NCBI GenBank assembly: GCA_028286605.1
Contig: JAQBRE010000002.1
Span: 399,687-463,686 of the forward strand
Direction: 5' to 3'
Source: Parcubacteria group bacterium
GTDB lineage: Bacteria > Patescibacteriota > Minisyncoccia > Phycocordibacterales > Phycocordibacteraceae
DNA: 64,000 nucleotides
The notes under the pieces: model-generated
Databases searched by the model: none
What the model saw: the letters and a program-made list of their open reading frames with translations, nothing else
What the model was told of the DNA's origin: nothing
Position numbers and translations under genes: made by a program
Shown: piece by piece, positions 1-64,000 of the stretch
Layout of the letters: the number at the start of each line of letters is the position of its first letter
Position numbering within the stretch: the stretch's first letter is position 1

Positions 1-1297
1 TAAGCTTCAGGCTGCCAGATTCCCAGCGTGCGCCAAGCACGACCTTTCCGCCTGATGCGTTGAACACTTTCAATACCTTTGCCTGACCCATGATCTCCTC
101 GCTGGAATAGCGTGGTGCGCGTTCCTTTACGAGTTCTTCGATACGTTCCTTCAGTTCGTAAATGATCTTGAATGACTCTATAAGGATGCCGGCACGCTCT
201 GCAAGCTCGCGTGCAGAGGTGTCCGTACTAACCGTGAAGCCGATGACGATAGCGCTGCTCGCCTGCGCATTCTTCACATCGCGTTCGTTCACGGCACCGA
301 CGCCTTCCTGAATGATGCGAATAGCGACGCGTTCATGTGCGATCTTATTGAGCTCGTGCTTGATAGCTTCGAGGCTGCCCGTAACATCTGCCTTAAGAAT
401 GATAGGAAGGACCATCTTTCCGTCTTCGGTCTCGAGCTTCGTTGCAGGAATGTTCGCAATAATCTCTTTCTGCGTAGCGAGCTTCTCTGCCTCTTTTCGG
501 CTTGAAGCAGCTGCAAATGGCGTGCCTGCGGGTGGCAGGGAGCTCCAGCCTGCAATAAGTACGGGCTGTGAAGGAATGGCCTGCTTGATGCGGTCGCCTT
601 TGAAATCCTCGATGAAACGGACAGGGGCGACAGCTTCGCCAGCAACGACGAATGAGCCAACGGCAAGAGTGCCGTCCTTAACGATGAGCGTAGCGGTCAT
701 GCCCTGGCGTGGGTCCTGAGATGATTCAAGCACGAAGCCTGATGCTTCTTTAGTGGTGTCTGCGGTGAGCTCTGCGAAGTCTGCTGTAAGAAGAACGAGG
801 TCAAGGAGTTCAGGAACACCTTCGCCGGTCTTCGAGGAAACGCCCGTGTATGAAATAGTACCGCCAAGACCTTCAAGGTAGATGCCGTGCTCGATGGTGG
901 ACATCTTGGCTTTCTCGATATCTGCACCGTTCTTGTCGATCTTCGTGAATGCCACGACGAAGGGCGTCTCAGCTTCCATGATCGCGTTGTACGCCTCGAT
1001 GGTCTGCGGCTTCACACCTTCCTCTGCAGCGATAACAAGAATGGCGACGTCTGCAGCGGTTGCTCCGCGTGCGCGAAGAACGCGGAAGGCTTCATGGCCG
1101 GGAGTATCCAGAAAGGTGATGGTGCGCGGCGTACCCTCATGCTCATGCACGACTTCATAGGCCGAGACATGCTGGGTGATACCGCCGGCTTCGCCGGCTG
1201 CGACGTTGGACTTTCGGATATAGTCGAGCAGCGACGATTTGCCATGGTCGATGTGACCCATGACCGCGACTACCGGCGGGCGAGGAGTTGATGCCAT
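1..1297 (-). CDS. infB: Translation initiation factor IF-2 (partial; C-terminal end lies beyond the window start). The N-terminus begins directly with the GTPase domain.
   Basis: Reverse-strand translation begins MASTPRPPVVAVMGHIDHGKSSLLDYIRKS...TPGHEAF...TKIDK (G1-G4 GTPase motifs) and continues through IF-2 domains to position 1. The start codon is the complement of 1295-1297. Confidence 0.85.
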   Translation of the reverse strand, partial: MASTPRPPVVAVMGHIDHGKSSLLDYIRKSNVAAGEAGGITQHVSAYEVVHEHEGTPRTITFLDTPGHEAFRVLRARGATAADVAILVIAAEEGVKPQTIEAYNAIMEAETPFVVAFTKIDKNGADIEKAKMSTIEHGIYLEGLGGTISYTGVSSKTGEGVPELLDLVLLTADFAELTADTTKEASGFVLESSQDPRQGMTATLIVKDGTLAVGSFVVAGEAVAPVRFIEDFKGDRIKQAIPSQPVLIAGWSSLPPAGTPFAAASSRKEAEKLATQKEIIANIPATKLETEDGKMVLPIILKADVTGSLEAIKHELNKIAHERVAIRIIQEGVGAVNERDVKNAQASSAIVIGFTVSTDTSARELAERAGILIESFKIIYELKERIEELVKERAPRYSSEEIMGQAKVLKVFNASGGKVVLGARWESGSLKL

Positions 1298-1390
1298 ATT
1301 GTATGTATTATTCCATAAAATAGGCCGTTTTGCAATGTGAACGGCCGCCCGATGGGAATCGGGCGGCCTGATGTTCGTCGAAGGTGCTGT

Positions 1391-1687
1391 TTAGAGGTAT
1401 CCGCGTCTGCTCGTTCCGCCCCAGAATTTCCGGAAGGAAAGATCGGTGACGATACCGAAGAACAGATAGACGCCGAAAGCGATGCCGTAGACGAATAGAT
1501 GCGACAGCGAAGAGAAGACGCTCTCCAGTACTGCTACGGTAAGCACTGGCAGCATGACACCACAGATGATCGTAAACCAGAGGTCATCACGGGCATCAGT
1601 CCTGCTGTCGAAGCTTTCTAAGAAAGCCACGATTGGAAAGACGAGCAACCTGAACATGTAGCCGATAACAGCTATGAATTTTTTCAC
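1391..1687 (-). CDS. Small integral membrane protein (3 predicted TM helices). The start is uncertain (GTG at 1687 or ATG at 1657).
   Basis: Hydrophobic ORF ...FIAVIGYMFRLLVFPIVAFLESF...VMLPVLTVAVLESVF...VYGIAFGVYLFFGIV. The longer M1 start would overlap the divergent cysteine desulfurase gene. Tandem hairpins at 1318-1366 act as its terminator. Confidence 0.45.
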   Translation of the reverse strand: MKKFIAVIGYMFRLLVFPIVAFLESFDSRTDARDDLWFTIICGVMLPVLTVAVLESVFSSLSHLFVYGIAFGVYLFFGIVTDLSFRKFWGGTSRRGYL

Positions 1688-1767
1688 CGATGCCTCCCTG
1701 AGTTGTTTCTGGTGTAACGCTAGCACTCGCCATTGCGTGTGTCTACTGGGTAGCCTAGGCTGTAGGT

Positions 1768-2922
1768 ATGAAGCGGACCTATCTGGATTGGGCATCGGCG
1801 GCACCGGTTTCGAAGACGGCGCAGAAGGCATTCGAGCGTGCAATGAGGGCCGACGGTAATCCGTCGGCCCCGCATGCGGAAGGCCGTGCTGCGAAGGATA
1901 TTCTTGAAGCAGCGCGCACGGCCATCGCCCGTATGGCAGAAGTGAAGGTTGACGACGTGATTTTCACCTCAGGCGCAACCGAAGCGAATAATCTCGCCAT
2001 CTTTGGATTCATACAGGCAACGCGCGCAGTTGATCCTTCTCGCATGCTCCATATCCTGTATCTTCCGATGGCGCATGCGTCCGTAATCGAAACAGTTGAG
2101 ATGGTGGGCGGCTACGGCGTAGAGATTGAAGCGATCAGGCTTGTTGATGGCGCAATAGATTTGCAGGCGCTCAAGAAGCAGATTCGTCCTGACACCGTAT
2201 TGGTTGCGGTCGATGCGATCTGTGGCGAAACGGGAACGCGCTTCGCGACACGTGATGTACGTCGCGTGTTGGATGAGGTACGAAAAGGTATCGTGCTGCA
2301 TGTTGATGCGAGCCAGCTGCCGCTCGTTGAATCGTTCGAGCTAACGCGCCTTGGTGCAGACTTGCTTACTCTTGATGCGCAGAAAGTCGGGGGCGTGCGA
2401 GGAATCGGCGCGTTGGTACGACGTCATGGCGTACCGCTTGCGCCGATCATGCGCGGCGGCGGGCAGGAACAGGGAATGCGACCAGGAACGGAACTGCCTG
2501 CGCATGCGGCGGCATTCGCCGCCGCCCTGGAAGAAGCGAAGAAGAACCGAGACGCATTCGTGCAGCGTGCGGGCGAAGCCCGCACGCAACTGATCAAGAC
2601 AATCAGTGCTGCAATTCCCGATGTCGAAATAAATGCAGGCAAGCAGCATGCGCCGCACATCCTTAATCTCTCCTTTCCAGGCCGTGACACGGATTACGCA
2701 GTCGCTCTCCTCGACAAAGAGGGTTTCGCCGTCTCAACGAAAAGCGCTTGCGAAACAGATGCAGAGGGTTCGCGCGTCGTGCTCGCGCTGACGAATGATG
2801 AAGCTCGCGCAGCGAGCACTCTGCGCATATCATGGGGACCCTCAACATATGAAAAAGATATGAAGAGCTTTGCCTCTGTACTCGTGCGCACTATTCGATT
2901 TCTTGATGCGCATCGTCTATAA
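1768..2922 (+). CDS. Cysteine desulfurase / class V aminotransferase (NifS/IscS family)
   Basis: 384 aa. Motifs: YLDWASAAP, FTSGATEANNLAI, HVDASQ, GADLLTLDAQKVGG (PLP-Lys region) and STKSACETD (active-site Cys loop). Confidence 0.8.
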   Translation: MKRTYLDWASAAPVSKTAQKAFERAMRADGNPSAPHAEGRAAKDILEAARTAIARMAEVKVDDVIFTSGATEANNLAIFGFIQATRAVDPSRMLHILYLPMAHASVIETVEMVGGYGVEIEAIRLVDGAIDLQALKKQIRPDTVLVAVDAICGETGTRFATRDVRRVLDEVRKGIVLHVDASQLPLVESFELTRLGADLLTLDAQKVGGVRGIGALVRRHGVPLAPIMRGGGQEQGMRPGTELPAHAAAFAAALEEAKKNRDAFVQRAGEARTQLIKTISAAIPDVEINAGKQHAPHILNLSFPGRDTDYAVALLDKEGFAVSTKSACETDAEGSRVVLALTNDEARAASTLRISWGPSTYEKDMKSFASVLVRTIRFLDAHRL

Positions 2923-2931
2923 TCAGTACAT

Positions 2932-3684
2932 ATGAATATCGAGGATCTAACGAAGACTCAGTTGCTCCTCCTCACCATCCTGGTGAACTTTATCGTGTCA
3001 ATCGCCACGGGTGTGCTCGTGATATCCATGCTCGATCAATCGCCTGCGCCTATTACGCAGACCGTGCAGCAGATTGTCGACCACACGATTGAAACGATCT
3101 CTACGCCTATCGCGAGCCCTATCACGGTGAAGCCGTTACCAACAGCTGCAAGCCCGGAGCAGCAACTCACGAGTGCAATCGCTGCAGACAATTCGCGCAC
3201 AGTGCTTATCTACAGGCAAAACGCGACGACATCGCCTGCTCTTGCCTTTGGCGTCTATCTTCCGAAGTCACGCGCCGTTGCAACGACATTCAGTCTTCAG
3301 CTGCCGAAGGAAGTAACTATCATGTTCCCAAATGGCAGCACCGCTGATGCTTCACTTTCAAAGAATGGCGACACGATCGCTATCTATGGATTCTCGGATG
3401 CAGCAACGCTTCCCGCTGCGCCTGCCGCAAGTCCGGTTGCCATCGGCGACCTTATGCAGGGTGAGACAGTAATCGGGCTCACGAAAGATAAAGCCGCCTT
3501 AACCGGCATAATAAGTAAGGTCGATAAAACCGGAATCGTAACGAGCCTTTCCGGCGTGCCAGCGGGCGCGGGTATGGTCGACCTTGCGGGAAATGTAGTT
3601 GGTGTTTCGGCAGGCGATGGAAGGCTCTATTCGACTGATTCCATCATGAGCCTGCTTGAAACGCCGGCCGCTCCCGCACCGTAG
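2932..3684 (+). CDS. Membrane-anchored hypothetical protein. Its C-terminal region weakly resembles a degenerate trypsin-like fold.
   Basis: N-terminal TM helix (LLLLTILVNFIVSIATGVLVI). The C-terminal GETVIGL...GAGMVDLAGNVVGVSAG resembles the S1-protease GxSGGPxxNxxGxVIGInt block but has no GDSGG and no obvious His/Asp/Ser triad. Confidence 0.5.
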   Translation: MNIEDLTKTQLLLLTILVNFIVSIATGVLVISMLDQSPAPITQTVQQIVDHTIETISTPIASPITVKPLPTAASPEQQLTSAIAADNSRTVLIYRQNATTSPALAFGVYLPKSRAVATTFSLQLPKEVTIMFPNGSTADASLSKNGDTIAIYGFSDAATLPAAPAASPVAIGDLMQGETVIGLTKDKAALTGIISKVDKTGIVTSLSGVPAGAGMVDLAGNVVGVSAGDGRLYSTDSIMSLLETPAAPAP

Positions 3685-3728
3685 TATCTATATTGGGCAT
3701 TTAGTAGCCGTTTAGCTATCATATATAT

Positions 3729-6434
3729 ATGCCCCCTTTCAAAAACTTCACCACAAAAGCAAAAGAAGCTATAAAGCGAGCCCACGAGCTCGCTATTGAG
3801 CGTGGGCAGAATCACGTCAGTCCGCTTCACCTTTTAACAGCACTTATCCATCAGGAAGAAAGTCTGGTCTTTTCAGTGCTCGACCGCATGGATATCGATA
3901 CGATGGAACTTTCCGATACGCTGCTCGAATCCCTTGAATCTCCGGACCCCACCTCAGTCCTTTCTCCTTCATTCAACCTGTATCTCACGCCGGAACTCGC
4001 ACAGGCGCTTGAATCGGCAGGGAAGGTCGCTGCACGCATGAATGACTCCTATATAGGAACGGAGCATCTGTTCCTTGCAGTTATTGAGAATCCAGGACCA
4101 GCGGATGATATCCTCACGCGTTTCAAGATAGATGAAGAGACCGTCGAAGCAGTTCTTAAGGAACTCAAGACTTCGAAGGACGGACAGGTTGCCGAACCGA
4201 AGCGGTTCCGCGCGCTTTCCAAATACACGCGCAATCTTACGAAGCTCGCGGCAGACAATGCGCTTGATCCGGTTATCGGCCGTGATCAGGAAATAAATCG
4301 CGTGATTCAGATACTCTCGCGCCGCACGAAGAACAATCCGGTGCTTATCGGCGAAGCAGGCGTGGGTAAGACAGCGATCGCAGAAGGTCTCGCGCTGCGC
4401 CTTTCAACCGGCGAAGTTCCAGAATCCCTGAAGGGCAAGGAACTCCTTTCGCTTGACCTCGGCATGATGATCGCCGGCACGAAGTACCGTGGCGAATTCG
4501 AAGAGCGTATGAAGGCTGTGATGAAGGAAGTAGAGAAGTCCGATGGCAAGGTCATCGTCTTCGTTGATGAGCTGCACACGCTCGTAGGCGCCGGCGCCGC
4601 GGAAGGATCCCTTGATGCGACGAACATGCTTAAGCCGGCGCTCGCACGCGGCGAGATTCGCATGATCGGCGCGACCACGCTTAAGGAATATCAGCAGCAT
4701 ATCGAAAAGGATGCTGCGCTTACGCGCCGCTTCCAGCCGGTATACGTGAATGAACCGAATGAAGAAGACGCTATCGCGATTCTTCGCGGCCTACGCGACA
4801 AGTACGAGCTCTTCCATGGCGTCCGCATCACGGACGGCGCTATCGTTTCCGCTGTGGAGCTTTCTAGTCGTTACATTTCAGACCGTTTCCTTCCAGACAA
4901 AGCTATCGACCTTGTGGACGAAGCCGCTTCCGGCCTTCGCATCGCGCTTGAAAATAAGCCACCGCAGCTTGAAGAGACAGACCGAAAGATCCGCCGCCTT
5001 GAAATCGAACGACAGGCTCTTAAGAAGGATGATGAAACGCTTTCCGAACAGGCTCCGGCGAACACGAAGGAGATTCGCGAGCGCGTGAAGGCTATCGATG
5101 CGGAAATCGCAGATTTCCGCGAGAAGACGGCCGAGCTCGAGCTTAAGTGGAAGAACGAAAAAGAAGTCCTGCAGGACATCCGCGCACTCAAGGCAGAACT
5201 CGATCGCCTGCGTGTCGCTGCTGATAACGCCGAAGCCACTGCAGATCTGGGCACTGCCGCAGAAATCCGCTACGGCCGTATGCCGCACTTGCAGAAGGAA
5301 CTCGAAACAAAGACGAAGCGCCTCAAGACGCTTCAGAAGTCGCGTCGCATCCTGCATGAGGAAGTTACCGAGCATGAAATTGCCGGTGTCGTCTCACGCT
5401 GGACCGGTATCCCGGTTGCAAAGATGATCGAGGAAGAAGCAGCGAAGCTCGCGCGCATGGAACTCGACCTTACGACAGCGGTCATAGGACAGAACGCCGC
5501 GATCAAGATCGTTACGGACGCAGTGAAGCGCTCGCGCGTGGGTATCGCGGACCCGAATCGTCCGATCGGTTCGTTCATGTTCCTTGGCCCGACCGGCGTC
5601 GGAAAGACGGAACTCTCGAAGCGTCTCGCTGAATTCATGTTCAATGATAAGGATGCGCTGGTTCGCGTCGACATGTCTGAATTCATGGAACGCCACTCGG
5701 TCGCTAAGCTCATCGGTGCGCCGCCAGGATATGTGGGCTACGACGAAGCAGGTTCGCTCACCGAACGCATCCGTCATCGCCCGTATTCAGTCGTCCTCTT
5801 CGATGAAATCGAGAAAGCGCATCCTGAAGTATTCAACATCCTTCTGCAGGTTCTCGATTCCGGCCATCTTACCGACGGGAAGGGTCGCAAGGTGAACTTC
5901 AAGAACACCATCATCATCCTTACGTCGAACATCGGCGCGGAATACATGGACCGCATGGCGAACATCGGATTCGGCAGCGCAGAGCACGGCGAAGCCACCG
6001 CGTACGAACAGATGAAGGAGAAGGTCATGGGCTCGCTCAAGGAACAGTTCCGTCCTGAATTCCTGAACCGTCTTGATGACATCATTATCTTCGATCCGCT
6101 TTCCAAGGAAGCGCTCACGGAAATCGTGGAGAGCCAGGTCGTCGAAGTGGTCTCCCGCCTGAACGGCAAGCGCATCACGCTCGCCATTACTCCCGAGGTA
6201 CGTGCATGGCTGGCGGAAAAGGGATACAACCCGCAATACGGCGCTCGTCCGCTTAAGCGCACGATTCAGGACAAGATCCTTACGCCGATCGCGTCGCTTA
6301 TGGTGGGGCAGGGAATCATGGAAGGCGGCACCGTAACGGTATCGCTCAAGAATGGCGAACTGCACTTCGATGTTAAGAAAGGTTTGACGAAGACTCGTCG
6401 TACCAAGGCGCAGGCGGCCGCAACGGCCGCCTAG
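3729..6434 (+). CDS. clpB: ATP-dependent chaperone ClpB
   Basis: 901 aa. Clp_N repeats, two AAA+ modules ([15 protein letters not shown]; [15 protein letters not shown]), a long coiled-coil M-domain between NBD1 and NBD2, and the C-terminal ClpB_D2-small domain. Confidence 0.93.
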
Positions 6435-6470
6435 TTGCCCCAGCCCATTCCATCTGGTACAGTATTTCCA

Positions 6471-6623
6471 ATGTCACAGGTAAATCTAATCAAGGTAAAG
6501 AGCGCTTCCGGGCACGTCCTCTTCACCCGCAAGAACAAGAAGAAGGTGGAGCGCAAGCTCGAACTCAAGAAGTTCGACAAGACCACCCGAAAGCGTGAAA
6601 TCTTCAAGGAAGTTAAGAAATAG
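6471..6623 (+). CDS. rpmG: 50S ribosomal protein L33
   Basis: MSQVNLIKVKSASGHVLFTRKNKKKVERKLELKKFDKTTRKREIFKEVKK matches the L33 signature (Y/FTTxKNKRxxPxKLELKKYDPxxRKHVxFKE). An upstream in-frame ATG at 6435 is also possible. Confidence 0.8.
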   Translation: MSQVNLIKVKSASGHVLFTRKNKKKVERKLELKKFDKTTRKREIFKEVKK

Positions 6624-6625
6624 AA

Positions 6626-6670
6626 CATGAGCAAGAAAAACCGCCTACCCAGGCGGTTTTTCTTGCTCAT
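6626..6670 (+). terminator. Rho-independent terminator after rpmG
   Basis: Perfect 20-bp stem atgagcaagaaaaaccgcct / aggcggtttttcttgctcat with a 4-nt loop and an internal U-run. Confidence 0.75.
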
Positions 6671-6764
6671 AGTATTCTCATAAATATATGTTATAGTGCT
6701 CGCGAGACCGGAAAGTCCGGTTCTTGATCTTCTTTCTTCAATCTGGACCAAAGGGGTACTGGGA

Positions 6765-7421
6765 ATGCACTTTAAAAACCATCTTTTGGGCGCCGCAGCC
6801 GCGGTGGCTCTCATGTCGTTCGCCGTTCCGGCGTTCGCCACGGACTACGTCTTCACCGGCACGTCGATGACCAACCCGGACATCGTCAGTGTCGATGGGG
6901 AAGGTGTCTATATGGCGCCGATGGACTTTCAAGGCGTGCAGTCCATCGAGGCTTGGTGTCTCGATGTCACTCACTTCATCAGCCTCGGCGCTCAAAACCC
7001 GGCGCTGGAGTACAACAAGGAGACGCTCACCACGTCCACGATGTTGAACGGCAACCCGTCGTTCGGCGCGCTGCAGATCGGCGAAATCAGCTATCTGATC
7101 AACATTCTCGCTCCGACGCTGGCTCCTGGTCACGCGTTGAATGAGGTGCAGGGCGCCATCTGGGACATCACTCTCGGCGGCGTTGGCCACGTCACTTCCG
7201 GCGATTCTGGAATCCAAGCGGGCATCGACCACTTCGCCACGCTCGGTCTGACCTCGGGCCGCACTGTCATCGGTCTCGAATCCACCGGAATCACTCCGAA
7301 CGTGCAGGACTTCGGGATGGCCGGCGGCGTGCCTGAACCGGCGGCCTGGGCTCTGATGCTCCTCGGCTTCGGCGGCCTCGGCGCTGCGCTTCGGCACCAG
7401 CGGCGAGCGGCGTTCGCCTAA
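6765..7421 (+). CDS. Secreted PEP-CTERM-anchored protein (exosortase substrate type)
   Basis: N-terminal signal peptide MHFKNHLLGAAAAVALMSFAVPAFA. The C-terminus GGVPEPAAWALMLLGFGGLGAALRHQRRAAFA* is a VPEP motif, a hydrophobic helix and an Arg cluster. It uses GC-rich third codon positions. Confidence 0.75.
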   Translation: MHFKNHLLGAAAAVALMSFAVPAFATDYVFTGTSMTNPDIVSVDGEGVYMAPMDFQGVQSIEAWCLDVTHFISLGAQNPALEYNKETLTTSTMLNGNPSFGALQIGEISYLINILAPTLAPGHALNEVQGAIWDITLGGVGHVTSGDSGIQAGIDHFATLGLTSGRTVIGLESTGITPNVQDFGMAGGVPEPAAWALMLLGFGGLGAALRHQRRAAFA

Positions 7422-7454
7422 CAACGTTCGCTACGCATCTTCGGATGCACACCA

Positions 7455-7492
7455 AGGGCTCCCTTCGACTTCGGTCGTCGGGAGCCTTTTCT
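7455..7492 (+). terminator. Rho-independent terminator after the PEP-CTERM gene
   Basis: Stem ggctccc...gggagcc with a nested cgac-ttcg-gtcg hairpin, followed by ttttctatttcc. Confidence 0.65.
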
Positions 7493-7572
7493 ATTTCCAT
7501 ACTTTCTTTATTATTCTCTCAAGATTCCTTGACCATCAAATTGCTAGAGTTTATCCGGACAAGGAGGTTCTC

Positions 7573-7650
7573 ATGTGGATGATGATTCTGGGATTCAGCA
7601 TGGTTGGAATCATGCTGCGGTATCTAAAGCATAGGAAGCGAGTTTCTTAA
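7573..7650 (+). CDS. Small hydrophobic peptide (25 aa) with a strong Shine-Dalgarno sequence
   Basis: aaggagg lies 7 nt upstream of the ATG. The product MWMMILGFSMVGIMLRYLKHRKRVS is a single TM helix plus a basic tail. It is followed by the hairpin at 7657-7682. Confidence 0.4.
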   Translation: MWMMILGFSMVGIMLRYLKHRKRVS

Positions 7651-7654
7651 TACG

Positions 7655-7688
7655 AAAAGAGGGTCCGGAACGGACCCTCTTTCTTCAT
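7655..7688. terminator. Bidirectional terminator hairpin between the small peptide ORF and the convergent 7702-8799 gene
   Basis: aagagggtccg-gaa-cggaccctctt is a perfect 11-bp stem. It is flanked by A-rich sequence on the left and T-rich sequence on the right. Confidence 0.7.
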
Positions 7689-7701
7689 ATCTTGCTAACT
7701 G

Positions 7702-8799
7702 TTACAGACTCGAAATCTGAGACTCAATGAGCTGTATTGCGCTCAGGATGCTTAGGAACTCGGTCTGTATCTGACTCTTCACTGATGAGTTCGTCGTGCT
7801 CGTTACAGGCGTTGCTGTGTTCGTGGTGCCTACTAATGCGTTAAGAGCAGCACGAGTCGTTGGGCCAACATTGCCGAGCTGTGCAATTTTATGCGCTGCC
7901 TGGAATTTGATAACTGCGGCCTTTGTGGCATCTCCGAAGTGGCCGTTTGCTGTTGCGGTCAGGTCACCTTGTGCAATAAGAACCTGCTGAAGGGTCATCA
8001 CCTGTGGATCATTAGACCCAAGGGCAAGATCCGTGGTGAAAGTAGGATCTGCTGCGGTCGTCTGCGTGGCAGTCGTTCCGGTGGTACCCGCTGCGGTCTG
8101 CACAGCGATAACGACTGACGAAGTAGCGATTCTGCCCGCCGTATCAGCAGCAGTAATGTTTATAAGATGCGTGCCCGCATCGTTCGTTTGCGGCGTCCAG
8201 GAAAATACACCATTACTGCTAATGTTCGTATTCGTAATGCTGCTTGCTTCTGAACTATCGAATACGGTGTAGTTCGGTGCGTCAGGAAAACCGGATGCAA
8301 CTGCGCTCACCGTAACGGTTTGACCAGCATTCACTTTTGAAGAAGGGGAAACCCCACTCAAAGAAAGGGAAATAGGAGAGGTCGATACAGGATTGCTACC
8401 GCTGCTTGAAATGCTTGTGCCGCTTGGCGTAACGGTAAGGGTGTAGTTGGCGGTAGCAGCATTGCCGGAACTGTCAGAAACGACTATGGCAAGGGGATGC
8501 GTGCCCACATCGTTCTGTACCGGCGTCCATGCGAACTGACCCAAAGAATCCAGATCGTACCCGCCAAGACTCCCATTGTGATATCCATCACTCAATACGT
8601 ATTTTGGACTATTGAATCCAGTCGCCGTAACGGTAAACGTAACTTTCGTACCTACGGGGATTGAATTGCCAGGAGAAATGGAGTTAATGTTGATAGTGCC
8701 GGTATTCGCATATGCGCCCGTTGCCGTACCAAGCAAAAGCAATAGCCCGCCAGCATATCCGGCAATACGCACAGCATTCATTTGAAATGATTTGTTCAT
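7702..8799 (-). CDS. Secreted protein with two tandem Ig-like repeat domains and a C-terminal peptidoglycan-binding (PG_binding_1-like) domain
   Basis: Signal peptide MNKSFQMNAVRIAGYAGGLLLLLGTATGAYA. The internal ~100-aa repeat (TGFNSPKYVLSDG...AWTPVQNDVGTHPLAIVVSDSSGNAATANYTLTV and SGFPDAPNYTVFDSS...FSWTPQTNDAGTHLINITAADTAGRIATSSVVIAV) occurs twice. The C-terminus LALGSNDPQVMTLQQVLIAQGDL...GHFGDATKAAVIKFQAAHKI...GPTTRAAL matches the PG-binding helical repeat. A canonical RBS ggagga is present. Confidence 0.75.
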   Translation of the reverse strand: MNKSFQMNAVRIAGYAGGLLLLLGTATGAYANTGTININSISPGNSIPVGTKVTFTVTATGFNSPKYVLSDGYHNGSLGGYDLDSLGQFAWTPVQNDVGTHPLAIVVSDSSGNAATANYTLTVTPSGTSISSSGSNPVSTSPISLSLSGVSPSSKVNAGQTVTVSAVASGFPDAPNYTVFDSSEASSITNTNISSNGVFSWTPQTNDAGTHLINITAADTAGRIATSSVVIAVQTAAGTTGTTATQTTAADPTFTTDLALGSNDPQVMTLQQVLIAQGDLTATANGHFGDATKAAVIKFQAAHKIAQLGNVGPTTRAALNALVGTTNTATPVTSTTNSSVKSQIQTEFLSILSAIQLIESQISSL

Positions 8800-9068
8800 A
8801 GAAAATTATTTAGCCTTTCCTCCATTATATCCTACGCAGAAAACGAAGTACGCGTTGCGTATATATTACTAAGTTGATTCAAATATTTTGAATCCGTGGT
8901 GGCGGGCTCTGACGGAAGATTTTAGAACTATTGATTGGGCGAGGGAGTATCCGTTTCCTACGAGTGCACTACGTGAACTACAAAGTATTTTTGTATAAAA
9001 GAAAACCGCCCACAAGTGTGACCCAATGGGTCAGCTTTCCTAGTGGGCAGTCTCGATCTTGTATAAGG

Positions 9069-9542
9069 TCATTCATTCAATATTTGTCGAAGCTTGTTGC
9101 GAGCTTTTGCTATGCGACGATGCACCTCAGAGAGTCCTATGTTCTCCTCAGAAGCAATCTCTGATGGAGATTTACCTTCGACAGCCTTACGAAGTGTTCG
9201 GGCCCAAGCTTGAGGTAACATCTCAATAGCAAACAGTACCTGGTTGAGCTCAGCAGCGAGGGCTTGGTTTGCTTCGATGTGCTTACCAGGGTCTTGTATT
9301 TTGTGCGAGAGAGATATGCGTATGCTCCTTTTCCGTAGCATGTCGTAAAATCGATGACGCATACTGATTCGCAGTGAGGCTCCCATACTTTCCTCTGAGG
9401 CAAAGTCTGCTCGATATTTAAGCGCCTCACACATTACTTCGTGCAGAAGATCCTCAGCATCGTGATGATTACGCGTTACGCCCCAGGCGTATCTGAAGAG
9501 TGGGCCATAATGACCCATGAGTTTTTGCTCAAACGGGTCCAT
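9069..9542 (-). CDS. ECF-type RNA polymerase sigma factor (sigma-70 family, regions 2 and 4)
   Basis: DAEDLLHEVMCEALKY (region 2.x) and SPSEIASEENIGLSEVHRRIAKARNKLRQ (region 4.2 HTH). 157 aa. Confidence 0.75.
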   Translation of the reverse strand: MDPFEQKLMGHYGPLFRYAWGVTRNHHDAEDLLHEVMCEALKYRADFASEESMGASLRISMRHRFYDMLRKRSIRISLSHKIQDPGKHIEANQALAAELNQVLFAIEMLPQAWARTLRKAVEGKSPSEIASEENIGLSEVHRRIAKARNKLRQILNE

Positions 9543-9710
9543 TTGTTACCTTTCAGGCGTTGCTTGGTTCTGAAATAAGTATGCCAAATAAATAAATTGT
9601 GTCAAATAGGCGGGCTTACGGAGTCTGGAATGGAACTCTATTGAAGAGACAATATTGAAATGGAAGAAGCATTCTGAACAACATTGAAACGAAAATGATA
9701 TAATTAGAAA

Positions 9711-10214
9711 ATGAGCCCCGATGTAGAGAAGGTGAATATCGCTTATATAGATGCTGCAAATCTAGACAGAGCCTTGAAAGATTTAAACTGGAAACTAGAT
9801 TACAAGAAATTTAGAGTCTGGCTTTCTGATAAATATAAAATTGAGCGCGCTTATATTTTCATAGGGTTAATTCCTAAATACAAAGATTTATATACTCATT
9901 TCCAAGAATGCGGATTCACGGTCATCTTCAAGGAGGTGGTGTATCAAGGAGGAGGAATTCCTAAAGGGAACTGCGATACAGATTTAATAATGCAGGCAAT
10001 GGCAGATGCCTATGAAGGAAGCCTTCAAAAGGCACTGATCATTTCCAGTGATGGTGATTACGCCCCGTTAGTTAAGAAATTACAGTCGCGAGAGCAATTC
10101 CTAGCAATACTATCTCCTGCTCCGGCTAAGAAATGTTCGATACTTTTGAAACGAACAGACGCACCCATTGCATATATTAACGATCAACGAGGGCTCCTTG
10201 AGGAGATTAAATAA
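9711..10214 (+). CDS. NYN-domain (LabA-like / PIN-like nuclease) protein
   Basis: VNIAYIDAANLDRA...(D)...LIISSDGDYAPLVKKL follows the NYN/LabA pattern (FIDGxNL ... SGDGDF). The surrounding islet is AT-rich (~35% GC). Confidence 0.65.
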   Translation: MSPDVEKVNIAYIDAANLDRALKDLNWKLDYKKFRVWLSDKYKIERAYIFIGLIPKYKDLYTHFQECGFTVIFKEVVYQGGGIPKGNCDTDLIMQAMADAYEGSLQKALIISSDGDYAPLVKKLQSREQFLAILSPAPAKKCSILLKRTDAPIAYINDQRGLLEEIK

Positions 10215-10384
10215 AAAGGCCCCCGATGCGGACGAGCCGCATAAGGGTCCTTTTCGTGGTGATATCTAGAGTATACTCGAACACCATGAGGATTTCAAGA
10301 AGAGGTGTATAACCCCTGATTTCTAAGATGTGTTTCCTGTGGACGAGATTCGACGATTCCTGACGACAAGCATAATATAAATAT

Positions 10385-10918
10385 ATGACCTACGCACAAG
10401 CCGAGGCGAAATTTAAGAGCATAAAGACTGCTATTGGAAAATGGTTGGGGATCAAACGGGTAAAGAAACAAATTCACGATCAGGCAACTAAGGATGCTTT
10501 TGCGAAATCAGACCCTGATACAAAGATGAAGCTTATCGGACCCCAACTCGAAATCTTTACTTCATCGGTGTCTAGAAAGTCAGATCTTCTTCCAACTATT
10601 GCTACTCTCGTTGCGGCTCTAATAGTTGTTACTACCCTAAATCATGACCTTGTACCTCTTCGACCTACTGAAACCAAGGCAATTTTAAGCCTCTTCTTAA
10701 TCCTTATTCCGATTACTCTTAATTACTACATAAAAGTAATGGAGCATACGGCAAGGGGAGCTGTCGACATAATCGATTCTTATCAGGGATTCAGTACGTT
10801 CGAAAAAATGGGACCAGTCTCGTTTCTTCAGAGTTTAAGTTCCGAGTTTCCAATAATAATTGTTTATATAATTTATGGTGTCGTTGGATTAATTATATTC
10901 AGAATCTGGTACGGATAA
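10385..10918 (+). CDS. Hypothetical membrane protein (AT-rich islet)
   Basis: 177-aa ORF with three or more hydrophobic helices (LLPTIATLVAALIVVTTL; AILSLFLILIPITLNYYI; FPIIIVYIIYGVVGLIIFRIW). Its AT-rich composition matches the neighbouring NYN gene. Confidence 0.5.
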   Translation: MTYAQAEAKFKSIKTAIGKWLGIKRVKKQIHDQATKDAFAKSDPDTKMKLIGPQLEIFTSSVSRKSDLLPTIATLVAALIVVTTLNHDLVPLRPTETKAILSLFLILIPITLNYYIKVMEHTARGAVDIIDSYQGFSTFEKMGPVSFLQSLSSEFPIIIVYIIYGVVGLIIFRIWYG

Positions 10919-10924
10919 ATAAAT

Positions 10925-10998
10925 TGGCGGGCCCACGAGGAATCGAACCTCGGCCGACGGTTTTGGAGACCGACGTTCTACCATTAAACTATAGGCCC
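10925..10998 (-). tRNA. tRNA-Trp (anticodon CCA), with CCA encoded
   Basis: The reverse complement GGGCCTATAGTTTAATGGTAGAACGTCGGTCTCCAAAACCGTCGGCCGAGGTTCGATTCCTCGTGGGCCCGCCA folds as a cloverleaf: 7-bp acceptor stem, T-arm CGAGG-TTCGATT-CCTCG, and anticodon loop CTCCAAA. Confidence 0.88.
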
Positions 10999-11079
10999 TA
11001 TAGCGCCACGATAGCAGACGCAGACCCTGTGGGCAAAGGAACTATCCAGCCAGCTATGCCGTACAATGGAGGTATCGTT

Positions 11080-12081
11080 ATGGGCACTCGCGCTACTCTT
11101 ATATCCTCCGGCATCCTCGCGCTCGCTGCGATGCCGCTTTCTGCATTCGCTGCCACGACGAACTTCTTCGGCCCGATCATTCCGCAGGGAGGGAACTGTC
11201 TTTGTGCAACAAGCGCAATGGACTGGGGCTGCGTAATTGCGGTTGTCCAAAACGTACTGAACCTATTGGTCTCGCTTGGCGTTATTGCCGTGGTGTTCTT
11301 CTTTGCCTGGGCAGGATTCACGCTCGTAGCAAGCGGTGGGAGTCCTGCAGCGCTCACGAAGGCGAAGAATCGTATGCTTAATGCCGTACTCGGTCTCGTG
11401 CTTATCCTTGGTGCGTGGACGATTATCGATACGATCATGAAGGTCCTCTACAATCCTTCTGCAGCATTTACTGGCGGCACTTTCGGTCCATGGGAAAGCG
11501 TTCTTAATGCGAATAACGGCGCGTATTGTTTGAAGCCTAATACTTCTCCAGGAATTCTTACGAATGGAAGTATCATTGGGACACTTATTAATGCAGTGAA
11601 TCCCGGCACAGCAAACTCTTCATCGAATCCTGGTAGTTGTAATGTTGCTTCTGGCGGACCATGTACCGTTTCTAATTTGACGCCGGTATTTGGTAGTAAT
11701 GCAAGTCAGGCAGCGCAAATCTGTTCTGCAGAGAGTGGTAATAACCCGCAGAGCACGAGTAAGTCTGATAAAACTTCGGACGGTAATTCTTATTCTGTTG
11801 GTTTGTTCCAAATAAATCTGACAAACTCCTTTAATCAAAGCGTTGATGGACAGAATTGCAGTGCCGCATTCTCAAAGAAATGCCAAGGTAGCGCCGTTGT
11901 GCAATCGGGATCATCAGCAGGTTCATGTAGTGCAACTGTTATAAACCCACAGCTGTATAGTGATTGCGTTGCCGCCGCTCAGAACCCAACCACAAACATG
12001 CAGGCGGCTCAGGCAATCTACAGTCGGAACGGTAATTGGAATCCATGGTCAACCTCTAATACGTGCGGTCTTCATAGTTAG
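11080..12081 (+). CDS. Secreted fusion protein: TrbC/VirB2-like pilin domain, Cys/Ser/Asn-rich linker, and VirB1-like lytic transglycosylase (SLT) domain
   Basis: RBS ggaggt. Signal peptide MGTRATLISSGILALAAMPLSAFA. Two hydrophobic helices separated by a short basic loop (LVSLGVIAVVFFFAWAGFTLVASGG-SPAALTKAKNR-MLNAVLGLVLILGAWTII) match VirB2/TrbC pilin topology. The C-terminus CSAESGNNPQ...DGNSYSVGLFQINLTNS...NPTTNMQAAQAIYSRNGNWNPW matches the VirB1/SLT catalytic signature (ES..NP...GS.D.GLMQIN...Y..G.W..W). The ORF-track start at 10924 would overlap tRNA-Trp and is rejected. Confidence 0.7.
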   Translation: MGTRATLISSGILALAAMPLSAFAATTNFFGPIIPQGGNCLCATSAMDWGCVIAVVQNVLNLLVSLGVIAVVFFFAWAGFTLVASGGSPAALTKAKNRMLNAVLGLVLILGAWTIIDTIMKVLYNPSAAFTGGTFGPWESVLNANNGAYCLKPNTSPGILTNGSIIGTLINAVNPGTANSSSNPGSCNVASGGPCTVSNLTPVFGSNASQAAQICSAESGNNPQSTSKSDKTSDGNSYSVGLFQINLTNSFNQSVDGQNCSAAFSKKCQGSAVVQSGSSAGSCSATVINPQLYSDCVAAAQNPTTNMQAAQAIYSRNGNWNPWSTSNTCGLHS

Positions 12082-12098
12082 CGATATATACTATTTAT

Positions 12099-12614
12099 AT
12101 GAAAAAACTTGGAATAATCATTGCAGTTTTCATTGTGATCTTGATCGTGCTTGGGGTATTTGCATTTGTCTTGAGCAATATGAATAAGGGAATCGTGAAT
12201 CAAGCTCCAAATCCTTTCGCGAGCACTACCTCTGGTAATATTTCTCCATCACAGACTCCGCTTCCACTCACGCTTACTGACGGAAGCAGTCTTTCAGTCC
12301 CAGATTTTACTAAGCAGAATCAGCCATCAGTTGCTGGGCCCGATACTGGGTATCAGGCTGCAGGTAGCTCGGCGGGTGATTATCAGATTCTCTATTTCCC
12401 GCAGGGATCATATTTTCTTATCAGTCTTCTTAACGAGCCAATCGGTGCTACTCGGCTAGCTGCTCAGGGCGCACTCGAAAGCAAGCTCGGTCTTACTGAT
12501 GCTCAAATGTGCAAGCTTAATATCGAAGTGCGCACCACCATTGCGGTGAACGACACTTTCGGTGGTAAGAATCTTGGAATTAGCTTCTGCCCCGGAGCTA
12601 CGAAGCTTCCGTAG
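12099..12614 (+). CDS. Membrane-anchored hypothetical protein
   Basis: N-terminal TM helix (LGIIIAVFIVILIVLGVFAFVL) followed by a Ser/Thr/Pro-rich linker and a globular C-terminus. It overlaps the miaA 3' end by 17 nt in convergent orientation. Confidence 0.5.
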   Translation: MKKLGIIIAVFIVILIVLGVFAFVLSNMNKGIVNQAPNPFASTTSGNISPSQTPLPLTLTDGSSLSVPDFTKQNQPSVAGPDTGYQAAGSSAGDYQILYFPQGSYFLISLLNEPIGATRLAAQGALESKLGLTDAQMCKLNIEVRTTIAVNDTFGGKNLGISFCPGATKLP

Positions 12615-13446
12615 GGTTTTCGAGACTGGCGAGTTTACGGAGCCACTTCTTCTGTTCGCGCGCATAGTGCCAGAGCTTTACGGATAGGGAACCGAGGAGC
12701 GATTCTTCGGTGCGTTCGTCGCGGAGGTATTCGCCAACAATTCGGTATTCAAGGCCGAGCTCATTCAGACGTGCGTCGCCGACACGTTCGCGGGTCTGGC
12801 GTACCTCCTCGATGAGGCCGTTCTGGAGCGCCTGCAGCAGGCGCTCTTCGATGCGCGGCCGCAATTCCTCCTTTGGTGGGTCTATCACCACCCACTGCAC
12901 ATTGTAGAGCGCCTCACGTTGTACACGTTCCGGCACCGCGCCGCGCAGGGTGATAATCTCAAGCGCACGAACGAGCCTGCGACGGTTGTTCGAATCCAGC
13001 ATGCCAGCACGACGCGGATCTTTAGCGAGGACCTGCGCAAATAGTTCCTGCGTTGAAAGCTTCTCGAGTTCGATGCGCAGTGCCGGGTCACTCGGAATTT
13101 CCGGCAAACCATATATCAGTGCATCGAAATAGAAATGAGTACCGCCGGCAAGGACGGGCACCTTGCCGCGTGCGTGCAAATCAGCGATGAGTTTTTTGGC
13201 ATCGACGACGAAGTCGCCGGCACTGTACGCATCTTCCGGTTCACGGATATCGATCAGATGATGCAGGATGCCCTGCATCTCTTCTTTCGAGATCTTTTCC
13301 GTCCCGATATCGAGCGTGCGATACACCTGACGTGAATCTACCGATATGACCTCGCCATCATACTCTTGGGCAAGCGCGATAGCTTTGGCGGACTTGCCGC
13401 TGGCCGTAGGGCCGATGACGGCAATAATAGGTTGAAGAGGCTCCAT
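12598..13446 (-). CDS. miaA: tRNA dimethylallyltransferase
   Basis: IAVIGPTASGKS P-loop, DSRQVYRTLDIGTEKIS and LAGGTHFY motifs. 282 aa. Confidence 0.88.
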   Translation of the reverse strand: MEPLQPIIAVIGPTASGKSAKAIALAQEYDGEVISVDSRQVYRTLDIGTEKISKEEMQGILHHLIDIREPEDAYSAGDFVVDAKKLIADLHARGKVPVLAGGTHFYFDALIYGLPEIPSDPALRIELEKLSTQELFAQVLAKDPRRAGMLDSNNRRRLVRALEIITLRGAVPERVQREALYNVQWVVIDPPKEELRPRIEERLLQALQNGLIEEVRQTRERVGDARLNELGLEYRIVGEYLRDERTEESLLGSLSVKLWHYAREQKKWLRKLASLENPTEAS

Positions 13447-13507
13447 GCGCGTTTATGCAGGCGATGCTATCATACAATCCTCACTAGCAGGTAATTACAC
13501 TCTTCGT

Positions 13508-14188
13508 ATGTCACCAGAAAAAAGCGGCCAGAAGGGGCGAAAGAGCAATTATTGCGAATACTGCGGCGACTTTCACGACTCATTTTGTGAATATACTTGC
13601 GCGGTACGCGTGGGCGAAGTGATTCCTGACTACGAATTCGAGTCGTTCCAGAACGAGAAGATCAGTACGATGAAGTTCTCTGACTTCCGTGGCAAGTGGC
13701 TCGTCGTGATGTTCTATCCGGGAGACTTTACCTTCGTGTGTCCGACCGAACTTGAAGATATGGCGAGCTTCTATGAAAAGTTCCAGGCAATGAATACGGA
13801 AGTGATTTCGTTTTCAACCGACACGGTGTTCACGCACAAGGCATGGCATGACACGTCTGAAGCGATAAAGAAAGTGAACTTTCCGATGGGTTCTGATCCC
13901 TCAGGCAAGATCGCTTCCGCGTTTGGTACGCTTATCGAAGGTGGCGAGCTTCAGCTTACGCCGGACGAAGGTCTTTCGCTCCGCGGTACGTTCGTCATAG
14001 ACCCGAGCGGCACTCTTCGCACGCTCGAGATACATGACAATAGCGTCGGCCGCAAAGCGGCCGAGACATTCCGCAAAGTGCAGGCTGCGCAGTATGTTGA
14101 AACGCATGCAGGCCAGGTGTGCCCTGCATCGTGGGAGCCAGGCGATGACACTCTCGAGCCAGGGATTAATCTGGTGGGGAAAATCTAG
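13508..14188 (+). CDS. Peroxiredoxin (typical 2-Cys AhpC/Prx1 family). It may carry an N-terminal Cys-rich extension, because the start is uncertain.
   Basis: FYPGDFTFVCPTEL peroxidatic Cys motif and C-terminal resolving Cys (QVCPASWEPG). The ATG at 13508 adds NYCEYCGDFHDSFCEYTC upstream of the Prx core. An alternative GTG start just before GEVIPDYEF would remove it. The ORF-track start at 13445 is rejected because it abuts the divergent miaA start. Confidence 0.75.
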   Translation: MSPEKSGQKGRKSNYCEYCGDFHDSFCEYTCAVRVGEVIPDYEFESFQNEKISTMKFSDFRGKWLVVMFYPGDFTFVCPTELEDMASFYEKFQAMNTEVISFSTDTVFTHKAWHDTSEAIKKVNFPMGSDPSGKIASAFGTLIEGGELQLTPDEGLSLRGTFVIDPSGTLRTLEIHDNSVGRKAAETFRKVQAAQYVETHAGQVCPASWEPGDDTLEPGINLVGKI

Positions 14189-14214
14189 CGAGAAAATAAA
14201 GAAAAGATAAAGTA

Positions 14215-14248
14215 AAACCCGTCCGATAGTCTGGACGGGTTTTCGCTT
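14215..14248. terminator. Bidirectional terminator hairpin
   Basis: aaacccgtccgatagtctggacgggttt with the stem cccgtcc/ggacggg. It lies between the prx stop and the minus-strand small ORF. Confidence 0.6.
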
Positions 14249-14264
14249 TCGCGTGAGCGCTGTT

Positions 14265-14468
14265 CTAGCGCTGGGTGGAAGCCGTTTCGGTTTCCTTGGT
14301 TCTTATTTCACGACCTCGCTTCATCCAGTCGAGTACTGTCTTCCGTGATGGGAATTCACCGGATTTCTTTTCCGGAACAGGCTTGCTAAAGGCGTCGTGA
14401 ATCATCCGTACGTCGTGATCATCTTCTTCGCACATAGTTCCCCCGAACAAAGGACAAGGTATGAACAT
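14265..14468 (-). CDS. Small basic hypothetical protein (67 aa). Low support.
   Basis: The ORF abuts the end of the ndk-like gene and overlaps its stop by about 1 nt. No recognisable domain. Confidence 0.3.
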   Translation of the reverse strand: MFIPCPLFGGTMCEEDDHDVRMIHDAFSKPVPEKKSGEFPSRKTVLDWMKRGREIRTKETETASTQR

Positions 14469-14469
14469 A

Positions 14470-14889
14470 TCATGACGGAAAGAAAAGTGCGATATCCCGT
14501 TTGGCCTCCCGCATATCCACCGGACGATGCATCACATTTTCCCACCAGTCCCATCCGTCGATATGCTGCGGGCTCGTGTGCTCGCTATAACGGAATCGAA
14601 TACTGTTAGGAGAACATCGGCGAGGGTCGCTGTGGCAACCAATTACCGCAAGAAGCTGCACGATGTTTGGCGTACGTACTTGCAGCGCAAGACCAGCTTT
14701 CCCAATCATACTCGCCGCGATGTGTGTACGTGCAGCAGCATTCATGTGGTCATAGAGCTGGTGAATCATATCCTCGGTATAAATGATTCGACTACGTTCT
14801 CGTACGCACATACCAGCACGCACAAGCGACTGAATGATTTCCGCTGCGTGCGGCAGGCCATCTGGTTTAATGATGCAACACACGTCCAT
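14470..14889 (-). CDS. Nucleoside-diphosphate kinase-like protein (divergent)
   Basis: N-terminal CIIKPDG (NDK IKPDG motif) and C-terminal NVMHRPVDMREAKRDIALFF (compare NxIHGSDSxExAxREIxLWF, catalytic His retained). The central region is divergent. Confidence 0.55.
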   Translation of the reverse strand: MDVCCIIKPDGLPHAAEIIQSLVRAGMCVRERSRIIYTEDMIHQLYDHMNAAARTHIAASMIGKAGLALQVRTPNIVQLLAVIGCHSDPRRCSPNSIRFRYSEHTSPQHIDGWDWWENVMHRPVDMREAKRDIALFFPS

Positions 14890-15044
14890 CGAGTTTTCTC
14901 CCCATGAGTGTCAGTCCGTGAATGAGTATAGCTAATAAGGCATCAAGGAGTCTTAAAGACTTCCTAAAGTTTTCCTGAAGATATAAAAGAGTTATTTGGC
15001 CTCAAGACAAGCTGAATAGAAGCCTGCAGCCATAGAGTTATTCT

Positions 15045-15431
15045 ATGGAAGATTTTGATTCATGGAACAAGTCCAAAAAACTGGATTACAGTAACTCTAA
15101 ACCGGAAGTATTTCCAAAAGCAGGAGAAGTTTGGTTAACCGTTCTTGGAAAGAACATTGGATACGAACAGAATGGAGTGACCGATAGATTTATTAGACCT
15201 TGTCTCATTGTTAAGAAATTTAATAATGGGATGTTTTGGGTGGTTCCACTCTCAAGTAAGCAAAAGAAATTTAATTTCTATTTTAATTTTCTTGATCCAA
15301 ATGGGTTACCTGTGTCTGCGATACTTGCCCAATTAAGAATGATAAGTAGCAAGCGCTTTTCAAAGCGTTTGTATAGTATGGATATCAAAACGTACCTTCG
15401 AATTAAGGGCAGACTAAAATCGTTTTTATAA
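15045..15431 (+). CDS. PemK/MazF-family toxin-like protein (mRNA interferase fold), apparently solitary
   Basis: FPKAGEVWLTVLGKNIGYEQNGVTDRFIRPCLIVKK...FWVVPLSSK follows the PemK/MazF pattern (GE[IV]W..D...G.EQ.G.RP.L[IV]V......VVPLTS). The islet is AT-rich. No antitoxin-sized ORF lies upstream. Confidence 0.6.
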   Translation: MEDFDSWNKSKKLDYSNSKPEVFPKAGEVWLTVLGKNIGYEQNGVTDRFIRPCLIVKKFNNGMFWVVPLSSKQKKFNFYFNFLDPNGLPVSAILAQLRMISSKRFSKRLYSMDIKTYLRIKGRLKSFL

Positions 15432-15432
15432 T

Positions 15433-15462
15433 AATCCAAAATCCCGCCGTGAGGCGGGATTT
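15433..15462 (+). terminator. Rho-independent terminator after the mazF-like gene
   Basis: aaaatcccgcc-gtga-ggcgggattt stem-loop. Confidence 0.65.
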
Positions 15463-15595
15463 GTTGGAGTCCACAATGGACACTTTGGCTATGGATCCCT
15501 AATTAATAGAAATCTCCCGGAGCCCACGAGGGCGCTGTCGCGAACCGGAGCTCGCTTGTGGCCATTATATCAAATCTGTTTTTTGAGTCTAGCAG

Positions 15596-15676
15596 TGCCG
15601 GGGGAGGGACTCGAACCCTCAAGCCTTGCGGCAGAGGGTTTTGAATCCTCCGCGTATACCATTCCGCCACCCCGGC
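15596..15676 (-). tRNA. tRNA-Leu (anticodon CAA); CCA not encoded
   Basis: The reverse complement GCCGGGGTGGCGGAATGGTATACGCGGAGGATTCAAAACCCTCTGCCGCAAGGCTTGAGGGTTCGAGTCCCTCCCCCGGCA has a 7-bp acceptor stem, anticodon loop TTCAAAA, an ~11-nt variable arm, and the T-arm GAGGG-TTCGAGT-CCCTC. Confidence 0.85.
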
Positions 15677-15695
15677 GATATCGACATCGTACGCT

Positions 15696-15730
15696 AGCAT
15701 CCGCGCATCGCAAAGCGATGCGCGGATGCT
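15696..15730. promoter_or_regulatory. Perfect 16-bp inverted repeat (3-nt spacer) overlapping the parB -10 element. Candidate operator.
   Basis: agcatccgcgcatcgc-aaa-gcgatgcgcggatgct. The right arm runs into tgctacaat (extended -10), 9 nt upstream of the parB ATG. It sits between the divergent tRNA-Leu and parB. Confidence 0.55.
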
Positions 15731-15744
15731 ACAATTCCTCCATC

Positions 15745-16752
15745 ATGGCTGACGCGAATTACGTTCCTACCAAGTACGACTCCGTATTCTGGGTACCCAC
15801 TGAGCGTGTCCAGCCCAATCCATACCAGCCGCGGCGCGAGTTCGACGAAGAGCGCCTGAAGGCGCTCGCCGAGAGCATCCGCCAGTATGGCGTGCTCCAG
15901 CCGCTCGTGGTGACGCGTAGCGAGGTTGAGACGCTTATGGGTGGCCTGCAGAGTACCTATGAACTTATTGCCGGTGAGCGCCGCTTACGCGCCTCACGAT
16001 TGATCGGTCTGAAGGAAGTGCCGGTTATCATCCGCGTCGGCGAACAGACTGACGGCATGAAGCTCGAGCTCGCGATCATCGAGAACGTGCAGCGCGAAGA
16101 TCTTAATTCAATAGACCGCGCAAAGGCGCTCGCCCAGCTCGCTACCGAGTTCGGCCTTTCGCATGGTGAGATCGGCGCGAAGGTTGGTCGCAGCCGCGAA
16201 TATGTTTCTAACTCGATTCGCCTGCTCCTCCTTCCTGATGCGATACAACAAGCAGTGGTAGATAAAGAAATTACTGAAGGCCATGCGCGCGCACTTTTGA
16301 TGCTTAACGATAAGCCGGAGGAACGCGATACGCTCTTCAAGGAAATCGTTCTTAAGAAAACATCCGTGCGAATGGTAGAGCAACTCGCGCGTCGCTTGGC
16401 ACAAGACAAGATCCGCAAGCATGACAAGACGCCCGAAATGATGGCTTTGGAGAAGTCGCTCACAGAAACACTTGGTACGCGCGTGCTTATTGAAAACCGC
16501 CCAAAGGGCGGTCGTGTCCTCATCGAATTCTTTTCTCCGGAAGACCTCTCGCACATCGCGCAGATACTTGCAGAGCGTAATGAGCAGCAAGCTGCGATGA
16601 GCAAAGAAGCGACTGAATCAGTAGAGACGATGCCTGAACCGATGCCAGTGCACCCGAACACCACGCAGCTTACGCGCGAAATGCCTGAAGAAGCGGTTGC
16701 AGAAGAAGTCGTTGACGAAGACCTCTACGCGGTGAGCAGCTTCAGTGTCTAG
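15745..16752 (+). CDS. parB: Chromosome partitioning protein ParB/Spo0J
   Basis: ParB N-terminal box LIAGERRLRASRLIGLKEVPVIIR followed by an HTH and a C-terminal dimerisation region. The ORF-track N-terminal extension (from 15556) overlaps tRNA-Leu and is rejected. The parB stop overlaps the convergent rel stop. Confidence 0.85.
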   Translation: MADANYVPTKYDSVFWVPTERVQPNPYQPRREFDEERLKALAESIRQYGVLQPLVVTRSEVETLMGGLQSTYELIAGERRLRASRLIGLKEVPVIIRVGEQTDGMKLELAIIENVQREDLNSIDRAKALAQLATEFGLSHGEIGAKVGRSREYVSNSIRLLLLPDAIQQAVVDKEITEGHARALLMLNDKPEERDTLFKEIVLKKTSVRMVEQLARRLAQDKIRKHDKTPEMMALEKSLTETLGTRVLIENRPKGGRVLIEFFSPEDLSHIAQILAERNEQQAAMSKEATESVETMPEPMPVHPNTTQLTREMPEEAVAEEVVDEDLYAVSSFSV

Positions 16753-18431
16753 TTAGATTTCTTGTGCTGCGACTTCATGTGTCGCGGTGCTTTTTTCGTA
16801 CGTATCTTCACCGGCTTCAAATCTCCCTTAGGAGAAACGGTACCTCGTTCGGATATTTCAAGCGCAACACGGACTTGTCGGCGTGCGAGGCTGGTGCGTG
16901 CGTAGTCTAACCATTTCGCAGTGGGATGCGCTGAAGCGCGCTCAAGAATTTCCACTACGTCGCCGTTTCGAAGCGCGGTATCGAACGATACGAGCTTACT
17001 GTTTACTTTCGCTCCATACATATGATTTCCAAGCTCGCCATGTATCGCATAGGCGAAATCAACTGCCGTTGAGTTGGTGGGAAGGTCTATAACGTCGCCC
17101 TTCGGCGTGAATACGAATACGCGATGCGAGAAGAAGTCTTCACGGAGGCCCTGTACGAAATCTTCGCTTCCTGCGGCTGGGGCATGCGCATCGGCAAGTT
17201 CTGCAAGCCAGCGCGGAGCCGTCTCTACTTTCTTTGCTTTGGGCTTTTCTTTCGATTTAGTGGGCGCAGGCGTAATAGGCGATACGTTCTTGCCGCGTGA
17301 AAGATTAAGAAGGCTCGGCACGAGTCCGCGCATCCATGATAGCGAAAGGCGCTGGAATGCTTGCTTCTGCGCACCGGTACCTAGCTTGCTTGCCGTGTCG
17401 CCAATCTGCTTATACGACATATGCGACGCGATGCCGTACTGGGCGCGCTGATGCATCTCTTCCGTGCGGACCTGCACTTCTACGATGCCCGCGTCGCTGG
17501 TTAGCACGGTGGTATGCAACGACTGATAGCCGTTCGGCTTCGTGAAAGAAATATAGTCTTTGAATTCACCCGGAAGTGGCTTCCAAAGCGAATGGATAAC
17601 GCCGAGCACCACGTAGCAATCATCAACGCTCTGCACTATTACGCGCAGCGCAGCGATGTCATGGATCTTCGTGATGTCGTCGTTCTTGCGCTTCAGTTTC
17701 TGATGTAGGCTCCACAAGCCTTTCATGCGCACGCCCGTACGAAAATTCTTCAGGCCGCGACGTGCGAGCGCATGCTGCAGCTCCTTCTGCACGCGAACCA
17801 ACCCTTCTTCAGTCTCTTTCGTCTGCATCTTACGGAGTTCGAGCACGTGCGCATGCGCGTCCATATCGACGAACGGGAAAGAAAGATCCTCGAGATCTCG
17901 CTTCAGCATTCCCATACCGAGGCGGTCTGCTAGCGGGGCATAGATTTCCAGCGTTTCAAGAGCGATGCGTTCGCGCTTCGCTTCGGGCACGTGCTGGAGC
18001 GTCGTCATATTGTGATACCGATCTGCGAGCTTAATGATGAGCACGCGCACGTCTGCGGAAGTCGCAACGAGCAAGCGGCGCAGGGATTCAGCGTGGCGCT
18101 CTGCGCCACGATACTTATGCTTTCCGAGCTTCGTCACTCCCTCTACCAAAAAGCGCACATCGCTTCCGAATTCCTTTTCAATCTCATCTTCAGTAACGCC
18201 GGTGTCCTCAACCGTATCGTGCAGCAACCCTGCAGCGATAGTGTCCGCGTCCATACCAAGCTCGGCCAAATGCTTCCCAACTGCCGCAGGGTGAAGGAAA
18301 TAGGGCTCGCCAGAATAGCGCTTGTGTTCCTTGTGCGCGTTCTCTGAAAAGGCATACGCTTTGCGTACCAACGCTTCCTCATCCGCAGACGGTTCGCGCA
18401 TTGCTGCCAGAATCTCCTTGACGGTAGTCAT
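16749..18431 (-). CDS. rel: Bifunctional (p)ppGpp synthetase/hydrolase (RelA/SpoT homolog), short form (HD + synthetase + TGS)
   Basis: HD domain (HPAAVGKHLAELGMDADTIAAGLLHDTVEDT), RelA_SpoT synthetase region, and TGS domain (VFVFTPKGDVIDLPTNSTAVDFAYAIH). At 560 aa it lacks a long C-terminal ACT region. Confidence 0.88.
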   Translation of the reverse strand: MTTVKEILAAMREPSADEEALVRKAYAFSENAHKEHKRYSGEPYFLHPAAVGKHLAELGMDADTIAAGLLHDTVEDTGVTEDEIEKEFGSDVRFLVEGVTKLGKHKYRGAERHAESLRRLLVATSADVRVLIIKLADRYHNMTTLQHVPEAKRERIALETLEIYAPLADRLGMGMLKRDLEDLSFPFVDMDAHAHVLELRKMQTKETEEGLVRVQKELQHALARRGLKNFRTGVRMKGLWSLHQKLKRKNDDITKIHDIAALRVIVQSVDDCYVVLGVIHSLWKPLPGEFKDYISFTKPNGYQSLHTTVLTSDAGIVEVQVRTEEMHQRAQYGIASHMSYKQIGDTASKLGTGAQKQAFQRLSLSWMRGLVPSLLNLSRGKNVSPITPAPTKSKEKPKAKKVETAPRWLAELADAHAPAAGSEDFVQGLREDFFSHRVFVFTPKGDVIDLPTNSTAVDFAYAIHGELGNHMYGAKVNSKLVSFDTALRNGDVVEILERASAHPTAKWLDYARTSLARRQVRVALEISERGTVSPKGDLKPVKIRTKKAPRHMKSQHKKSN

Positions 18432-18455
18432 AGCAAGGAGAGTATAGCATTTAGG

Positions 18456-20927
18456 CTATTTCAGATATTCAGCGGCTTCGAGCGGCGTGAGTTCGTCGGC
18501 TTTCTGCGATTCAGGAAGGTAGATGCGACGGAGGCCTTTCTTCAGGAAGAGTCCCTGTTTCGATTTGTAGAGGACGATGGTCTTGCCGGTCTTCGGATGC
18601 TTTCCGACTTCCTGCACGATTTCAACGCCGCGTGGCGGCTGCTTCGGCATCGCAAGTATGGCGAGGGCTTCTTCAAGCGTGATCGTGTACGGATCACCCT
18701 TCTTTATTGAACGGAATTCGCCGTCGTACGCGATGTACGGGCCGAAGCGTCCGGTGTTCGCCATGATCGGCTTTTCAGTTAGCGGATTATTGCCGAGCTC
18801 GCGGGGAAGGGAAAGATACTTCACGGCATCAGCGAGGGTAACGTTCGCAAGGTCTGTTCCTGCAGGAATGCTGGCGCGCTTCACATTGAGCTTCGGCTTC
18901 TTCGCTTTCGCGACACGCTTCTTTGCGACTTTCTTCGCCGTCTTCTTGGCTGATTTCTTTTTCGGAGTCGTTTCTGTCGCTTCGATAGCTTTCTCCACAT
19001 CATCAATAACTTCAGTAGCTGGCTCTTCTGCAGGTGCAGTCTCAAGCGGCATCTCTACGTAGGGACCGAAGCGACCCGTGCGAATGAAAATAGGCTGGCC
19101 TGTTTCAGGATGCGTGCCGATCGGCTCGTCCTGCTTGAGTTCTGTACCGTCTTCCTGGCGCGCGCCGACGCATTCCGGATAGCGGGTGCAGCTCATGAAT
19201 ATGCCGCCACGGCCGAGCTTGAATTCCATCTTCGCACCGCAGATAGGGCACGGGAATTCGTCGGGTACGGCGCCAAGCGAGGTTGCTTTTGGTAGTGATT
19301 CCTTCGAGGCGATCGCTTTCTCGAACGGTCCGTAGAAGGCAGTCATTGTCGGAAGATAGCCGCGTTCGCCGCGTGCGATCTCATCGAGCTCATCTTCCAT
19401 CTCTGCCGTGAAGACGTCTGAAATGTATTCTGCGAAATGCTCTTCGAGCCAGCCAGATACCACCATGCCTGTTGCGGTTGGCGTTAGGGTACGTCCTGTT
19501 TTTTCAACATAGCCGCGATCCTGAATGGTCTTCATCGTGGATGCGTAGGTTGAAGGACGGCCGATGCCGCGCTTTTCCAGTTCCTTGATCAAGCCCGCTT
19601 CGGTGTATCGATTGGGCGGTTCGGTCTGTTTCTCTTCTTCACCGAGCGAGAGGAGCGTGAGCGCTTCGTTTATCTCGAGTTTCGGAAGTTCTACATCTTC
19701 GCCGCGCGCTTTGGTATCGCAGGCGAGCCATCCGGGGAAAAGAATGCGCGAACCGGTCGTGGTGAATGCAGGAATATCTGCCTCTGCCTGCGATGTAACG
19801 GTGGTACGCAATGTACGAGCCGCCTTCATCTGCGAAGCGACCGTACGGCGGCGTATGAGGTCATACAGAGCCTGCTCATCGCCAGGAGCACCTGCCTTTA
19901 CGTTGCCAGGATTCGTCGGACGCACTGCTTCGTGCGCTTCCTGCGCATTCTTGCTCTTCGTCTTATAGATATGGCGTTCTGCATATTCTTTTCCGAACTC
20001 GCTTTCTGCTACGGAAAGAAGTTTCTCGATAGCATCCATGCCGAGGTTCACGGAGTCTGTACGCATGTACGTGATGTGTCCGGCTTCGTACAGCTTCTGC
20101 GCGGCACGCATAGTGCGCGAAGGCGAGAAGCCGAGACGGGTAGAAGCAGACTGCTGCAGGGTTGAAGTGGTGAATGGGGCACGCGGAACGCGTTCTTCCT
20201 CACGCTCCTTGATGTCTGCGATCTTCCACTTAGACTCACGGCCGAGCTTCACGATTCGCTCTGCTTCTTCGCGGGTTGCTGGCTGCTCCACGCACTTCGC
20301 CAGGAACTCTGCACCGCTCTTCGCTTTGAGCATCGCTTCGAGTACGAAATAGGTGACCGGGATAAATGCTTTTATTTCGCGCTCACGTTCCGCAAGGATT
20401 CGAAGCGCTGGGGATTGCACGCGGCCAGCTGAAAGGCCATAGCGCACCTTCTTCCAGATGAGTCCCGAAAGATCGTAGCCCACGATGCGGTCCAGCACGC
20501 GGCGCGCCTCCTGCGCTTCGCGCAGATTCTCATCTATCAAGCGCGGATGCGCGAGCGCTTCTTCCACCGCAGCCTTGGTAATTTCATGAAAGACCACACG
20601 CTTCGGTTTCTTCAAGCCCACAGCCTGCTGGATGTGCCAGGCAATCGCTTCGCCTTCGCGGTCGGGGTCTGTCGCAAGAAAGATATCGCTTGCCCGGGCT
20701 GCTGCCTTCTGGATCTTCTCGATAACCTCGCGCTTGTCTGCGTTGATGACGTAGCGGGGAATGAAGCCGCCTTCGATGTCGACGGCGTCCTTATTGGTTT
20801 TAGGGAGGTCTCGTACGTGGCCTACGGAAGCAAGCACCTCGTATTCATTCCCGAGGTACTGCTGAATAGTCCGAGCCTTCGCCGGAGATTCCACTATGAG
20901 AAGTTTTTTGCCAGTTGCTGATGCCAT
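18456..20927 (-). CDS. topA: DNA topoisomerase I
   Basis: N-terminal TOPRIM (KKLLIVESPAKARTIQQYLG...VGHVRDL), the Topo IA core, a C-terminal Zn ribbon (CPICGAKMEF...CTRYPEC), and a Lys-rich tail. Confidence 0.92.
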   Translation of the reverse strand: MASATGKKLLIVESPAKARTIQQYLGNEYEVLASVGHVRDLPKTNKDAVDIEGGFIPRYVINADKREVIEKIQKAAARASDIFLATDPDREGEAIAWHIQQAVGLKKPKRVVFHEITKAAVEEALAHPRLIDENLREAQEARRVLDRIVGYDLSGLIWKKVRYGLSAGRVQSPALRILAEREREIKAFIPVTYFVLEAMLKAKSGAEFLAKCVEQPATREEAERIVKLGRESKWKIADIKEREEERVPRAPFTTSTLQQSASTRLGFSPSRTMRAAQKLYEAGHITYMRTDSVNLGMDAIEKLLSVAESEFGKEYAERHIYKTKSKNAQEAHEAVRPTNPGNVKAGAPGDEQALYDLIRRRTVASQMKAARTLRTTVTSQAEADIPAFTTTGSRILFPGWLACDTKARGEDVELPKLEINEALTLLSLGEEEKQTEPPNRYTEAGLIKELEKRGIGRPSTYASTMKTIQDRGYVEKTGRTLTPTATGMVVSGWLEEHFAEYISDVFTAEMEDELDEIARGERGYLPTMTAFYGPFEKAIASKESLPKATSLGAVPDEFPCPICGAKMEFKLGRGGIFMSCTRYPECVGARQEDGTELKQDEPIGTHPETGQPIFIRTGRFGPYVEMPLETAPAEEPATEVIDDVEKAIEATETTPKKKSAKKTAKKVAKKRVAKAKKPKLNVKRASIPAGTDLANVTLADAVKYLSLPRELGNNPLTEKPIMANTGRFGPYIAYDGEFRSIKKGDPYTITLEEALAILAMPKQPPRGVEIVQEVGKHPKTGKTIVLYKSKQGLFLKKGLRRIYLPESQKADELTPLEAAEYLK

Positions 20928-20977
20928 AAAGCTAACTCATACCGCGCATACCTATATATGGTCAAGCGGTGCATACC

Positions 20978-21859
20978 TTATATACGGTGCCAGGTACCGA
21001 ATCGTTCTGTTATAAAACCCTGTAATTCTAAGGCGCTTAGGGCTGAAAGCACTTCGTGCGTTCGCATATTTGCGCGACGAATCAAATCGTCGCGCGAACA
21101 CGGCTCTGCAAGCAGTTCGTACAGGATTCGTTCGGTCTCTGAAAGAAGCGGGAGCGCGTGCTGCGCAATATCTTCAGGTGTTTCCGGAATGGCGATACCG
21201 AGCGCTTCTAGTATGTGCGCCGGCTCGCTCACGAGCATTGCGCCGAGGCGCAGGAACTGATGCGAGCCGGCACTGTGCACTCCTTTAATAGGATGCGGCA
21301 CGCACAGCAAATCCCGATTATAATCTGCAGCCAATCGTGCGGTTATGAGCGTTCCGGATTTCTCACCCGCCTCAATCATAAGCACCGCCTGCGATATCCC
21401 GACCATAATTCGATTACGCGAAGGGAAATCATACTGCCGCGCAGCGTGGTCTGGCGGATGTTCTGAAAGCAGCGCGCCGCCCGCATCCAGAATCTTCTGT
21501 GCGAGGTCTCTATTCGATCGCGGATACAGGACGTGATCACCTAAGCCGGAACCAGGAATCGCGACCGTGTGCAATCCGTTAGCGAGCGCTGCACGATGCG
21601 CACAGGCGTCGGCGCCGAGGGCTAAACCAGAAACGATAGAGATGTTGTAGCCCGATAATCCTGCAATCAAGTATTCGCATGATTCACGCCCGTACCGAGT
21701 GAGTGCCCGTGAACCTACGACCGCAAGCAGCTTCGTTTCAGGAGAAGGCAATGTGCCCCGCAGCCATAGCTTTTTCGGTGGCTGCGGTATTTCCAGCAGT
21801 TGGGGTGGCAATGAATCTGATTCAATGGTGGTGATTTCCATGCCACTAAGTATGCACAT
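20978..21859 (-). CDS. dprA: DNA processing protein DprA (Smf)
   Basis: Rossmann-like DprA core: AVVGSRALTRYGRE...SGLALGADACAHRAALANG...TVAIPGSGL...GTLITARLAADYNRDL. The start could alternatively be 21841. Confidence 0.85.
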   Translation of the reverse strand: MCILSGMEITTIESDSLPPQLLEIPQPPKKLWLRGTLPSPETKLLAVVGSRALTRYGRESCEYLIAGLSGYNISIVSGLALGADACAHRAALANGLHTVAIPGSGLGDHVLYPRSNRDLAQKILDAGGALLSEHPPDHAARQYDFPSRNRIMVGISQAVLMIEAGEKSGTLITARLAADYNRDLLCVPHPIKGVHSAGSHQFLRLGAMLVSEPAHILEALGIAIPETPEDIAQHALPLLSETERILYELLAEPCSRDDLIRRANMRTHEVLSALSALELQGFITERFGTWHRI

Positions 21860-21873
21860 TGGTGGTAGGAGAA

Positions 21874-21917
21874 AGATAAAGGCGCGCTAGATTCTTTATG
21901 AATCTTGCGCGCCCTTG
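21874..21917 (-). terminator. Terminator hairpin for the minus-strand hypothetical gene (21930-22292)
   Basis: aaggcgcgc...gcgcgccctt stem with a nested agattc/gaatct. On the minus strand it is followed by a T-rich run. Confidence 0.5.
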
Positions 21918-21929
21918 TCCACCGATGAA

Positions 21930-22292
21930 CTATTTGAATCCGAGAGCCTTTCTGAAGTACGAGTTTTTCATAACGTGCTGCACCCGTGATTGGTCCTCCG
22001 TAACGACCGTGAGGACTTCGGCGGCGACGCTCTCTCGAAGCGAATCGCACACCCCGAGTTCGTGATAAACGAACAGTATCCGCGTCACATGACGCATGAT
22101 TTCTATCTGTTCGCTGGTGGCGCTGTCAAAGCGCGTGAGCGCTTTGTGCACCTGACCCCGCAACGCGCTCTCTGGCGGTTTTGGTTCCGGAGGCTTTGCG
22201 TAAAGCCTGCTTCTTGCCGTATTCATGTACTGCCCCTTCTGCTTAAAGTCTTCCGCAAGCACTATACTCTCTCTTTCCGGAAGCGCATCCAT
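21930..22292 (-). CDS. Hypothetical protein. The start is uncertain, because longer forms would overlap the divergent serS start.
   Basis: About 120 aa from MDALPERESIV... No recognisable domain. Weak call. Confidence 0.35.
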   Translation of the reverse strand: MDALPERESIVLAEDFKQKGQYMNTARSRLYAKPPEPKPPESALRGQVHKALTRFDSATSEQIEIMRHVTRILFVYHELGVCDSLRESVAAEVLTVVTEDQSRVQHVMKNSYFRKALGFK

Positions 22293-22311
22293 GTCGTAGA
22301 ATGCGGAGAAC

Positions 22312-23580
22312 ATGTTAGATATCAATTTCATCCGCGAGAATGCCGACGTCGTGAAGGCAGGGGCCGCTAAGAAGCTCATTGAGGTGGATATCGATCGCCT
22401 TCTTTCGCTCGATTCGGAGCGTAAGATGCTGCGTCAGAAGCTGGATGACGGCAAGGCGGAACAGAACCGCATGAGCGCGACTATTGCGAAAGCGGAAGGC
22501 GATCAGCGTACCGAATACATCGAACGCATGCGCGCGGTGAAGGACGGTTTGACCGAAACAGAAGAGCAGTACGAAAAAGTGCTCGCGGAATGGCAGCTGC
22601 TCATGCTCACCGTCCCGAACATCCCAGACATGACTGTGCCGGAAGGCGAGAGCGATGCGGATAATCAGGAAGTGAAGAAATGGGGAGAAGCGCCGACGTT
22701 CGCGTTCACGCCGAAGGATCATATCGAACTCATGACGGCGAGTGGCATGGCAGATTTCGAACGCGGCGCGAAGGTTGCCGGTTTCCGCGGATACTTCCTG
22801 AAGGGTGATGGAGTACTGCTTGCGAATGCCGTTTCGCAGCTCGCACTGAATCACTTCGTCGGAAAAGGATTCGAACCGATGATGGTGCCGTCGCTCGTTC
22901 GTCGCGAAACGTTCCTTGGCACAGGGTATCTGCCGCAGGGAGAGGAAGATTTATATAAGACGCAGGATGGCGAGTATCTAGCTGGTACGGGCGAGGTGGC
23001 GACGATGGGATACTACATGGACGAAACGCTCGAGGCGAGCGACCTGCCGAAGAAGTTCGTTTCGTATTCGCCTTGTTTCCGTCGTGAGGCAGGAAGCCAT
23101 AGTAAGGACACGAAGGGATTGATCCGTGTGCATGAGTTCTTCAAGTGGGAGCAGGTCGTGCTTGCAGAAGCTTCGCACGAAGGTTCTGTGCAGCTGCACG
23201 AGGAGCTCACCGCGAATGCAGAGGAATTTCTGCAGAAGCTCGGCCTTGCGTATCGCGTAGTGGTGAACTGCGGCGGCGATCTTGGTTTGGGACAGGTGAA
23301 GAAATATGACATCGAAGCGTGGCTTCCTTCGCAGGAAACGTATCGTGAGACGCATTCTTCTTCATACTTCCATGATTTCCAGACGCGCCGTCTGAACATC
23401 CGCTATCGCGACAAAAATGGAAAGATGGCCTTTGCGCACTCGCTCAACAACACTGCAGTAGCTATGCCGCGCATACTCACGATGCTCGTTGAGAATTATC
23501 AGCAGGAAGACGGCACGATTCGCGTTCCTGAGGCATTAGTCCCGTATGTCGGAAAGGAAATCCTGGGACGTCGTCCGTAA
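22312..23580 (+). CDS. serS: Serine--tRNA ligase
   Basis: MLDINFIRENADVV N-terminus, the coiled-coil arm, and class II aaRS motifs (FRREAGSHSKDTKGLIRVHEF; GLGQVKKYDIEAWLP). Confidence 0.92.
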   Translation: MLDINFIRENADVVKAGAAKKLIEVDIDRLLSLDSERKMLRQKLDDGKAEQNRMSATIAKAEGDQRTEYIERMRAVKDGLTETEEQYEKVLAEWQLLMLTVPNIPDMTVPEGESDADNQEVKKWGEAPTFAFTPKDHIELMTASGMADFERGAKVAGFRGYFLKGDGVLLANAVSQLALNHFVGKGFEPMMVPSLVRRETFLGTGYLPQGEEDLYKTQDGEYLAGTGEVATMGYYMDETLEASDLPKKFVSYSPCFRREAGSHSKDTKGLIRVHEFFKWEQVVLAEASHEGSVQLHEELTANAEEFLQKLGLAYRVVVNCGGDLGLGQVKKYDIEAWLPSQETYRETHSSSYFHDFQTRRLNIRYRDKNGKMAFAHSLNNTAVAMPRILTMLVENYQQEDGTIRVPEALVPYVGKEILGRRP

Positions 23581-24517
23581 GCCGGTGCAGGCGCGGCCTG
23601 CGGCCGCGCCTGAAGAAACCGGCCATCCCGTCGCTACTCATGCGCCGAAGCTTTCTAATGGCCCGCGTCGCGGCACGAAGAAGCCAGCACCTGCACGACC
23701 GCTTCGCGAGAAGCGTAAGAAGCAGGAACGCTTCTATCAAGTCTTTTTAATACTGTTGCTGCTTGCGCTCGTTGCGGGTGCGTTTTATCTTTTGTGGCTG
23801 CCAGCGCTTCGGGTAAATACGATAGATGCGCAAGGTCCTGATGCAGATGGTGGGAAGCAGATAACAGCGAGCGTGATTGAAGGAACCTACTGGTATGTCT
23901 TTCCGCGCAATTCTATATTCATGCTACCGGAATCAGATATACGCGCACCAATCCTTAAGCAGTACCCGGACATCGAAGCCATTTCTATAAAGTCTACATC
24001 GCTGCATGGTATCGACATCATCGCCACGCCACGCCAGGCTGCGTTCATATGGTGCGGCGTGTCGGTAAATGCGCTTGACGCGAACGGTTCATGCTTTGAT
24101 GCCGATGCAGACGGACTTCTCTTCGCTCCCTCAGACCCATCACTCGTGAATGCAAGTTCCACGCTGCGCATTTTCGCACCGCTTGATCGCGATGTGGCGA
24201 TAGACAGTTCTCCGGTACGCGCGCACGTGGTCGCGTCGAAACAGATTCCTGATGCGCTTCGCTTAGTGAAAGCACTCCGCGATCTTGGTGCGCCGGTTAC
24301 ATCTCTTTCTATACAAGGAGACGAAGGTGATCTGTATCTGAATGGCAAGACGAGGGTGTTGTATGTGCTTGGTCACGAGGAACAGGCGGCTGAACTTGCG
24401 GCAAGCACGTTCCCGACCCTTAACCTTATGGACGGCACCATTGATTACGTAGACCTTCGCTTCGTAAGCGAACCGAACCAGCCGGGGAAGGTCTACGTGA
24501 AAAGATTCGGACAATAA
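23546..24517 (+). CDS. FtsQ/DivIB-like cell division protein (POTRA-containing). Tentative.
   Basis: Basic cytoplasmic N-terminus, a single TM (FYQVFLILLLLALVAGAFYLLWL), then LRVNTIDAQG... (POTRA-like) and a beta-rich C-terminus. It overlaps the serS 3' end. Confidence 0.55.
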   Translation: MSERKSWDVVRKPVQARPAAAPEETGHPVATHAPKLSNGPRRGTKKPAPARPLREKRKKQERFYQVFLILLLLALVAGAFYLLWLPALRVNTIDAQGPDADGGKQITASVIEGTYWYVFPRNSIFMLPESDIRAPILKQYPDIEAISIKSTSLHGIDIIATPRQAAFIWCGVSVNALDANGSCFDADADGLLFAPSDPSLVNASSTLRIFAPLDRDVAIDSSPVRAHVVASKQIPDALRLVKALRDLGAPVTSLSIQGDEGDLYLNGKTRVLYVLGHEEQAAELAASTFPTLNLMDGTIDYVDLRFVSEPNQPGKVYVKRFGQ

Positions 24518-24531
24518 GGTACTGTCCCAGT

Positions 24532-25527
24532 ATGGAATCGTTCTGGAAAAACCTACCGAAGCCCTTCTTCGGACTCGCGCCTCTGGCGGATGTAACAGAC
24601 CCTGCGTTTCGCAGATTAGTCAGCGAATACGGAAAGCCCGACGTGATGTGGACGGAATTCGTTTCGGCGGACGGCTTGTATCACACACGCGAAAAGAAAG
24701 GCATGAAGGACGAAGAGAATCCGCTCTTCCGCGACTTCGGCTACACCGAAGGTGAACGGCCGATCGTCGCCCAGATATTTTCCAGTACGCCGGAGATGAT
24801 CGAATATGCCTCGGAGCTTGCTGCGAAGCTTGGGTTCGATGGAGTGGACATAAACATGGGATGCCCGGATAAATCCATCGAGAAGCAGGGAGCCGGTGCA
24901 GCAATGATAAAGACTCCGGAGCTGGTGGCACCGATAGTGGAAGCCGCGCGCCGCGGAGCGGCGCGCGGCAAAGAAGGCGGCCTTCCCATTTCAATAAAGA
25001 CTCGCATCGGCTACAACCAGGAAATCATGGATACGTGGCTTCCCGTAGTTCTCGCTGCAAAACCTGATGCTCTTACCGTGCACCTGCGCACGCGCAAAGA
25101 GATGTCGCTCGTAGATGCGCACTGGGAACTGATGGCGCGCGCGGTGCAGCTCAGGAATGAACACAGTCCTGAAACGATAATCCTTGGCAACGGAGATGTG
25201 AAGGATCTTGCTGATGCGCGAGCAAAAGCAGAAGCGACCGGTGCAGACGGTATCATGCTCGGTCGGGCGGTCTTCGGAAACCCGTGGCTCTTCACTGAGC
25301 GTGCATCCGAAACCATCTCGCCGCGTGAACGTGTCGAAGCATTGCAGAAGCTCACCACCTATTTCAGCGACCTTCGTCCTGCAAAGTCTGCGCACCTCCT
25401 CAAGAAGCATTTCAAGTCGTTCATAACCGGCTGGCCTGAAGCATCGAAGCTCCGATCAAAGCTCATGGACGCGCCATCGCTCGAGGCTTTGAACGAAATT
25501 CTCTCGGAAGAGCTCACCCTGCTATAA
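24532..25527 (+). CDS. tRNA-dihydrouridine synthase (Dus family)
   Basis: GLAPLADVTDPAFRRL, DINMGCP and ISIKTRIG motifs of the TIM-barrel Dus enzymes. Confidence 0.88.
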   Translation: MESFWKNLPKPFFGLAPLADVTDPAFRRLVSEYGKPDVMWTEFVSADGLYHTREKKGMKDEENPLFRDFGYTEGERPIVAQIFSSTPEMIEYASELAAKLGFDGVDINMGCPDKSIEKQGAGAAMIKTPELVAPIVEAARRGAARGKEGGLPISIKTRIGYNQEIMDTWLPVVLAAKPDALTVHLRTRKEMSLVDAHWELMARAVQLRNEHSPETIILGNGDVKDLADARAKAEATGADGIMLGRAVFGNPWLFTERASETISPRERVEALQKLTTYFSDLRPAKSAHLLKKHFKSFITGWPEASKLRSKLMDAPSLEALNEILSEELTLL

Positions 25528-25534
25528 TCACTAT

Positions 25535-26563
25535 ATGCATCAGTCCCTGTATCGAAAATATCGTCCGCATACCTTCAAGGATGTCGCCGGACAGGATCAG
25601 GTTATCGTACCGCTCCTGGCACAGATAGAAGGAAAGACCGTCGGGCATGCGTACCTCTTCGCCGGCTCACGCGGCCTCGGAAAGACGTCTATCGCACGCA
25701 TCTTTGCACGCGAGCTCGGCACGAAGGATTCCGATCTCTATGAGATAGACGCCGCATCGAACAATAGCGTGGACGATATCCGTGCGCTCACTGAAAACGT
25801 GTACACGCTTCCATTCGCGTCGCCCTATAAGGTCTACATTCTGGACGAAGCGCACATGCTTTCGAAAGGCGCGTGGAATGCATTCCTGAAGACGCTCGAG
25901 GAACCTCCTGCGCATGCGCTTTTCATACTTGCCACCACAGAGCTCGATAAAGTTCCTGAAACGGTGCAATCTCGCTGTCAGGTATTTCAATTCCGTAAGC
26001 CGACGCGCACCGGGCTCGCATCGCTCGTTTCTGATATCGCAAAGAAAGAAGGCTATACGATGGAACCGGCTGCAGCAGACCTCGTTTCGCTCATGGGAGA
26101 CAACTCATATCGCGATGCGCTTTCCGTTCTTGAAAAAGTGCTTGCATCAGCGTCAGGCAAGAAGCTCACACTCGAAGAAGTGGAGCAGGCAACTGGCGCA
26201 CCTAAGCATGCACTCGTGCACGCGCTCATAACAGCGCTCTCGGAAGGGAATCAGGAAGCAGCACTTACCGCTATCGGTAATGCGAACACTGCTGAAGTGA
26301 ACATGTCGCTGTATCTCACGCTCGTGCTTGAACGCATGCGTCTTATCCTGCTCGCTCGCCACGCACCCGAGACGCGCAAAGATATAAAAGAAGAGCTTGG
26401 TGCTGAAGATTATGCAGAAATCGAAACAGTAGCAGCAAACAAAGAATCAAAACTTACGCACCAGACGCTCCGCATCTTCCTTGAAGCAGCGAGCCGTATG
26501 CGATTCTCTCCTATTCCATCGCTTCCGCTTGAACTCGCGGTACTTGAACTCGCCACAACTTAG
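25535..26563 (+). CDS. dnaX: DNA polymerase III subunit gamma/tau (short form)
   Basis: YRKYRPHTFKDVAGQDQVI, Walker A GSRGLGKTSIARIFAREL, YILDEAHML and the SRC motif TVQSRCQVFQFRKP. It has only 342 aa and no tau C-terminal domains. Confidence 0.85.
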   Translation: MHQSLYRKYRPHTFKDVAGQDQVIVPLLAQIEGKTVGHAYLFAGSRGLGKTSIARIFARELGTKDSDLYEIDAASNNSVDDIRALTENVYTLPFASPYKVYILDEAHMLSKGAWNAFLKTLEEPPAHALFILATTELDKVPETVQSRCQVFQFRKPTRTGLASLVSDIAKKEGYTMEPAAADLVSLMGDNSYRDALSVLEKVLASASGKKLTLEEVEQATGAPKHALVHALITALSEGNQEAALTAIGNANTAEVNMSLYLTLVLERMRLILLARHAPETRKDIKEELGAEDYAEIETVAANKESKLTHQTLRIFLEAASRMRFSPIPSLPLELAVLELATT

Positions 26564-26877
26564 CGTTGCCCTAACAGGTTTCCGCTCGTATGTATCGTCT
26601 GTATTTCCGCATGCGGTCGCGGGGTGATCTGATAGTTCGCCTGTACGTAGCAAAGATCACGCCGAAGCTCGCGAGCAGCGATCCGCTCCTTATCGGTAAC
26701 TCCTTCTGATTCGCATCGCTCGAGTGCCTCCTCTACGAATCCCATCATGGTAGCCAGGAAAGCGAAATAGTCGCCGGCTTGAATATGGAAATCAATATGC
26801 GCAGGCGAGTCGTTAAGCATGAGCGTACTTGAAGAAGTTTTGTACATAGGTTCAGTGTAGTAATCATAGTGGCCCAC
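26560..26877 (-). CDS. Hypothetical protein
   Basis: 105-aa ORF overlapping the dnaX stop by 4 nt. No recognisable domain. Confidence 0.4.
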   Translation of the reverse strand: MGHYDYYTEPMYKTSSSTLMLNDSPAHIDFHIQAGDYFAFLATMMGFVEEALERCESEGVTDKERIAARELRRDLCYVQANYQITPRPHAEIQTIHTSGNLLGQR

Positions 26878-26975
26878 GCACTACGAATTGCCTAGGGACA
26901 ACGCACGTTCTTCTTCATATTTTCTGTATTTTTCTCTTAATTTCTTCATATCTTAAATCAGTACAATAGGCACTG

Positions 26976-27713
26976 ATGAGTAAAGATCGAAAACAAGTAG
27001 CGATACGAATGCGTAAAGAAGGTAAAACCTATAGTGAAATTTGTAATGAACTTACTATTGCCAAATCAACTCTCTCACTCTGGTTACGAGCTGTGGAATT
27101 ATCCAAACCTCAAGAGCAGAGAATAACTGAAAAGCGTACCCAAGCAGCTGCACGAGGAGGAAAAGCACGCCACGATACTCGCATAAAGGAGATCGAGTAT
27201 TCAAATATCGCTGGGATAGAAAGTATCGGCAAGCTAACCCCGCGCGAATTGTGGCTTATCGGTATTGCCCTTCATTGGGCCGAGGGTTCAAAACAGAATG
27301 AACGCTCACTAAGTGCAGGCATCGTGTTTAGTAATTCCGACTATCGAATGGTCCAGGTCTTTCTGTTGTGGTTAGGTCTATTTAAAGTACTCGATGAGGA
27401 CATTATCTTTGAATTATATGTACACGCCAGTAGAAAAGAGGAAATAGAATTATTCAAAGGGTGGTGGTCCGAAAGACTTGCAGTTCCGATTGAAAATCTT
27501 TCCCGTATATATTTAAAGCAAGGAAATCCTCAGACAAGACGCACGAATACAGAAGACTTGTATCATGGCCTCATCCGCATTAAAGTTAAAAAGAGCACCG
27601 CGATGAATCGCAATATACAGGGCCTGATTCATGGCATTGCAACTCAATTGGGGAGTGGTGTAATTGGTAACACGTCTGCCTTTGAAGCAGAAGACTCTAG
27701 GATCGTACCCTAG
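26976..27713 (+). CDS. HTH-domain protein with a LAGLIDADG-like motif (possible free-standing homing-endonuclease-like gene) in an AT-rich insert
   Basis: N-terminal HTH (RMRKEGKTYSEICNELTIAKSTLSLWLR). The downstream ELWLIGIALHWAEGSK resembles the LAGLIDADG / LxGxxxG(D/E)GS motif. Local GC is about 40%. Confidence 0.45.
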   Translation: MSKDRKQVAIRMRKEGKTYSEICNELTIAKSTLSLWLRAVELSKPQEQRITEKRTQAAARGGKARHDTRIKEIEYSNIAGIESIGKLTPRELWLIGIALHWAEGSKQNERSLSAGIVFSNSDYRMVQVFLLWLGLFKVLDEDIIFELYVHASRKEEIELFKGWWSERLAVPIENLSRIYLKQGNPQTRRTNTEDLYHGLIRIKVKKSTAMNRNIQGLIHGIATQLGSGVIGNTSAFEAEDSRIVP

Positions 27714-27765
27714 CTCCCCAGCATCTATAACCAGCATTCGATCTCCAGTCTCCCAGCAATAAAAT

Positions 27766-27797
27766 AAAACCCCGCCGGGGTGTGTGCCGACGGGGTT
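27766..27797 (-). terminator. Rho-independent terminator of the 27819-28082 gene
   Basis: aaccccgccgg-ggtgtgtg-ccgacggggtt hairpin. The minus-strand side is followed by ttttattttatt. Confidence 0.65.
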
Positions 27798-27818
27798 GAA
27801 GATTCTGGTTCGCAAAAG

Positions 27819-28082
27819 TCATGCGTCCAAAGTGATCTGATGAGGGTGGGCTTCGACGCGACGGAACTCGCCGCCAACATCGAAATCTACATCGAAAAGA
27901 TCAGGAGCGCCCGACGCCCGTCCGTGTACGAGACCTCGTGTACCGAATGGGATATCTCGTAGTGATGGTCCTCGATATGTTCCGAGTGGCGGTGTGATTC
28001 GTCCAGAGAAGTCCTCTGTGGCGATCACAAGGTCATCTTTGCGAATCTTGTTCGGGTTCGGTTGATGTCGCTTGTTAGCCAT
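27819..28082 (-). CDS. Hypothetical protein (87 aa)
   Basis: Start MANKRHQPNPNK... is preceded by gggagg with a 6-nt spacer. The longer ORF-track start lacks an RBS. Confidence 0.5.
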   Translation of the reverse strand: MANKRHQPNPNKIRKDDLVIATEDFSGRITPPLGTYRGPSLRDIPFGTRGLVHGRASGAPDLFDVDFDVGGEFRRVEAHPHQITLDA

Positions 28083-28182
28083 TTGTGACCCTCCATTGAC
28101 TGTATATATTATACATCTATAGATTTGTAAGTCAATAGTTAGATTCAAACATCGTTTCAGCCAGTATATTTAGAAAATAGAA

Positions 28183-28216
28183 AGCCGCCCGTATCTTTCG
28201 ATAGGGCGGCTAAGCA
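28183..28216 (-). terminator. Rho-independent terminator of the 28247-28564 gene
   Basis: agccgccctatcgaaagatacgggcggct hairpin followed on the minus strand by tttctattttct. Confidence 0.65.
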
Positions 28217-28246
28217 GTGGGTTTGCTCATACCTGTTGTCGCGCTT

Positions 28247-28564
28247 CTATTGCAGCTGCGTTATCTGCTCTTCGAAGCACCACTGAATCGCGATCGGGCC
28301 TTTCGAGTGCATCTGCACCGTATAGGCGAGCCGGTCTCCTTTTTCAGGAATGCGAAACGTGTCGCCATTCTCGAGCTGAATCAGAATGATCTGGCCCGAG
28401 GTATCCTTTTCAGGACGGCTTATGTTCTTCCAGAAGAAATGCAGATACTCGACGCCGCTTCGCGCGACATCAGGGACAATGAAGCCCTTCGCGACAGGGG
28501 AGTAGGTGGAATCGAAATCCGTAACCGTGCCATACTCGATCGTCTTAACAATAGATTCGCTCAT
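28247..28564 (-). CDS. Hypothetical protein (105 aa)
   Basis: ORF with its own terminator. No recognisable domain. Confidence 0.5.
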   Translation of the reverse strand: MSESIVKTIEYGTVTDFDSTYSPVAKGFIVPDVARSGVEYLHFFWKNISRPEKDTSGQIILIQLENGDTFRIPEKGDRLAYTVQMHSKGPIAIQWCFEEQITQLQ

Positions 28565-28655
28565 AGGTATGTATCCTTCGTGCGGATTGTGAAGCCCGAG
28601 AACCTCGGTTCAAGGGCATGTTCAAGCTGAAATCATAGTATCATATAAACAAGTA

Positions 28656-29141
28656 TTGTCAATACACCCCCAATACGGCCAGCGAGATTACATGAGGTAC
28701 AATTACGCTATGTCAGAAAAACCACCACGCTTCGAGGCCAAGAAAGAGCTCACCGATCAGGAAAAGGAATGGAAAGAGCTAGAAGAATCTTATGCGGACA
28801 AGATAAACGCATATGCCACCGCAGAAGCAGGGCAAGACAGTCCTGAACACTGCGCAGAAAAGATAGAGGAATTGAATACGCTTCTCGATTCTTTTGAAAA
28901 GACACACGATGTGGAGGCACTATATGCGATTACCGAACTCGATCGTCACGTCGCGAAAGATCATCCGACACGCGAACCCGCCCGGCAGGACCTGGCGCCA
29001 ATCGTTGCGCTCTTGAATTATCTAGCGAAACAGGAGGCAGTCTCGTCTGAAGCGTTTGCCACCCTAAAGGCAAGGCATCGCCACATTGATCAAGCTATTG
29101 GAACTATACGTAACGAGAATCAGGTCATACATCTTAAATAG
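28656..29141 (+). CDS. Hypothetical acidic protein (161 aa)
   Basis: ORF only. Predicted helical and Glu-rich. Confidence 0.45.
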   Translation: MSIHPQYGQRDYMRYNYAMSEKPPRFEAKKELTDQEKEWKELEESYADKINAYATAEAGQDSPEHCAEKIEELNTLLDSFEKTHDVEALYAITELDRHVAKDHPTREPARQDLAPIVALLNYLAKQEAVSSEAFATLKARHRHIDQAIGTIRNENQVIHLK

Positions 29142-29219
29142 CCTGTAGATGAAGGCTCAAAGGCGAGATTTGTCATATTTAAATTATATGATATAATGAC
29201 CCTACGATAACAATCTATT

Positions 29220-29723
29220 ATGGCCGAATACAAAAAGAACACTGGTTTTAAGAAGAGCTTCGCAAGCCGCGGAGCGAGCGGTCCTGGCCGTTTCAGCCGT
29301 CCGAATAGCGACGGACCTCGTGAAATGTTCAAGGCGCAGTGCAGCAACTGTAAGAATGAATGCGACGTCCCCTTCAAGCCGAACGGTACGAAGCCGGTAT
29401 TCTGCCAGAACTGCTTCAAGCGTGATGAAGATCGCGACTCACGTGATTCACGTGGCCCTCGCGATTCCTTCCAGAAGCGTGATTTCAATGCGCCGCGTTC
29501 ATTCGCACCCGCATCGCAGTCTAATGATCACCGTATCGATGATCTGAAGCGCCAGATGATGACTCTTGATAGCAAGCTCGACCGTGTCGTGCAGATGCTC
29601 GAGTCTTCTTCTCGCAAGGCTGCTGCATCCGCACCGGAAGCTATCGTTGCTGAGGCAACCGTAGAGGAAAAGCCTGTCAAAAAGGCGGCAACAAAGAAGG
29701 TCGCAGCAAAGAAAGCGAAGTAA
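29220..29723 (+). CDS. Zinc-ribbon (CxxC-x17-CxxC) protein with an Arg/Asp-rich linker, a coiled coil and a Lys/Ala-rich histone-H1-like tail
   Basis: AQCSNCKNECDVPFKPNGTKPVFCQNCFKR, RDEDRDSRDSRGPRDS low-complexity, and the C-terminal KKAATKKVAAKKAK. Confidence 0.55.
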   Translation: MAEYKKNTGFKKSFASRGASGPGRFSRPNSDGPREMFKAQCSNCKNECDVPFKPNGTKPVFCQNCFKRDEDRDSRDSRGPRDSFQKRDFNAPRSFAPASQSNDHRIDDLKRQMMTLDSKLDRVVQMLESSSRKAAASAPEAIVAEATVEEKPVKKAATKKVAAKKAK

Positions 29724-29742
29724 GAAATCTGAAGTATTCATG

Positions 29743-29768
29743 ATTCACGCGCGGTTTATATAACCGCG
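29743..29768. repeat. Perfect 10-bp-arm palindrome (acgcgcggtt-tatata-aaccgcgcgt) after the Zn-ribbon gene. Terminator or operator.
   Basis: Read directly from the sequence. GC-rich stem with an AT loop, and no strong U-tract. Confidence 0.5.
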
Positions 29769-29855
29769 CGTATACTTCGTGTTCTGTGTAGAGAAACGCA
29801 ACGGATGTAATGGAATGACGACACGCACAGTCATTACTACATAACGCACATATCT

Positions 29856-30626
29856 ATGAAGAATACGCAGAAACATTTTGCGCTGGTTCGCGGTGTCGTT
29901 GGCACCACGATGAGCGTCGCATTAGTAGCGGGTACGCTTGTTCCATTCGCATACGCGCAGACGACCGGTACGACGGATACAGGAACGAGTACGACCGCTA
30001 CGAGTACCGATACGGGAACCGGAACGACGACCGGCGATATGGGCAGCACGACGACCAGTACCACCACGACTGGCACTGGTACCACAACAACGGGAACGGG
30101 TACTACTGGCACGACCACCACAGGAACCGGCATGACCAATGCAGACATCACGGCTGCGTTAGCACTGCTTCAGGTGAAGATTGATGCGCTGTCACAGGTC
30201 ATCCAGGATCTTAAGAATGAACTCAGCGCATTCATTGCTGGAAACGGAAACACCGGTACGGGTACGGGAAGTGGCACCGGTACAACTACAACGGGCACAG
30301 GTGGTACAGGAACTACTACCACAACCGGTGGTAACGGTACGGGGACAACAACAACGGCTACCACGACGACAGGAACGACCACTACTGGTACCGGCTCGAG
30401 TAGCACGACAACAGGAACAGGGGGAACTACTACCGGCCCTAGCTGGTTGAACGGCGTGCTCTCTCAGCTCTTCGGTAACGGATCTGGCACAGCAACGTCA
30501 GGCCCAACAGGAGCATCTGCAGGCGGCACTATTAGTACAGGTAATGGCGCCGCAGTAGTGAACAGCAACGGTGATGTAATTTATGCAGGGCAGGGCGGTT
30601 CAGGCATCATTCGCGCGACGCACTAG
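29856..30626 (+). CDS. Secreted Thr/Gly-rich low-complexity protein with a central coiled-coil segment
   Basis: Signal peptide (VALVAGTLVPFAYA). Long (T)n-G-T-G repeats flank ADITAALALLQVKIDALSQVIQDLKNELSAF. The antisense PVPVVVVP ORFs are artefacts of the repeat. Confidence 0.6.
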   Translation: MKNTQKHFALVRGVVGTTMSVALVAGTLVPFAYAQTTGTTDTGTSTTATSTDTGTGTTTGDMGSTTTSTTTTGTGTTTTGTGTTGTTTTGTGMTNADITAALALLQVKIDALSQVIQDLKNELSAFIAGNGNTGTGTGSGTGTTTTGTGGTGTTTTTGGNGTGTTTTATTTTGTTTTGTGSSSTTTGTGGTTTGPSWLNGVLSQLFGNGSGTATSGPTGASAGGTISTGNGAAVVNSNGDVIYAGQGGSGIIRATH

Positions 30627-30655
30627 GGGATTTTAAGAAAGGTATAAGAGTGTGA

Positions 30656-30692
30656 CGAAGCACCGGCGGGCCTATGGCCCGCCGGTGCTTCT
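30656..30692 (+). terminator. Strong rho-independent terminator
   Basis: gaagcaccggcgggcc-tat-ggcccgccggtgcttc is a perfect 16-bp stem. Confidence 0.7.
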
Positions 30693-30713
30693 GCGTAATG
30701 CTAGTATTTATGC

Positions 30714-31502
30714 ATGAATCCTTTCATAATTTCGGCGATCTTCCTTTTTATATACATGTGCTTCGCCTTCGTAATCTCGCTCATCCGCAAAGACAATGGA
30801 ACGGCAGACATCGCCTACGGCTGGGGCTTCGTGCTTCTTGCATGGATCACGTTCGCGCACGGCATGCCAGGATTGCCTGCGCTTGTCGCGAACATACTGG
30901 TTACGATATGGGCCGTGCGTCTTTCAGTTCGCATCTATTTACGCGGCATCGGTAAGCCAGAAGACTTTCGTTATAAGAAGTGGCGCGAGGAATGGGGAAA
31001 GACGTTCGTGGTGCGCAGCTTCTTTCAGATATACGTACTGCAGGCCGTTGTGATCTATCTCGTTTCAATTCCGGTGATGATGCTTAACGTATACAACGGG
31101 CCTTTGGTCTTTGGGCTCATCTCCTTATTCGGTCTTGTCGTCTGGATCAAAGGATTCGTCTTCGAAGCGGTCGGTGATTACCAACTCGCGCACTTCATGC
31201 GGAACCCTGCGAATAAAGGCCACGTCATCCAGACCGGTCTCTGGCATTACACGCGTCATCCGAATTACTACGGTGAATCGCTCATGTGGTGGGGTCTTGC
31301 GCTTGTTTCATTCGGTACTATCGGCGCGACGCATTCGCTCTGGTTCGCGGCTATCGCGTTCGTCGGACCGATTCTCATCACCTTCTCGCTCCTGAAAGTT
31401 TCGGGCGTACCGCTTCTTGAAGCGCACTTCGCAGGCCAGCCAGAATGGGAAGCATATAAAGCGAAGACGAGCGTCTTCATCCCGTGGTTCCCTAAGAAAT
31501 AA
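30714..31502 (+). CDS. DUF1295-family membrane protein (steroid 5-alpha-reductase / ICMT-like fold)
   Basis: Multi-TM protein with GLWHYTRHPNYYGESLMWWG, the DUF1295/3-oxo-5-alpha-steroid dehydrogenase C-terminal signature. Confidence 0.7.
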   Translation: MNPFIISAIFLFIYMCFAFVISLIRKDNGTADIAYGWGFVLLAWITFAHGMPGLPALVANILVTIWAVRLSVRIYLRGIGKPEDFRYKKWREEWGKTFVVRSFFQIYVLQAVVIYLVSIPVMMLNVYNGPLVFGLISLFGLVVWIKGFVFEAVGDYQLAHFMRNPANKGHVIQTGLWHYTRHPNYYGESLMWWGLALVSFGTIGATHSLWFAAIAFVGPILITFSLLKVSGVPLLEAHFAGQPEWEAYKAKTSVFIPWFPKK

Positions 31503-31550
31503 AAGGCCAGCACTGGGCTAAAAGCGCAACATGCGGTAAGCTATATGTAA

Positions 31551-33044
31551 ATGGCCGAGAAAAAGAATAGTGAGCAGAATGGAGCGCCGCCGCGCGAAAT
31601 AGTAACGCGGTTCGAGACCGCTTCATTCGAATACGGGCACAATCACCCCATCTTGGAAGAGGTGGATTTTTCGCTACGCAAAGGAATGAAAGTTACGCTC
31701 ATGGGTCAGAACGGCGCAGGCAAGTCCACGATCTTCAAACTCATTACGGGCGAGCTTCATCTGCAGAGCGGCAAGATTCAGATTCCTCGCGGCGTCACTA
31801 TCGCTATGGCGAGCCAGGTTATTGCACCCGCACTGCGTGAGAAGACCATTCGTGAGTTCTTCGAGGCATGCTTCAAAGATAAGACCTACGATATCGACCC
31901 GAAGATAGATGAAGTGCTTGAGGTGGTGAATCTGCATGCGCCGAAGGATCGCATCATCAGTTCGTTCTCGGGCGGACAGCAGGCACGTCTATTGCTTGCG
32001 AGTGCGATCATTCAGGACCCAGACCTTCTTCTTCTCGACGAGCCGACGAACAATCTTGATCATGCGGGTATCGAGCACCTCACTCGGTTCCTTAAGAATT
32101 ACGAGAAGACGGTTCTTGTTATTTCTCATGATGCAGAATTCTTGAACTCATTCTCTGACGGCGTGCTCTACCTTGATGTGTTTACGCGAAAGATGGAGCA
32201 GTATTCAGGAAACTATTACGACCTCCTGAAAGAAATAACCGCACGTATCGAGCGCGAGAATCGTAAGAATGCGCAGCTCGAGAAGCAGATTCAGGCGAAC
32301 AAGGACAAAGCGAACTTCTTCGCGCAGAAGGGAGGCAAGATGCGCGTCGTGGCGAAGAAGATGCGTACGCAGATCGAAGAGATGGAGGAAGACAAGGTGG
32401 ATGTTCGCAAGGAAGACAAGACCATCCGACCGTTCGTTATTCCTTCGCAGCCAGAAATCGTCGGCGATGTGATGAACATTACGTCGTATACCACTATGGA
32501 TCCGAAGACGCACAAACCAGTGGAGCATAAGAAGGACCTTCCGCTTCGAAAGAAACAGCATCTATTACTACGTGGCCCGAACGGTATCGGCAAGACGACG
32601 CTGCTTGAAGCGCTCGCAAGCGGAAAGGCAGAGGGCGCGAAGATCGCGAAGGATGTACGCGTCGGCTACTATCGTCAGGATTTCTCCACGCTTAACTTCG
32701 ATCACACGGTTCGCGAATCCCTTCTTTCCGTTATGGATAAGCAGGACGAAGAGAAGATGCGCGCGACGGCGGCTGGGTTCCTTATCACTGCAGACCAGAT
32801 TGGAAAGAAGATCGGCGTGCTTTCTGAAGGACAGAAAGGTCTCGTTGCCTTCGCACGCCTCGTGCTTGAGCGCCCAGGCCTTCTTATCCTGGACGAGCCG
32901 ACGAACCACATCAACTTCCGTCATCTTCCGGTTATTGCCAAAGCATTAGACCAATATGAAGGCGGCATGATCCTTGTGAGCCACGTTCCTGAATTCGTCA
33001 CACAGATCCGCATTGACGATATTCTTGATCTCGATAAGAAGTAA
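31551..33044 (+). CDS. ABC-F family ATPase (tandem ABC domains, no TMD)
   Basis: Two Walker A motifs (GQNGAGKST; GPNGIGKTT), two ABC signatures (SGGQQAR; SEGQKGL), two Walker B motifs (LLLLDEPTN; LLILDEPTN), and a charged inter-domain linker. Confidence 0.85.
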   Translation: MAEKKNSEQNGAPPREIVTRFETASFEYGHNHPILEEVDFSLRKGMKVTLMGQNGAGKSTIFKLITGELHLQSGKIQIPRGVTIAMASQVIAPALREKTIREFFEACFKDKTYDIDPKIDEVLEVVNLHAPKDRIISSFSGGQQARLLLASAIIQDPDLLLLDEPTNNLDHAGIEHLTRFLKNYEKTVLVISHDAEFLNSFSDGVLYLDVFTRKMEQYSGNYYDLLKEITARIERENRKNAQLEKQIQANKDKANFFAQKGGKMRVVAKKMRTQIEEMEEDKVDVRKEDKTIRPFVIPSQPEIVGDVMNITSYTTMDPKTHKPVEHKKDLPLRKKQHLLLRGPNGIGKTTLLEALASGKAEGAKIAKDVRVGYYRQDFSTLNFDHTVRESLLSVMDKQDEEKMRATAAGFLITADQIGKKIGVLSEGQKGLVAFARLVLERPGLLILDEPTNHINFRHLPVIAKALDQYEGGMILVSHVPEFVTQIRIDDILDLDKK

Positions 33045-33053
33045 AATAGCGAT

Positions 33054-33767
33054 ATGAAGACGATTCGTTTCGATGCAGATACACGCGGAGGTGGCGATTA
33101 CGGCTGGCTGAATACGCGCTACAGTTTCAGCTTCGCGAACTGGATAGACAAGAACCGTATGGGCTTCGGCGCGCTTCGCGTCCTTAATGATGACACCATC
33201 GCGCCGGGCAAAGGCTTCGATCCGCACAGCCATGCAGACATGGAAATCATCACGCTCGTGATGAAAGGAGCGGTTGCGCATGAAGACAGTGGTGGCGGAA
33301 AGGGAGTAGTGGTTGCTGGCGAAGTGCAGGTGATGTCTGCAGGGACGGGTGTTACGCATGCCGAATTCAATGCATCCGAAACAGATCCACTCGAACTATT
33401 CCAGATTTGGATCATGCCGAAGACACTCGGCGGCGAACCGCGCTATGCGACTCGCTCATTTGAAGCGCTCGGTTCGATTCCAGGGATCACGCTGCTCGTT
33501 ACTCCGGAAAGCGAGACGGAAGGTGATGACCTTTTTATTCGCCAGGATGCCTATCTTTCATTCATCACGCTCGATGCGAGCGGCGAACAGATATATGAAT
33601 TGAAACAGGAAGGGAATGCCGTATATGTTTTCGTAATAGAAGGAACGCTCACGACGGCAGGCGAAACACTGAATGCACGCGATGCGCTTGGCGTGGTGGA
33701 AACGAATGAGATCGCGTTCGCGGCCTCCGGCCATGCCACTGCGCTTATCATCGAGGTTCCGGTCTAG
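33054..33767 (+). CDS. Pirin-family cupin protein (YhhW-like)
   Basis: GFDPHSHADMEIITLVMKGAVAHEDSGG...GEVQVMSAGTGVTHAEFN matches the pirin N-domain metal-binding motif (HPHRGFET...HxD...GDVQWMTAGxGIxHSE). Confidence 0.8.
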   Translation: MKTIRFDADTRGGGDYGWLNTRYSFSFANWIDKNRMGFGALRVLNDDTIAPGKGFDPHSHADMEIITLVMKGAVAHEDSGGGKGVVVAGEVQVMSAGTGVTHAEFNASETDPLELFQIWIMPKTLGGEPRYATRSFEALGSIPGITLLVTPESETEGDDLFIRQDAYLSFITLDASGEQIYELKQEGNAVYVFVIEGTLTTAGETLNARDALGVVETNEIAFAASGHATALIIEVPV

Positions 33768-33841
33768 TTCGATGCCTAGTCTGCCAACTTGCATTTAGTA
33801 TATGTGCGACTATAGTTCGAAAAGAGAAACGGAGGTGGAAC

Positions 33842-34138
33842 ATGGTTCTAGATCTTATAATGAAGCGCGGGTGGTGGCACTGGGAGAGAGATCGCAATGA
33901 TTCTTCGTACTGGTCTCTGGCCCGCAAAGACAATGTGTTCAATTTGAAACTTCCAAGCGAAGCTGTTCTGCAAAGGCTCTGGAGGGAATCAACCCCCAAC
34001 GCCGCATTCAGGCCTCTGCGTGTCCTGGCACGCCTGGACTGGGGTTGTATTGCCGCAACCCCAAAGTATATCCCCACATCAGTGCGGGTCCGATTCCTTG
34101 CGAAAGTCGCCAAGAATCGAGCAACTAGAGAGTCTTAA
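33842..34138 (+). CDS. Hypothetical basic protein (98 aa)
   Basis: RBS ggaggtgg. Trp/Arg-rich. No recognisable domain. Confidence 0.45.
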   Translation: MVLDLIMKRGWWHWERDRNDSSYWSLARKDNVFNLKLPSEAVLQRLWRESTPNAAFRPLRVLARLDWGCIAATPKYIPTSVRVRFLAKVAKNRATRES

Positions 34139-34140
34139 CA

Positions 34141-34174
34141 AGAGGCGTTCGTGAATTCACGAACGCCTCAAAGT
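34141..34174 (+). terminator. Perfect 14-bp-arm palindrome centred on GAATTC. Terminator of the 33842-34138 gene.
   Basis: gaggcgttcgtgaattcacgaacgcctc followed by aaagtttt. Confidence 0.6.
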
Positions 34175-34204
34175 TTTACTAAAGTTCCAACGTCGACCTA
34201 GACT

Positions 34205-34360
34205 GTCAGCGTGCTACGATGCGCGGGTCGTAGCGGTGGAAATCGGAACACCCTCGTGACTAGCCGACAACCGAAACGGAACATCCCAGTGTGGCCTCTG
34301 TGGCTCTGGTTGGATAGGGTCAGCTACGACAGCCGTCTGCAGCGATGCAGGCGGCTTTTC
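34205..34360 (+). ncRNA. Candidate structured non-coding RNA or leader (class unknown) ending in an intrinsic terminator
   Basis: 155-nt ORF-free segment. 5' hairpin gctacga-tgcgcgg-tcgtagc. The downstream gctacgac (34323-34330) can pair with the same gtcgtagc, giving alternative pairing. Terminator gccgtctgca-GCGA-tgcaggcggc + ttttccttt at 34332-34364. A possible -10 tagact lies at 34203-34208. Confidence 0.35.
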
Positions 34361-34380
34361 CTTTGGGGTATACTCACCCA

Positions 34381-34980
34381 ATGAAACTAGACCGGCTCAT
34401 GGCTTTCGTGGAGATGCAGCAGACATTCCAGAAAGTGGATCGCATTATACGTGTGCCAGGTATGCCCGATCGCTGGGAGAACGATGTGGAGCATAGCTAC
34501 AACCTCGCGATGCTCGGCTGGTATATCGTCACGAGTGAGAAGCTCGATTTGAATGCGGACCTCGTCATCAAGTACGGCATGATTCATGACCTCGTTGAAG
34601 TGTATGCAGGCGACACCTATATTTATGAAAAGGATGCTTCACATCTTGCCAGCAAGCACGAGCGCGAAGCTGCCGCAGCGGTACAGCTAGCTGAAACCTT
34701 TCCTGAGTTCCCGGACCTACACGAATTAATAGAGACGTATGAAAAGCGCGAAGACGCAGAGAGCAGATTCGTGTATGCACTTGATAAGCTGCAGCCGATC
34801 CTGCATATCTATATGGATGATGGTGCGACATGGAAGGAGATGGGAATAACGCTTGCGATGGCTATAGAAAACAAGACACCGAAAATCGCCGTGTCGCCCG
34901 AAGTGCAGGTGTACTATGACGAACTCATGCTCATCCTGCACGAGCGTCAGGAAGAATTGTTCGGTTCAGTGACGGTCTAG
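34381..34980 (+). CDS. HD-domain phosphohydrolase (YfbR-like 5'-deoxynucleotidase family)
   Basis: NDVEHSYNLAMLGWYI...IKYGMIHDLVEVYAGDT (the H...HD...D metal ligands of the HD_3/YfbR family). ggggTATACT sits 6 nt upstream of the ATG. Confidence 0.75.
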   Translation: MKLDRLMAFVEMQQTFQKVDRIIRVPGMPDRWENDVEHSYNLAMLGWYIVTSEKLDLNADLVIKYGMIHDLVEVYAGDTYIYEKDASHLASKHEREAAAAVQLAETFPEFPDLHELIETYEKREDAESRFVYALDKLQPILHIYMDDGATWKEMGITLAMAIENKTPKIAVSPEVQVYYDELMLILHERQEELFGSVTV

Positions 34981-35774
34981 AGGCCGAGGGACTTCAGGAA
35001 TTCTTTCAGTTCTTCACCTTCGATGGGGCGGAAGTCACCGGCATTCATCTTGCCTATTTTTATATTGAGCACGCGACTGCGCTTGAGGTCTTCAACTTCG
35101 TTATGCATAGCAACCACCATGCGGCGCACCTGATGCTTCTTTCCTTCGGTGAGGGTAATAGCGAATGATTTCTCGCCGAGGATCTTAACCTTGGTGGGCT
35201 TCGTCATATAGCCTTCTATATCTACCCCTGCCTCCATATGCGTGCGGAAACTATCGCGAAGCGGGTACTTCACCTTAACGATGTATTCCTTATCGTGCTC
35301 TGCGTTGGGATTGAGGAGACGGTCCGTAATGCGGCCATCATTCGTAAGGATGATGAGGCCATGCGAATCCTTATCGAGGCGGCCGACGGGGAAGACGCCT
35401 TGCTCTGCGAGTTCAGGAACATCTTCGCGGATATCCGTTTCATCTTCACCGGGGGAATGCGTGATGACGCCGCGCGGTTTGAAGTATGCGTAGTACAGGT
35501 TCGTCGTCGGCTTCTTTCCTGACTTGATTTCAACTTTGTCGGTGGCTTCGACTTTGTCACCAAGGACCGCGATGCGGCCATTGATGATGACACGGTGCTT
35601 CTCTATGAGTTCATCGGCGCCACGACGCGTGGAGTGACCCTTGAGTCCGAGGTATCGGTTGATGCGCATCGGGTATTTCGGCTCTTCCGCATCAGGGCGT
35701 ACAGACGCAGCGCGCCGCAGCGGCGCGCGTTTCTTAGGAGCAGTCTTCTTAACAGACTTTCGTATCATACGCAC
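34977..35774 (-). CDS. Pseudouridine synthase, RsuA/RluB family (S4 domain + catalytic domain)
   Basis: S4 domain (MRINRYLGLKGHSTRRGADELIEKHRVIINGR) and the catalytic motif VFPVGRLDKDSHGLIILTNDG. It has a Lys-rich N-terminal extension. Confidence 0.85.
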   Translation of the reverse strand: MRMIRKSVKKTAPKKRAPLRRAASVRPDAEEPKYPMRINRYLGLKGHSTRRGADELIEKHRVIINGRIAVLGDKVEATDKVEIKSGKKPTTNLYYAYFKPRGVITHSPGEDETDIREDVPELAEQGVFPVGRLDKDSHGLIILTNDGRITDRLLNPNAEHDKEYIVKVKYPLRDSFRTHMEAGVDIEGYMTKPTKVKILGEKSFAITLTEGKKHQVRRMVVAMHNEVEDLKRSRVLNIKIGKMNAGDFRPIEGEELKEFLKSLGL

Positions 35775-36037
35775 AGTATAGCGCGTATCGGTTTCTCACG
35801 CTGTCTTCATCGTGGTGCGCGTATCATGCGCGAGTATTCAATTACTTCGCACGTAATCAAAAATTTCTATGCTTAAGAATATGAAATACGATCTGATGCT
35901 CGCGGTTCCTGCACTTATGCTTGCAAGCGTGCTCGGCGCATTCGCGATCGCGCACTCGTAACAAATTAATCTGATACGATAGAGGGGCGACGGACGAAGG
36001 ACGGCGTAAGATACGCCGTCCTTTTACGTCATATCCT

Positions 36038-36547
36038 ATGGACCAAAACGAAGCAAAAGCCTACTTTTTGAGCATTTATGACAAGCATGCGGACGAGATA
36101 TTCCGCTTCTGCTTCATGAAGGTGTCAAATAAGGAAAAGGCGGAAGATCTGACCCAGGAGGCATTCATGCGCTACTGGCAGTCGCTCCGTACCGGTGAAC
36201 CGGTCCGCAACGACCGTGCCTTCCTCTATACCTTGGCTCGCAACCTTGTTATCGATTGGTACCGTAAGAAGAAGGAATCATCACTCGATGTCATACAGGA
36301 AGCAGGTATCGATTTCGCCGGCGAAGGCCGTGCAGACGTCGAGCAGGCGGCGCAGATGAATGAAGTGATGGCAGTCGTGAATCAGCTCGATGAACCTTCG
36401 CGCGATGTCATCCTTTTGCGCTTCGTAGAAGGATGGTCTCCGCAGCAGATTGCGGAACTGAATCATGAATCTGCGAATGCTGTTTCCGTGCGTCTCAACC
36501 GTGCTATCAAGAAAGTGCAAGAACTCATCCATGCAACTCAACCCTAA
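36038..36547 (+). CDS. ECF-type RNA polymerase sigma factor
   Basis: Region 2 (EDLTQEAFMRYWQS...LYTLARNLVIDWYRKKK) and region 4 (ILLRFVEGWSPQQIAELNHESANAVSVRLNRAIKKV). Confidence 0.8.
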   Translation: MDQNEAKAYFLSIYDKHADEIFRFCFMKVSNKEKAEDLTQEAFMRYWQSLRTGEPVRNDRAFLYTLARNLVIDWYRKKKESSLDVIQEAGIDFAGEGRADVEQAAQMNEVMAVVNQLDEPSRDVILLRFVEGWSPQQIAELNHESANAVSVRLNRAIKKVQELIHATQP

Positions 36548-37574
36548 AACAACAGAAGAACTTAAAATGCTACGGGCAGTGATGCTTGATGAGCGTACTA
36601 AGACGCGTCTGCGGGATGAGCTCAACGCATACGTCGATCTGCACGCTGTGAGCGGACCGCTTCCGGTACGCGTCGCCGTACGCAGCCCCTTTTCATATAT
36701 GTTCTCACGTGCCGGCGCGAGCGTGCTTGCCTTTGCCGTACTGCTTTTGGTTGGCGGAACCGGCGTCAGCTACGCCGCAGAAGGAACGGTACCCGGTAAT
36801 ACGCTGTATCCGGTGAAGGTTGCAGTGATTGAACCCATACAGGGAGCGCTTATAACGACGGCAAAAGGTCAGGCAGCGTGGCATGCGAATCTCGCGAGCC
36901 GTCGCCTGGACGAAGCGACGACACTTGCCGTTGCGAACAAGCTAGACCCAGCCACGCAAGAATATCTGCAGACAAAATTTAATACAGAAGTTGATGCGTC
37001 TAACGCAGATGCGAATGCACTCGCCGCAACAGGTAATGACAGTGCGGCGCTTGATGTACGTTCGGATCTTGAGGCACGCATTACGGCGCATGCAGAGATT
37101 CTTGCGGTGATCACTAATCATATGGATGCGACGGCAAGTTCGACTGCGTCAACGACGTTTGAAAGCACAAAGACGCTGCTCGCAGCGGTGCAGGAACGTC
37201 GTCATCAGGTTACGGAAGCACGTCTTGCGCTTGAGGATTCGACACTCGCAAGCACGACGGTAAGGGTAGCAGTAGCATCGCCGGTAGCAGATTCAGCATC
37301 TACGACCGTCGCGGTCGCGACATTCGCACCGCATCCGATGCGTGCGGCAAAGATCCGCATGCCGGCTAGTGTTCTTGTTGAGCCGACAACCGCCACGCTC
37401 GCCGTTCAGGCAGAGAATGATGCGCAGGACGCTGCACGTACTTCGGAAGTGGCTTCCATACTATTGCAGCACGCAGCTTTGCTGCGTGCCTATGGACCTA
37501 TCGCAACCACCAGTACCTCGACTATGGCGACCACCACGGTGGTAGCCTCCACTACGATAGAAATTCAGAAATAA
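36531..37574 (+). CDS. Putative anti-sigma factor: single-pass membrane protein with a DUF5667-like domain and an Ala/Thr-rich tail
   Basis: Overlaps the sigma gene by 17 nt. TM ASVLAFAVLLLVGGTGVSYAA followed by GNTLYPVKVAVIEPIQGAL...AAWHANLASRRLDEA. The ORF-track start at 36465 is rejected. Confidence 0.55.
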   Translation: MQLNPKTTEELKMLRAVMLDERTKTRLRDELNAYVDLHAVSGPLPVRVAVRSPFSYMFSRAGASVLAFAVLLLVGGTGVSYAAEGTVPGNTLYPVKVAVIEPIQGALITTAKGQAAWHANLASRRLDEATTLAVANKLDPATQEYLQTKFNTEVDASNADANALAATGNDSAALDVRSDLEARITAHAEILAVITNHMDATASSTASTTFESTKTLLAAVQERRHQVTEARLALEDSTLASTTVRVAVASPVADSASTTVAVATFAPHPMRAAKIRMPASVLVEPTTATLAVQAENDAQDAARTSEVASILLQHAALLRAYGPIATTSTSTMATTTVVASTTIEIQK

Positions 37575-37624
37575 TTTATATTTCCTTTATCTGGGCCGTA
37601 TTTTGAATTTGCTACAATGAACCT

Positions 37625-39328
37625 ATGAGGCAGTCTGATGCGTTGCGCATACTCGCAACGGGCGCGAATGTATTCCTGACCGGCGAACCGGGCAGCGGCA
37701 AGACGCATACCGTTAACGCGTATGTGCAGTGGCTGCGTGCTCGAGGTATCGAACCAGCTGTTACTGCATCCACTGGTATCGCTGCAACACATATTCAGGG
37801 CATGACGATCCACTCGTGGAGCGGTATCGGCGTGAAAGAATCGCTGAGCGAAGCGGACCTTGATTTCATCGCGAGCAAGGAACATGTCGCGCGACGCATC
37901 CAGCGTACGAACGTTCTGATAATCGATGAGGTCTCGATGCTTTCCGGCAATGTACTTACTATGGTGGATCAGGTGTGTCGCGAAGTGCGTCGCCGCCCTG
38001 ACGATGCGTTCGGAGGCTTGCAGATCGTTCTAGTTGGCGACTTCTTCCAGCTGCCGCCGATATCTAGAAACAATACCGCTCAGTTCGCCTTCGAATCTCC
38101 TTCATGGGAACGCGCTCGCTTGATCATATGCTATCTTACCGAGCAGCATCGTCAGGAAGATCAGAAATTCCTGAATGTGCTTGGTGCTATACGTGCCCGC
38201 GACTGGGATCAGGGAACCGTCTCGACCATCATGACGCGCGAGACAGACGGTTTCGAGCTGGACGAAGATATTCCTCGCCTCTATACGCACAACGCGGATG
38301 TCGATCGCATCAATGTGGAGAAGCTGACGACGCTCACCGGCAATGCGAAGACGTATCGCATGAGCAGCGAAGGTGCGCCGCCTCTTATAGAAGGACTGAA
38401 GCGTGGCTGTCTTTCGCCTGAAATCCTAACGCTTAAGGAAGGCGCAGTGGTTATGGGAACAAAGAACAATCCGACGAACGGCATGACGAATGGCACGCTC
38501 GCCACCGTCATAGGGTTCGAACGCGGTACCGATTACCCGATGATCGAAACATTCGATGGTCGTGAACTCACTATCGCAGAAGCGGAATGGGCTGTTGAGG
38601 AAGGTGGCCGTGCACGTGCAAAGATTCGCCAGATTCCGCTTCGCCTTGCGTGGGCAATAACCGTGCACAAGAGCCAGGGCATGAGCATGGACGCTGCGGC
38701 GATAGATCTTTCGCGTGCTTTTGAATATGGGCAAGGATATGTTGCGCTTTCGCGCGTACGTTCGCTTGCCGGCCTTCATATCCTTGGCTGGAGTGAAAAC
38801 GCCTTTCAAGTGCATCCGGAAGTGGGAAAGATGGATGATTCGTTCAAAGCGCTTTCGGAAGAGGCTGCAGTGCAGTTCGAACTGCTTGAAGAAGCGGGCG
38901 AGCTTGAATCGCTCACGCGTAACTTCCTTCGCGCCTCGGGCGGCAGCTTTGAGCCTTCATTCGAGAAAGATGTAGACGGAAATGCGGTCGCTGGAAAGAC
39001 AGGACTCGCTAAAGCGGTGAAGCGAAGCACCTATGACGAAACGTATGATCTGATGATCGAAGGGAAGTCGCTGGCAGATATTGCGAAGGAGCGAAACCTT
39101 ACTCTTGGCACCATCTGCGGTCATGCAGAAAAACTTCTGCAGGCAAAGCGAATCGAACGCGACCTTGTTCAGGCGAGCATCTCAGATAAGTTGAACGCGA
39201 GCCTCCCGAAGATCCATCTGGCCTTCGAGAAATTTCCCGGCAAAGAACTCACGCCGATATTCGCTTTTCTTAAGGGTGCATACACTTTCGATGAGCTCAA
39301 GCTCGCGCGGCTGCTTATGGCTGAATAG
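37625..39328 (+). CDS. PIF1/RecD-family ATP-dependent DNA helicase
   Basis: Walker A VFLTGEPGSGKTH, LIIDEVSML (Walker B), LVGDFFQLPPI (PIF1 signature), and the C-terminal AVTVHKSQGMSMD motif. Confidence 0.82.
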   Translation: MRQSDALRILATGANVFLTGEPGSGKTHTVNAYVQWLRARGIEPAVTASTGIAATHIQGMTIHSWSGIGVKESLSEADLDFIASKEHVARRIQRTNVLIIDEVSMLSGNVLTMVDQVCREVRRRPDDAFGGLQIVLVGDFFQLPPISRNNTAQFAFESPSWERARLIICYLTEQHRQEDQKFLNVLGAIRARDWDQGTVSTIMTRETDGFELDEDIPRLYTHNADVDRINVEKLTTLTGNAKTYRMSSEGAPPLIEGLKRGCLSPEILTLKEGAVVMGTKNNPTNGMTNGTLATVIGFERGTDYPMIETFDGRELTIAEAEWAVEEGGRARAKIRQIPLRLAWAITVHKSQGMSMDAAAIDLSRAFEYGQGYVALSRVRSLAGLHILGWSENAFQVHPEVGKMDDSFKALSEEAAVQFELLEEAGELESLTRNFLRASGGSFEPSFEKDVDGNAVAGKTGLAKAVKRSTYDETYDLMIEGKSLADIAKERNLTLGTICGHAEKLLQAKRIERDLVQASISDKLNASLPKIHLAFEKFPGKELTPIFAFLKGAYTFDELKLARLLMAE

Positions 39329-39372
39329 CCTTCATCATTCCTCTACCTCTCTTCCTGTACAGTATCTAGCTT

Positions 39373-39846
39373 ATGAAAACCGTAGGAATGTTTATCCTCG
39401 GGCTCCTCGTCGTGGGAGCTCTCGCCTTTTGGGTCCGCATGGAAGTGGGCTTCCCGAGCGCGCCTGTACTCTCGGTGGCAGCACTCGTGGGAACATCTAC
39501 GTCTGCAGCTACGCTAACCGCAAGTGCAGCGAATGCGGTGAACACCACGAAGGGTACGGCGGCAACCGATGGTGATTACGAAGACCTCACCGGCACCATC
39601 CTGCTTGATACGACTGGCGGAACATCTGTGCCATTCATTCAATATATCGGTACGAATAACAAGATAGCGACGAAACAATTGGTATACGCAGATAGCCGCG
39701 CATGCGCGGTTAATGCCGGCGATCTTCCTTGCGTTGACGTGAATCCGAACGATGCGTATCCGCAATATCCAACGGGCACGCGGGTCCGTGTTCGCGGTTT
39801 GCACACAGCAGACCGTATCCTGGTGTATGAAATTGACCCGCTCTAG
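39373..39846 (+). CDS. Secreted hypothetical protein
   Basis: N-terminal signal/TM MKTVGMFILGLLVVGALAFWV. No recognisable domain. Confidence 0.5.
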   Translation: MKTVGMFILGLLVVGALAFWVRMEVGFPSAPVLSVAALVGTSTSAATLTASAANAVNTTKGTAATDGDYEDLTGTILLDTTGGTSVPFIQYIGTNNKIATKQLVYADSRACAVNAGDLPCVDVNPNDAYPQYPTGTRVRVRGLHTADRILVYEIDPL

Positions 39847-39878
39847 GTGCTTGGGCTTAGGGTAGCTATACTGTCTCT

Positions 39879-40460
39879 ATGACCCGTTTTGGCTGGCTGG
39901 TATTCATAATCGTTCTGCTCGTAATCGCGGGCATTATCGGCGGCTGGTATCTCATCATGCGGTATCATCCGCCCGTAGCTGCTGTTCCATCAAGCACCGT
40001 TAGTACCAGCACGCAGCCAGATCTTTCCTCCTCTTCTATCTATACGAATGGCGTTTACGGGTTCTCCCTCGTGTATCCAGCAGCAGATACTGTGGCACAA
40101 ACCTTCGCTCCGTGGCGCGAAGGTGCTATCGCTACCGGCACGCCACTCGTTGCGCTCGTCGATATTGACGGTTCAGTACGCGTCGGCGCCAGCACGAGCA
40201 CTAAAGAAGTGAAGGCGTGCACGAAAGTCGGTCCTGCAGAAAGCACGCTTGCAGATATGAACTTGGGCAGTACTACCTTCAAAGCATTTACTCGCGACGA
40301 CATGGGTACCGACAATCAGCAGCGCATCACGAGCTATCGCAGCGTGCATGACGGCGCATGCGTAGCAATCGAATCATTCCAGACGCTTCAAGGCGGAGCG
40401 GTCGCGAGCAGCACGAGCATTACGAATATCGTTCACAGCTTTTCGTTCGCTCGCCCTTAG
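39879..40460 (+). CDS. Membrane-anchored hypothetical protein
   Basis: N-terminal TM FGWLVFIIVLLVIAGIIGGWYLIM. No recognisable domain. Confidence 0.5.
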   Translation: MTRFGWLVFIIVLLVIAGIIGGWYLIMRYHPPVAAVPSSTVSTSTQPDLSSSSIYTNGVYGFSLVYPAADTVAQTFAPWREGAIATGTPLVALVDIDGSVRVGASTSTKEVKACTKVGPAESTLADMNLGSTTFKAFTRDDMGTDNQQRITSYRSVHDGACVAIESFQTLQGGAVASSTSITNIVHSFSFARP

Positions 40461-40462
40461 CT

Positions 40463-40960
40463 ATGAAACCCCGCAATCCTATCTTCATGCGCAATCTGAT
40501 CTTCGGTATCGAAGACAGTCTCGTGTCGACGGTAGGATTGCTCGCCGGCCTCGCAACGCAGGCTGCATCAGTACACCAGCTTCTTGCAACGGGAACGATA
40601 TACGTATTCGTCGAAGGATTCTCGATGTCGGTGGGCAGCTATCTATCTGAAGAATCAGCGGAGGAGTATGTCGCAGGTTCGAATGTATCTAACCGCATCG
40701 CAATAACTGGTGCCGGCGTGATGTTCGTTACATTCATCATTGCAGGATTCGTGCCGATACTTCCGTATCTTATCTTCACGAATGGCGCTGCGCTCGGCGG
40801 CTCTATCTTCGTGTCAGTCGGATTGCTTGCGATACTCGGGTTCGTACAGGCACAGTTCTCGAAAGTGAGTCCCTGGTCTCGTGCACTACGCGCTGCCATC
40901 TTCGGCGGTCTGGCTATCGGCGTGGGAGTGCTCGTTGGAAAATTATTCGGCGTCTCATAG
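40463..40960 (+). CDS. VIT1/CCC1-family (DUF125) membrane protein; putative Fe/Mn transporter
   Basis: GIEDSLVSTVGLLAGLA (the GxxDGLVS signature) and a C-terminal TM bundle. The ORF-track start at 40358 lies inside the previous gene and is rejected. Confidence 0.7.
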   Translation: MKPRNPIFMRNLIFGIEDSLVSTVGLLAGLATQAASVHQLLATGTIYVFVEGFSMSVGSYLSEESAEEYVAGSNVSNRIAITGAGVMFVTFIIAGFVPILPYLIFTNGAALGGSIFVSVGLLAILGFVQAQFSKVSPWSRALRAAIFGGLAIGVGVLVGKLFGVS

Positions 40961-40972
40961 TAGAATATTTTT

Positions 40973-41311
40973 ATGAAACTCTTCATTCACTGGATCATCT
41001 CCGCAATCGCGATCATCATCGCGGCATACCTTATTCCTGGCGTGCACGTTACTATTCTTTCCGCGTTGGTATTGGCTATCGTGCTCGGCATCATTAACAT
41101 TTTCTTCAAGCCGATCATCAGCCTCATTACGCTTCCGATAAACATTCTCACACTGGGAATCTTCTCGCTCGTGGTGAACGCGCTGCTTATCATGCTCGCA
41201 GGCGTTATCGTGCCGAACTTTACGGTGGATGGCTTCTGGCCGGCATTCTTCTTCGCGATAGTGCTCGCGCTCGTCAGTGCTGTCTTTCACGCGATGGGGA
41301 AGAAGGATTAA
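40973..41311 (+). CDS. Holin-like 4-TM membrane protein (phage_holin_4 / DUF360 superfamily)
   Basis: 112 aa with four hydrophobic helices (WIISAIAIIIAAYLIPGV...ILSALVLAIVLGIINIFFKP...). Typical of the YvlD/holin-IV family. Confidence 0.6.
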   Translation: MKLFIHWIISAIAIIIAAYLIPGVHVTILSALVLAIVLGIINIFFKPIISLITLPINILTLGIFSLVVNALLIMLAGVIVPNFTVDGFWPAFFFAIVLALVSAVFHAMGKKD

Positions 41312-41320
41312 CTCGTTTAG

Positions 41321-41362
41321 AAAACTCAAAAGACAGGCGGCCTGTGGCCGCCTGTCTTTTGT
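41321..41362 (+). terminator. Rho-independent terminator
   Basis: aaagacaggcggcc-tgt-ggccgcctgtctttt is a perfect 14-bp stem plus a U-tract. Confidence 0.75.
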
Positions 41363-41438
41363 TTTGCAGGGTGGTATAGTCTGGCCGGAATGCATTGAAC
41401 GATTCCATCATGGAGTCGGTTGAAATTGAGGGAATGTC

Positions 41439-42470
41439 ATGACTGTTGATGAAACGGACTTCGCTGTCCAGCTCGAGACTGCGCTTGAAACTCAGAACAA
41501 GCTCGTTGCGCTTATCGGCACTTATCTTAAACCTATCGGAACAGGCAAGGTTCGGTACCTTTTCGATCTCCCACAGCATCCTGACCTTATGGCTGTCTTC
41601 GTAAGTGACAACTGGAGCGCCCGCGATTTCGTCTTCGGCTTCGTTATTCCTGAAAAGGGTAAGTATCTGAACATTGCGACTATCGCGATGAAGCGCTATC
41701 TCCGCAACAAGGAAATCGAAACCGATTTAGTCGCATACGCGCGCTACATCGACGAATATCTTCCGCCCGGGCTCCGGGGTAACCGCGAACTCTGGAACAG
41801 GATGACGATCGTACGTAAGTGCGAAATGATTCCGGTAGAGGTCGTTCTGCGCAACAATCTTTTCGGGAGCGCCTGGAAGGATTACAACAACCCCAAGCTG
41901 GGTCGCGTAGTGTGCGGTCAGTTGCTTAGCGAAGGACTACCTCTTTTCGCTGAGCTTTCACCACCTTTCCAGTCGCCAACGACAAAGGCGAAGACGGGTC
42001 ACGATCTGGCCATGACCAAGCAGGCTGTTGACGAAGAATATCCTGGACTTCTTTCCGAGGGTGTTTATATTCTCGAGTCTCTCAACGAGATTCTTGAAGA
42101 AGATTCACTTGGACGATGTATCGATATCAAGTTCGAGCTTGGGCGAAATCCAGTTACAGGGATATATGTGCTCTGTGACGAAATAAGCCCTGATTCGAGC
42201 AGGCTTTGCCGACTCTCTGACTATCTCGCTCTAGAAAAAGGTGAGGTTCCTGAATTCCTTGATAAGGAATTCGGCCGCGCCTGGGCTGACGCGCTAGGTA
42301 TCGACAAACTCGATCCCGCTTCCGAAACGGACAAGGAACTGGTCCGTTCTTGGAGGCCAGACGAACAGTTCGTTCAAGAGTTCATGCGGCGGTATGCGGT
42401 GGCATTCTGGATTCTGTCGCGCGGACATACGTTGAACGAATATCGAAACTCGATGATGGCGATGAGCTAA
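41439..42470 (+). CDS. SAICAR synthetase (PurC)-family protein; orphan, long form
   Basis: GTGKVRYLFDL, IPVEVVLRNNLFGSAWKDY and CIDIKFELGRNPVTGIYVLCDEISPDSSRLCRL align with the PurC motifs GKAK.VY, VP[VL]E.VVR.Y..GS and VD.KLEFG...GEI.L.DE.SPD.SR.W. No other pur genes are nearby. Confidence 0.7.
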   Translation: MTVDETDFAVQLETALETQNKLVALIGTYLKPIGTGKVRYLFDLPQHPDLMAVFVSDNWSARDFVFGFVIPEKGKYLNIATIAMKRYLRNKEIETDLVAYARYIDEYLPPGLRGNRELWNRMTIVRKCEMIPVEVVLRNNLFGSAWKDYNNPKLGRVVCGQLLSEGLPLFAELSPPFQSPTTKAKTGHDLAMTKQAVDEEYPGLLSEGVYILESLNEILEEDSLGRCIDIKFELGRNPVTGIYVLCDEISPDSSRLCRLSDYLALEKGEVPEFLDKEFGRAWADALGIDKLDPASETDKELVRSWRPDEQFVQEFMRRYAVAFWILSRGHTLNEYRNSMMAMS

Positions 42471-42497
42471 CGATTCTTCAAGGAATTTCTATGACTG

Positions 42498-42531
42498 CAA
42501 GGGCGCGCCGGATGGCGCGCCCTTTTTCTTA
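42498..42531 (+). terminator. Rho-independent terminator after the purC-like gene
   Basis: gggcgcgcc-ggat-ggcgcgccc + tttttctt. Confidence 0.7.
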
Positions 42532-42580
42532 TCCTCCCGTGTACGTATGTATATGCGCATCATCCTTTATACTGAACGTA

Positions 42581-45343
42581 ATGGCACTTGAAGGACCAGC
42601 GCGACCGATAACGTCGCCGGAAGAAGAACTCGCGTACCTGCGTGCGCAGGTACAGGCGAAAGAGCTTGAGCTTTCGGAGTTGCGCGTGGAAAAGCCGCGC
42701 GAGACGGTCGCGCACGAGCGCATCGTGGATCATCGCAGCACGGAAGCTGCGCAGGTACTCGATCCACGCTATCAGATACAGCCGGCAGAGGCAGAAAGCC
42801 TTGCGCTTAACCTTGAACCGCAGAGTGATGACGAAACGATGCAGGAGCTTCGCCGCATTATCGAGACGAAGGGTATCCATAATGCGTTCAGCGTGCTGGA
42901 AAAGCTCAAGAATCCGCACCTTGAGGATGATTTCCACCGATTCCTCGTGCAGTATCTGATTGCGGGTATGCCGATACAAGGCATGAACGAGAAGCAGCCT
43001 GAATGGAAGGGTCTGCACATGACGCTGTATGAGATCTCGCTTCCGGAAGCGAATACTGATGAAGAATCTCGCCGTAAAACGTTGAAAGAGCTTATCTCTT
43101 CGATGGAGCAGTTCTATTCCGGCATGCTCGGCACAGAACATGCCACGACGGGCGAGCCTGCGCACTTCACCCTTGAGCTCGCGGTGCCAGTGAACAAGGC
43201 GCACCTGATGTTCTATGCAGCGATACCGAATTCGAAATGCGACTTGTTCGAGAAGCAGTTGCTCGCCATATTCCCGAATGCGCATATCGCACCGCAGCCG
43301 AACGATTACAACGTCTTCGTTGATGGCGGCGAATCGTTCGGTTCCGTTGCTGCGCTTGGTCGCCCGGCGATGCTCGCGCTCAAGGATTACGGTGATTTCG
43401 ATTATGACCCTATCAACTCGATACTGAATGCCTTCGCGAAGATTGCGCCAGAGAATGAAGGTGCTTCATTTCAGATTACGATCGCGCCGCAAGGGGAGCG
43501 TTTCGTGAAGCACTATCGCAAGGTATTGAATGCGCTTCGCACCGGGCAGGAACGACAGAAGGCATTCAATCTTCCTGAAACCGCATTTGGTGAAGTGGCA
43601 CGTGATATCACGAGCACATTGTTCGGTGGCAGTTCAAGTAAGACGAAGGAGGACGAAGAGAAAGAACGCGCACGCCAGACCGAAGCGAATAAATCTGATA
43701 TCGAGCACGTAGAGCGAAAGCTCGCATCACAGATAGTCGCGACCAATATGCGTCTTGTGGTTTCTTCCAAGGACCCAGGCCGTGCAGAACAGATACTTGG
43801 CGAGCTTGAGTCTGCATTCCATCAGTTCGAGAATCCGACCGGCAACCGTATAGAGTGGCGGCATGTATCGCGCGGCACGCTGCGAACTCTTTTCCATGAC
43901 TTCACCTTCCGTACGTTCGAGAAGGCGACTGAAGTCGCACTTTCTCTCCGTGAACTCACAGCGATATTCCACTTCCCGCCGAACGGCATCGCCTCTTCGC
44001 CGCACCTCAAGCAGTCGAGGTTCACTGCAGCGGCAGCTCCTTTGGAGCTGCCGCACGACGGCATCCAGCTCGGCACCAACGAGTTCCGGGGTCAAAAGAC
44101 TGATGTATTTCTTTCACCTGAAGACCGTCTTCGTCACCTGTATGTGATCGGGCAGACCGGTACCGGTAAGACATCGTTCATGAAAACTCTGATTGATCAG
44201 GATATCAAAGCAGGTAATGGGGTCTGCTTCATCGACCCGCACGGTAACGACATCCTTGATGTGCTGGCAAGCGTTCCTCCGGAACGCTATGAAGACGTCA
44301 TCTACTTCGATCCGGCATACATAGATCGACCATTCGGTCTCAATCTTCTTGAATACGATCCCGCATTCCCTGAACAGAAGACGTTCATCGTGAACGAGCT
44401 GCTCGCTATATTCCGTCGCTTGTATGGCGATGTGCCTGAATCGATGGGTCCTGCCTTCGAGCAGTACTTCCGTAACGCAACATTGCTCGTGATGGAAGAT
44501 CCAGAATCCGGTTCAACGCTTATGGACATCGGCCGCGTGCTTTCGAACAAAGCATTCCGAGACCTGAAGCTTTCTAAGAGCAACAACCCAATCGTGAATC
44601 AGTTCTGGAATGAGATAGCAACGCAGGCAGACGGCGAAGCGTCACTTGCGAACATCGTCCCATATATCACGAACAAGTTCGATGATTTTACTTCGAACGA
44701 TTTCATGCGTCCTATCATTGGTCAGCAGGAATCATCCTTCAAATTCCGCGACATCATGGATAAGCGAAAGATCCTGCTCGTTAATCTTTCGAAAGGACGA
44801 CTCGGTGAACGTAATGCGAACCTGCTCGGGCTCATTATGGTGGGCAAGATATTCATGGCAGCGCTCTCACGTGCAGATGATCCGCGTGGCGTCTTCCCGC
44901 CGTTCTACCTCTATATAGACGAGTTCCAGAACATAACGACCGACTCCATTCCGAGCATCCTTTCAGAGGCTCGTAAATACAAGCTATCTCTTACGATCGC
45001 GCACCAGTTCCTTGCGCAGGTCGATGAGAAGATCCGTGACGCAGTCTTCGGCAACGTCGGCTCCATGAGCGTGTTCCGTGTTGGGCAGGAAGACGGCGAA
45101 GTGTTCGCGAAACAATTCGCACCGACATTCAGCGCGCCCGATTTCATCAACATCGAGAATTACAACGCATACGTGCGTATGCTCGCGCATGGCGTGCCGC
45201 AGAAGCCCTTCAACATTCAGACGCTTCCGCCGCCGCAAGGAAATCCGAATCAGATCGATGACTTGCGCGAACTTTCATACCTCACCTACGGTCGTGACCG
45301 TGCTACAGTTGAAGCATCTATCAGAGCGAGATATCTTTCGTAA
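42581..45343 (+). CDS. Large ATPase of the FtsK/HerA/VirB4/VirD4 (T4SS) superfamily with a ~480-aa N-terminal domain of unknown function
   Basis: C-terminal half: HLYVIGQTGTGKTSFMKTLI (Walker A), CFIDPHGND, ILLVNLSKG, YLYIDEFQN (Walker B) and ARKYKLSLTIAHQFLAQV (the R-K-x-G-x-L-x-TQ arginine-finger box typical of TraD/TrwB/VirB4/HerA). The N-terminal half has no TM helix and no recognisable motif. The ORF-track start at 42350 lies inside purC and is rejected. Confidence 0.75.
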   Translation: MALEGPARPITSPEEELAYLRAQVQAKELELSELRVEKPRETVAHERIVDHRSTEAAQVLDPRYQIQPAEAESLALNLEPQSDDETMQELRRIIETKGIHNAFSVLEKLKNPHLEDDFHRFLVQYLIAGMPIQGMNEKQPEWKGLHMTLYEISLPEANTDEESRRKTLKELISSMEQFYSGMLGTEHATTGEPAHFTLELAVPVNKAHLMFYAAIPNSKCDLFEKQLLAIFPNAHIAPQPNDYNVFVDGGESFGSVAALGRPAMLALKDYGDFDYDPINSILNAFAKIAPENEGASFQITIAPQGERFVKHYRKVLNALRTGQERQKAFNLPETAFGEVARDITSTLFGGSSSKTKEDEEKERARQTEANKSDIEHVERKLASQIVATNMRLVVSSKDPGRAEQILGELESAFHQFENPTGNRIEWRHVSRGTLRTLFHDFTFRTFEKATEVALSLRELTAIFHFPPNGIASSPHLKQSRFTAAAAPLELPHDGIQLGTNEFRGQKTDVFLSPEDRLRHLYVIGQTGTGKTSFMKTLIDQDIKAGNGVCFIDPHGNDILDVLASVPPERYEDVIYFDPAYIDRPFGLNLLEYDPAFPEQKTFIVNELLAIFRRLYGDVPESMGPAFEQYFRNATLLVMEDPESGSTLMDIGRVLSNKAFRDLKLSKSNNPIVNQFWNEIATQADGEASLANIVPYITNKFDDFTSNDFMRPIIGQQESSFKFRDIMDKRKILLVNLSKGRLGERNANLLGLIMVGKIFMAALSRADDPRGVFPPFYLYIDEFQNITTDSIPSILSEARKYKLSLTIAHQFLAQVDEKIRDAVFGNVGSMSVFRVGQEDGEVFAKQFAPTFSAPDFINIENYNAYVRMLAHGVPQKPFNIQTLPPPQGNPNQIDDLRELSYLTYGRDRATVEASIRARYLS

Positions 45344-45346
45344 CTT

Positions 45347-47740
45347 ATGGCATCTAAAGAACGTCCAACGCTGCATCTCAAGAAAACTCCAGACTTCCCG
45401 CCGAAGCCGCCGGTTAATAACGAAGAATCATTTAACTCTTCTGATGAACTTCGCCGCGCAAATAATATCCTCAATGATTTGCGTCAGGATATTTTTGTTG
45501 CAGGTAGCGATACAAAAAAAGTAGAAAAAGAATGGAAAAACGCCATTAAAACGCACAACTCTATAGTTCGCTCCGTTAAAGAATATCAAGCAACGACTAA
45601 TCCAGAAGAAAAAAACAAATTAGAAGAATCTATAAAAAAATCAATTGCTTCCCTCGCATATGAACGGGAGGTTGAAATTCGCGAAGCATATCAGGGTGGT
45701 GACTTCATACCCTTAAATCCTCATGACCCTCAAACCGCGCTTGAGAATAGAGAAGAATATCGAACGTTTATCAAAGAAAAGAACGAAGTAAATACTTCTG
45801 AAGAGCCTGAGGATGTACCATCACCTGAAATTGAGGCTGAGGTGCACGAAGAGATTACAGCACCTGAAGAGATAGTTGAAGCAGATGAAAATGATACTGT
45901 TGTACCTTTTCCAACACAGCCAAGAGTTCGTGTACGAGAAAATGTGCAGCCATACACCCCTGCGATACAGGCAGAAACTGTCATTGAAACTGAGAAGGAA
46001 AGCGATGAGCCGATCGTGATGCTTAATAAAACGCTAAATAAAATTGCCGGCCTAAAGGAAAAGAAAGTAAAGAAAGAAAAGCCACGAAAGGTATTCAAAT
46101 CAGTGAGCGAAGGCGGCACTGTATACAAGGGTCATCAGTTCGACAGTCTTGATGGTGAATCGGGAACAGTCGCTCCAAAGGCAGAAACAGCACCTGAACC
46201 CGTAATCATTCGAGGTGCTCCTGAAACGCGCGCTGAATATATGAGCGTGCTTCGTCGTAACGTAGCGCAGATTGATCATGATATCGAAGCCAAGCGAAGA
46301 ATTATCGAATCGCTCGAAAAAACAGCGTTACAACATACGGGCATCCGAGAAACTGAGAGCGCACGTGCAAGTGTTGGAAAGAACGAAGAGGAACGTTTTA
46401 TGGCACGCAACCACCGAGTTGAGGCAAGCGTAGATGATCAGATCAGACTAACAGAAAAAGAACTAACCGCGCTTTATGATGAGAAGCAAAACAGCATAAA
46501 GACTGAATCTGCTTCGAATGAAAATTCTTCTGCAGAAGAGGCGATCGAAGCGCCGCTTCCTGTCGTTGAAGTTCCAATTGAAGCTCAGGACTGGACCACG
46601 CACGGACCGAATATAAAGAGCCTTAGTGCGGAGCGTGAAGCCCGTATCAAGGAAAAGAATACGAAAAAGAAGCAGAATATGTTCCGTACCGCTCTTGCCG
46701 GCCTCATGGCGTTTGCGGGTTTTGGTGAGCCAGAAAAACTTGCCGCTGCCACTCATGCGCCCACGCCGGTCGCATCACGTGCTTTTAACGCGTCCGTACA
46801 GAATGACCCCGCGTTGCATCACCTTCAGGAAGCGGCACGCGTTGCTGCTGCAGAGAAGTCGCACCCAAGCACTGTTGCAACCATCGAAAAGAATGGCGAA
46901 GGTGCCGATGCGCTGATCGGAAGCCTGAAGGCGAAGCTCAAGGTTCAGTATCCCGAAGGAACTCGTCCGCCGAATGCAGTGGTGAAGCAAATAATCGAGA
47001 TGCATCCGCACATGCTTACCGAGAAACTTAAGGGCATGCACGGAAAGAAAAGCGTACCGATGCACATGAAAGATTCGTTGGAAGTGAATGCGAAAGGTCA
47101 GTTGGTTTTCCATAGTGCCACGCACCACGCAGATCATCCTCAAGTGCTTATGGAATCTACAATCGCGGGTGTGAAATGGACTGGTACTTTCCATTGGCCG
47201 CATGTGCCAGCTGCACACAAGGAACATAAAGCTCCTGCAGCTCCTCATCATGCAGAAACAGTAACGCCGGAAGCGCCTACGGCCCCTCATACTGAATCTG
47301 CACCAGGAACTCCTGCTCCATCACATGAGCAAACTCCAGCAGCCCCCGCTCCTGATGAGGTTCCTTCACCCGTTGCTCCAGTTGCACACCCTGAAACAAA
47401 ACCTACACAAGGAGCCAAGGCAGAGAATATACACGGTCTGTTTGTTGATAAGGAAACACCTCATATATATCAAGATGCGTATGGTGCTTTGATAGCCTTC
47501 GGCGGTTCGAGCGAGCAGCAGCTCAAGATGATTAATGATTTTTTTGAGTCGCCAAGTAATTGGGGTAAGACAATACTTGCAATGACCTCTAAGCCCGACC
47601 CTCTGACTGGCCAGCCAGATCTGAGTTCATTCAGTGTCGATGAATCGGGAAAGACCAGACTGGTCCCCGTGATGACCGACGAACAAAACACAATGATTCT
47701 GCCACCTACGGAGGATGACCTCGTTAAGAAAGTACAATAG
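45347..47740 (+). CDS. Large hypothetical protein (797 aa): acidic, coiled-coil and His/Pro/Ala-rich low complexity. Co-operonic with the T4SS-like ATPase.
   Basis: Starts 4 nt after the ATPase stop. The 5' third is AT-rich. It contains HxxHxxxH and PAAPxP runs, with no TM segments. Confidence 0.55.
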   Translation: MASKERPTLHLKKTPDFPPKPPVNNEESFNSSDELRRANNILNDLRQDIFVAGSDTKKVEKEWKNAIKTHNSIVRSVKEYQATTNPEEKNKLEESIKKSIASLAYEREVEIREAYQGGDFIPLNPHDPQTALENREEYRTFIKEKNEVNTSEEPEDVPSPEIEAEVHEEITAPEEIVEADENDTVVPFPTQPRVRVRENVQPYTPAIQAETVIETEKESDEPIVMLNKTLNKIAGLKEKKVKKEKPRKVFKSVSEGGTVYKGHQFDSLDGESGTVAPKAETAPEPVIIRGAPETRAEYMSVLRRNVAQIDHDIEAKRRIIESLEKTALQHTGIRETESARASVGKNEEERFMARNHRVEASVDDQIRLTEKELTALYDEKQNSIKTESASNENSSAEEAIEAPLPVVEVPIEAQDWTTHGPNIKSLSAEREARIKEKNTKKKQNMFRTALAGLMAFAGFGEPEKLAAATHAPTPVASRAFNASVQNDPALHHLQEAARVAAAEKSHPSTVATIEKNGEGADALIGSLKAKLKVQYPEGTRPPNAVVKQIIEMHPHMLTEKLKGMHGKKSVPMHMKDSLEVNAKGQLVFHSATHHADHPQVLMESTIAGVKWTGTFHWPHVPAAHKEHKAPAAPHHAETVTPEAPTAPHTESAPGTPAPSHEQTPAAPAPDEVPSPVAPVAHPETKPTQGAKAENIHGLFVDKETPHIYQDAYGALIAFGGSSEQQLKMINDFFESPSNWGKTILAMTSKPDPLTGQPDLSSFSVDESGKTRLVPVMTDEQNTMILPPTEDDLVKKVQ

Positions 47741-47800
47741 ATTGTGCTTTCTGGGTTGGTGATATACTGAGAGCACTAACAGCCAATAACAGCTTTTCGT

Positions 47801-48343
47801 ATGCAGGTGACTTCAACAGGTATCGCAGTAGCGCTGGCAGTCGTCGTAGCGCTTGGGCTTCTCTTCTTCGGACCACAGCTCTTTACTGCGTTTTCGGGAC
47901 AGCCAACACAGACGGCGGTAACTGCTACAAGCACCCTGCCTACCGCAACTTCAACTATGGACACTCAAGATACACAGGGAACTTCAGCCGCAGCAGCGAT
48001 TCCTAATCCTCTACCAACGATACTTACGGCAACTGATGAGGTCGTGGGCACCGGTGCAGAAGCAAAGACAGGTGACACGGTTACGGTTGACTATGTCGGC
48101 ATGCTTCCAGACGGAACCGTCTTCGACGCGTCAGCTAATCACGGTACGACTGGATTCTCATTCCAGCTTGGCGGCGGTCAGGTGATTAAAGGTTGGGATC
48201 AGGGTGTTGTCGGCATGAAAGTAGGGGGCAAGCGCCGCCTCATCATTCCTGCAGACCTTGCGTATGGAAATCAGGCAGTAGGTGGAGTCATTCCGGCGAA
48301 TGCGACGCTTGTCTTCGACATTACGTTGCGCGACGTAAAATAG
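47801..48343 (+). CDS. FKBP-type peptidyl-prolyl cis-trans isomerase, membrane-anchored
   Basis: GDTVTVDYVGMLPDGTVFDAS...FQLGGGQVIKGWDQGVVGMKVGGKRRLIIPADLAYG is the FKBP core. N-terminal TM. Confidence 0.85.
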   Translation: MQVTSTGIAVALAVVVALGLLFFGPQLFTAFSGQPTQTAVTATSTLPTATSTMDTQDTQGTSAAAAIPNPLPTILTATDEVVGTGAEAKTGDTVTVDYVGMLPDGTVFDASANHGTTGFSFQLGGGQVIKGWDQGVVGMKVGGKRRLIIPADLAYGNQAVGGVIPANATLVFDITLRDVK

Positions 48344-48366
48344 ATTCCTGAACGAATAAGTATAAA

Positions 48367-48402
48367 AAGAACTGCCATGAGTCTTGGGACTCATGGCAGT
48401 TT
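48367..48402. terminator. Bidirectional terminator hairpin
   Basis: aactgccatgagtc-ttgg-gactcatggcagtt. It lies between FKBP and the convergent lipoprotein gene. Confidence 0.7.
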
Positions 48403-48422
48403 TGTTGAGGATTCGAACGAAC

Positions 48423-49091
48423 CTAGTGGACGATCGGCGGAGGTTCTTCTTCCGTCGTCGAGACCGCGTTCGGGTCGTTGGGAACAGGCTTCAGGGGACC
48501 TTTCGGCCGCTTGATAGCGTGTCCGTTGACGGCATCCGCGTTGATGATGATGTGAGAGCCATTGAAGGCACCCACACGCGATTTCGCGTCAGAGACGAAG
48601 GCGCCGACGCACTGGCCTTGGTTGTAACGATTCCCCGTGAAGTGGCGATCGAGGCCACCGCCGAGGCCGGAGCCGAAGGCAGAGCCACCGCTGGATTTGG
48701 CAGCGTATTCGCCATATCCTTTGGTCGCTGTGGTCACAGACGCGATGCCTTTCGCCGTTCCGTAGCCGCCGAAGATGGCGGTGGGAATGGCGGTGCGAAG
48801 AGCAGTCGTGCCGACCGACTTCACAGCCAGTAGGAACGGGCGCGGAATCTGAATCCGACACTGCTGATCGAGGTAGCCGAGATTCTCCCAGTCGGCGACG
48901 GTGAATTTCGGCACCTCCTTGTTCTTCGCCACCATGTCGGGTGACACGTGCGGCAGATTGGCAGGGTAGGTGACGAGAGCGTATTCGCCGCGACCGACCG
49001 TCTCTTGAGACGAGAAGCCGTGCGTGGTGCCGCATGCGGTGAGCATGAAGCCCACCACAGCAATCGATAGCAAGGTCAGAAGCTTATTCAT
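48423..49091 (-). CDS. Lipoprotein with a glycine-zipper-like Gly-rich region
   Basis: Signal peptide + lipobox LTAC. Central AIFGGYGTAKGIASV...GSGLGGGL Gly-rich segment. Confidence 0.6.
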   Translation of the reverse strand: MNKLLTLLSIAVVGFMLTACGTTHGFSSQETVGRGEYALVTYPANLPHVSPDMVAKNKEVPKFTVADWENLGYLDQQCRIQIPRPFLLAVKSVGTTALRTAIPTAIFGGYGTAKGIASVTTATKGYGEYAAKSSGGSAFGSGLGGGLDRHFTGNRYNQGQCVGAFVSDAKSRVGAFNGSHIIINADAVNGHAIKRPKGPLKPVPNDPNAVSTTEEEPPPIVH

Positions 49092-49212
49092 TGGAGTACT
49101 CCCTCCACTAGGTTGATCCGAATTGGAAAGGGCTTTCGCACCTCTGTGTACTGTTATATCACATACAAATGTATTCTGTCAAGCCCCCTATAATAGGCCC
49201 TAGCTTGCGTAA

Positions 49213-50457
49213 ATGGCAACCCACCGATACGGTAAGGATATGAGTTCACTAGGGTTTTCTATCGAATCACGCGAGGGCGCAGCCCGAGCGGGCACGCTCA
49301 CGACGCCGCATGGCGTTATCCAGACACCAGCCTTCGTACCGGTGGGCACGAAGGCTGGTGTGAAAGGACTGCTTCCAAGTGTATTGAAAGAACTCGGCGC
49401 GCAGGTCGTGCTCGCCAATACCTATCACTTGTACCTTCAACCAGGTGAACAAATAGTGAAGGATGCCGGAGGCCTCGGGAAGTTCATGAACTGGGAAGGT
49501 CCTACCATGACAGACTCGGGCGGCTTCCAGGTGTTCTCATTAGGTGCGGCCTTCGGCCGCACCATCACCAAGATCGCGAAAGGCGAAGAACTCCCGCGAG
49601 AGCAGAGCGTTTCCGTGTTCGATGCAGACGTACAGAGCCAGCATGGCCAGCTTGCGGTTATCGATGATCAGGGCGTTACCTTCACGTCGCACCTCGATGG
49701 TACGCTTCATCGCTTCACGCCTGAACGCTCGGTTGAGATTCAACAGGCGCTCGGTGCAGACATGTTCTTCGCCTTCGATGAATGCACGGCTCCTACGGAG
49801 CCGTATGAATATCAGCGCGAAGCTATGGAGCGAACGCATCGCTGGGCGCAACGCTCCCTTACAACGCATCGTCAGAATATCAAGGCGAACCAGACGCAGG
49901 CAATCTTCGGTATCGTGCAGGGCGGCCGTCACGCAGACTTGCGAAAGGAAAGCGCGAAGGAGATAGCGTCGCTCGGTTTCGATGGTTTCGGCATCGGCGG
50001 CTCCTTCAGTAAGGAAGATATGCACGGCGCATTGCAAGCAGCGATTCCGGAACTTCCGGACGAATTGCCACGACACTTCCTTGGTATTGGTGAACCTGGC
50101 GATGTGCTCACCGGCATTGCGAACGGAATGGATCTTTTCGACTGCGTCGCAGCGACGCGCATTGGTCGTCATGGCTCTATTTATACGAAGCGCGGTCCTA
50201 TCCATCTGAAGGGAGAAAAGTTCAGGAATGATTTAGGTCCTTTGGATCCTGAGATGCTCGTACCTGGGACTGAAGGATTCACGCGTGCCTATGTGGCGCA
50301 CCAGGTCCGGGCAGGAGAAATGCTTGGGGCAATTATCTGCTCGATGCACAATCTCGGATTCATCATCCAGCTTGTGGAGGGCGCTCGCCAAGCGATTCAT
50401 GACGGCCGCTTCGCGGCCTACCGCGAAGACTTCGTCCGTAACTATTACGGTAAATGA
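49213..50457 (+). CDS. tgt: Queuine tRNA-ribosyltransferase
   Basis: TPAFVPVGTKAGVKG, LANTYHL, MTDSGGFQVFSLG (catalytic Asp region) and FGIGGSFS motifs. 414 aa. An alternative start lies at 49240. Confidence 0.85.
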   Translation: MATHRYGKDMSSLGFSIESREGAARAGTLTTPHGVIQTPAFVPVGTKAGVKGLLPSVLKELGAQVVLANTYHLYLQPGEQIVKDAGGLGKFMNWEGPTMTDSGGFQVFSLGAAFGRTITKIAKGEELPREQSVSVFDADVQSQHGQLAVIDDQGVTFTSHLDGTLHRFTPERSVEIQQALGADMFFAFDECTAPTEPYEYQREAMERTHRWAQRSLTTHRQNIKANQTQAIFGIVQGGRHADLRKESAKEIASLGFDGFGIGGSFSKEDMHGALQAAIPELPDELPRHFLGIGEPGDVLTGIANGMDLFDCVAATRIGRHGSIYTKRGPIHLKGEKFRNDLGPLDPEMLVPGTEGFTRAYVAHQVRAGEMLGAIICSMHNLGFIIQLVEGARQAIHDGRFAAYREDFVRNYYGK

Positions 50458-50462
50458 AGTAG

Positions 50463-50490
50463 TATGGTCGGCCTGTTAAGGCCGACCATA
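50463..50490. terminator. Bidirectional terminator hairpin
   Basis: tatggtcggcc-tgttaa-ggccgaccata is a perfect 11-bp stem. Confidence 0.7.
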
Positions 50491-50491
50491 G

Positions 50492-50914
50492 TTAGTTCAA
50501 TTTTGCTTTTCGTTCCGCGTTCAGGTCAGCGAGACGTACATTCACCTGGTCAAGCGCGTCAGGGTCAGTATCGGCCGCTTCTTCTCCAAGCGCCATGAGC
50601 GTTCCCTTGATGAGCCCGACAGCTAATAGAAGGAAGTTACTTGCCTTTTCGAAGAATTTCAATTGCTCGGCCGTGTAATCGCCCTTATTGATCTTTTCTT
50701 TAATCCGCGCGAGCTCCAACGAAAGCAAATGACCACCGGGTACCGCTTTCAGTGAAATAAAAGTCATCCTTGTGTTTGGCTGCCTGAGCGGTTCTCCGGA
50801 GGCATTAATCATGAAGGGCAGGTCCGAAACGATTGCACCTCCCATCATCTCAAAATTTTCAGCTTCAAGACACAGAAGCTGAAACGCTTCAGTAGTTGTT
50901 CCGAGTTCGGACAT
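50492..50914 (-). CDS. Hypothetical protein (140 aa)
   Basis: ORF only. It is divergent from uvrB. Confidence 0.45.
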   Translation of the reverse strand: MSELGTTTEAFQLLCLEAENFEMMGGAIVSDLPFMINASGEPLRQPNTRMTFISLKAVPGGHLLSLELARIKEKINKGDYTAEQLKFFEKASNFLLLAVGLIKGTLMALGEEAADTDPDALDQVNVRLADLNAERKAKLN

Positions 50915-50989
50915 GTGATTCTCCTATCTTTCTGTCTATATATAATCAGTAATTCATCTAAAAGCAATTATGGTATCTTCATAGTACAT

Positions 50990-53062
50990 ATGGCGAACTT
51001 CAAGCTTCACATTCCGTTTCCGCCGGCTGGGGACCAGCCGGCGGCTATCAAAGCCCTCGTTAAGGGTGTTCAGGATGGCTTGCCGTTCCAAACACTTCTT
51101 GGTGCGACCGGAACAGGAAAGACCTATACGATCGCGAACGTCGTTGCGCAGATAGACAAGCCGACGCTCGTTATGGCGCACAACAAGACGCTCGCCGCGC
51201 AGCTCGCACAGGAGTATCGCGAGTTTTTTCCTGAGAACGCGGTGCACTATTTCGTTTCCTATTACGACTACTATCAGCCGGAGGCATACATCGCGCACTC
51301 CGATACGTATATTGAAAAGGAAGCGCAGATCAACGCCGAGATCGATCGTCTTCGTCACGCCGCTACGCAGGCGCTCCTAACACGCAAGGATGTCCTGATT
51401 GTCGCTTCCGTCTCTGCTATCTATGGTCTCGGTTCGCCAGCAAATTATGAGAAGGTGCACGTGAAGCTCGTTAAAGGCGGGAAGGAAGATCGCGCATCGC
51501 TCATTCGTAAGCTCGTCGGTATTTATTTCGAACGAACGAATGCAGACCTGGAACCAGGCAAGCTGCGAGCTGTGGGGAATTCGCTTGAGCTTATGCCGGT
51601 TAACGAGCGAGCGATCTATCGCATCGTATTCGAAGGGGAACTCATCAGCCTGATCGAATCGCTAGACCCTGTCTCGCGCGCAAAAATAGGGGAGCCGGAC
51701 TCCCTATTCATATTCCCTGCCAAGCACTTCGTTTCGAACGAGGAGGAACGTAACCGTGCACTCGAAAGCATCCGTGCGGAGCTCGATGATCGCCTTGAAC
51801 AGCTGAAGCGTGAAGAGAAGCCGCTCGAGGCCGAGCGGCTCAAGCGCCGTACCCTGCACGACATCGCGCTTATCCGCGAGATCGGCTATAGCGGCGGCAT
51901 CGAGAACTACTCGCGACACTTCGACGGCCGCGCACCAGGCGAGCCGCCGCACACGCTCCTTTCCTACTTCCCGCACAAGAAAGACGGCTCCGCAGATTTC
52001 CTTACCGTTATAGATGAATCGCACGTTGCCGTTTCGCAGGTGGGCGGCATGTATGCCGGTGATAAGTCCCGAAAGGATATTCTGGTGGAGCACGGCTTCC
52101 GCTTACCATCCGCGCGCGATAATCGTCCGCTCAAATTCGAGGAATTCGAGAAGCGCATTGGGCAGGTGATATTCACCTCAGCAACACCAGGAGTTTACGA
52201 GCGCGAGCATTCGGTTGCACCGAACGGGCAAATAGTACAGCAGATCATTCGCCCGACTGGACTCGTTGATCCCGAACTCGTCGTGCGTCCTATTAATGAG
52301 TCAGGAGAATACAAAGGACAGGTGGCAGATTTCATCGCCGAGGCAGAGAAGACTATTAAGGGCGGCGGCCGCGCACTCGCGACGACGCTCACCAAGCAGA
52401 TGGCGGAAGACCTTGCAGACTTCCTGCGCGAGAAGGGAATCAAATCCGAATACATTCATAGTGACATCAAGACGATCGAGCGCATCGATATCCTCACTGC
52501 ATTTCGTAGAGGCGAGTTCGACATCCTTGTCGGCGTGAACCTGCTGCGTGAGGGCCTCGATCTTCCGGAAGTTGAATTGGTCGGCATCCTTGATGCCGAC
52601 AAGGAAGGGTTCCTTCGTTCGGAAACATCGCTCATCCAAACTATCGGCCGCGCGGCACGTAACGTGCTCGGTCGCGTGATTCTGTATGCGGATGTAATGA
52701 CCGGCTCGATGGAGCGCGCTATCGGCGAGACTGATCGCCGCCGCACTATTCAGGAAGCGTACAACAAGGAACATGGCATAACTCCGATGACCATCAAGAA
52801 GGAGATCAAGGACATCGCAGAGAGTATGCGCAGCGAGCATCAGAAGACGGTCCATTCGCTCCTTGAGCTCGATTCGAAACTGTATGAGGAAGATCCGAAA
52901 GCGTTCATAAAGGATAAGCGTCGCCAGATGAATGAAGCGGTTGAAGCGCTCGATTTTGAGACGGCTGCCATCATTCGAGACGAGATATATACGCTCGAGG
53001 GCAAGGAAGTGCCAGAAAAGAAGGCGGGAAAGGCACGAAGTACGCGCCGACGGGGTCGATAA
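50990..53062 (+). CDS. uvrB: Excinuclease ABC subunit B
   Basis: GDQPAAIKALVKGV...LLGATGTGKTYTIANV (Walker A), the UvrB beta-hairpin region, helicase motifs, and the C-terminal UVR domain (AVEALDFETAAIIRDEIYTLEG). The ORF-track N-terminal extension is rejected. Confidence 0.92.
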   Translation: MANFKLHIPFPPAGDQPAAIKALVKGVQDGLPFQTLLGATGTGKTYTIANVVAQIDKPTLVMAHNKTLAAQLAQEYREFFPENAVHYFVSYYDYYQPEAYIAHSDTYIEKEAQINAEIDRLRHAATQALLTRKDVLIVASVSAIYGLGSPANYEKVHVKLVKGGKEDRASLIRKLVGIYFERTNADLEPGKLRAVGNSLELMPVNERAIYRIVFEGELISLIESLDPVSRAKIGEPDSLFIFPAKHFVSNEEERNRALESIRAELDDRLEQLKREEKPLEAERLKRRTLHDIALIREIGYSGGIENYSRHFDGRAPGEPPHTLLSYFPHKKDGSADFLTVIDESHVAVSQVGGMYAGDKSRKDILVEHGFRLPSARDNRPLKFEEFEKRIGQVIFTSATPGVYEREHSVAPNGQIVQQIIRPTGLVDPELVVRPINESGEYKGQVADFIAEAEKTIKGGGRALATTLTKQMAEDLADFLREKGIKSEYIHSDIKTIERIDILTAFRRGEFDILVGVNLLREGLDLPEVELVGILDADKEGFLRSETSLIQTIGRAARNVLGRVILYADVMTGSMERAIGETDRRRTIQEAYNKEHGITPMTIKKEIKDIAESMRSEHQKTVHSLLELDSKLYEEDPKAFIKDKRRQMNEAVEALDFETAAIIRDEIYTLEGKEVPEKKAGKARSTRRRGR

Positions 53063-53070
53063 ATAAGTGC

Positions 53071-53097
53071 GTAAAGCGGCCAAAGGCCGCTTTACGG
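53071..53097 (+). terminator. Terminator hairpin after uvrB
   Basis: gtaaagcggcc-aaa-ggccgctttac is a perfect 11-bp stem with a weak U-tract. Confidence 0.5.
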
Positions 53098-53114
53098 GAT
53101 GCTACTATAGGTTC

Positions 53115-54215
53115 ATGAAGATGAGCATCCGTACGCTACTGACCGTACTCGCACTCGCTGCGCTCGTGCTATTTCTCGTGGTCGTGTTCGGAGCCATGTA
53201 CCTCTTGCAGGGCGAGTTCATGCAGCTATTGCCTTCGGATGTCGTTCCTCAGGTTATTTCGGGAATCAGCGCATCACTCATGTATCAGGCAGGCGCATTC
53301 ACGCTCCTTAGTATCATCATCGCGATAACGCTGTTCTTGATTCTGAGCGCAGCGATCGCGCAGCCGCTTCGCGCTATCGTGGTCGCGATGACGGCGTTCG
53401 CAGAACGGGGGGAGCGCGTAGCGCTCCCTAGCTCCTCCCTCATGCCCACGGAGCTGACGTCTCTAACGGCAGCACTCGTCGCCTCGATGGATAAAGTGGA
53501 GCTTTCGCATAAGAAGGACGAAGAAGTCTCCCGTGTGAAATCAGATTTCATCTCTACCGCCGCGCACCAGCTCCGCACGCCGCTCACCGGTATTCGCTGG
53601 GCGCTCGAGGCACTCCAGCAGGAACAGCTTTCGCAGGATCAACAGGCGCTCGTTAAGAGTGCCGTCGATAAGAGTCATGACCTCGTCGCAATTGTCGGCA
53701 CGCTGCTCGACATTTCCGCAATCGAATCAGGAAAATATAAATACAACTTTATACCGATGGATCTTGGCGAGCTCGTGAATGAAGTAGGTAATGATTTCAC
53801 GCCGCTTGCTGCGCAGCGCCAGGTATCGCTTCTATTCCAGCCAAGCGCTGAACCGTTGCCGCAGATAAAAGGTGATCGCGATCGCATCAAATGGATTCTC
53901 AATAATCTTATCGAGAATGCCATTCGCTACACTCCTACCGGCGGTTCCATAACCGTGTCGACAGATATCATCGCGAATCAGGTGCAGGTTCGCGTGCGCG
54001 ACACGGGTATCGGTATCCCTGAACAGGAGCGCGGCAATATCTTCGAGCGTTTCTATCGAGCGGGCAACGCGATAACGAAGGAAAATGCCGGCAACGGTCT
54101 GGGTCTCTATATCGCACGCACGATCGCTACGGATCACGGCGGCGACCTTGATTTCAAGGGAAACACTGAGGGTCCGGGCACCACGTTCATCCTTTCTTTC
54201 CCGGTTAGTGCCTAG
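53115..54215 (+). CDS. Sensor histidine kinase (TM, HAMP-like, HisKA, HATPase_c)
   Basis: H-box FISTAAHQLRTPLTGI, N-box LIENAIRYT, G1 DTGIGIP and G2 GNGLGL. Two N-terminal TM helices. Confidence 0.85.
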   Translation: MKMSIRTLLTVLALAALVLFLVVVFGAMYLLQGEFMQLLPSDVVPQVISGISASLMYQAGAFTLLSIIIAITLFLILSAAIAQPLRAIVVAMTAFAERGERVALPSSSLMPTELTSLTAALVASMDKVELSHKKDEEVSRVKSDFISTAAHQLRTPLTGIRWALEALQQEQLSQDQQALVKSAVDKSHDLVAIVGTLLDISAIESGKYKYNFIPMDLGELVNEVGNDFTPLAAQRQVSLLFQPSAEPLPQIKGDRDRIKWILNNLIENAIRYTPTGGSITVSTDIIANQVQVRVRDTGIGIPEQERGNIFERFYRAGNAITKENAGNGLGLYIARTIATDHGGDLDFKGNTEGPGTTFILSFPVSA

Positions 54216-54233
54216 TGCTATACTTCCTATATC

Positions 54234-54773
54234 ATGGCTGATTCAACGAATTTCATACTAGTGGTGGAGGATGATCCTATTCTTAAGAACTTGCTCGGGC
54301 ACACGTTCGCAGGAAAGTATCAGACGCTGTACGCCTCTAATGGCGCTGAAGCGCTCGCACTGTTCAATCAGTACACGCCGGCAATCGTCCTTCTGGACCT
54401 CATGCTTCCCGACATGGACGGATTCACGATTCTTCAGCAGATCCGTGCACGCCCTGACGCGTCGAAGGATGTGCCGGTGATCATTGTTTCTAACCTTGGC
54501 CAGCAGTCTGATAAGGACAAAGCAATGGCACTCGGCGCTAACGACTATATCGTGAAGGCAGAAGTCGAGATCGAAGAGATCGTGAACCGCATGCAGAAGT
54601 TCATGCCGGTTGCAGGCGCTGCGCCAGTAGCTCCGCCGGCTGCAAGCCCTATGCCTGCTGCTGCTCCGGCACCGACGCCAGCGCTGATGCCAGTACCTGA
54701 AGCGGTAGCCCCTGCTGCTGCACCTGAAATCGGTGATGGAGAAGGAACAGAAGAGAAGCCGTTCGTCATATAA
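54234..54773 (+). CDS. Single-domain response regulator (CheY-like receiver) with an Ala/Pro-rich C-terminal tail
   Basis: Receiver motifs VVEDD, LLDLMLPDMDG (phospho-Asp) and a conserved Lys in YIVKA. No output domain. C-terminal PAAAPAPTPALMPVPEAVAPAAAP. Confidence 0.8.
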   Translation: MADSTNFILVVEDDPILKNLLGHTFAGKYQTLYASNGAEALALFNQYTPAIVLLDLMLPDMDGFTILQQIRARPDASKDVPVIIVSNLGQQSDKDKAMALGANDYIVKAEVEIEEIVNRMQKFMPVAGAAPVAPPAASPMPAAAPAPTPALMPVPEAVAPAAAPEIGDGEGTEEKPFVI

Positions 54774-54895
54774 CGTTCATACACAAGTTTTTATTGTGCG
54801 CAGGTGTTCGATAGCGCAATTACACGCCTACGAGTATACTCATCCAGTACCGGTCCCGCCATGGACCGGGGCAATTCCGTAGATATAAGTCATAG

Positions 54896-57595
54896 ATGAA
54901 GAAAACATCAAGCAAATCTGAAGACGCACACTCGCAATTCACTGGTGAAAACTGGATAGAAGTGAAAGGTGCACGTACGCACAATTTGAAGAACCTCTCG
55001 GTCAAGCTGCCGCGCGGGGCTATGACCGTGCTCACCGGTTTGTCCGGCTCCGGTAAATCTTCGCTCGCTTTTGATACGATTTTCGCCGAAGGGCAGCGCC
55101 GTTATGTGGAATCACTTTCCGCGTACGCGCGCCAGTTCCTGAACCAGATGCAGAAGCCGGATGTTGATGAGATCACCGGTCTTTCCCCCGCTATTTCCAT
55201 AGATCAGAAGAGTCGTTCCAATAACCCGCGTTCAACGGTGGCAACGGTGACGGAAATCTACGATTACCTGCGCGTGCTCTACGCGCGTGCGGGCCAGCCA
55301 TACTGCACGCAGCATGATGTGCCAATTTCCCGCCTTTCGAAGGAAGAGATGATGCGTTTGGTGTGGAATCATGTGTATGCGAAGACAGGAGACACAAAAG
55401 CAGCGGATGGAGAAGATGCTGCAGCCGAGAAAGCACGCGTCATGGGCGTTGAGTTCGATCGTAGCACTGTAACAATTTACGCGCCGGTGGTGGTGGGCCG
55501 TAAGGGCGAGTACTACCAGCTTCTCTACGATCTTTTGAGCAAAGGTTTCGAGCGCGTGGTGATAAATGGAAAGGAACAGTCGCTTCGTGAGAAGGCGGTG
55601 CTCGACAGGAACAAGCGTCACGAGATTGATGCCGTCGTGGATAACATCTTCGTATCTGAATTCGTGCGCACGCCGGACGCTGCACGTGAGCGCCTCTCCG
55701 AGGCGCTCGAACTCGCCCTCAAAGAGGCAGACGGTCTCGTGAAGATCAAGCATGCTGACGGCACGATGGAAACGCTTTCTTCCAAGTTTATCTGTCCTGA
55801 AGACGGCATGTCCTTCCCTGAGGTCGAGCCGCGTTTGTTCTCATTCAATAGCCCGTATGGTGCCTGCCCTGCCTGTAACGGCTTGGGTACGAAGTCTCTG
55901 TTTTCAAGCGAAGTGTGTCCGGTCTGCGAAGGAAAGCGTCTGCGCCCTGAAGCGCTTCGCGTGTATCTTGCGCAGAAGAAAAACACGAAGCAGCACCCGC
56001 TCGGCAATAACATCGTGGACTTCACGAACTTCTCTATACGAGATGCGAAAGACTTCATGGATAACCTGCACATGTCTGACATGCGTATGGAAATCGCGAA
56101 GCCGATCATCCGCGAAATCGTCGCGCGTCTTGATTTCATGCTTAATGTCGGCCTGGACTACCTCACGCTTAATCGCTCTGCAGCGACGCTTTCCGGCGGC
56201 GAGTCCCAGCGTATCCGCCTTGCTTCCCAGCTCGGTACAGGCCTCGTGGGCGCGCTGTATGTGCTTGATGAGCCAACTATCGGCCTGCACCAGCGCGACA
56301 ATGATCGCCTCATTAAAACTATGCTCACGCTTAAGGAGCTCGGCAACACTATTCTTGTTGTGGAGCATGACGAAGACACTATTTATGCCGCAGACTACAT
56401 CGTAGATATCGGTCCTGGCGCCGGGGTACATGGTGGCAAAGTGGTCGCTGAAGGCTGGCTTGATGATCTTCTTACCGCGCCGACGAACGAATCCGGTTCG
56501 CTCACCCTTTCATACCTGCGCGAAGAGACGCGCATCGAACTTCCGGAGGAACGTCGTACGAGCGAGAAAGGCTGGATCAAAGTGAAGGGTGCTTCGTTAC
56601 ATAATCTGGTGAATCAGAATATTGATATTCCGCTTGGAAAGCTGGTTGGCATCACCGGTGTTTCCGGTTCCGGAAAGTCCACGTTCCTGTATGACATCCT
56701 GCACAAGAACGTTGCGGCACGCTTCGCGCGCCGTGAAGTGAAGCTTGAGCACGTTTCAAGTATGACGGGCACCGAATACCTTGCGCGCGTGGTACTTATT
56801 GATCAGTCCGCGATCGGTCGCACACCACGCTCGAACCCGGCAACATACACCGGTTCCTTCACGCATATCCGTGACCTCTTCGCTTCAACAAGCGAAGCAC
56901 GTGCGCGCGGCTGGAAGCCAGGGCGATTCTCCTTCAATGTTCCGGGCGGCCGTTGCGAAGCCTGCCAAGGAAACGGCATGATCGCCGTAGAGATGCACTT
57001 CCTTCCAACCGTGTACGTAACGTGCGACGTCTGCGAAGGAAAGCGATTCATGAAAGAGACGCTCGAGGTTACGTATCGCGGCAAGAGTATCTATGACGTG
57101 TTGCAGATGACCGTTGAAGATGCCGCGAAGTTCTTCGAGGACATTCCAAGTATCGGCGAACGTCTTGAAACGCTCAAATCAACGGGTCTTGAATATCTTA
57201 CGCTCGGCCAGTCTGCAACGACACTTTCCGGCGGGGAAGCGCAGCGAGTGAAGATCGCTGCAGAACTCTATCGGCCGACCACGATGAAGACGCTCTACCT
57301 TCTTGATGAGCCGACCGTCGGCCTCCACTACGAAGACGTACGCAAGCTCATCGAGATCCTTCAGGAACTCGTTCTTCGCGGCAATACTGTCGTGGTTATC
57401 GAGCACAATCTGGACCTCGTGAAGTCCTGCGATTACCTCATAGACTTCGGTCCTGAAGGCGGCATCAAGGGCGGCAAGATTATCGCGAAGGGAACTCCAG
57501 AGGAAGTCGCTGAAAACGAGAACTCATTCACCGGCGAATATCTCGCGAAGATCCTCAAGAAGCACGGCAAGAAAAAGAAAGAGTCTAAGGCGTAA
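54896..57595 (+). CDS. uvrA: Excinuclease ABC subunit A
   Basis: Tandem ABC modules with Zn-finger insertions (CPACNGLG; CEACQGNG), GLSGSGKSSLAFDT, LSGGESQRIRLA, GVSGSGKST and LSGGEAQRVKIA. Confidence 0.92.
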   Translation: MKKTSSKSEDAHSQFTGENWIEVKGARTHNLKNLSVKLPRGAMTVLTGLSGSGKSSLAFDTIFAEGQRRYVESLSAYARQFLNQMQKPDVDEITGLSPAISIDQKSRSNNPRSTVATVTEIYDYLRVLYARAGQPYCTQHDVPISRLSKEEMMRLVWNHVYAKTGDTKAADGEDAAAEKARVMGVEFDRSTVTIYAPVVVGRKGEYYQLLYDLLSKGFERVVINGKEQSLREKAVLDRNKRHEIDAVVDNIFVSEFVRTPDAARERLSEALELALKEADGLVKIKHADGTMETLSSKFICPEDGMSFPEVEPRLFSFNSPYGACPACNGLGTKSLFSSEVCPVCEGKRLRPEALRVYLAQKKNTKQHPLGNNIVDFTNFSIRDAKDFMDNLHMSDMRMEIAKPIIREIVARLDFMLNVGLDYLTLNRSAATLSGGESQRIRLASQLGTGLVGALYVLDEPTIGLHQRDNDRLIKTMLTLKELGNTILVVEHDEDTIYAADYIVDIGPGAGVHGGKVVAEGWLDDLLTAPTNESGSLTLSYLREETRIELPEERRTSEKGWIKVKGASLHNLVNQNIDIPLGKLVGITGVSGSGKSTFLYDILHKNVAARFARREVKLEHVSSMTGTEYLARVVLIDQSAIGRTPRSNPATYTGSFTHIRDLFASTSEARARGWKPGRFSFNVPGGRCEACQGNGMIAVEMHFLPTVYVTCDVCEGKRFMKETLEVTYRGKSIYDVLQMTVEDAAKFFEDIPSIGERLETLKSTGLEYLTLGQSATTLSGGEAQRVKIAAELYRPTTMKTLYLLDEPTVGLHYEDVRKLIEILQELVLRGNTVVVIEHNLDLVKSCDYLIDFGPEGGIKGGKIIAKGTPEEVAENENSFTGEYLAKILKKHGKKKKESKA

Positions 57596-57604
57596 ATTCT
57601 AAAG

Positions 57605-57627
57605 GGCCGTCCAGATGGACGGCCCAG
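57605..57627. terminator. Bidirectional terminator hairpin
   Basis: gggccgtcc-agat-ggacggccc. Confidence 0.65.
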
Positions 57628-57630
57628 GCC

Positions 57631-57876
57631 CTACGCGGCCAGCATAGGGTATATCTCTTCGCAGTAGTTTCGAAAATTCACTAGCGCCTCTTCACTCGTT
57701 CCTCGTAACCTCCAGAGAGATTCCACCTCCTTGTAGAAGTCAGCAATCGCGCTTTCAGGGTACCGCTTGATACGACGAACAAGTTCTTCTTTCGCACGAG
57801 AGCTGAATGTCTGCTCAAGTCCAAGCGTAAGACGAAAGCCAAGCTGCTTCGCATTGTGATCGCTTTCACGACTCAT
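57631..57876 (-). CDS. Hypothetical protein (81 aa)
   Basis: RBS gggagg with a 7-nt spacer upstream of the ATG. Helical, with no recognisable domain. Confidence 0.5.
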   Translation of the reverse strand: MSRESDHNAKQLGFRLTLGLEQTFSSRAKEELVRRIKRYPESAIADFYKEVESLWRLRGTSEEALVNFRNYCEEIYPMLAA

Positions 57877-57939
57877 CTCAATTCCTCCCGGTTCAATTCC
57901 TGTTTCAAACTATATATTGTATAATTAAATAGTCAAATT

Positions 57940-59193
57940 ATGCAGCGCGAAGACCTAAAAAAATTTGAGCTTCCTGACGTTCCTGGCGTCTATCTGTTCA
58001 CGCAGGGCAAAGGTAAGTCCAAAAAGATTCTATACGTGGGGAAGGCGACTTCCCTGCGTGATCGCGTGCGCTCCTATTTCGATATCGAGCTCATCGCGAC
58101 CCGCGGTCCGCGTATCGTAGATATGGTCACGCAGGCAGACGGCCTGATGCATGAGACCACGCCAACCGTGCTGGAGGCGCTCGTGCGCGAAGCCGCACTT
58201 ATTCGTGAATATGATCCGCCGGCGAACACGCTGGGCAAAGACGGGAAGTCATTCCTGTATGCCGTCATTACAGACGAAGAGATTCCACGCGTTCTTGCGA
58301 TACGCGGCAAGGATATTGATTTTGAAAACATGCGTGCGAACGGTTTCAAGCTGAAGCATACTTACGGGCCGTTTCCTTCCGGTTATCAGCTGCGCGAAGC
58401 ACTGCGTCTGATCCGTCGCATCTTCCCGTTCTATGACACGCCGAAGCCTGTGGGCGAAGGGAATAAGCATCTGCAAGCGAAGGTTGAGTTCAACCGGCAG
58501 ATAGGTCAGTATCCGCGTGATATGAGTCAGAGCCAATACATGCGCTCCATACGCAACGTTGGCTATTTCCTTTCCGGCCGCGTGAAAGCACTGCGCACCG
58601 TCCTTACGAAAGAAATGAAAGACTCTGCAAAGAAGGAAGAATTCGAAGAGGCGGGCATAATTCGCAGACAGCTTTTCGCGCTGGATCATGTGCAGGATGT
58701 TTCTCTTATTAAAGATGAACGAAACGAAGACAAAGAGGCGCCGCGCATCGAAGCGTATGACACGGCGCACCTTTCTGGTACCAATGCTATCGGCGTTATG
58801 ACGGTGGTAGAGAACGGCCTCATCATGAAGCGCGAATATCGCACGTTTAAGATTCAGGGTCGTGGTGGCAAGTCCACGAATGATGACATCGCGTCGCTAA
58901 AAGAGATCCTCACACGCCGTTTGGGGCATCCAGAATGGCCGCTACCGCGCGCAATCGTCGTAGACGGCGGGAAGACGCACAAGAAGGCTGCAGAAGAAGT
59001 CTTGAAGCAGTATGAAATAGGTATTCCTGTGGCTGCGGTGGTTAAGGATGAGAAGCACCGTCCACGCGAAGTGATCGGCGCGATGCGCGCCGGCATCACC
59101 GAAGCAGACGCAGTCCTTGCTAATAGCGAAGCGCATCGATTCTCCATAACGCTCCACCGCAAGGCCCGCAACAAGACCATGCGTTCGGCATAA
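57940..59193 (+). CDS. uvrC: Short UvrC-like excinuclease (GIY-YIG + RNase H-like endonuclease domain; lacks the UVR and HhH regions)
   Basis: GIY-YIG: LPDVPGVYLFTQGKGKSKKILYVGKATSLRDRVRSYF. C-terminal UvrC endonuclease-domain-like AIVVDGGKTHKKAA...GIPVAAVVKDEKH. It has only 417 aa. Confidence 0.65.
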   Translation: MQREDLKKFELPDVPGVYLFTQGKGKSKKILYVGKATSLRDRVRSYFDIELIATRGPRIVDMVTQADGLMHETTPTVLEALVREAALIREYDPPANTLGKDGKSFLYAVITDEEIPRVLAIRGKDIDFENMRANGFKLKHTYGPFPSGYQLREALRLIRRIFPFYDTPKPVGEGNKHLQAKVEFNRQIGQYPRDMSQSQYMRSIRNVGYFLSGRVKALRTVLTKEMKDSAKKEEFEEAGIIRRQLFALDHVQDVSLIKDERNEDKEAPRIEAYDTAHLSGTNAIGVMTVVENGLIMKREYRTFKIQGRGGKSTNDDIASLKEILTRRLGHPEWPLPRAIVVDGGKTHKKAAEEVLKQYEIGIPVAAVVKDEKHRPREVIGAMRAGITEADAVLANSEAHRFSITLHRKARNKTMRSA

Positions 59194-59344
59194 TTGAAAT
59201 TTATTTAGAGAGGTATATAATTGACTCATACGTTTTCAAACGTATACCTGACGACAGAAAATTGAATCGGCTTGCTGCGGACACTAATCAAACGGTGTAC
59301 TAATGGGCGAATTGGGGAAATCCCTTGCCGTCGCCCCAGGTAAA

Positions 59345-59380
59345 ATAAACCATCCTCTTCGGGGGATGGTTTATTTATTT
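59345..59380. terminator. Bidirectional terminator after the uvrC-like gene and the convergent 59371-59835 gene. The region may also mark the 3' end of a small RNA (59220-59345).
   Basis: aaaccatcc-tcttcggg-ggatggttt + tttatttc. Upstream lie ttgact (-35-like) and the palindrome atacgttt-tc-aaacgtat. Confidence 0.55.
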
Positions 59381-59835
59381 CTTGCAGTTTTAAAATGAAT
59401 CGAACAAATTTCTGCAGAGTCGTGTTTTTCATCTAATAATATCCGAAGCTGAGGATAGTCTTTTGCTGAATAATCCTTAGTATAGAAATGACCGACAGGT
59501 GTTCGTGTTCTGTCTTCTTCATACAGTTCGTAATCTGTAATAGTCTCCTGGAGATGTTCAAGTGCAAACAATATTCGCCCGAACACCTCTTCCTCAGGAT
59601 GGCGCTTCATAAGATCAACTTTCCGCTCCTCAACGAAATGCTTTAATGATTTGCGACTGATATATACCCGTGTTCCTTTACGTGGATGTTTTTCATGCCT
59701 TGAGCCACGAATATCAAATATTCGCAGTAATTCTAGTGGACGCTCAATTAACTCGCCGTATTCCATATCAAAATACTCGCGTGCAAGTGCTTTGATTGTT
59801 CCGATTCTTCTTGGAATGCTGGCAGGTTCATTCAT
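59371..59835 (-). CDS. Hypothetical protein (154 aa) in an AT-rich segment
   Basis: ORF only. About 40% GC against a ~53% background. Confidence 0.45.
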   Translation of the reverse strand: MNEPASIPRRIGTIKALAREYFDMEYGELIERPLELLRIFDIRGSRHEKHPRKGTRVYISRKSLKHFVEERKVDLMKRHPEEEVFGRILFALEHLQETITDYELYEEDRTRTPVGHFYTKDYSAKDYPQLRILLDEKHDSAEICSIHFKTARNK

Positions 59836-59951
59836 CTATCAAGTATGTGTAATGAAGCAAACACAAGAGGCATTTTTAAATTGGATAAGGGCTAATTCAC
59901 TTTATCTTTTCTTCATCTCAAGCTTGAAATAAGAGCGTGCGCACCGGCTCT

Positions 59952-60262
59952 TGACAATAGAACGTTAGTGGGGTATTTTAAAAACGGTTCGGACGTTCGG
60001 CGAGAAATTGCCGCTGGCCCTCCAGGGAGGGCGGACGCGCCTTCCGCTCAACGCAGCTCGATGCTGTATGATGATCTTTTCGCCATTCGGGGAATGCCAA
60101 TGACTTGGACTCAGGTCGAGGCGTAAGGGAAGAACCCCATTAGAACAATCGCACTCTCAGGGGAGAACGAACTTCCAATGGCACCCTTACGTCTAATCTT
60201 TTGAGGCAGGAGCGCTAATAAATACAGCGGGGGCGGTACGATTTCATTTATCGTGCCGCCCC
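59952..60262 (+). ncRNA. Candidate ~275-nt structured RNA or leader upstream of ddl, bounded by a sigma70-like promoter and a strong intrinsic terminator. Class unknown.
   Basis: ttgaca -17 nt- tatttt at 59952-59980. A 360-nt segment free of ORFs >=60 aa. Terminator cgggggcggtacgat-ttcattt-atcgtgccgccc + tttcctatttcc at 60228-60274. It contains a 21-codon uORF (60061-60126) that lacks an SD. Confidence 0.35.
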
Positions 60263-60302
60263 TTTCCTATTTCCATATTCTTGCCTGCTATACTCTTCAC
60301 AT

Positions 60303-61286
60303 ATGCGTGGCACCGTTGTTGGAGTATTGCGTGGCGGTCCGTCGCGCGAGCATGAGGTTTCGCTTGCGAGCGGGCATGCGATTATTGCGAACCTTCCGAA
60401 AGATCGCTTCACCGTTCGTGACATTTATATAGACAAGCAGGGAGCCTGGCACGAACGTGGCCGTCCTATCACGCCGGATCGCGCACTGCATTCCGTAGAT
60501 GTCGTCGTTATCGGTTTGCATGGCGAATACGGAGAAGACGGCGAGGTGCAGAAACTTTTGGAGAAATACGGTGTGCCATACACCGGCTCAGGTTCATTCG
60601 CTTCGTTCGTAGCGATGCATAAGGTGATGTCTAAGGAGAAGGCGAAAGATGCGGGCCTGCTCACTCCTGAGTATCGATACATCGAAGAGAGCACGAACAA
60701 CATCGAAATGGAAAAGATGCTGCGCGATGTGGTGCGAACCTTCCCGCAGCCCGTGGTGGTGAAGCCGACGCGCTGGGGCTCATCAGTGGGCGTTACGCTC
60801 ACCACGGGCTATGCACCGCTCCACACGGCTGTTACAGGCCTTCTTAGGCAAGGTTCCGGCGGTGTACTGGTGGAGGAATACATAAAAGGAACTGAGGCAA
60901 CCGCGGGCGTCGTGGAAGGGCTTCGAGGCGAAGCCCTGTATGCGCTTCCGCCCATCGAAATCCTCCCACCTGAATCAGACTTCTTCTCGTATGACGCCAA
61001 GTATTCGGGCTCCTCGAAAGAGATCGTCCCGGGCCGCTTCACGAAACAGGTGACGGATGAGCTGATGCGCCAGGCGCGCCTCATGCATGAGGCGCTCGAG
61101 CTGCGCCACTACTCACGCTCTGATTTCATCATCACGCCCAAAGGCATCTATTATCTGGAGACTAATTCGCTTCCGGGCCTCACCGGCGAATCGCTCCTGC
61201 CTAAGTCCCTGGCTGCGGTGGGCGTGTCCTTCGGGGAATTCTTATCCCATATAATTGACCTTGCACGGACAGGAAAGAAACGGTAA
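60303..61286 (+). CDS. ddl: D-alanine--D-alanine ligase
   Basis: VLRGGPSREHEVSLASG, VIGLHGEYGEDGEVQKLLE, the ATP-grasp motifs, and the C-terminal YLETNSLPGLT. Confidence 0.9.
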   Translation: MRGTVVGVLRGGPSREHEVSLASGHAIIANLPKDRFTVRDIYIDKQGAWHERGRPITPDRALHSVDVVVIGLHGEYGEDGEVQKLLEKYGVPYTGSGSFASFVAMHKVMSKEKAKDAGLLTPEYRYIEESTNNIEMEKMLRDVVRTFPQPVVVKPTRWGSSVGVTLTTGYAPLHTAVTGLLRQGSGGVLVEEYIKGTEATAGVVEGLRGEALYALPPIEILPPESDFFSYDAKYSGSSKEIVPGRFTKQVTDELMRQARLMHEALELRHYSRSDFIITPKGIYYLETNSLPGLTGESLLPKSLAAVGVSFGEFLSHIIDLARTGKKR

Positions 61287-61338
61287 AGTTCCAAATACGG
61301 GCCGTTAGCTGCTTGGTGGCCCGTTACGAAATTCACAA

Positions 61339-61411
61339 GGGCCGTTAGCTCAGTTGGTAGAGCGCTTCATTTGCAATGAAGATGTCGCAGGTTCGAATCC
61401 TGTACGGTCCA
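61339..61411 (+). tRNA. tRNA-Ala (anticodon UGC) with the G3:U70 identity pair
   Basis: GGGCCGTTAGCTCAGTTGGTAGAGCGCTTCATTTGCAATGAAGATGTCGCAGGTTCGAATCCTGTACGGTCCA. Anticodon loop TTTGCAA and T-arm GCAGG-TTCGAAT-CCTGT. Confidence 0.9.
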
Positions 61412-61470
61412 CCCCATAAAAACTCAATTTGTCACGGCTGCCCCTGCACCAGATATGACGCATTACTCCC

Positions 61471-62403
61471 ATGTTGTTGGATAACGAACTTGTAACACAT
61501 GGGGTAGGCTATATCCGAGATTTTAAGGTAATTGACCAAGACTCAGATATAGAACTTATTCCCGGTCTGCAGATACTCGGACCAGCTGCAAGAGACGATA
61601 TTAATGAGTATCTAACTGAACTAGAGTCAACAACAGGTATATCCCGTCCTCAAAACGGTCGCTTCATACTCTATACACTTGATAAAAAGCGCTCATTGGA
61701 ATGGCCATTTGAGTTCCAGCAAATGCTCTGGGATTTTATCCTTGTTCTAAGAATTTTTGCTGGCGGCACAGCCCATTCTTATGGCGTCATATACTATGAT
61801 CTCGATTCATCCCCCGTAACCTATTATCCTGGTTATCTGGGTGATGCGGATTCCGTCAGATCCAGTAGCGCAAATATTAAAATGGAGGATTTGCCGCAAC
61901 TGGCTCAGACATATGAGCGCCTATCCGCAATAAAACCACTAATAGACATAAGTTCAGAATCGTTTTCACGATTGAGAAACGCTCTCCGGTTTTTTGATCA
62001 GGCCTACACAACAAACTGGTATTTGATGAAGATTGTTTTACTTTTTATTTGTCTAGAAAGTCTATTTTCTGATCGAGACGACAAGACTGATATATCGTAT
62101 AAGGTTCGGCTTCGAGCCACACGCTTTCTTACTGACGATGTGGAAGAGAGAAAAGATATATTCGAAAATCTTAAAATCGCATACGACTTTAGAAGCTCTA
62201 TTCTCCATGGTGACAATTTTGCTCGCAAGCAAGAACGGAAACTTAAGAATGGAGAATCTTGGGATTACTATCCAAGTTTTCTAGAAAACATTGCAAGACG
62301 CATCTTGCTGAAGATGCTGAGTGATCAGGAACTTTACAACCACTTTTCCAGGAAGACTACAGACAAAGAGGATAGCAACTTCTTTTCAAATCTTGTCCTG
62401 TAA
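61471..62403 (+). CDS. Abi-like protein with a C-terminal HEPN-type Rx4H motif (putative abortive-infection / defense nuclease), in an AT-rich islet next to tRNA-Ala
   Basis: 310 aa at ~40% GC. C-terminal helical region LRNALRFFDQAY...LESLFSD...YDFRSSILHGDNF contains R-x4-H. Predicted cytoplasmic. Confidence 0.5.
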   Translation: MLLDNELVTHGVGYIRDFKVIDQDSDIELIPGLQILGPAARDDINEYLTELESTTGISRPQNGRFILYTLDKKRSLEWPFEFQQMLWDFILVLRIFAGGTAHSYGVIYYDLDSSPVTYYPGYLGDADSVRSSSANIKMEDLPQLAQTYERLSAIKPLIDISSESFSRLRNALRFFDQAYTTNWYLMKIVLLFICLESLFSDRDDKTDISYKVRLRATRFLTDDVEERKDIFENLKIAYDFRSSILHGDNFARKQERKLKNGESWDYYPSFLENIARRILLKMLSDQELYNHFSRKTTDKEDSNFFSNLVL

Positions 62404-62608
62404 ATACTTACTGAGCTGGCGCCTTTCACTCCCGATTCGCACTACTATTGGAAGCTAGGTTGCCTTGCCGGTATCCTTCCCATACCAGTCCTTCTTCAAC
62501 CGCCTCACCCTCCGCTCCCAGTTGAGAGACAGCAAATTACGCAGTAGACACAAACTTTACTGTGCAGCCGTCTTAAAACTTAGAGTTTTAGAGGGGTATA
62601 CTTTCCCT

Positions 62609-62935
62609 ATGAAAGTCCTCGCGCTTATTCTCGCGATTCTTGCCATTGTTTGTTGGTTCGCTATTGGGAATCCGAAGAATGATATTGCGTCGGTAGTGTG
62701 GGCAAATTCGCCTGCACCATGGGAAAGCGTGACTGGATTCTATTATCCGGACAAGAGTGATCTATCTGATAATCCGCAGACACAGGATTCTGGCACGCTT
62801 GGGAACTGTCGTGATTGGGCTGCGATTACGATTACTGCAAGCGTTGATCCGACAGGTCAAAGCAGTACGTATGCGTGCGGAATATCGTGCGCAAATCCGA
62901 AGGATGCGTCTTCATGCCGTTTGCTTGTTAAATAG
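62609..62935 (+). CDS. Small secreted Cys-containing hypothetical protein
   Basis: Signal/TM MKVLALILAILAIVCWFAIG and several Cys (CRDW, YACGISC, SSC). gaggggTATACT sits 6 nt upstream of the ATG. The ORF-track start at 62465 is rejected. Confidence 0.5.
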   Translation: MKVLALILAILAIVCWFAIGNPKNDIASVVWANSPAPWESVTGFYYPDKSDLSDNPQTQDSGTLGNCRDWAAITITASVDPTGQSSTYACGISCANPKDASSCRLLVK

Positions 62936-62937
62936 AT

Positions 62938-63354
62938 ATGAATGAAGGACCTTCGAAGAAACCGAAAGAAGCCGTACTGGCTTCGATGGAACCAGAAGAA
63001 GAGAAACAGCCCGATCCTACGGATGCCGTTGTGATTATAACTGCGACCATTCAGGAAAGAATGGATATCCTTCCTGTTCCTGCAAAGCGCGCTGTTGCAC
63101 AGGTGGAGGCCGCATATAAAAGTCTTTTGCATGTACGTGCGTATCGAGGAGACGTAAGCGCTGCATACGCCGTGTACGTTCAGGCAGCGAAGAATCTTCT
63201 TGCAGAACATTCTCTTTGGAAAGCTATGGAAACGATGTACGCACCTGAATCAATCGAGCATCTTCGCACGTTGCTAGAGACGAATATCGAGCGGCTCACC
63301 ACGGTCATGTTCGAGGATTATGTTATTCCCGTAGACAAAGGCCCTCTTCAGTAA
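62938..63354 (+). CDS. Hypothetical protein (138 aa)
   Basis: ORF only. Acidic and helical. Confidence 0.45.
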   Translation: MNEGPSKKPKEAVLASMEPEEEKQPDPTDAVVIITATIQERMDILPVPAKRAVAQVEAAYKSLLHVRAYRGDVSAAYAVYVQAAKNLLAEHSLWKAMETMYAPESIEHLRTLLETNIERLTTVMFEDYVIPVDKGPLQ

Positions 63355-64000
63355 CTATTTGCCTTGTCCGTAATACTTCTTTAGGAGCGCGACGTGCTCG
63401 GTGTATGTTTTCGTGCAGTGGAAGTTGCCGTTCTGATCATGGAAATAGAAGAGACAGTCCGTCTTCTTCGGGTTGAGTGCAGCCACTACTGATGCTATAG
63501 AAGGATTCGCGATAGGGCCCGGCGGCAAACCGCCATTCATGTACGTGTTGTACGCAGACTTTATATATTTATCCTTCGGCACCACCTGCGGCCACCAGAT
63601 TCCCGTCTTGCCAGTTGTTGCGTTCGCCTTTGCATATTGAAGGGTGGCATCGATCTGAAGCGGCATACCGGCGAAGATACGATTCCAGATAACGCCTGAG
63701 ATATCGCGTGCATCGTCCCATCCCCCAGATTCTCGCTCAATGAGCGATGCAACCGTCATAGCATCCGCGATCGGCACCTGCTCTTCCGTGGTGGTGCTGT
63801 AGCGGGAAAGAACATCGTCCTGGAAACGGCTGTTAAGGAGCGATACAACGTCAGCGGGTTCGGTAACGCTTAGGAAATAGGTGCCAGGGGTGAACTGGCC
63901 ATCAGGAAGGCCTTTATCTTTTTCTGAGGCATGCGCGTCTTTCAGAAATGTCGCTATCTGTGCAGGTTTCCAATCAAGCGTGCCACCGATTGCGGCAGCC
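63355..64000 (-). CDS. mltG: Endolytic murein transglycosylase MltG (YceG-like), partial; N-terminus lies beyond the window end
   Basis: ESGGWDDARDISGVIWNRIFAGMPLQIDATLQYA...YNTYMNGGLPPGPIANPSIASVVAALNP...YLFYFHD matches the YceG/MltG catalytic region. The minus-strand reading frame stays open to position 64000. Confidence 0.82.
   Translation of the reverse strand, partial: AAAIGGTLDWKPAQIATFLKDAHASEKDKGLPDGQFTPGTYFLSVTEPADVVSLLNSRFQDDVLSRYSTTTEEQVPIADAMTVASLIERESGGWDDARDISGVIWNRIFAGMPLQIDATLQYAKANATTGKTGIWWPQVVPKDKYIKSAYNTYMNGGLPPGPIANPSIASVVAALNPKKTDCLFYFHDQNGNFHCTKTYTEHVALLKKYYGQGK

Follow-up and report, generated by a model that had tools for sequence, protein, structure and literature searches.

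Organization of the locus

The gene under study occupies a variable islet flanked by rpmG and tRNA-Trp, within a 64-kb stretch of DNA that we refer to as the window. Its neighbours comprise clpB, rpmG, a gene for a PG_binding_1/Ig protein, a sigma factor gene, an NYN gene, tRNA-Trp, a type IV secretion system (T4SS) pilin/SLT gene, and miaA. As judged from sequence, the host is a Kaiserbacteria-like member of the ultra-small Parcubacteria (CPR), and the best 80 relatives of its ClpB (78–92% identity) are all Patescibacteria-type MAGs, although their titles vary and one reads Bacillota. The features of the locus are as follows.

6626..6671, + strand: intrinsic terminator hairpin of rpmG (L33), with a 20-bp stem; upstream boundary of the unit
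6689..6699, + strand: extended -10 promoter-like box TGTTATAGTGC (TGn + TATAGT)
6706..6722, + strand: hairpin GACCGGA-AAG-TCCGGTT (folding-energy z -0.16)
6765..7421, + strand: coding sequence, 218 aa (signal peptide, predicted thioester domain, PEPxxWA-CTERM tail)
6765..6839, + strand: Sec-type signal peptide, residues 1–25, as read from sequence
6840..7328, + strand: predicted minimal thioester domain (TED), residues 26–188
6957–6959, + strand: codon of Cys65
7149–7151, + strand: codon of Gln129, in the helix motif VQGAIW
7305–7307, + strand: codon of Gln181
7329..7418, + strand: PEPxxWA-CTERM sorting/anchor domain, residues 189–218 (VPEPAAWA, transmembrane helix, RHQRR)
7435..7489, + strand: intrinsic terminator, two hairpins followed by a U-rich run (-31.2 kcal/mol, z -5.63)
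7525..7650, + strand: decayed 3' remnant of a second PEPxxWA-CTERM gene (...YPDKEVLMWMMILGFSMVGIMLRYLKHRKRVS*), sub-cutoff for NF035944

The coding sequence runs from an ATG at 6765 to a TAA at 7419–7421, with an AAGGGG ribosome-binding site 8 nt upstream of the start; the GTG at 6696, where a program-listed open reading frame begins, was rejected as a start since that codon falls within the -10 box. The box itself occurs as a single exact copy within the 64-kb window, 9 of its 11 positions are shared without change by the upstream regions of all five CPR PEPxxWA genes compared, and it probably acts as a promoter. An earlier note on this DNA had described both an upstream hairpin and a strong downstream terminator, and both are present. 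The terminator is formed by hairpins at 7435–7448 and 7454–7489, whose energy was matched by none of 200 shuffles. The upstream hairpin, which is probably located at the mRNA 5' end or close to it, was discarded as a special element, given its ordinary folding energy and a conservation limited to position (its sequence differs in relatives). An Rfam scan of 6400–7800 returned nothing beyond hairpin noise at the rpmG terminator.

An exported protein with a conserved PEPxxWA-CTERM tail

The predicted signal peptide (MHFKNHLLGAAAAVALMSFAVPAFA, then TD) has a hydrophobic core and an A-x-A site and is without a lipobox Cys. At its other end, the protein closes with the tail GGVPEPAAWALMLLGFGGLGAALRHQRRAAFA, in which the tripartite layout of a PEP-CTERM signal can be read directly: VPEP, the helix AAWALMLLGFGGLGAAL, and RHQRR. 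The PEP-CTERM call made in the earlier note holds against curated profiles, as the tail scores above the cutoffs of NF035944 (PEPxxWA-CTERM; 42.4 bits, E 4.6e-11, cutoff 35), TIGR02595 (18.7 bits, cutoff 16), and PF07589 (28.6 bits, cutoff 20.7), in each case over residues 189–214 of 218. Across nine PEPxxWA genes from five CPR genomes, P-E-P..W-A and the residues G, G, G, and R never change, whereas third codon positions do; the NF035944 cutoff is exceeded by eight of the nine genes, and seven of the eight non-target copies score 37.8–52.2. By this comparison of sequences, the PEP motif is under purifying selection. A sorting signal of Gram-negative type is odd here because the host belongs to the CPR/Parcubacteria.

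The body of the protein is a predicted thioester domain

An AF2 model of the protein (pLDDT 85.3, pTM 0.76) has the TED fold (PF08341; Walden et al. 2015): Foldseek matches 1–26 are all TEDs, with a probability of 1.00 for the top 16. The target protein itself has no match to the Pfam TED profile at E <= 1, and PDB profile searches (A2, A3) gave no match linking it to TEDs. The Pfam TED gathering score of 22 is exceeded by two of its homologues, P0010 at 26.0 bits and P0004 at 22.6 bits, whose matches begin at the Cys motif, and P0132 reaches 20.8 bits; in all, 4 of 18 family members are matched as TED.

The motifs agree with those of characterized domains. Published TEDs place the Cys in [YFL]C-Phi-zeta and the Gln in Phi-Q-zeta-Phi-Phi, with a TQxx-Phi-W helix motif between them (PMC4450167), and the target carries WC65LD, VQ129GAIW133, and VQ181DFG in the same order and the same strand/helix context. 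We note in passing that some family members have Trp in place of Y/F/L before the Cys. Cys65 is the sole Cys of the mature protein, and C65, D67, Y83, Q129, W133, and Q181 are invariant across the 18 sequences. Gln129 was considered as the thioester Gln and rejected, since the helix motif does not supply the reactive Gln (PMC4450167), whereas the invariant Gln181 fits the Q motif.

Taken on fold, motifs, and homologues, the body is thus a predicted thioester domain, in which a thioester would be expected to form. A scaffold of this kind might instead have been kept by a surface protein that binds non-covalently or has a structural role, with no thioester at all, as the missing direct profile match and a domain smaller than the crystallised TEDs could suggest. 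We regard this as improbable: in true TEDs, Cys and Gln alone are conserved throughout (PMC4450167), both are invariant here together with the helix motif, and the single invariant Cys is otherwise hard to account for in an exported protein.

Conservation of the locus and history of the gene

Positional orthologues follow clpB-rpmG in three other CPR genomes (L003, L088, and L091), so that the arrangement is syntenic in four. Their TED identities to the target (61, 52, and 38%) track those of ClpB (95.6, 92.8, and 84.0%), and the pilin/SLT gene, where compared, gives 54% for the first and 39% for the third. Related genomes have one or two PEPxxWA-CTERM genes at this same place. Contigs of the related MAGs include JAZKIU010000001.1, whose genome carries these genes, ENA ERZ27310481 k141_177137, and JGI 3300056797 Ga0558075_0005782 and 3300035169 Ga0373487_0010500; source samples of these Parcubacteria are JGI 3300044691 and SRR13312974. 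Where the three orthologous loci carry an intact second PEP gene, the window holds only the remnant at 7525..7650, whose NF035944 match is below cutoff (22.8 bits, E 6.5e-5) and covers profile positions 9–22 only. The gene is missing from the closest reference genomes, L004 and L005 (ClpB 92%), and from all 80 GTDB ClpB loci, and is therefore dispensable. A side observation concerns the T4SS pilin/SLT gene, which lies a few kilobases from the TED gene, with a VirD4-like coupling protein also encoded in the window; this adjacency may be coincidental, because pilin genes are also present in relatives without the TED gene.

The base composition of the gene sets it apart from its surroundings. Its GC content of 0.62 exceeds the window value of 0.52, and the elevated GC3 pointed out in the earlier note is confirmed: it reaches 0.784, where the mean is 0.554 (sd 0.096, z 2.39), and is the highest among the 49 open reading frames of at least 150 aa in the window. 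In L003 and L088, the GC3 of the gene equals that of ClpB.

A composition unlike that of the neighbours, combined with a tail type typical of Alphaproteobacteria, might point to an alphaproteobacterial fragment chimerically joined to a CPR contig during assembly or binning. This is exceedingly unlikely: two independent assemblies (JGI and Logan) contain the identical gene between the same neighbours, L33 upstream and PG_binding_1 downstream, the clpB-rpmG junction is seen again in related genomes from ENA, JGI, and GenBank (GTDB) assemblies, and the promoter-like box is common to the CPR copies. With junctions shared among independent assemblies, a chimera is refuted as far as sequence can show. 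A reading built on the earlier note, that of an orphan PEP-CTERM gene picked up recently and now without function or in decay for want of a sorting enzyme, can draw on the top GC3 value in the window, on a variable locus adjoining tRNA-Trp, on the decay of the neighbouring second PEP gene, and on the absence from the closest reference genomes. We nevertheless consider it quite unlikely, in view of an intact reading frame with its own promoter-like box, ribosome-binding site, and terminator, the same-locus orthologues whose divergence tracks ClpB, the invariance of all catalytic and sorting motif residues, and the agreement with ClpB in GC3 in two of the relatives.

The claim of horizontal acquisition consequently stands in part. 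A foreign origin is plausible, as for tail and body alike the nearest relatives with an organism name are from Phenylobacterium (as are all six organism-named matches among the relatives) and the tail is of the PEPxxWA type; a recent, isolated pickup is unsupported, given three positional orthologues that diverge in ClpB order. The sequences suggest an old transfer from a Caulobacterales-like alphaproteobacterium into the CPR clade, presumably in that direction, with the donor assigned on a few organism-named sequences and an unbootstrapped NJ tree. The best reading of what followed is that the gene descended vertically, evolving fast as a surface protein and often being lost. A search for the donor lineage with the second (DUF642-like) cassette gene found four CPR-type proteins only, and a scan of metagenome contigs (A6) gave 281 pattern matches, none of them confirmed. 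Searches of viral contigs and of plasmids (tblastn) found no carrier of the gene, and hence no sign of a mobile vehicle.

Searches for a sorting enzyme

The earlier note had also remarked on the lack of exosortase and EPS genes in the window, and we likewise found none among the open reading frames scanned (a hydrophobic-segment scan, and HMMs on part of the frames). Only two frames have at least five hydrophobic segments, DUF1295 and VIT1; the remaining membrane proteins of the window are a histidine kinase and the T4SS pilin/SLT_3 fusion. The frames scanned include no glycosyltransferase and no gene of Wza/Wzc type, and the locus shows none of the neighbouring EPS biosynthesis and export genes of a PEP-CTERM/EPS locus. 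In four related genomes, no exosortase was found near the gene (up to 10 kb a side, less at contig ends), and no PEP tails were found elsewhere in 1.37 Mb of related CPR DNA. A literature search found no publication linking exosortases to Patescibacteria, and co-mentions of exosortase and CPR were confined to one unrelated virus paper.

Two accounts of the tail must be weighed against these results. The absence from the window may simply be a sampling effect, with an exosortase, and perhaps further substrates, encoded outside the 64 kb in a routine PEP-CTERM/exosortase system; this account concerns the tail only and is compatible with a TED adhesin. The window is just part of a genome, and the other cassette genes belong to families typical of exosortase-dependent surface proteins (e.g., NF050191, 46.7 bits). 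Moreover, P-E-P..W-A has stayed invariant despite synonymous turnover and body identities of 38–61%, which indicates a recognising enzyme. Against it count the lack of any exosortase-like polytopic frame in the window or around the five loci, the lack of PEP tails elsewhere in the related DNA, and the silence of the literature searched; small dedicated Xrt systems usually have enzyme and substrate adjacent. We put this account at close to an even chance.

Alternatively, the PEPxxWA tail could serve, independently of any exosortase, as a C-terminal transmembrane anchor only in a monoderm-type cell, with the TED acting near the membrane. Such an anchor would leave the domain under the wall or S-layer, where it could hardly reach another cell; it might instead capture amines (polyamines) or bond the cell's own wall peptides. 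The linker is in keeping with this, since only eight residues, without a stalk, separate Gln181 from the VPEP motif; no exosortase was found near any copy, and reactivity toward small amines, for instance methylamine, is documented for TEDs (PMC4450167). A plain anchor, however, leaves the strict conservation of P-E-P and W-A unexplained, and in known TED proteins a stalk holds the domain at a distance from the cell (PMC4450167, PMC8092201). We accordingly hold this second account to be a real possibility, but one that we would not bet on.

Comparison with known systems

Gram-positive pathogens employ thioester domains for covalent bonding to their targets. A 2015 survey placed TEDs "exclusively in Gram-positive bacteria" (PMC4450167). 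The class I TEDs of known structure (CpTIE-TED 5a0g, FNE 5dcq, SfbI-TED 5a0l, and Cpa 4c0z/2xi9) share 8–14% identity with the target. Gram-positive class I adhesins have an isopeptide/ester stalk and an LPXTG/sortase anchor, whereas the target has neither and consists of a single domain of about 160 aa set directly on a PEP-CTERM tail; its host is a CPR bacterium or, for other family members, an alphaproteobacterium. With no CnaB-like repeats and no LPXTG, the protein is not classed as a TIE.

The closest architectural counterparts are Phenylobacterium P0004 and its tandem paralogue (L084), which have the same architecture and size as the target and 33% identity to it over about 90% of the length, but contain insertions of 20–40 aa relative to the CPR proteins. 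These TED-PEPxxWA paralogues come as tandem pairs, resembling the arrangement of the second PEP gene in CPR genomes. Unlike the CPR loci, the pair belongs to a diderm genome, where its neighbours are two-component genes and a TonB-dependent receptor, and it is presumably served by the exosortase of that organism.

The same tripartite C-terminal signal defines substrates of the PEP-CTERM/exosortase system (TIGR02595 with EpsH/Xrt; for example, the floc-forming proteins of Zoogloea), and the target resembles these in being small and secreted with a variable body. It differs in that the window yielded neither an exosortase nor an EPS locus nor outer-membrane genes, and in that the CPR loci have only one or two substrates each; CPR hosts are presumed to lack an outer membrane. 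Work by Haft et al. 2012 and on Haloferax ArtA reportedly describes archaeosortase/PGF-CTERM processing in cells without an outer membrane. Such tails can thus be processed in monoderm envelopes, but the motif there is PGF rather than PEP and the enzymes are different, and no archaeosortase-type enzyme was seen in the window and loci scanned.

In terms of function, a further comparison is with TIE(pLS20) of the Bacillus subtilis plasmid pLS20, a TED protein for bacterium-to-bacterium attachment that is encoded with a monoderm-type T4SS (PMC8092201); it has 778 aa, a class II TED, and CnaB stalk domains, while the target has 218 aa and no stalk. Our literature search found no co-mention of "thioester domain" and "PEP-CTERM", and neither a TED with a PEP-CTERM tail nor an exosortase system in CPR.

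Proposed function and implications

We conclude that the gene probably encodes a small exported surface protein that is a membrane- or exosortase-anchored covalent adhesin, derived from an old alphaproteobacterial transfer. Its role would be that of an adhesin bound to a target on another surface, and its tail would be used for processing or for anchoring. In the mechanism that we envisage, the protein would be exported and its signal peptide removed, and the central-helix motif VQGAIW would pack against the predicted thioester. A primary amine on the target surface, such as a Lys side chain, would attack the thioester, yielding an intermolecular isopeptide bond and so covalent adhesion. The C-terminal helix and Arg cluster would retain the protein in the cytoplasmic membrane; if the genome encodes an exosortase-family enzyme, the tail would be cut at PEP and the protein moved to the outer surface.

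A bolder version, which we offer tentatively and think rather doubtful, is that this Parcubacteria clade maintains a small, fast-evolving cassette of alphaproteobacterial-type exosortase substrates, with the stalk-less TED serving the episymbiont as a covalent "harpoon" onto its host cell. If true, the Caulobacterales-like ancestry would indicate the lineage to which the host belongs, and the strictly conserved tails would imply either an undescribed exosortase-family sorting system at work in a CPR envelope that has no outer membrane, or a conserved role of the PEP-CTERM signal that needs no exosortase.

More generally, the proposed alphaproteobacterial ancestry of the gene suggests where a host might be sought. 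For the PEP-CTERM field, the locus would mean either that exosortases operate in CPR envelopes or that selection keeps the signal without one. TEDs, described as Gram-positive and LPXTG-anchored, would be extended to a PEP-CTERM anchor, to Alphaproteobacteria, and to CPR. In the portions of the literature available to us, type IV pili and T4SS are the only machines implicated in host recognition and attachment by CPR/Patescibacteria, and a conserved secreted thioester domain may offer a concrete and inexpensive handle on that attachment.

The protein and its predicted thioester

The TED gene, listed below with its surroundings, begins at an ATG that lies 8 nt downstream of an AAGGGG ribosome-binding site; GTG 6696 was rejected as a start, since that codon falls within an extended -10-like box and it is ATG 6765 that has the ribosome-binding site. 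The product, whose C-terminus reads GGVPEPAAWALMLLGFGGLGAALRHQRRAAFA, scores 42.4 bits against NF035944 (PEPxxWA-CTERM; curated cutoff 35), 18.7 bits against TIGR02595 (PEP-CTERM; curated cutoff 16) and 28.6 bits against PF07589 (curated cutoff 20.7). With all three profiles above cutoff, the earlier note was right to call a PEP-CTERM protein, and by curated score it belongs, more exactly, to the PEPxxWA-CTERM domain family. The raised GC3 and strong downstream terminator that the note described are likewise confirmed: at 0.784 (mean 0.554, sd 0.096, z 2.39) the gene ranks first among the 49 window ORFs of at least 150 aa, and two terminator hairpins (-31.2 kcal/mol, z -5.6) follow it. The upstream hairpin that it reported is present, although its folding energy is ordinary (z -0.16). 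Next in GC3 within the window (0.73) comes a 222-aa lipoprotein-like ORF (48423-49091, -) with a signal peptide ending in ...LTAC and no Pfam match; this second compositional outlier is possibly another acquired surface protein.

Features of the TED gene and its surroundings (window positions)
6689-6699, +: extended -10-like box TGTTATAGTGC, found once only in the 64-kb window
6706-6722: upstream hairpin
6765-7421, +: TED gene, ATG 6765 to TAA 7419-7421, 218 aa
7435-7448 and 7454-7489, +: terminator hairpins
7525-7650, +: decayed PEPxxWA-CTERM tail of a second gene (NF035944, 22.8 bits, E 6.5e-5, profile positions 9-22)
7700-10920: low-GC block (0.42-0.48) after the decayed tail, between the PEP genes and tRNA-Trp
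7702-8799, -: PG_binding_1 and Ig-like surface protein, in the low-GC block
9069-9542, -: ECF-like sigma factor, in the low-GC block
9711-10214: NYN-domain protein, in the low-GC block
10999-12081 region: T4SS_pilin and SLT_3 lysozyme fusion, directly after tRNA-Trp

Searching 1.84 billion proteins with the body of the protein (residues 26-188) gave 16 representatives at E <= 1e-3, and a profile search gave 32 proteins; the family is thus very small, its members being 190-260 aa throughout and in the majority with a PEP-CTERM tail. An AlphaFold2 model from an 18-sequence alignment is confident (mean pLDDT 85.3, core >93), and in a Foldseek comparison of this model with the PDB, thioester domains make up all of the top 26 matches. 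The window protein itself has no match to Pfam TED; its homologues P0010 (26.0 bits) and P0004 (from Phenylobacterium, 22.6 bits) pass the gathering score of 22, each with a match beginning at the Cys motif.

Thioester domains are described by three motifs: [YFL]C-Phi-zeta on a strand, carrying the thioester Cys; TQxx-Phi-W on the central helix, with a non-reactive Gln; and Phi-Q-zeta-Phi-Phi on the C-terminal strand, carrying the thioester Gln (Walden et al. 2015, PMC4450167). In the model, WC65LD lies at the end of strand 61-65, VQ129GAIW133 within helix 123-136 and VQ181DFG beside strand 183-186. The sole invariant body residues of the 18-sequence alignment are C65, D67, Y83, Q129, W133 and Q181, and apart from Cys65 the mature protein has no Cys. 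Gln129 can be ruled out as the reactive Gln, because the helix-motif Gln is non-reactive (PMC4450167) and the invariant Gln181 fits; by motif, the predicted thioester pair is Cys65-Gln181, with a spacing of 116 residues compared with 129 in CpTIE. The fold and motifs are shared with class I TEDs, and the two are predicted to work alike, whereas the protein has neither the stalk nor the LPXTG of TIE proteins and fibrillar adhesins and is therefore neither. In the literature searched there is no report of a TED combined with a PEP-CTERM tail, nor of its presence or maintenance in CPR genomes, and the CPR papers found there make no mention of thioester domains. The NCBI name of the Phenylobacterium homologue refers to its tail alone.

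Host genome and history of the gene

The 80 best relatives of the window's ClpB (3729-6434) among species-representative genomes (78-92% identity) seem without exception to be Patescibacteria-type MAGs, under titles that include Parcubacteria, Paceibacteria, Kaiserbacteria, Patescibacteria, Saccharibacteria and, once, Bacillota; Parcubacteria bacterium C7867-007 and -008 head the list. The window also contains a T4SS pilin/lysozyme gene of the monoderm type and encodes a VirD4-like coupling protein, so we are dealing with a Gram-negative-type sorting substrate in a candidate-phyla-radiation genome; nothing in the literature searched links exosortase or PEP-CTERM proteins with Patescibacteria/CPR. 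Among ClpB proteins 92-96% identical, GC3 runs from 0.42 (L005) and 0.46 (L004) through 0.64 (window) and 0.79 (L003) to 0.87 (L088, partial), a striking compositional range for close CPR relatives.

Two independent assemblies contain an identical TED gene flanked by the same neighbours, and positional orthologues are found in three other CPR genomes. The conserved order is Aminotran_5, a 250-aa protein, ClpB, L33 and the TED gene, then tRNA-Trp, T4SS pilin, MiaA, ParB, RelA/SpoT and TopA.

Identity of three CPR loci to the window
L003 (P0002): TED 61%; ClpB 95.6%; pilin/SLT 54%
L088 (P0169/P0003): TED 52%; ClpB 92.8% (partial ClpB)
L091 (P0124): TED 38%; ClpB 84.0%; pilin/SLT 39%

TED divergence increases from L003 through L088 to L091, the ClpB order, at a rate like that of the pilin/SLT fusion, another surface gene; order and rate together fit vertical descent with fast surface-protein evolution. 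The closest reference genomes (L004, L005) lack the gene, as do all 80 GTDB ClpB loci; it has thus been lost frequently.

The earlier note had taken the high GC3 as a hint of horizontal acquisition, a claim that stays plausible for an old transfer but is not supported for a recent pickup, given that divergence tracks ClpB in three orthologues. All six organism-named matches to the protein are from Phenylobacterium, the majority being tail-only alignments; P0004 aligns over ~90% of the length with 33% identity. It forms a tandem pair with a second TED-PEPxxWA paralogue, 45% identical, on a Phenylobacterium contig (L084, JBBCKJ010074282.1, 10001-11678), in typical diderm surroundings: the pair follows a two-component system downstream, and a TonB-dependent receptor is close by. 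Another family member adjoins TonB and OMP genes. A rough NJ tree without support values places the CPR sequences together, with the Phenylobacterium group adjacent. GC3 of the gene stays at 0.68-0.79 regardless of background, which it exceeds in the window and L091 and equals in L003 and L088. No carrier was found among the plasmids and viral contigs searched. From the Phenylobacterium relatives, the NJ grouping and the steady GC3, we read the gene as a probable old transfer from a Caulobacterales-like alphaproteobacterium, a direction that we infer.

A variable islet with a shared upstream box

The islet between rpmG and tRNA-Trp varies in content among CPR genomes. A second PEPxxWA gene is DUF642/FxDxF-like in L003 and L088 and different in L091, and the related locus L028 has two non-TED PEPxxWA genes, of which one encodes an 'exosortase-dependent surface protein' of the Npun_F0296 family. 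Where relatives hold an intact second PEP-CTERM gene, the window has the decayed tail, a short in-frame peptide ending in ...YPDKEVLMWMMILGFSMVGIMLRYLKHRKRVS and a stop, its PEP motif gone. The remnant possesses an RBS-like AAGGAGG of its own and, at 7573, an ATG. The low-GC block, which also encodes a 177-aa membrane protein and is missing from L003, looks like a separate insertion into the same tRNA-adjacent islet.

The -10-like box of the window and its variants in relatives (L003 ~9925 and ~10728; L028 ~12935 and ~13795), each followed by a hairpin, precede all five CPR PEPxxWA genes compared, with 9 of 11 positions invariant. This placement, together with the single copy in the window, suggests that box and hairpin form a regulatory module common to the PEPxxWA cassette.

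In most relatives tRNA-Trp is followed by paralogous pilin genes. The window's T4SS parts are dispersed (10999-12081 and 42350-47740), the latter region encoding a VirD4/TraG-like coupling protein (997 aa) and then a 797-aa low-GC3 (0.40) protein with no Pfam match. Other low-GC3 ORFs (0.31-0.38; average 0.55) lie at 15045-15431, 26976-27713, 59371-59835 and 61471-62403, one being an HTH_23 protein abutting tRNA-Gln (27649-27722); they probably mark small islands of DNA that is foreign or mobile.

Selection on the tail and the exosortase question

As the earlier note had stated, the ORFs scanned in the 64-kb window include neither an exosortase nor an EPS gene: only DUF1295 and VIT1 have five or more hydrophobic segments, the remaining membrane proteins being the T4SS pilin/SLT_3 fusion and a histidine kinase. 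Nor does a polytopic exosortase-like ORF occur in the flanking DNA of any CPR copy, of which up to 10 kb a side was covered, less where a contig ends. Nine PEPxxWA genes from five CPR genomes show no change in P-E-P, W-A, three Gly or the first Arg, while the third positions of the codons for these residues vary freely, and the four positional orthologues have the identical pattern. Judged from these codons, purifying selection has acted on the sorting motif within the CPR lineage, which argues for a recognising partner; the chance that these genomes have an exosortase-family enzyme seems to us roughly even.

Proposed function

The protein would be exported by Sec, its signal peptide cleaved after AFA, and the Cys65-Gln181 thioester would arise autocatalytically. 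It would then be retained in the membrane by its C-terminal helix and Arg cluster, or be cleaved at PEP by an exosortase and passed onward, and attack on the thioester by a target amine would give a covalent isopeptide link. Geometry is the weak point of this mechanism, since with no stalk and only 8 residues from Gln181 to VPEP, the protein would stay at the membrane if it were not cleaved. Such thioester chemistry has been demonstrated for SfbI, which bound fibrinogen Lys100 (PMC4450167), and in TIE(pLS20) a TED serves bacterium-to-bacterium attachment, with a T4SS nearby (PMC8092201). Host attachment would be the obvious use of a thioester domain for an episymbiotic CPR cell.

Follow-up and report, generated by a model that had tools for sequence, protein, structure and literature searches.

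We interpret, with some confidence, the AT-rich islet that borders the 3' end of tRNA-Trp in a genome of the candidate phyla radiation (CPR, Patescibacteria; the 64,000 nt analysed here are hereafter called the window) as a patchwork of at least three independently acquired single-gene cassettes, which would have been gathered stepwise at a recombination hotspot on the 3' side of the tRNA. Judged by sequence comparison, the islet is the inner part of a variable region of ~4.5 kb and not a single inserted unit.

The tRNA gene, tRNA-Trp(cca), lies on the minus strand at 10925–10998, encodes its CCA end and is recognised by ARAGORN as well as by Rfam RF00005 (67.8 bits). Its 3' end at 10925 faces the islet and abuts the islet end at 10924. 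In an earlier note on this DNA the islet had been described as AT-rich with about 35% GC. The low GC relative to the background is borne out, but the value is 39.5% for 9600–10924 compared to 52.0% over the whole window; 34% is reached by just one 300-nt interval (9650–9949). The two ORFs of the islet, encoding a NYN protein and a membrane protein, show GC3 values of 0.377 and 0.367, respectively, which is 1.8–1.9 standard deviations below the mean of 46 long ORFs of the window (0.556, sd 0.098).

The variable region as a whole spans 6435–10924, between clpB (3729–6434) and the tRNA-Trp 3' end, and was delimited by synteny with a comparison set of 13 relatives (L084–L096). It contains a PEP-CTERM-like gene, a PG-binding gene, a sigma-factor cassette, the NYN-sRNA module and a membrane-gene cassette. 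In the 13 relatives the gap between clpB and tRNA-Trp measures 320 bp to 3 kb and is unrelated in content: it is a spacer of 320–670 bp in L086, L088 and L090, unrelated genes occupy its 2.4–3 kb in L087, L091 and L093, and in L092 it holds a recombinase element whose 617-aa large serine recombinase (Resolvase, Recombinase and Zn_ribbon domains) adjoins tRNA-Trp, with no distal att copy found within the 5.7 kb examined. The NYN gene is missing from this site in 11 of the syntenic relatives, among them L084, which is closer to the window genome (W) than is L082, a genome that carries the gene. Presence or absence among relatives (L082, L083 and L084–L096) and atypical composition are thus both observed for the islet, which supports the earlier reading to the extent that the DNA beside the tRNA-Trp 3' end is accessory and its site variable. 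For a second islet located elsewhere in the window, at 14189–15594, a bounding repeat of the tRNA-Leu 3' end was not found (best match 11/16).

On the distal side, the islet is followed by the sigma-factor cassette (8909–9609), which consists of a terminator, an ORF and a promoter. The ORF (9069–9542, minus strand) encodes an orphan ECF-type sigma factor of 157 aa (Pfam Sigma70_r2 and r4) and is preceded by a promoter-like site at 9605–9578; no further homologs of the protein were detected at E ≤ 1e-10, and no other contigs with identical sigma and pilin-SLT proteins are on record. L083, whose genome shares 97% nucleotide identity, lacks 8909–9609, which corresponds to a 701-bp presence/absence polymorphism. 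The sigma-factor gene, formerly taken for the chromosomal flank of the islet, is therefore itself an orphan cassette. The heptamer GCGGGCT, identical to the tRNA-Trp acceptor end, flanks the cassette at 8902–8908 and 9610–9616, and the L083 junction falls inside this heptamer.

Both edges of the indel coincide with copies of the tRNA-Trp 3' end. Copy A on the left (TGGCGGGCTCTGACGGAA, 8900–8917, plus strand) is identical to the tRNA 3' end over its first 8 nt and is not significant when considered alone. Copy B on the right (9604–9636, plus strand, AAATAGGCGGGCTTACGGAG to GGAATGGAAC, delimited by ungapped and gapped alignment) is the degenerate repeat to which the earlier note had drawn attention; the match exists, but it lies at 9604–9623 instead of 9609–9627 and comprises 15 of 20 positions identical to 10921–10940 instead of 14 of 19. 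In the ungapped comparison a 15/20 match is reached in 3.8% of 1000 dinucleotide shuffles of 9000–10914 (P 0.04), which is marginal, but gapped local alignment yields P = 0.12 for a 1.9-kb target and P = 0.30 for a 4.5-kb target, and in the gapped test a score at least as high is also obtained with 22 of 50 native chunks taken from the window. On sequence statistics alone the repeat at 9604–9623 is hence marginal and does not clearly exceed chance, and it owes its credibility to the comparative evidence rather than to these statistics. The window contains the motif GGCGGGC at 10 positions, equal to chance expectation; five of these lie within 8134–10932, three of them in tRNA orientation.

Evidence for the tRNA-Trp 3' end as an integration site, which had been suspected before, comes from the relatives. 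L093 carries a 19/19 direct copy of this end downstream of the tRNA-Trp gene and L095 two additional copies, the extra copies in L093, L095 and L094 being exact or near-exact, and the serine recombinase of L092 is found at the same tRNA. The islet itself, however, contributes no integrase. A Pfam scan of the ORFs in 7702–10918 and of the pilin gene beyond the tRNA (11080–12081) detected neither recombinase nor integrase, a tblastn search with the L097 recombinase revealed no relic in the window (best E = 1.6), and convincing terminal inverted repeats (MITE-like ends) were not found on the sigma, NYN or membrane cassettes. Alternatively to site-specific recombination, the 701-bp indel between 7-bp repeats could result from a microhomology deletion. 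Extended to the entire site, this alternative describes a hotspot of illegitimate, microhomology-mediated gain and loss that operates without a site-specific recombinase, with the NYN-sRNA pair as a regulated housekeeping-type RNase, e.g. for tRNA or rRNA processing. We consider this explanation doubtful. A 7-bp junction repeat is indeed typical of microhomology deletion, and an integrase is absent from the window, but the true att-type repeats and recombinases at tRNA-Trp of relatives argue in the opposite direction.

Nearest to the tRNA lies the membrane-gene cassette (10314–10924), which blastn of L082 against the window reveals to be absent from L082. Its ORF (10385–10918, plus strand) encodes an orphan 177-aa protein with ~3 TM segments, visible as three hydrophobic segments in the hydropathy profile, so that the multi-TM protein reported earlier is present. 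The protein has no Pfam family and is represented by only 3 clusters among 5.8 billion proteins. Its only close homolog, with 77% identity, is encoded 10 bp behind a 433-aa large serine recombinase. That locus marks the border of a type I restriction-modification (RM) island of low GC and has a tRNA 3' exon beside it. The membrane gene is probably the surviving end of a large-serine-recombinase element of this kind. At the inner edge of the cassette (10313/10314) no recognisable repeat was found.

These data bear directly on the model put forward in the earlier note, according to which the NYN and membrane genes form a single integrative islet, inserted by an integrase that has since been lost, with the tRNA end and 9604–9623 as decayed attL and attR. 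This model would fit the position directly beside the tRNA 3' end, the low GC and the 15/20 direct repeat, as well as the att-like tRNA-end repeats and the recombinase that relatives carry at this tRNA. It is nevertheless very improbable, being already contradicted by L082, in which the module (1726–2349) is joined directly to tRNA-Trp at 2353, without the counterpart of window positions 10314–10923 and thus without the membrane gene. Furthermore, no homolog of the membrane gene was found in the 80 other NYN loci, the NYN module possesses its own conserved boundaries and is also found at non-tRNA sites, and the repeat is not significant under gapped scoring. The membrane protein had also been considered as a partner of the NYN protein, a role that was rejected on account of its absence from all 80 loci.

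The NYN-sRNA module (9691–10313, boundaries from blastn) is conserved in L082 at 85% nucleotide identity and is an autonomous unit. Between loci, its nucleotide homology always ends at ~9720–9740 and ~10257–10279. Scanning of 185,579 bacterial and archaeal species yielded the module in 316 species genomes, all of them CPR. It occupies differing syntenic positions in L002/L003, L004 and L009, non-tRNA sites included, and tandem paralogous modules are found as well, e.g. in L042. A tRNA is located within 300 bp of the module at 8 of 80 loci, compared to 2.3 expected. The NYN gene is AT-richer than the host genome in 51 of 73 cases and falls below the host in GC3 in 46 of 59, with NYN GC3 tracking host GC3 (r = 0.80). 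Its low GC is thus common to the family, as dozens of genomes show, and is not evidence of a recent insertion at this site.

Between W and L082, the NYN gene shows a synonymous divergence of pS 0.65, compared to 0.74–0.77 in housekeeping genes. A recent horizontal transfer between the two genomes was considered, but this value is too near saturation to support it. Because synonymous sites are nearly saturated, the module could be an old resident of the tRNA-Trp site rather than an independent insertion. One might go further and dispense with mobile elements altogether, assuming long-standing residents of a fast-evolving neighbourhood, in which low GC reflects amino-acid and codon usage and the repeats are due to chance. 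Such an account, which we regard as unlikely, draws on the GC3 correlation with the host at mostly lower values, which makes low GC a family property, on the shared location of NYN next to tRNA-Trp in W and in the distant L082, with near-saturated synonymous divergence, and on the weak repeat statistics. It is difficult to reconcile with a 97%-identical genome that lacks the sigma cassette, with the 11 syntenic relatives (including L084) that lack NYN at this site, with the location of NYN elsewhere in L002–L004 and L009, with the near-orphan status of the membrane and sigma genes, and with indel edges that fall on the heptamer shared with the tRNA end.

The boundaries of the cassettes and their presence or absence in relatives are demonstrated by these genome comparisons. 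According to the patchwork reading that we prefer, a composite and partly decayed accessory region would accumulate stepwise 3' of tRNA-Trp in this CPR lineage. Its first cassette would be the NYN module, i.e. a leaderless NYN gene and a convergent hairpin sRNA, the latter with a DnaA-box-like site and a promoter of the sigma70 type. The 3-TM gene would have been wedged later between this module and the tRNA, and the GCGGGCT-flanked sigma cassette would be the latest addition. The insertions may have been carried out by site-specific recombinases that act in trans on sites resembling the tRNA 3' end. Some observations also weigh against the patchwork reading, namely the lack of a recombinase in the islet, the weakness of copies A and B, the missing inner repeat of the membrane cassette and the strong purifying selection on NYN.

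The NYN gene (9711–10214, plus strand) encodes a predicted LabA-like nuclease of 167 aa. The ORF matches Pfam PF01936 with an E value of 5.6e-14 and 53.3 bits, well above the curated gathering cut-off of 24.2, and PDB entry 2qip with an E value of 2.5e-7. An AF2 model (pLDDT 90), compared by Foldseek, superposes on 2qip (TM 0.70) and on the NYN domain of MARF1 (TM 0.63), and residues D14, D89, D91, D114 and D116 are invariant across 33 NYN sequences. In agreement with the earlier assignment, the protein is thus a true NYN-domain protein with a modelled PIN-like fold and conserved acidic residues. A promoter-like site, TGAACA-18-TATAAT with a TG extension, is located at 9675–9704 (plus strand). 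Since its -10 hexamer ends 6 nt upstream of the ATG, the NYN mRNA is probably leaderless. A TAnnnT motif 4–10 nt before the ATG is present at 36 of 70 NYN loci, compared to 13 of 73 control windows, and an SD-like motif at 2 of 70.

The NYN proteins of W and L082 share 95% amino acid identity, and dN is 0.026 compared to 0.23–0.31 for miaA, parB and relA, i.e. ~10-fold lower. The gene is therefore conserved as strongly as core genes, and the purifying selection acting on it is far above that of typical toxins. This degree of conservation favours the housekeeping-type RNase introduced above, as do the excess of tRNAs near the module and the gene neighbourhoods that tie bacterial NYN proteins to tRNA and rRNA processing (PMC5499597). 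The patchy, exclusively CPR distribution, the variable location of the module, its tandem paralogs and its AT-richness, on the other hand, are at odds with such a role. Phage or ICE contexts, for which a check had been suggested earlier, did not emerge for the NYN protein: there is no PHROG match, and a search of 2.9 million viral contigs returned just 5 weak loci. The viral-labelled contigs that bear NYN also carry the sRNA and appear to be CPR fragments. PADLOC yields weak domain-level matches only (NYN 9e-8, HEC-09 1.6e-6). An assignment of NYN as a phage-borne or known defence gene was rejected on these grounds.

Convergent to the NYN gene, a small RNA of ~50 nt is predicted at 10213–10264 (minus strand). 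It consists of the 5' tail AUCACCACG and an 18-bp hairpin (10213–10255), whose terminal U-run overlaps the NYN stop codon. The sRNA is kept at every NYN locus, including those of 39–40% identical paralogs, and was not found away from NYN genes in 0.96 Mb searched. Its covariance model scores 74.3 bits at the locus, which is the sole match in the window. In the hairpin alignment 94% of the cells are paired and 12 pairs covary, a result equalled by 0 of 500 shuffles, and 141 G.U cells are counted on the minus strand compared to 8 on the plus strand. Covariation and G.U asymmetry therefore support a minus-strand RNA, and the comparison across loci demonstrates the conservation of the NYN-sRNA pair together with the covariation and strand of the RNA. 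Rfam 15 contains no match at gathering thresholds; at E ≤ 10 the best hit is an irrelevant 15-bit flavi_FSE.

The putative promoter of the sRNA (10270–10298, minus strand) comprises TTGAAA (10298–10293) and TATACT (10275–10270), separated by 17 nt. At 72 of 77 loci the corresponding sites match TTGACA-16/17-TATAAT in at least 9 of 12 positions, at a fixed distance to the sRNA. Upstream of this promoter sits a putative DnaA box of the TTATCCACA type: just upstream of the -35 element, the 9-mer GGTGTATAA (10304–10312) agrees with TGTGGATAA in 7 of 9 positions. At 30 of 77 loci a DnaA-like box with no more than one mismatch is found 40 nt or less from the -35 element, compared to 1% of shuffles. 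From these sequence features, the RNA is predicted to be cis-encoded and antisense to the NYN mRNA, which it would overlap. The small antisense RNA gene of the NYN module appears to be undescribed so far.

Several known systems can serve as a reference. Type I toxin-antitoxin (TA) systems with convergent, 3'-overlapping antisense RNAs are exemplified by txpA/RatA and bsrG/SR4 of Bacillus subtilis. The NYN module resembles them in its convergent gene and sRNA that share a bidirectional terminator hairpin, in the full complementarity of the sRNA to the mRNA 3' end, and in being a compact, mobile, AT-rich unit with tandem paralogs. It differs in that NYN is a soluble protein of 167 aa and not a small hydrophobic peptide, in its strong purifying selection and in the short sRNA (~50 nt), toxicity being only putative here. 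With type III TA systems such as ToxIN, in which an endoribonuclease is inhibited by an RNA, it shares the combination of an endoRNase-type or PIN-like protein with a dedicated structured RNA. However, the sRNA is a single hairpin downstream of and convergent to the protein gene, whereas type III systems place a tandem-repeat array upstream in the same direction, and NYN is unrelated to ToxN. By analogy, the sRNA would function in TA-like antisense control of the nuclease, and it might also act through inhibition of the protein by the RNA. Control of the nuclease may thus involve pairing of the sRNA with the mRNA 3' end or its binding to the protein. If so, the module would resemble an addiction unit, selfish or defensive in nature.

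tRNA-linked genomic islands and integrative elements have attL/attR sites formed from the tRNA 3' end and grow by tandem accretion. The islet shares with them its location at a tRNA 3' end, its AT-rich accessory content, which differs among close relatives, the late-added cassette nearest the tRNA, and the tRNA-end repeats and serine recombinase that relatives carry at this tRNA. Unlike such islands, it has no integrase, its one-gene cassettes measure 0.6–0.7 kb, its repeats are very short or degenerate, and the sigma insertion, the most recent one, is found at a distal pseudo-site and not at the tRNA. The islet itself is thus ordinary in kind, a tRNA-linked variable region, and the NYN-sRNA module is the more valuable result.

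The NYN protein shares its fold and the acidic motifs IDxxN, KGNCDxD and SDGDY with LabA-like NYN proteins (PF01936/COG1432; 2qip; MARF1), but belongs to a CPR-restricted subfamily with 60–95% identity across lineages, and is always coupled to an antisense sRNA, a pairing not previously described among LabA-like proteins. In a 2017 classification of the PIN superfamily, the function of LabA-like NYN proteins is listed as unknown, none having been studied as a nuclease (PMC5499597). We tentatively propose that NYN and the sRNA form an undescribed, CPR-wide two-component system, in which a NYN-fold RNase is held in check by a cis-antisense or decoy RNA with a DnaA-wired promoter. Such a system, possible though short of probable, would represent a new RNA-controlled toxin/defence module or a replication-coupled RNase switch, disseminated as an autonomous cassette of ~0.6 kb with a preference for sites near tRNAs.

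The tiny genomes of CPR bacteria are usually called poor in mobile DNA; here, single-gene cassettes of 0.6–0.7 kb turn over between 97%-identical genomes, and the tRNA concerned serves as a serine-recombinase attachment site in relatives. To our knowledge, few regulatory RNAs are known from this lineage, to which a candidate structured RNA is now added. LabA-like NYN proteins are abundant, and a subfamily that is core-like in conservation, patchy in distribution and invariably paired with a covarying antisense sRNA provides a testable handle on their nuclease function and its control.

The tRNA-Trp(cca) gene, which encodes its CCA, lies on the minus strand at 10925-10998. On its 3' side follow, from the nearest gene outwards, a 177-aa ORF (10385-10918, plus strand), the 167-aa NYN ORF (9711-10214, plus), an ECF-type sigma gene (9069-9542, minus), the gene of a PG-binding surface protein (7702-8799, minus), a PEP-CTERM-like gene (6696-7421, plus) and, farthest away, clpB (3729-6434, plus); a T4SS-pilin/SLT gene (11080-12081) occupies the 5' side. 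The NYN protein is JWM39_497 at NCBI, encoded on a 532-kb contig of a Parcubacteria-group (CPR/Patescibacteria) MAG. The earlier note read the AT-rich islet next to the tRNA gene as an att-bounded insertion. The islet (9600-10924) is indeed low in GC, with 39.5% compared to 52.0% for the window, which is less extreme than the approximately 35% first claimed. GC3 is 0.377 in the NYN gene and 0.367 in the membrane gene, while 46 long ORFs average 0.556 (sd 0.098). The assignment as NYN stands firmly: the protein scores 53 bits with Pfam PF01936 and matches PDB 2qip (E 2.5e-7), the AF2 model (pLDDT 90) superposes on 2qip (TM 0.70) and on the MARF1 NYN domain, and the acidic residues D14, D89, D91, D114 and D116 are invariant; the proposed multi-TM protein, encoded by the 177-aa ORF, shows three hydrophobic segments.

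The repeat of the tRNA 3' end is present (9604-9623 versus 10921-10940, 15/20 identical) but marginal against chance: the ungapped match gives P = 0.038 in dinucleotide shuffles of a 1.9-kb target, while gapped local alignment gives P = 0.12-0.30, a score that native sequence often equals. GGCGGGC, the heptamer of the tRNA acceptor end, occurs ten times in 64 kb, as expected by chance, and five of these occurrences fall within 8134-10932. There, three are in tRNA orientation, namely the tRNA itself and two tRNA-end-like repeats, copy B (at 9609) and copy A (at 8901), which are preceded immediately to their left by an additional 16/21 similarity.

These two copies form the edges of an indel that separates the window from its close homologous locus L083 (JGI 3300044691). 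L083 is 97.2% identical over 6238-8908 and 95.5% over 9610-10601 and does not contain 8909-9609, which comprises the entire sigma gene, promoter and terminator included; its junction lies inside GCGGGCT, which the window carries at both 8902-8908 and 9610-9616. The distant locus L082 (JGI 3300086439), in which the miaA, parB and relA proteins are 66-73% identical to those of the window, encodes an NYN protein with 95% identity. The segment that carries NYN in L082, with 85% nucleotide identity to 9691-10313, abuts the tRNA-Trp 3' end and is not accompanied by the membrane gene segment (10314-10923), so that the two genes are not one inserted unit as the earlier note had assumed; no homolog of the membrane gene was found in 80 other NYN loci. 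The T4SS-pilin/SLT fusion protein, only 36% identical between the window (11080-12081) and L082 (2508-3539) compared to about 70% for housekeeping proteins, is a surface protein that evolves fast.

Metagenomes scanned with the pilin gene as query yielded 13 syntenic loci of relatives, which share the order clpB ... tRNA-Trp - pilin - miaA - tRNA-Leu - parB - relA. The interval from clpB to tRNA-Trp spans only 320-670 bp in L086, L088 and L090, whose sites are thus near-empty. In L087 and L091 it extends to about 3 kb and includes a P-type ATPase; it contains enolase and phosphoglycerate mutase in L093, and a radical-SAM gene with others in L095. NYN is absent from the tRNA-Trp site in these syntenic loci, even in L084, a closer relative of the window than L082. 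In L092, the ORF of a 617-aa large serine recombinase (Resolvase, Recombinase and Zn_ribbon domains) abuts the tRNA-Trp 3' end and runs into the tRNA gene, and the interval further holds an AAA_25 protein, a DUF805 membrane protein and low-GC ORFs; L092 1-5864 has the appearance of an element integrated at tRNA-Trp, with its far end outside this segment. About 115 nt from the tRNA-Trp gene, L093 repeats the 3' end of the gene perfectly over 19 nt in direct orientation (5648-5666); L095 has two further exact or near-exact copies of the last ~19 nt (5523-5540 and 5714-5732) and L094 one copy (15/18). Since these three loci carry such copies, integration at tRNA-Trp occurs in the clade. The copies in L093 and L095, which together with inverted T-arm fragments fall 100-300 nt downstream of the tRNA, look like stacked att scars.

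Other tRNA genes of the window have AT-rich neighbors as well. A second islet of about 1.4 kb (14189-15594), with a low-GC (0.35) PemK/MazF-type toxin ORF (15045-15431), separates a peroxiredoxin-like gene (13445-14188) from the 3' end of tRNA-Leu(caa) (15595-15676, minus); no tRNA-end repeat was found at this islet. In L085 and L088 the peroxiredoxin gene lies just 6-36 bp from tRNA-Leu. ORFs with GC3 of 0.30-0.38 (61471-62403, 59371-59835 and 26976-27713) lie beside or near tRNA-Ala (61339-61413) and tRNA-Gln (27649-27722), so that all four tRNA genes of the window adjoin AT-rich genes.

The low GC of the NYN gene recurs across its family. The family comprises more than 1000 clusters (60-95% identity) and, in a scan of one genome per species, occurs in 316 species, all CPR. 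NYN follows tRNA-Ala(ggc) in L002 and L003, stands next to an ABC-F ATPase in L004 and between uvrB and uvrA in L009; its neighbors in these four loci have homologs elsewhere in the window. In 8 of 80 loci (2.3 expected) a tRNA gene is no more than 300 bp away from the module. In nearly all genomes the gene is AT-richer than its surroundings, on average by 7 GC points and by more than 5 in 51 of 73; its GC3 lies on average 11 points under that of the host (lower in 46 of 59 genomes) and tracks it (r = 0.80). Low GC is thus a family trait and no evidence of recent insertion here. Between window and L082, dN is 0.026 for NYN and 0.23-0.31 for housekeeping genes, which indicates very strong purifying selection on NYN; pS (0.65 versus 0.74-0.77) gives no firm sign of recent transfer between the two.

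An extended -10 hexamer ends 6 nt before the NYN ATG and a Shine-Dalgarno sequence is lacking, so that the mRNA is probably leaderless. Directly 3' of the stop codon, every locus carries a conserved non-coding element. The minus-strand alignment of 75 distinct sequences yields an 18-bp hairpin (94% of cells paired) with compensatory changes at 12 pairs in 151 cells; none of 500 shuffles scored as high, and the register is a clear optimum compared to slid ones. The minus strand contains 141 G.U pairs and the plus strand 8 (94.0% versus 84.1% paired), and thus the folded RNA is the strand antisense to NYN. A sigma70-type promoter (TTGACA, 16-17 nt, TATAAT) faces the hairpin from its distal side at a fixed distance, and 72 of 77 loci match it at 9 or more of 12 positions. 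The window version is TTGAAA-17-TATACT (10298-10270, minus), and the transcript is predicted to extend from about 10264 to 10213 (minus), comprising 5'-AUCACCACG, the hairpin and a U-run overlapping the NYN stop codon. In 30 of 77 loci, compared to 1% of shuffles, the DnaA-box-like 9-mer TTATCCACA (either orientation, at most one mismatch) occurs no more than 40 nt upstream of the -35; among the NYN loci L002-L081, perfect or near-perfect TTATCCACA / TGTGGATAA sites are strongly enriched about 10-50 nt past the -35, and the window site (10304-10312) matches at 7/9. The alignment was turned into a covariance model, which scores 62-83 bits at sRNA positions only, with weaker versions, some in tandem, behind divergent NYN paralogs and no match in loci without NYN; Rfam holds no matching family. 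Such paralogs lie near or in tandem with the main NYN (L042 4173-6500, L057 4965-6510, L013 11341-11884, L017 2168-2837), each with its own convergent hairpin sRNA, promoter and DnaA-box-like motif, the hairpin sequence co-varying with the paralog. In many homologs (P0024, P0028, P0057, P0073, P0091; e.g. L010, L012, L016) the NYN ORF continues into the hairpin DNA, and the resulting C-terminal tails (e.g. EKAPDADKTA) are translated RNA element, not conserved protein.

The remaining cargo is rare. At E <= 1e-10 the sigma factor matches nothing but itself, and the membrane protein has only two other clusters among 5.8 billion proteins. The 77% homolog of the membrane protein (L097/L098) lies at the edge of a low-GC type I restriction-modification island; its gene starts 10 bp past that of a 433-aa large serine recombinase and has the 3' exon of an intron-split tRNA gene behind it. 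In L097 this tRNA gene (8595-9100), missed by ARAGORN, contains a group I intron (Rfam RF00028, 67.5 bits) with an HNH endonuclease ORF, and island and recombinase are integrated at its 3' exon. Because its nearest homolog sits behind a recombinase next to a tRNA exon, the membrane gene of the window looks like what is left of such an element at its tRNA-proximal end. Since this homolog and the L092 element are both tied to large serine recombinases, we infer that the cassettes were most likely inserted by site-specific recombinases that act in trans, although gain and loss by microhomology is a possible alternative. The data fit an order in which the NYN module first lay against tRNA-Trp, a state retained in L082; the membrane cassette then inserted at the tRNA end, giving the state common to window and L083, and the sigma cassette (8909-9609) came last, at a distal tRNA-end-like site and in the window only. 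As a feature the islet is of an ordinary kind, with a fine structure that is unusual; what the earlier note observed is partly confirmed and its insertion reading partly supported.

The part of the islet that merits further attention is the NYN-sRNA pair. Its 3'-overlapping antisense RNA resembles the arrangement of type I toxin-antitoxin loci, but the module does not belong there because its protein is a soluble predicted nuclease and not a small hydrophobic peptide; nor does it belong to type III, since its RNA is not a repeat array. The function of PF01936/COG1432 proteins is unknown according to the 2017 PIN-superfamily classification (PMC5499597), and no description of the pairing came up in a literature search on NYN domains in Patescibacteria or among the titles listed for NYN, toxin-antitoxin and antisense RNA. 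The mechanism with the best support is that a dedicated RNA controls the predicted NYN nuclease, a control that may serve addiction, defence or, by way of DnaA, RNA turnover linked to replication.

Follow-up and report, generated by a model that had tools for sequence, protein, structure and literature searches.

A VirB2-like pilin module fused to a lysozyme-like domain in a widespread Patescibacterial protein family, with a possible link to type IV secretion

Patescibacteria need a type IV secretion system (T4SS) and VirB2-like pilins, the latter encoded in arrays, for epibiotic growth (PMC10633639, PMC12857230), and how a monoderm machine of this kind crosses the cell wall is the question on which the locus described here bears. 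In the T4SS clusters of these bacteria, the pilin arrays are essential, and lysozyme or peptidase genes adjoin virB4 (PMC12102498, PMC10633639); the majority of VirB2-bearing Patescibacteria are without a recognisable VirB1 (PMC12102498). In a stretch of 64,000 nucleotides from a Parcubacteria group bacterium (the window), a preliminary description made from the letters alone had picked out one open reading frame that seemed to join a TrbC/VirB2-type pilin to a VirB1-like lytic transglycosylase. What are the two halves of this protein, how widely are they found together, and does the protein belong to a T4SS?

The gene was defined by the following features.

11080..12081, plus strand: coding sequence of the pilin-lysozyme fusion, 333 aa plus stop, the same as GenBank JWM39_499 apart from the start
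11069..11073, plus strand: Shine-Dalgarno-like GGAGG, six bases 5' of the ATG at 11080 (sequence read)

The reading frame proved real and its coordinates correct, since the ATG at 11080, the stop codon ending at 12081 and the GGAGG could all be read (from the sequence and the list of open reading frames). The GenBank record, from a 532-kb contig of a metagenome-assembled Parcubacteria group bacterium, has its start at 11056, eight codons 5' of 11080, and gives a 341-aa protein (P0001, 100% identity); because GGAGG sits six bases before 11080, we favoured 11080 as the start. A promoter and terminator scan of positions 10800 to 12800 gave none exceeding the shuffled expectation. We found 96 homologues of the fusion protein, the majority of them full-length, and the fusion alignment used below comprised 44 homologues (36-62% identity to the query). 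With two Pfam cut-offs passed and 96 mostly full-length homologues, the predicted two-module architecture is far above chance.

We looked at the N-terminal half, which consists of two features.

11080..11154, plus strand: signal peptide, aa 1-25, with a predicted SPase I site AFA/A (hydropathy scan)
11155..11544, plus strand: complete VirB2-like pilin module, aa 26-155 (PF18895, AlphaFold, layout of stand-alone pilins)

The pilin module runs in the order FFGPIIP motif, Cys40/42/51, TM1 (aa 49-87), loop (aa 88-97), TM2 (aa 98-124) and a tail of the form VLYNP..FGPW..C150, and in the signal-peptide region P19 and A24 are almost invariant across the 44 homologues. The hydropathy scan showed two hydrophobic helices (approximately aa 49-87 and 98-124) joined by the basic loop SGGSPAALTKAKNR, and AlphaFold, run on the 44-sequence alignment, placed helices at 49-84 and 89-124 (pLDDT of about 85). 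The layout of the PF18895 family, namely a cleavable signal peptide, two TM helices and a short basic loop, is thus found by both approaches, and the VirB2/TrbC topology first read from the sequence held up. The Pfam searches separated two models, of which T4SS_pilin (PF18895) passed its cut-off (35.7 bits versus 26.6, aa 55-118) and did so in 44 of 44 aligned relatives, whereas TrbC (PF04956), the model named beforehand, stayed sub-threshold (17.9 bits versus 27.9) and was matched by 9 of the 44 relatives (E < 0.01). For further comparison we took real VirB2/TrbC and VirB1 proteins from the Ti, Ri and other plasmids. An hhalign comparison with six plasmid VirB2/TrbC proteins gave a weak match of 61 in-register columns (P value = 0.012), and NCBIfam NF045849, a Mycoplasma ICE pilin-like family, matched the fusion protein below threshold.

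A profile of the N-terminal module retrieved 147 proteins, mainly stand-alone Patescibacterial pilins of 120-160 aa and some from Saccharibacteria. The pilin module of the fusion is homologous to these stand-alone pilins (E values down to 1e-30), several of which also carry TrbC PF04956. They have in common a signal peptide, the sequence IPFFGPIIP and a Cys ahead of TM1, then the hairpin and finally a VLYNP..W..C tail. Because the stand-alone pilins share every motif, the window protein holds a pilin in full, from aa 26 to around 155, and not a mere hairpin; with PF18895 in all 44 relatives, this sustains the assignment of the first half to the VirB2/TrbC type. No solved pilin was found when the PDB was searched by sequence with the pilin-module profile. 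The described Patescibacterial VirB2-like pilins (arrays of Southlakia epibionticum and Nanosynbacter lyticus; PMC10633639, PMC12102498) have the same signal peptide, FFGPIIP-type N-terminus, hairpin with basic loop and VLYNP..W..C tail. Relatives of the fusion are encoded within such tandem arrays and beside VirB4. In contrast to the described pilins (about 100-160 aa), the fusion adds a 180-aa C-terminal extension with an enzyme-like domain, and the window gene stands outside any array and away from VirB4. Moreover, because of the AXA site and the positive-inside basic loop, the two ends of the hairpin, like the lysozyme-like domain, are predicted to be extracytoplasmic.

The remainder of the protein comprises a linker and a second domain.

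11545..11637, plus strand: low-complexity G/N/S/P/T-rich linker, aa 156-186 (composition)
11638..12078, plus strand: lysozyme-like (SLT_3) predicted catalytic domain, aa 187-333
11731..11736, plus strand: codons GAG-AGT for Glu218-Ser219, predicted catalytic acid and partner Ser, invariant in 44 homologues

The linker is variable in length and sequence across the alignment of 44, and AlphaFold confidence falls to a pLDDT of 45-57 across blocks of aa 131-180, which indicates a disordered stretch. The linker had been called Cys-rich, with about 10 Cys, a description that turned out to be inaccurate: there are 12 Cys (40, 42, 51, 150, 187, 195, 215, 260, 268, 283, 296 and 329), dispersed over the entire protein: three precede TM1, about three follow TM2 ahead of the second domain, and six or seven lie in the lysozyme-like domain itself.

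The C-terminal domain had been assigned to VirB1/SLT on the strength of the motifs AESGNNP, SYSVGLFQIN and AIYSRNGNWNPW. All three were found as quoted, and the alignment for the catalytic Glu showed Glu218-Ser219 to be invariant in the 44 homologues and to align to Glu35-Ser36 of human lysozyme C. Gly241, Trp323, Cys195 and Cys329 were likewise invariant, and Leu242, Gln244, Ile245 and four more Cys were at least 90% conserved. However, membership of VirB1/SLT was not supported. SLT PF01464 stayed below its cut-off (16.4 bits versus 21.3, over model positions 12-46 only) and was matched by 10 of the 44 relatives (best E value = 3e-7). In an hhalign comparison with three VirB1/lytic transglycosylase proteins carried by Ti, Ri and Sinorhizobium plasmids, the aligned part was confined to 17 columns around the GLxQIN motif (P value = 0.018). 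The related model SLT_3 PF18896 passed instead (31.7 bits versus 27, aa 207-325) and matched 28 of the 44 relatives.

Structure prediction supported the lytic reading of this half. The full-length AlphaFold model was confident over the C-terminal domain. Modelled alone, the C-terminal domain reached a pLDDT of 90, and Foldseek assigned it a lysozyme fold with weak agreement, the closest solved fold being c-type lysozyme. The modelled fold is lysozyme-like and alpha-helical, superposable on Slt70, MltE or MltC, and it likewise agrees with the GH22 fold; a Foldseek search of the PDB with the full-length model returned helical-hairpin matches only, which are meaningless. The top PDB matches by sequence were lysozymes C, which aligned over ESGGN...G(L/I)FQIN at a nonsignificant E value of about 0.1. 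With c-type lysozymes and alpha-lactalbumin (GH22) the domain shares the ES..G(I/L)FQIN and W..W..C patterns and many disulfide-capable Cys; it differs from them in being bacterial and fused to a membrane module, and in that the position of GH22 Asp52/53 is Ser239 in the query and Ser or Ala in relatives. Because of Ser239, the two-carboxylate mechanism of GH22 is ruled out, and GH22 membership was rejected, with the Glu present and its Asp partner absent. Single-Glu chemistry is usual for family-1 lytic transglycosylases. Taken together, profile matches, alignment and model place the predicted domain within the lysozyme superfamily, between GH22 and GH23, with VirB1 family membership not demonstrable; it would be a single-Glu domain that cleaves the wall.

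We next considered how widely the two modules occur and occur together. At E ≤ 1e-3 the profile of the C-terminal domain matched 1,458 clusters (50% identity), a number that fell to 973 at E ≤ 1e-10, and in nearly all of the best 150 matches listed the domain lay at the C-terminus or a few residues from it. Both modules were present in 182 of the 229 collected proteins; the other 47 were fragments, proteins of 450-1,190 aa without another Pfam domain, and pilin modules with other C-termini, including VanY. A scan of species-representative genomes seeded with the single fusion protein gave no relatives; seeded with a 10-sequence alignment, the scan gave 132, nearly all from metagenome-assembled genomes labelled Patescibacteria or plausibly mislabelled. 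The search of related genomes thus recovered a relative in 132 species-level genomes, and the neighbourhood was compared in 77 loci. The single polypeptide had been called unusual. Measured against the classical T4SS it is, yet within Patescibacteria this architecture is frequent. Pfam has a model for each half, and NCBI gives some members of the family the name "pilin", so the architecture was already implicit in databases. A literature search found no paper on a pilin-lysozyme fusion in CPR, on the SLT_3/PF18896 family or on the partner protein described below.

The surroundings of the gene in the window include the following.

3729..6434: clpB
10925..10998, minus strand: tRNA-Trp (CCA), conserved upstream neighbour of the fusion gene
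12099..12614, plus strand: partner gene, 171 aa, N-terminal signal-anchor helix and an extracytoplasmic domain of about 110 aa (ortholog alignment)
42350..45343: VirD4/TraD-like ATPase, the sole T4SS-type gene in the window, 30 kb from the fusion gene

The gene order is clpB, a variable AT-rich stretch, tRNA-Trp, the fusion gene, the partner gene, miaA (minus strand), peroxiredoxin, parB, relA/spoT and topA, and the same housekeeping order was found in the four relatives examined. Variation was confined to the stretch 5' of the tRNA. All four relatives have an extra pilin fusion, with a C-terminal domain that is unassigned or VanY, and the window is without one; this gene lies in the partner-miaA interval in three relatives and 5' of the fusion gene in L005. 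In L004 and P0071, this sister gene joins its pilin module to VanY, a D,D-carboxypeptidase domain.

A position beside tRNA-Trp and an AT-rich islet had been pointed out for the gene. The position was correct; the hint of an island that came with it was not, as tRNA-Trp stands immediately 5' of the ortholog in three of the four relatives (L001, L002 and L005) and the clpB...miaA block is conserved. A mobile island made up of tRNA-Trp and the AT-rich 9-11 kb was rejected, the tRNA adjacency and the flanks being kept among relatives. Rather than a one-off fusion or island cargo, the gene in the window is an ordinary member of a large, so far undescribed Patescibacterial family and was inherited vertically.

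The membrane-anchored reading frame noted after the fusion gene is indeed there, starting after 17 bases from the fusion stop. Its ectodomain has two invariant Cys in the ortholog alignment and is predicted to share a compartment with the lysozyme domain. A homologue of the partner was present in 64 of the 77 related loci, nearly always directly downstream of the lysozyme-domain gene, whatever the N-terminus of that gene. The partner protein had no Pfam, NCBIfam or PDB match, a PDB search with a partner profile gave nothing credible, and phmmer and hmmsearch found no second partner gene within the 64-kb window.

We then assessed the link with T4SS across the 77 related loci. The clpB-miaA context was found in approximately 34 of them. 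In 15, a VirB4-like ATPase lay 1-3 kb upstream. The order in L034 is PrgI, x, VirB4, x, pilin-SLT_3 and partner, and that in L049 is VirB4, a long SLT_3 protein and partner. In at least 9 of the 77, the pair was embedded among genes for short pilins, three to six in tandem, and in both array loci tested the pilin array lay beside gyrA. Searches of the 64-kb window with phmmer and hmmsearch found no VirB4, PrgI, other pilins or paralogues of either domain. The pilin-array or virB4/prgI setting is therefore absent for the window gene and present for relatives (L034, L046, L048, L067 and the array loci). The T4SS link suggested at the outset thus holds at the level of the family, with PrgI or VirB4 adjoining in other lineages, and is not visible in this window.

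These results point to a tethered wall-opening component, analogous to VirB1, of a Patescibacterial type IV apparatus, positioned by its pilin module; we give this reading a probability of roughly 55%. In this Parcubacteria/Paceibacteria-type (CPR) bacterium, the fusion would be exported by Sec, its signal peptide cut and its N-terminal VirB2-like pilin inserted in the membrane, with the ends of the pilin module outside, two long helices through the membrane and the short basic loop in the cytoplasm. The flexible linker of about 30 aa would hold the disulfide-rich lysozyme-superfamily domain at the outer face of the membrane, where Glu218 of the invariant Glu-Ser, with GLFQIN after it, would be the single catalytic residue cutting the glycan strands of peptidoglycan, presumably those of the cell's own wall; the activity and its product are alike predicted ones. 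The enzyme would open the wall for the T4SS or its pilus, a task equivalent to that of VirB1 or of the membrane-anchored hydrolases in Gram-positive T4SS, and we propose that it is kept at the assembly site because it is covalently joined to the pilin module, which may dock at the T4SS or enter it. The partner encoded at 12099-12614, probably co-transcribed, would work alongside the enzyme, its ectodomain lying in the same compartment. A VirB1-analogous role fits the published lack of a recognisable VirB1 in most VirB2-bearing Patescibacteria (PMC12102498).

The known enzymes closest to this proposed role share parts of it. With VirB1 and the other lytic transglycosylases of T4SS and T3SS (GH23 family 1, PF01464; Agrobacterium tumefaciens VirB1, EtgA), the fusion has in common the Glu-Ser and GL(M/F)Q(I)N motifs and the presumed task of making way through the wall for a machine that spans the envelope; those enzymes are soluble or lipid-anchored, whereas the lysozyme-like domain here is joined to a pilin. 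TraG of pIP501 and PrgK of pCF10, as they are cited in PMC12102498, are like the fusion in being monoderm proteins with an N-terminal anchor followed by a glycan-cleaving domain (a predicted one in our case), and like them some relatives of the fusion are encoded in VirB4 clusters. TraG and PrgK have a single TM helix, whereas the anchor of the fusion is a pilin-type hairpin after a cleaved signal peptide, and the fusion is without their CHAP or LytM, a peptidase, if present, being on a separate pilin fusion (VanY).

Against a role in T4SS, this lineage keeps the pair in a block of housekeeping genes (clpB ... miaA, prx, parB, relA, topA), the 64-kb window contains no VirB4, PrgI or other pilin, and the direct profile comparisons with VirB2 and VirB1 gave weak matches. 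The protein could be a housekeeping autolysin for which the pilin-derived hairpin is a mere membrane anchor and which, with the pilin-VanY fusions, remodels the cell's own peptidoglycan in growth and division independently of any T4SS. The clpB-miaA position, conserved in those approximately 34 of 77 loci without T4SS genes in reach, the pilin-VanY sister genes of L004 and P0071 and the lack of VirB4 in the 64-kb window all favour such a role, and the sister fusions, whether with VanY or another domain, suit general wall remodelling equally with T4SS assembly. However, the module retains all the conserved features of stand-alone pilins in addition to the hydrophobic helices; furthermore, other lineages have this fusion and its partner within pilin arrays or beside PrgI/VirB4. 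We consider a T4SS-independent autolysin unlikely on balance, though a serious contender.

The location of the pair within variable pilin arrays, and the tight linkage of an anchored partner in 64 of 77 loci, a typical effector-immunity layout, would also suit an enzyme-armed pilus subunit or effector. Here the pilin module would polymerise into a T4SS pilus or cap it, the lysozyme domain, displayed on the filament, would digest the wall of the host bacterium to which the epibiont is attached, and the partner would be an immunity protein or inhibitor; the requirement of T4SS and pilin arrays for epibiotic growth (PMC10633639, PMC12857230) accords with this. The fit is poorer on two points: an appendage of 180 aa per subunit is hard to accommodate in known conjugative pili, whose subunits pack tightly in a helix, and the partner is without similarity to known lysozyme inhibitors. 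VirB2-type pilins have both termini outward, as in the structures of the F and T pilus, so that a C-terminal extension would lie at the filament surface. We regard an armed pilus as doubtful.

P-type pilins undergo C-terminal processing, as RP4 TrbC and VirB2 do, and a polyprotein precursor might likewise be cleaved after the pilin module into a mature pilin and a free, soluble lysozyme. The pilin part of the fusion and the stand-alone pilins have exactly the same end point, the ..W..C tail, after which the fusion continues into a disordered linker; against this, the linker differs among homologues in both length and sequence, and no conserved cleavage motif or TraF-like protease gene was found in the loci examined, which leaves this reading improbable. 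That the lysozyme fold is inactive and serves for glycan binding only, as Ser239 in place of the Asp of c-type lysozymes and the sub-threshold SLT model might suggest, is very improbable given that Glu218-Ser219 is invariant in 44 sequences of 36-62% identity, that GLxQIN is strongly conserved and that single-Glu chemistry is normal in family-1 lytic transglycosylases.

Beyond a tethered VirB1-like component, a bolder version of these ideas, which we hold to be possible but a long shot, is that the pilin module truly enters a T4SS-type filament. A pilus bearing lysozyme domains on its surface or tip would then be a wall drill toward the host cytoplasm, and the linked 171-aa protein would be a new lysozyme immunity or chaperone protein. 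If true, a conjugative-type pilin would for the first time be found to double as an enzyme carrier, and such a pilus would explain the lack of a recognisable VirB1 in most Patescibacterial T4SS. For the missing step of wall opening in these bacteria, the widespread pilin-lysozyme-like fusion offers a concrete candidate, and it may also serve as an enzyme carried to the surface of the host.

For the pilin-lysozyme fusion gene, the start codon annotated in GenBank, which gives a protein of 341 aa, probably lies eight codons upstream of the true one. The DNA coding for the additional N-terminal residues MPYNGGIV (11056-11079) includes GGAGG, which serves the ATG at 11080 as its ribosome-binding site, and most homologues begin at the Met equivalent to that ATG. 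Downstream, the fusion gene is followed by two genes that converge:

12099-12614, +, partner, a 171-aa signal-anchored protein with two invariant Cys
12598-13446, -, miaA

The partner open reading frame (ORF) and the 3' end of miaA overlap by 17 bases (12598-12614). The partner family had no match in Pfam, NCBIfam or PDB, and the partner proteins of the window and of related loci L012 to L088 form their own undescribed family. A partner was present in 64 of the 77 related loci, directly after the SLT_3-domain gene in nearly all 64, among them loci where the lysozyme domain belongs to proteins of 650 to 1,100 aa adjoining VirB4.

Between the partner and miaA, three of the four relatives checked carry a second pilin fusion (about 303 to 340 aa), which in locus L004 carries VanY; in L005, the second pilin lies upstream instead. 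This gene has apparently gone from the window by loss. Across related loci L036, L044, L050, L056, L060, L063, L069, L072 and L086, a cassette recurs in the order short pilin, pilin-SLT_3, partner and three short pilins, and at the two loci tested (L036 and L050) it lies directly 3' of gyrA and a gene for a solute-binding protein. PMC12102498 mentions "VirB2 arrays interrupted by a non-pilin gene", a description that the cassette fits, with the interrupting genes here identified.

The stretch upstream of tRNA-Trp (about 9000-10920) is AT-rich (GC 0.42 versus about 0.53) and contains three genes:

9069-9542, -, sigma-70-like gene
9711-10214, NYN-domain gene
10385-10918, multi-TM ORF

The gene content of the interval from clpB/L33 to tRNA-Trp differs in every relative, and the interval therefore looks like a variable hot-spot. 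Other genes of the window were as follows:

7702-8799, -, apparently secreted protein that combines Ig-like/CshA-type repeats with a PG_binding_1 domain
20978-21859, -, DprA gene
36038-37574, ECF-type sigma factor and adjoining DUF5667 protein
within 42350-47740, +, VirD4/TraD-like coupling-ATPase gene (DUF87 and TraG-D_C)
within 42350-47740, +, after the VirD4/TraD-like gene, charged, Pro/Ala-rich 797-aa ORF

The first, which lies 2.3 kb from the fusion gene, adds a second protein associated with peptidoglycan and is not conserved at the relatives' loci. The sigma factor/DUF5667 pair and DprA are ordinary, but in a CPR genome they are of relevance to signalling at the envelope and to the uptake of DNA. 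For the VirD4/TraD-like gene, the TTG that is listed probably lies upstream of the true start; neither VirB4 nor a relaxase was seen in the vicinity of 42350-47740, and the 797-aa ORF was without a family match.

Among the complete stand-alone relatives (P0230 to P0349), 33 of 47 have a Cys before TM1 and another about 25 to 30 residues after TM2. The fusion gene encodes counterparts of both:

11197-11232, +, Cys40, Cys42 and Cys51, the three Cys that precede TM1
11527-11529, +, Cys150, counterpart of the post-TM2 Cys

A candidate disulfide would join a Cys before TM1 to Cys150 and so staple the hairpin together at both of its outer ends. P-type pilins undergo head-to-tail cyclisation, which the staple, if the disulfide forms, would mimic.

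Follow-up and report, generated by a model that had tools for sequence, protein, structure and literature searches.

Does the DNA in front of an HD-family gene in the metagenome-assembled genome of a Parcubacteria group bacterium encode an RNA device that controls the gene, or a set of ordinary and separate parts? In a window of 64,000 nucleotides, the whole stretch of DNA analysed here, the initial annotation had described positions 34175–34380 as a structured, ORF-free RNA element with mutually exclusive helices and a terminator, to be read as a riboswitch or attenuator or as an independent sRNA. The reading we favor, at a probability of roughly 60%, is that the interval holds three separate things and not one RNA device. 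An unconserved tail of a genome-specific insertion of ~600 bp, here called the body (34170–34330, plus strand), is followed by a terminator and then by the leaderless promoter of the HD gene, all of them ordinary. The body itself appears as lineage-specific, non-coding sequence that lacks significant structure.

The downstream gene (34381–34980, plus strand) encodes an HD_3 / YfbR-like phosphohydrolase, matching Pfam HD_3 at 9.4e-29. As had been noticed earlier, a TATACT hexamer lies between the terminator and this gene, at 34369–34374 on the plus strand and ending exactly 6 nt 5′ of the ATG at 34381. The arrangement TATACT-N6-ATG is invariant in 10/10 genomes (the window and 9 distinct relatives), where the motif mostly reads GGTATACT with flanks that vary among genomes. 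The deposited HD protein (211 aa) begins at an upstream ATG, 34345, which falls inside the terminator hairpin. Nearly all of the listed HD homologues measure 193–204 aa and only a few are over-long calls; in one such case (L013, 2501–2590) a 229-aa call is over-extended like the deposited window protein and has the TATACT motif inside it. The orthologues examined start with MKL, MNL or MKF. Homologue lengths and the conserved −10 box thus place the start of the HD gene at 34381 (199 aa) rather than at 34345, and the deposited start is corrected accordingly.

The HD gene has a −10 hexamer close to its start codon, no Shine-Dalgarno (SD) sequence, and an arrangement kept among orthologues and recurring genome-wide. 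Together these features strongly support the earlier proposal that HD is transcribed from its own leaderless promoter with TATACT as the predicted −10 box, in which case the mRNA would start at or beside the ATG at 34381. Since this conserved promoter lies downstream of the terminator, HD expression would be independent of read-through from upstream. More distant HD loci were few, a search of genome contigs yielding only four, and two Saccharibacteria loci among them carry TATAAT 10 nt before the ATG.

The same geometry is common in the window. In about 22 of its 57 long ORFs, a TAnnnT hexamer ends 6–8 nt, mostly exactly 6 nt, before the ATG, and no SD sequence is present; the hexamer is often TATACT, TATAAT or TACAAT, and no −35 consensus is visible. 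Examples of such leaderless-type starts are found at 2932, 3729, 9711, 12099, 25535, 33054, 34381, 35768 (minus strand), 37625 and 60303, and leaderless mRNAs seem to dominate gene expression in this genome. Leaderless mRNAs are known from Deinococcus and Actinobacteria, and their promoters were reportedly mapped genome-wide in Mycobacterium tuberculosis by Cortes et al. in 2013. The starts described here resemble the M. tuberculosis type in having a −10 hexamer 6–8 nt before the ATG, no SD sequence and conservation across orthologues. They differ in belonging to a member of the Parcubacteria (CPR), in showing no −35 consensus and in being predicted rather than mapped. Literature searches for work on leaderless mRNAs or on riboswitches in CPR bacteria yielded no relevant paper.

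The origin of the sequence upstream of HD was examined by comparison with relatives. Over 33700–34500 the window agrees in every base with an independent Logan assembly (L018), so its sequence is no assembly artefact. The comparison covered the HD loci of 9 distinct relatives (HD protein identity 70–81%). Most share with the window the order ABC-F ... HD, pseudouridine synthase, sigma factor, DUF5667, PIF1 helicase; in L013 and L014 the side upstream of HD has been rearranged. This neighborhood also contains a hydrophobic 30-aa ORF, MLKNMKYDLMLAVPALMLASVLGAFAIAHS (35869–35961, plus strand), which is conserved at 70–87% identity in 5 relatives, in every case with the pseudouridine synthase gene on one side and an ECF-type sigma factor gene on the other; it likely encodes a real small membrane protein.

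A lack of the pairing pattern in relatives had been named beforehand as evidence against a structured element, and the element is absent from the HD loci of all 9. In these relatives HD follows the upstream gene directly or after a short spacer, with just 16–45 nt between the two genes in several. In L001, 26 nt separate the pirin stop codon from the HD ATG, and relative to this arrangement positions 33768–34363 of the window are extra sequence, corresponding to the ~600-bp insertion. Within it lie an orphan ORF of 98 aa (ORF98) with a promoter and SD site, a palindrome, the body and the terminator.

The ORF98 unit begins with a promoter-like TTGCAT-16 nt-TATAGT (33789–33816, plus strand) and an SD site GGAGGTGG (33831–33838, plus strand), both read from the sequence. 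L011 has TTGCAA-18-TATAAT in the matching place after the pirin stop codon. The strong GGAGG form of the SD site was flagged at only one other first start in the window (49091), most genes being leaderless. ORF98 (33842–34138, plus strand) has itself as its sole match among 5.8 billion proteins, and searches of Pfam, PHROGs, PADLOC and the PDB returned nothing for it. Its codon score of −0.09 lies below that of every native-gene segment, indicating non-native codon usage, and its single-sequence AlphaFold2 model is of low confidence (pLDDT 48).

Directly after the ORF98 stop codon stands a 28-bp perfect palindrome or hairpin, GAGGCGTTCGTGAATTCACGAACGCCTC (34142–34169). Its T-tracts are weak in both directions, neither strand reaching 5 T's within 8 nt. 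The hairpin could serve as a binding site, stabilize an RNA or weakly terminate transcription in both orientations. Because the hairpin has no proper U-tract, we infer that transcription reads through it. The body would then be an unconserved, non-coding part of the insertion, most likely carried along passively in the ORF98 mRNA as its 3′ UTR, and probably has no function of its own.

A perfect 11-nt inverted repeat, CCGGTCTAGTT at 33759–33769 and AACTAGACCGG at 34385–34395, brackets the whole insertion and was considered as a pair of mobile-element ends. Its arms lie in coding sequence, one in the region of the pirin stop codon and the other in HD codons 2–5, and neither L001 nor L011 retains them. 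For these reasons the candidate was rejected and the repeat is probably due to chance.

The space between the ABC-F and HD genes (33045–34380 in the window) is a gene-turnover hotspot when compared with the corresponding slot in L001, L002, L006, L008, L011, L012 and L016. It is empty in L008 and L012, contains only pirin in L001, pirin with an unrelated 90-aa gene (ORF90) in L011, pirin with ORF98 in the window, and other small genes in L002, L006 and L016. ORF90 is likewise an orphan, and the two orphans differ from the leaderless core genes in having canonical −35/−10 promoters together with SD sites. The slot thus presents itself as a hotspot in which small orphan genes come and go.

The ORF98 unit ends in a Rho-independent terminator (34331–34364, plus strand), a G+C-rich hairpin directly before a U-tract. 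Its 11-bp stem is closed by a GCGA loop, followed by a TTTTCCTTT tail, and its pair probabilities are 0.87–1.00. The hairpin, which occupies 34331–34356 and reads AGCCGTCTGCA-GCGA-TGCAGGCGGCT followed by TTTCCTTT, bears out the earlier description of a GNRA-loop terminator with a T-tract behind it. Under strict criteria (a stem of at least 9 bp, at least 5 G-C pairs and a T-rich tail), the window contains 13 distinct terminator-like sites against 0–4 raw hits per shuffle, a raw count in which some sites are listed more than once under several loop sizes. The terminator is therefore beyond chance, and 34331–34364 is a genuine intrinsic terminator. It shares the 11-bp G+C-rich stem, the GNRA tetraloop (GCGA) and the U-rich tail at the end of a unit with the typical form and differs from it in nothing essential, although its U-tract is interrupted (UUUUCCUUU). 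The design is common to 12 other strong sites in the window.

This terminator also has a homologue outside the genome. Together with the HD promoter (34331–34374) it aligns with positions 2176–2229 of L011 at z = 9.4, a score reached in 0/300 shuffles. The L011 terminator (2176–2201) ends ORF90, a different and unrelated gene with its own −35/−10 promoter and SD site, and lies just 5′ of the HD promoter. Only these two parts of the interval have a homologue among the relatives. The best reading is that the terminator is ordinary, insulating and inherited from the slot. It would stop transcription leaving the fast-evolving upstream gene slot, here occupied by the orphan ORF98 unit with its promoter at 33789–33816, and would shield the HD promoter downstream from that transcription. 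The same module of terminator, TATACT and ATG recurs in the window at 42499–42583 and 60229–60305.

Homologues of the body were sought in several ways. Smith-Waterman comparison with the slot of every relative gave nothing significant (p ≥ 0.1). An exact 22-mer of the element had 0 matches in genome contigs, an exact 21-mer 0 matches in metagenome contigs and an 18-mer 0 matches in viral contigs, and blastn of the element against phages and plasmids found no match. A degenerate hairpin pattern produced a single match in metagenome contigs, in the eukaryote-like contig L023, which we put down to chance. ORF98 and the body show scattered short similarities, but these are neither collinear nor significant and give no indication of an internal duplication.

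The alternative helices that had suggested a switch were then considered for what they are and for what they could do. The 5′ hairpin GCTACGA/TCGTAGC exists, although at 34213–34234 (plus strand; arms 34213–34219 and 34228–34234, loop 34220–34227) and not at ~34209–34230 as first placed. The 8-bp alternative pairing is equally real, with GTCGTAGC (34227–34234) perfectly complementary to GCTACGAC (34323–34330). These two helices exclude each other, and neither has a base in common with the terminator hairpin at 34331–34356. The body from 34211 to 34330 folds at −39.6 kcal/mol with z = −0.24, and 70 of 200 shuffles were as stable or more so, as were 32% of 120-nt windows of this genome at the same GC. 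Extending the fold to 34211–34362 brings z to about −2 because the terminator is then included, and the minus strand across the element gives z = −0.75. The window offers 7 further instances of a 7-mer hairpin whose 5′ arm is repeated within 150 nt; two of them were examined, and both fall in long ORFs taken as genes. The alternative helices are no more than expected by chance.

Nor do they influence termination. The base pairs of the terminator have ensemble probabilities of 0.87–1.00, both for a transcript beginning at 34211 and for one beginning at the ORF98 stop codon. The energy was −58.7 kcal/mol with the 5′ hairpin forced and −61.6 kcal/mol with the long-range helix forced, and the terminator remained intact in both structures. 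The competing helices thus leave termination unaffected, and within the favored reading they would be chance pairings.

Control of HD by regulated termination at 34331–34356 would require that such pairings be coupled to the terminator. The arrangement does recall a terminating riboswitch platform, in that a multi-branch fold closed by a P1-like 8-bp helix lies directly beside the terminator, with a competing hairpin upstream. In contrast to such a platform, the switching helices and the terminator share no strand here, the terminator stem faces no competing alternative pairing, no conserved aptamer turned up in any collection searched, and the downstream gene would not be co-transcribed. The conserved −10 box of HD lies downstream of the terminator, leaving the element outside the HD 5′ UTR; all 9 orthologues are without the element upstream, and an HD message produced by read-through would have no SD site. 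Searching Rfam at the gathering threshold over the whole window returned 4 tRNAs only, and at E ≤ 10 on 33950–34550 just two junk matches, both outside the element, in agreement with the earlier failure to recognize an SRP, 6S, tmRNA or riboswitch consensus by eye. ARAGORN and Tandem Repeats Finder detected nothing. A leader-peptide attenuator finds no more footing: the element has no short ATG ORF with an SD site and no antiterminator pairing, and the only candidate leader ORF is 57 aa long, has a GTG start and extends across the terminator. We consider a riboswitch or attenuator extremely improbable, and a false candidate is thereby removed.

That 57-aa ORF bears on the claim that the element is ORF-free, which fails literally: a plus-strand ORF of 57 aa and a minus-strand ORF of 55 aa span the element, and neither looks coding. 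The plus-strand ORF runs from GTG 34211 to 34384, where its stop overlaps the HD ATG (ATGA), and a TAGACT hexamer ends exactly 6 nt before the GTG. This −10-N6-start geometry matches that of real genes here and would suit a leaderless gene for a small protein. Yet its codon score of −0.24 is like that of non-coding frames and below every real-gene segment, its sole match in a HMMER search of 1.84 billion representatives is a spurious tandem-repeat protein, and each of the 22 credible leaderless starts found in the window is an ATG, none a GTG. Furthermore, because the ORF runs through the terminator, terminated transcripts would have no stop codon. The minus-strand ORF had no homologue in a word-index search and shows no promoter hexamer upstream, and Pfam, PHROGs and PADLOC returned nothing for the element ORFs. 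A small-protein gene at this position is accordingly very improbable.

The TAGACT hexamer (34199–34204, plus strand), read from the sequence, is also the one candidate −10 box from which an independent transcript might start; a consensus scan called no promoter there. It could start an RNA of ~150 nt near 34211, with the 5′ stem-loop at its head and its end at the terminator at 34331: a stand-alone, lineage-specific sRNA. Promoters in this genome appear to need only a −10 box of the loose TAnnnT class, which TAGACT fits, and a strong terminator closes the unit. By reading, the minus strand shows no TAnnnT hexamer in 34140–34380, so any such transcript would be plus-strand. The body further contains two copies of CGGAACAYCC (34244–34253 and 34277–34286), found nowhere else in the 64-kb window; they stand 33 nt apart within a direct repeat matching at 14/18 positions, and pure chance explains the pair only moderately well. 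Against this proposal, a lone TAnnnT hexamer is expected by our estimate roughly once per 64 nt by chance, and the fold is as stable as shuffled sequence (z = −0.24). The element is, in addition, absent from 9/9 distinct relatives and from all collections scanned. The terminator needs no sRNA to account for it, as L011 shows it to be inherited from the slot. A stand-alone sRNA therefore seems doubtful.

A broader version of this idea is that the body is a young, lineage-specific RNA of ~150 nt, stand-alone or derived from a 3′ UTR, that arose in the slot together with ORF98. The CGGAACAYCC copies could then serve to bind a protein or an RNA. Enterobacteria reportedly provide models in CpxQ and SroC, sRNAs embedded in or derived from 3′ UTRs; sRNAs of this type are conserved, with defined seed regions and chaperones. 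The segment between the ORF98 stop codon and the terminator could likewise yield an sRNA that shares the terminator of its mRNA, whereas the element here is not conserved. We regard this version as unlikely.

The rapid turnover of the slot among relatives suggests one further origin for the body, namely the decayed 3′ remnant of an earlier slot gene of which only the terminator is still intact. The homology of that terminator to the one ending ORF90 in L011 would fit, as would the open reading frames of ~55 codons that span the body on both strands. However, the body has no significant DNA or translated similarity to the slot genes of relatives, and neither of its ORFs has a protein homologue, which makes a gene remnant quite improbable.

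The favored reading, an unconserved insertion tail followed by an inherited terminator and the HD promoter, fits a wider pattern. Most expression in this genome appears to come from −10-only promoters and leaderless mRNAs, and its intrinsic terminators sit directly 5′ of the next promoter. Were the young-RNA version true, the body would exemplify de novo birth of an RNA and a gene in an ultra-small CPR genome. The patterns of promoters, terminators and slot described here should be useful for the annotation of CPR genomes.
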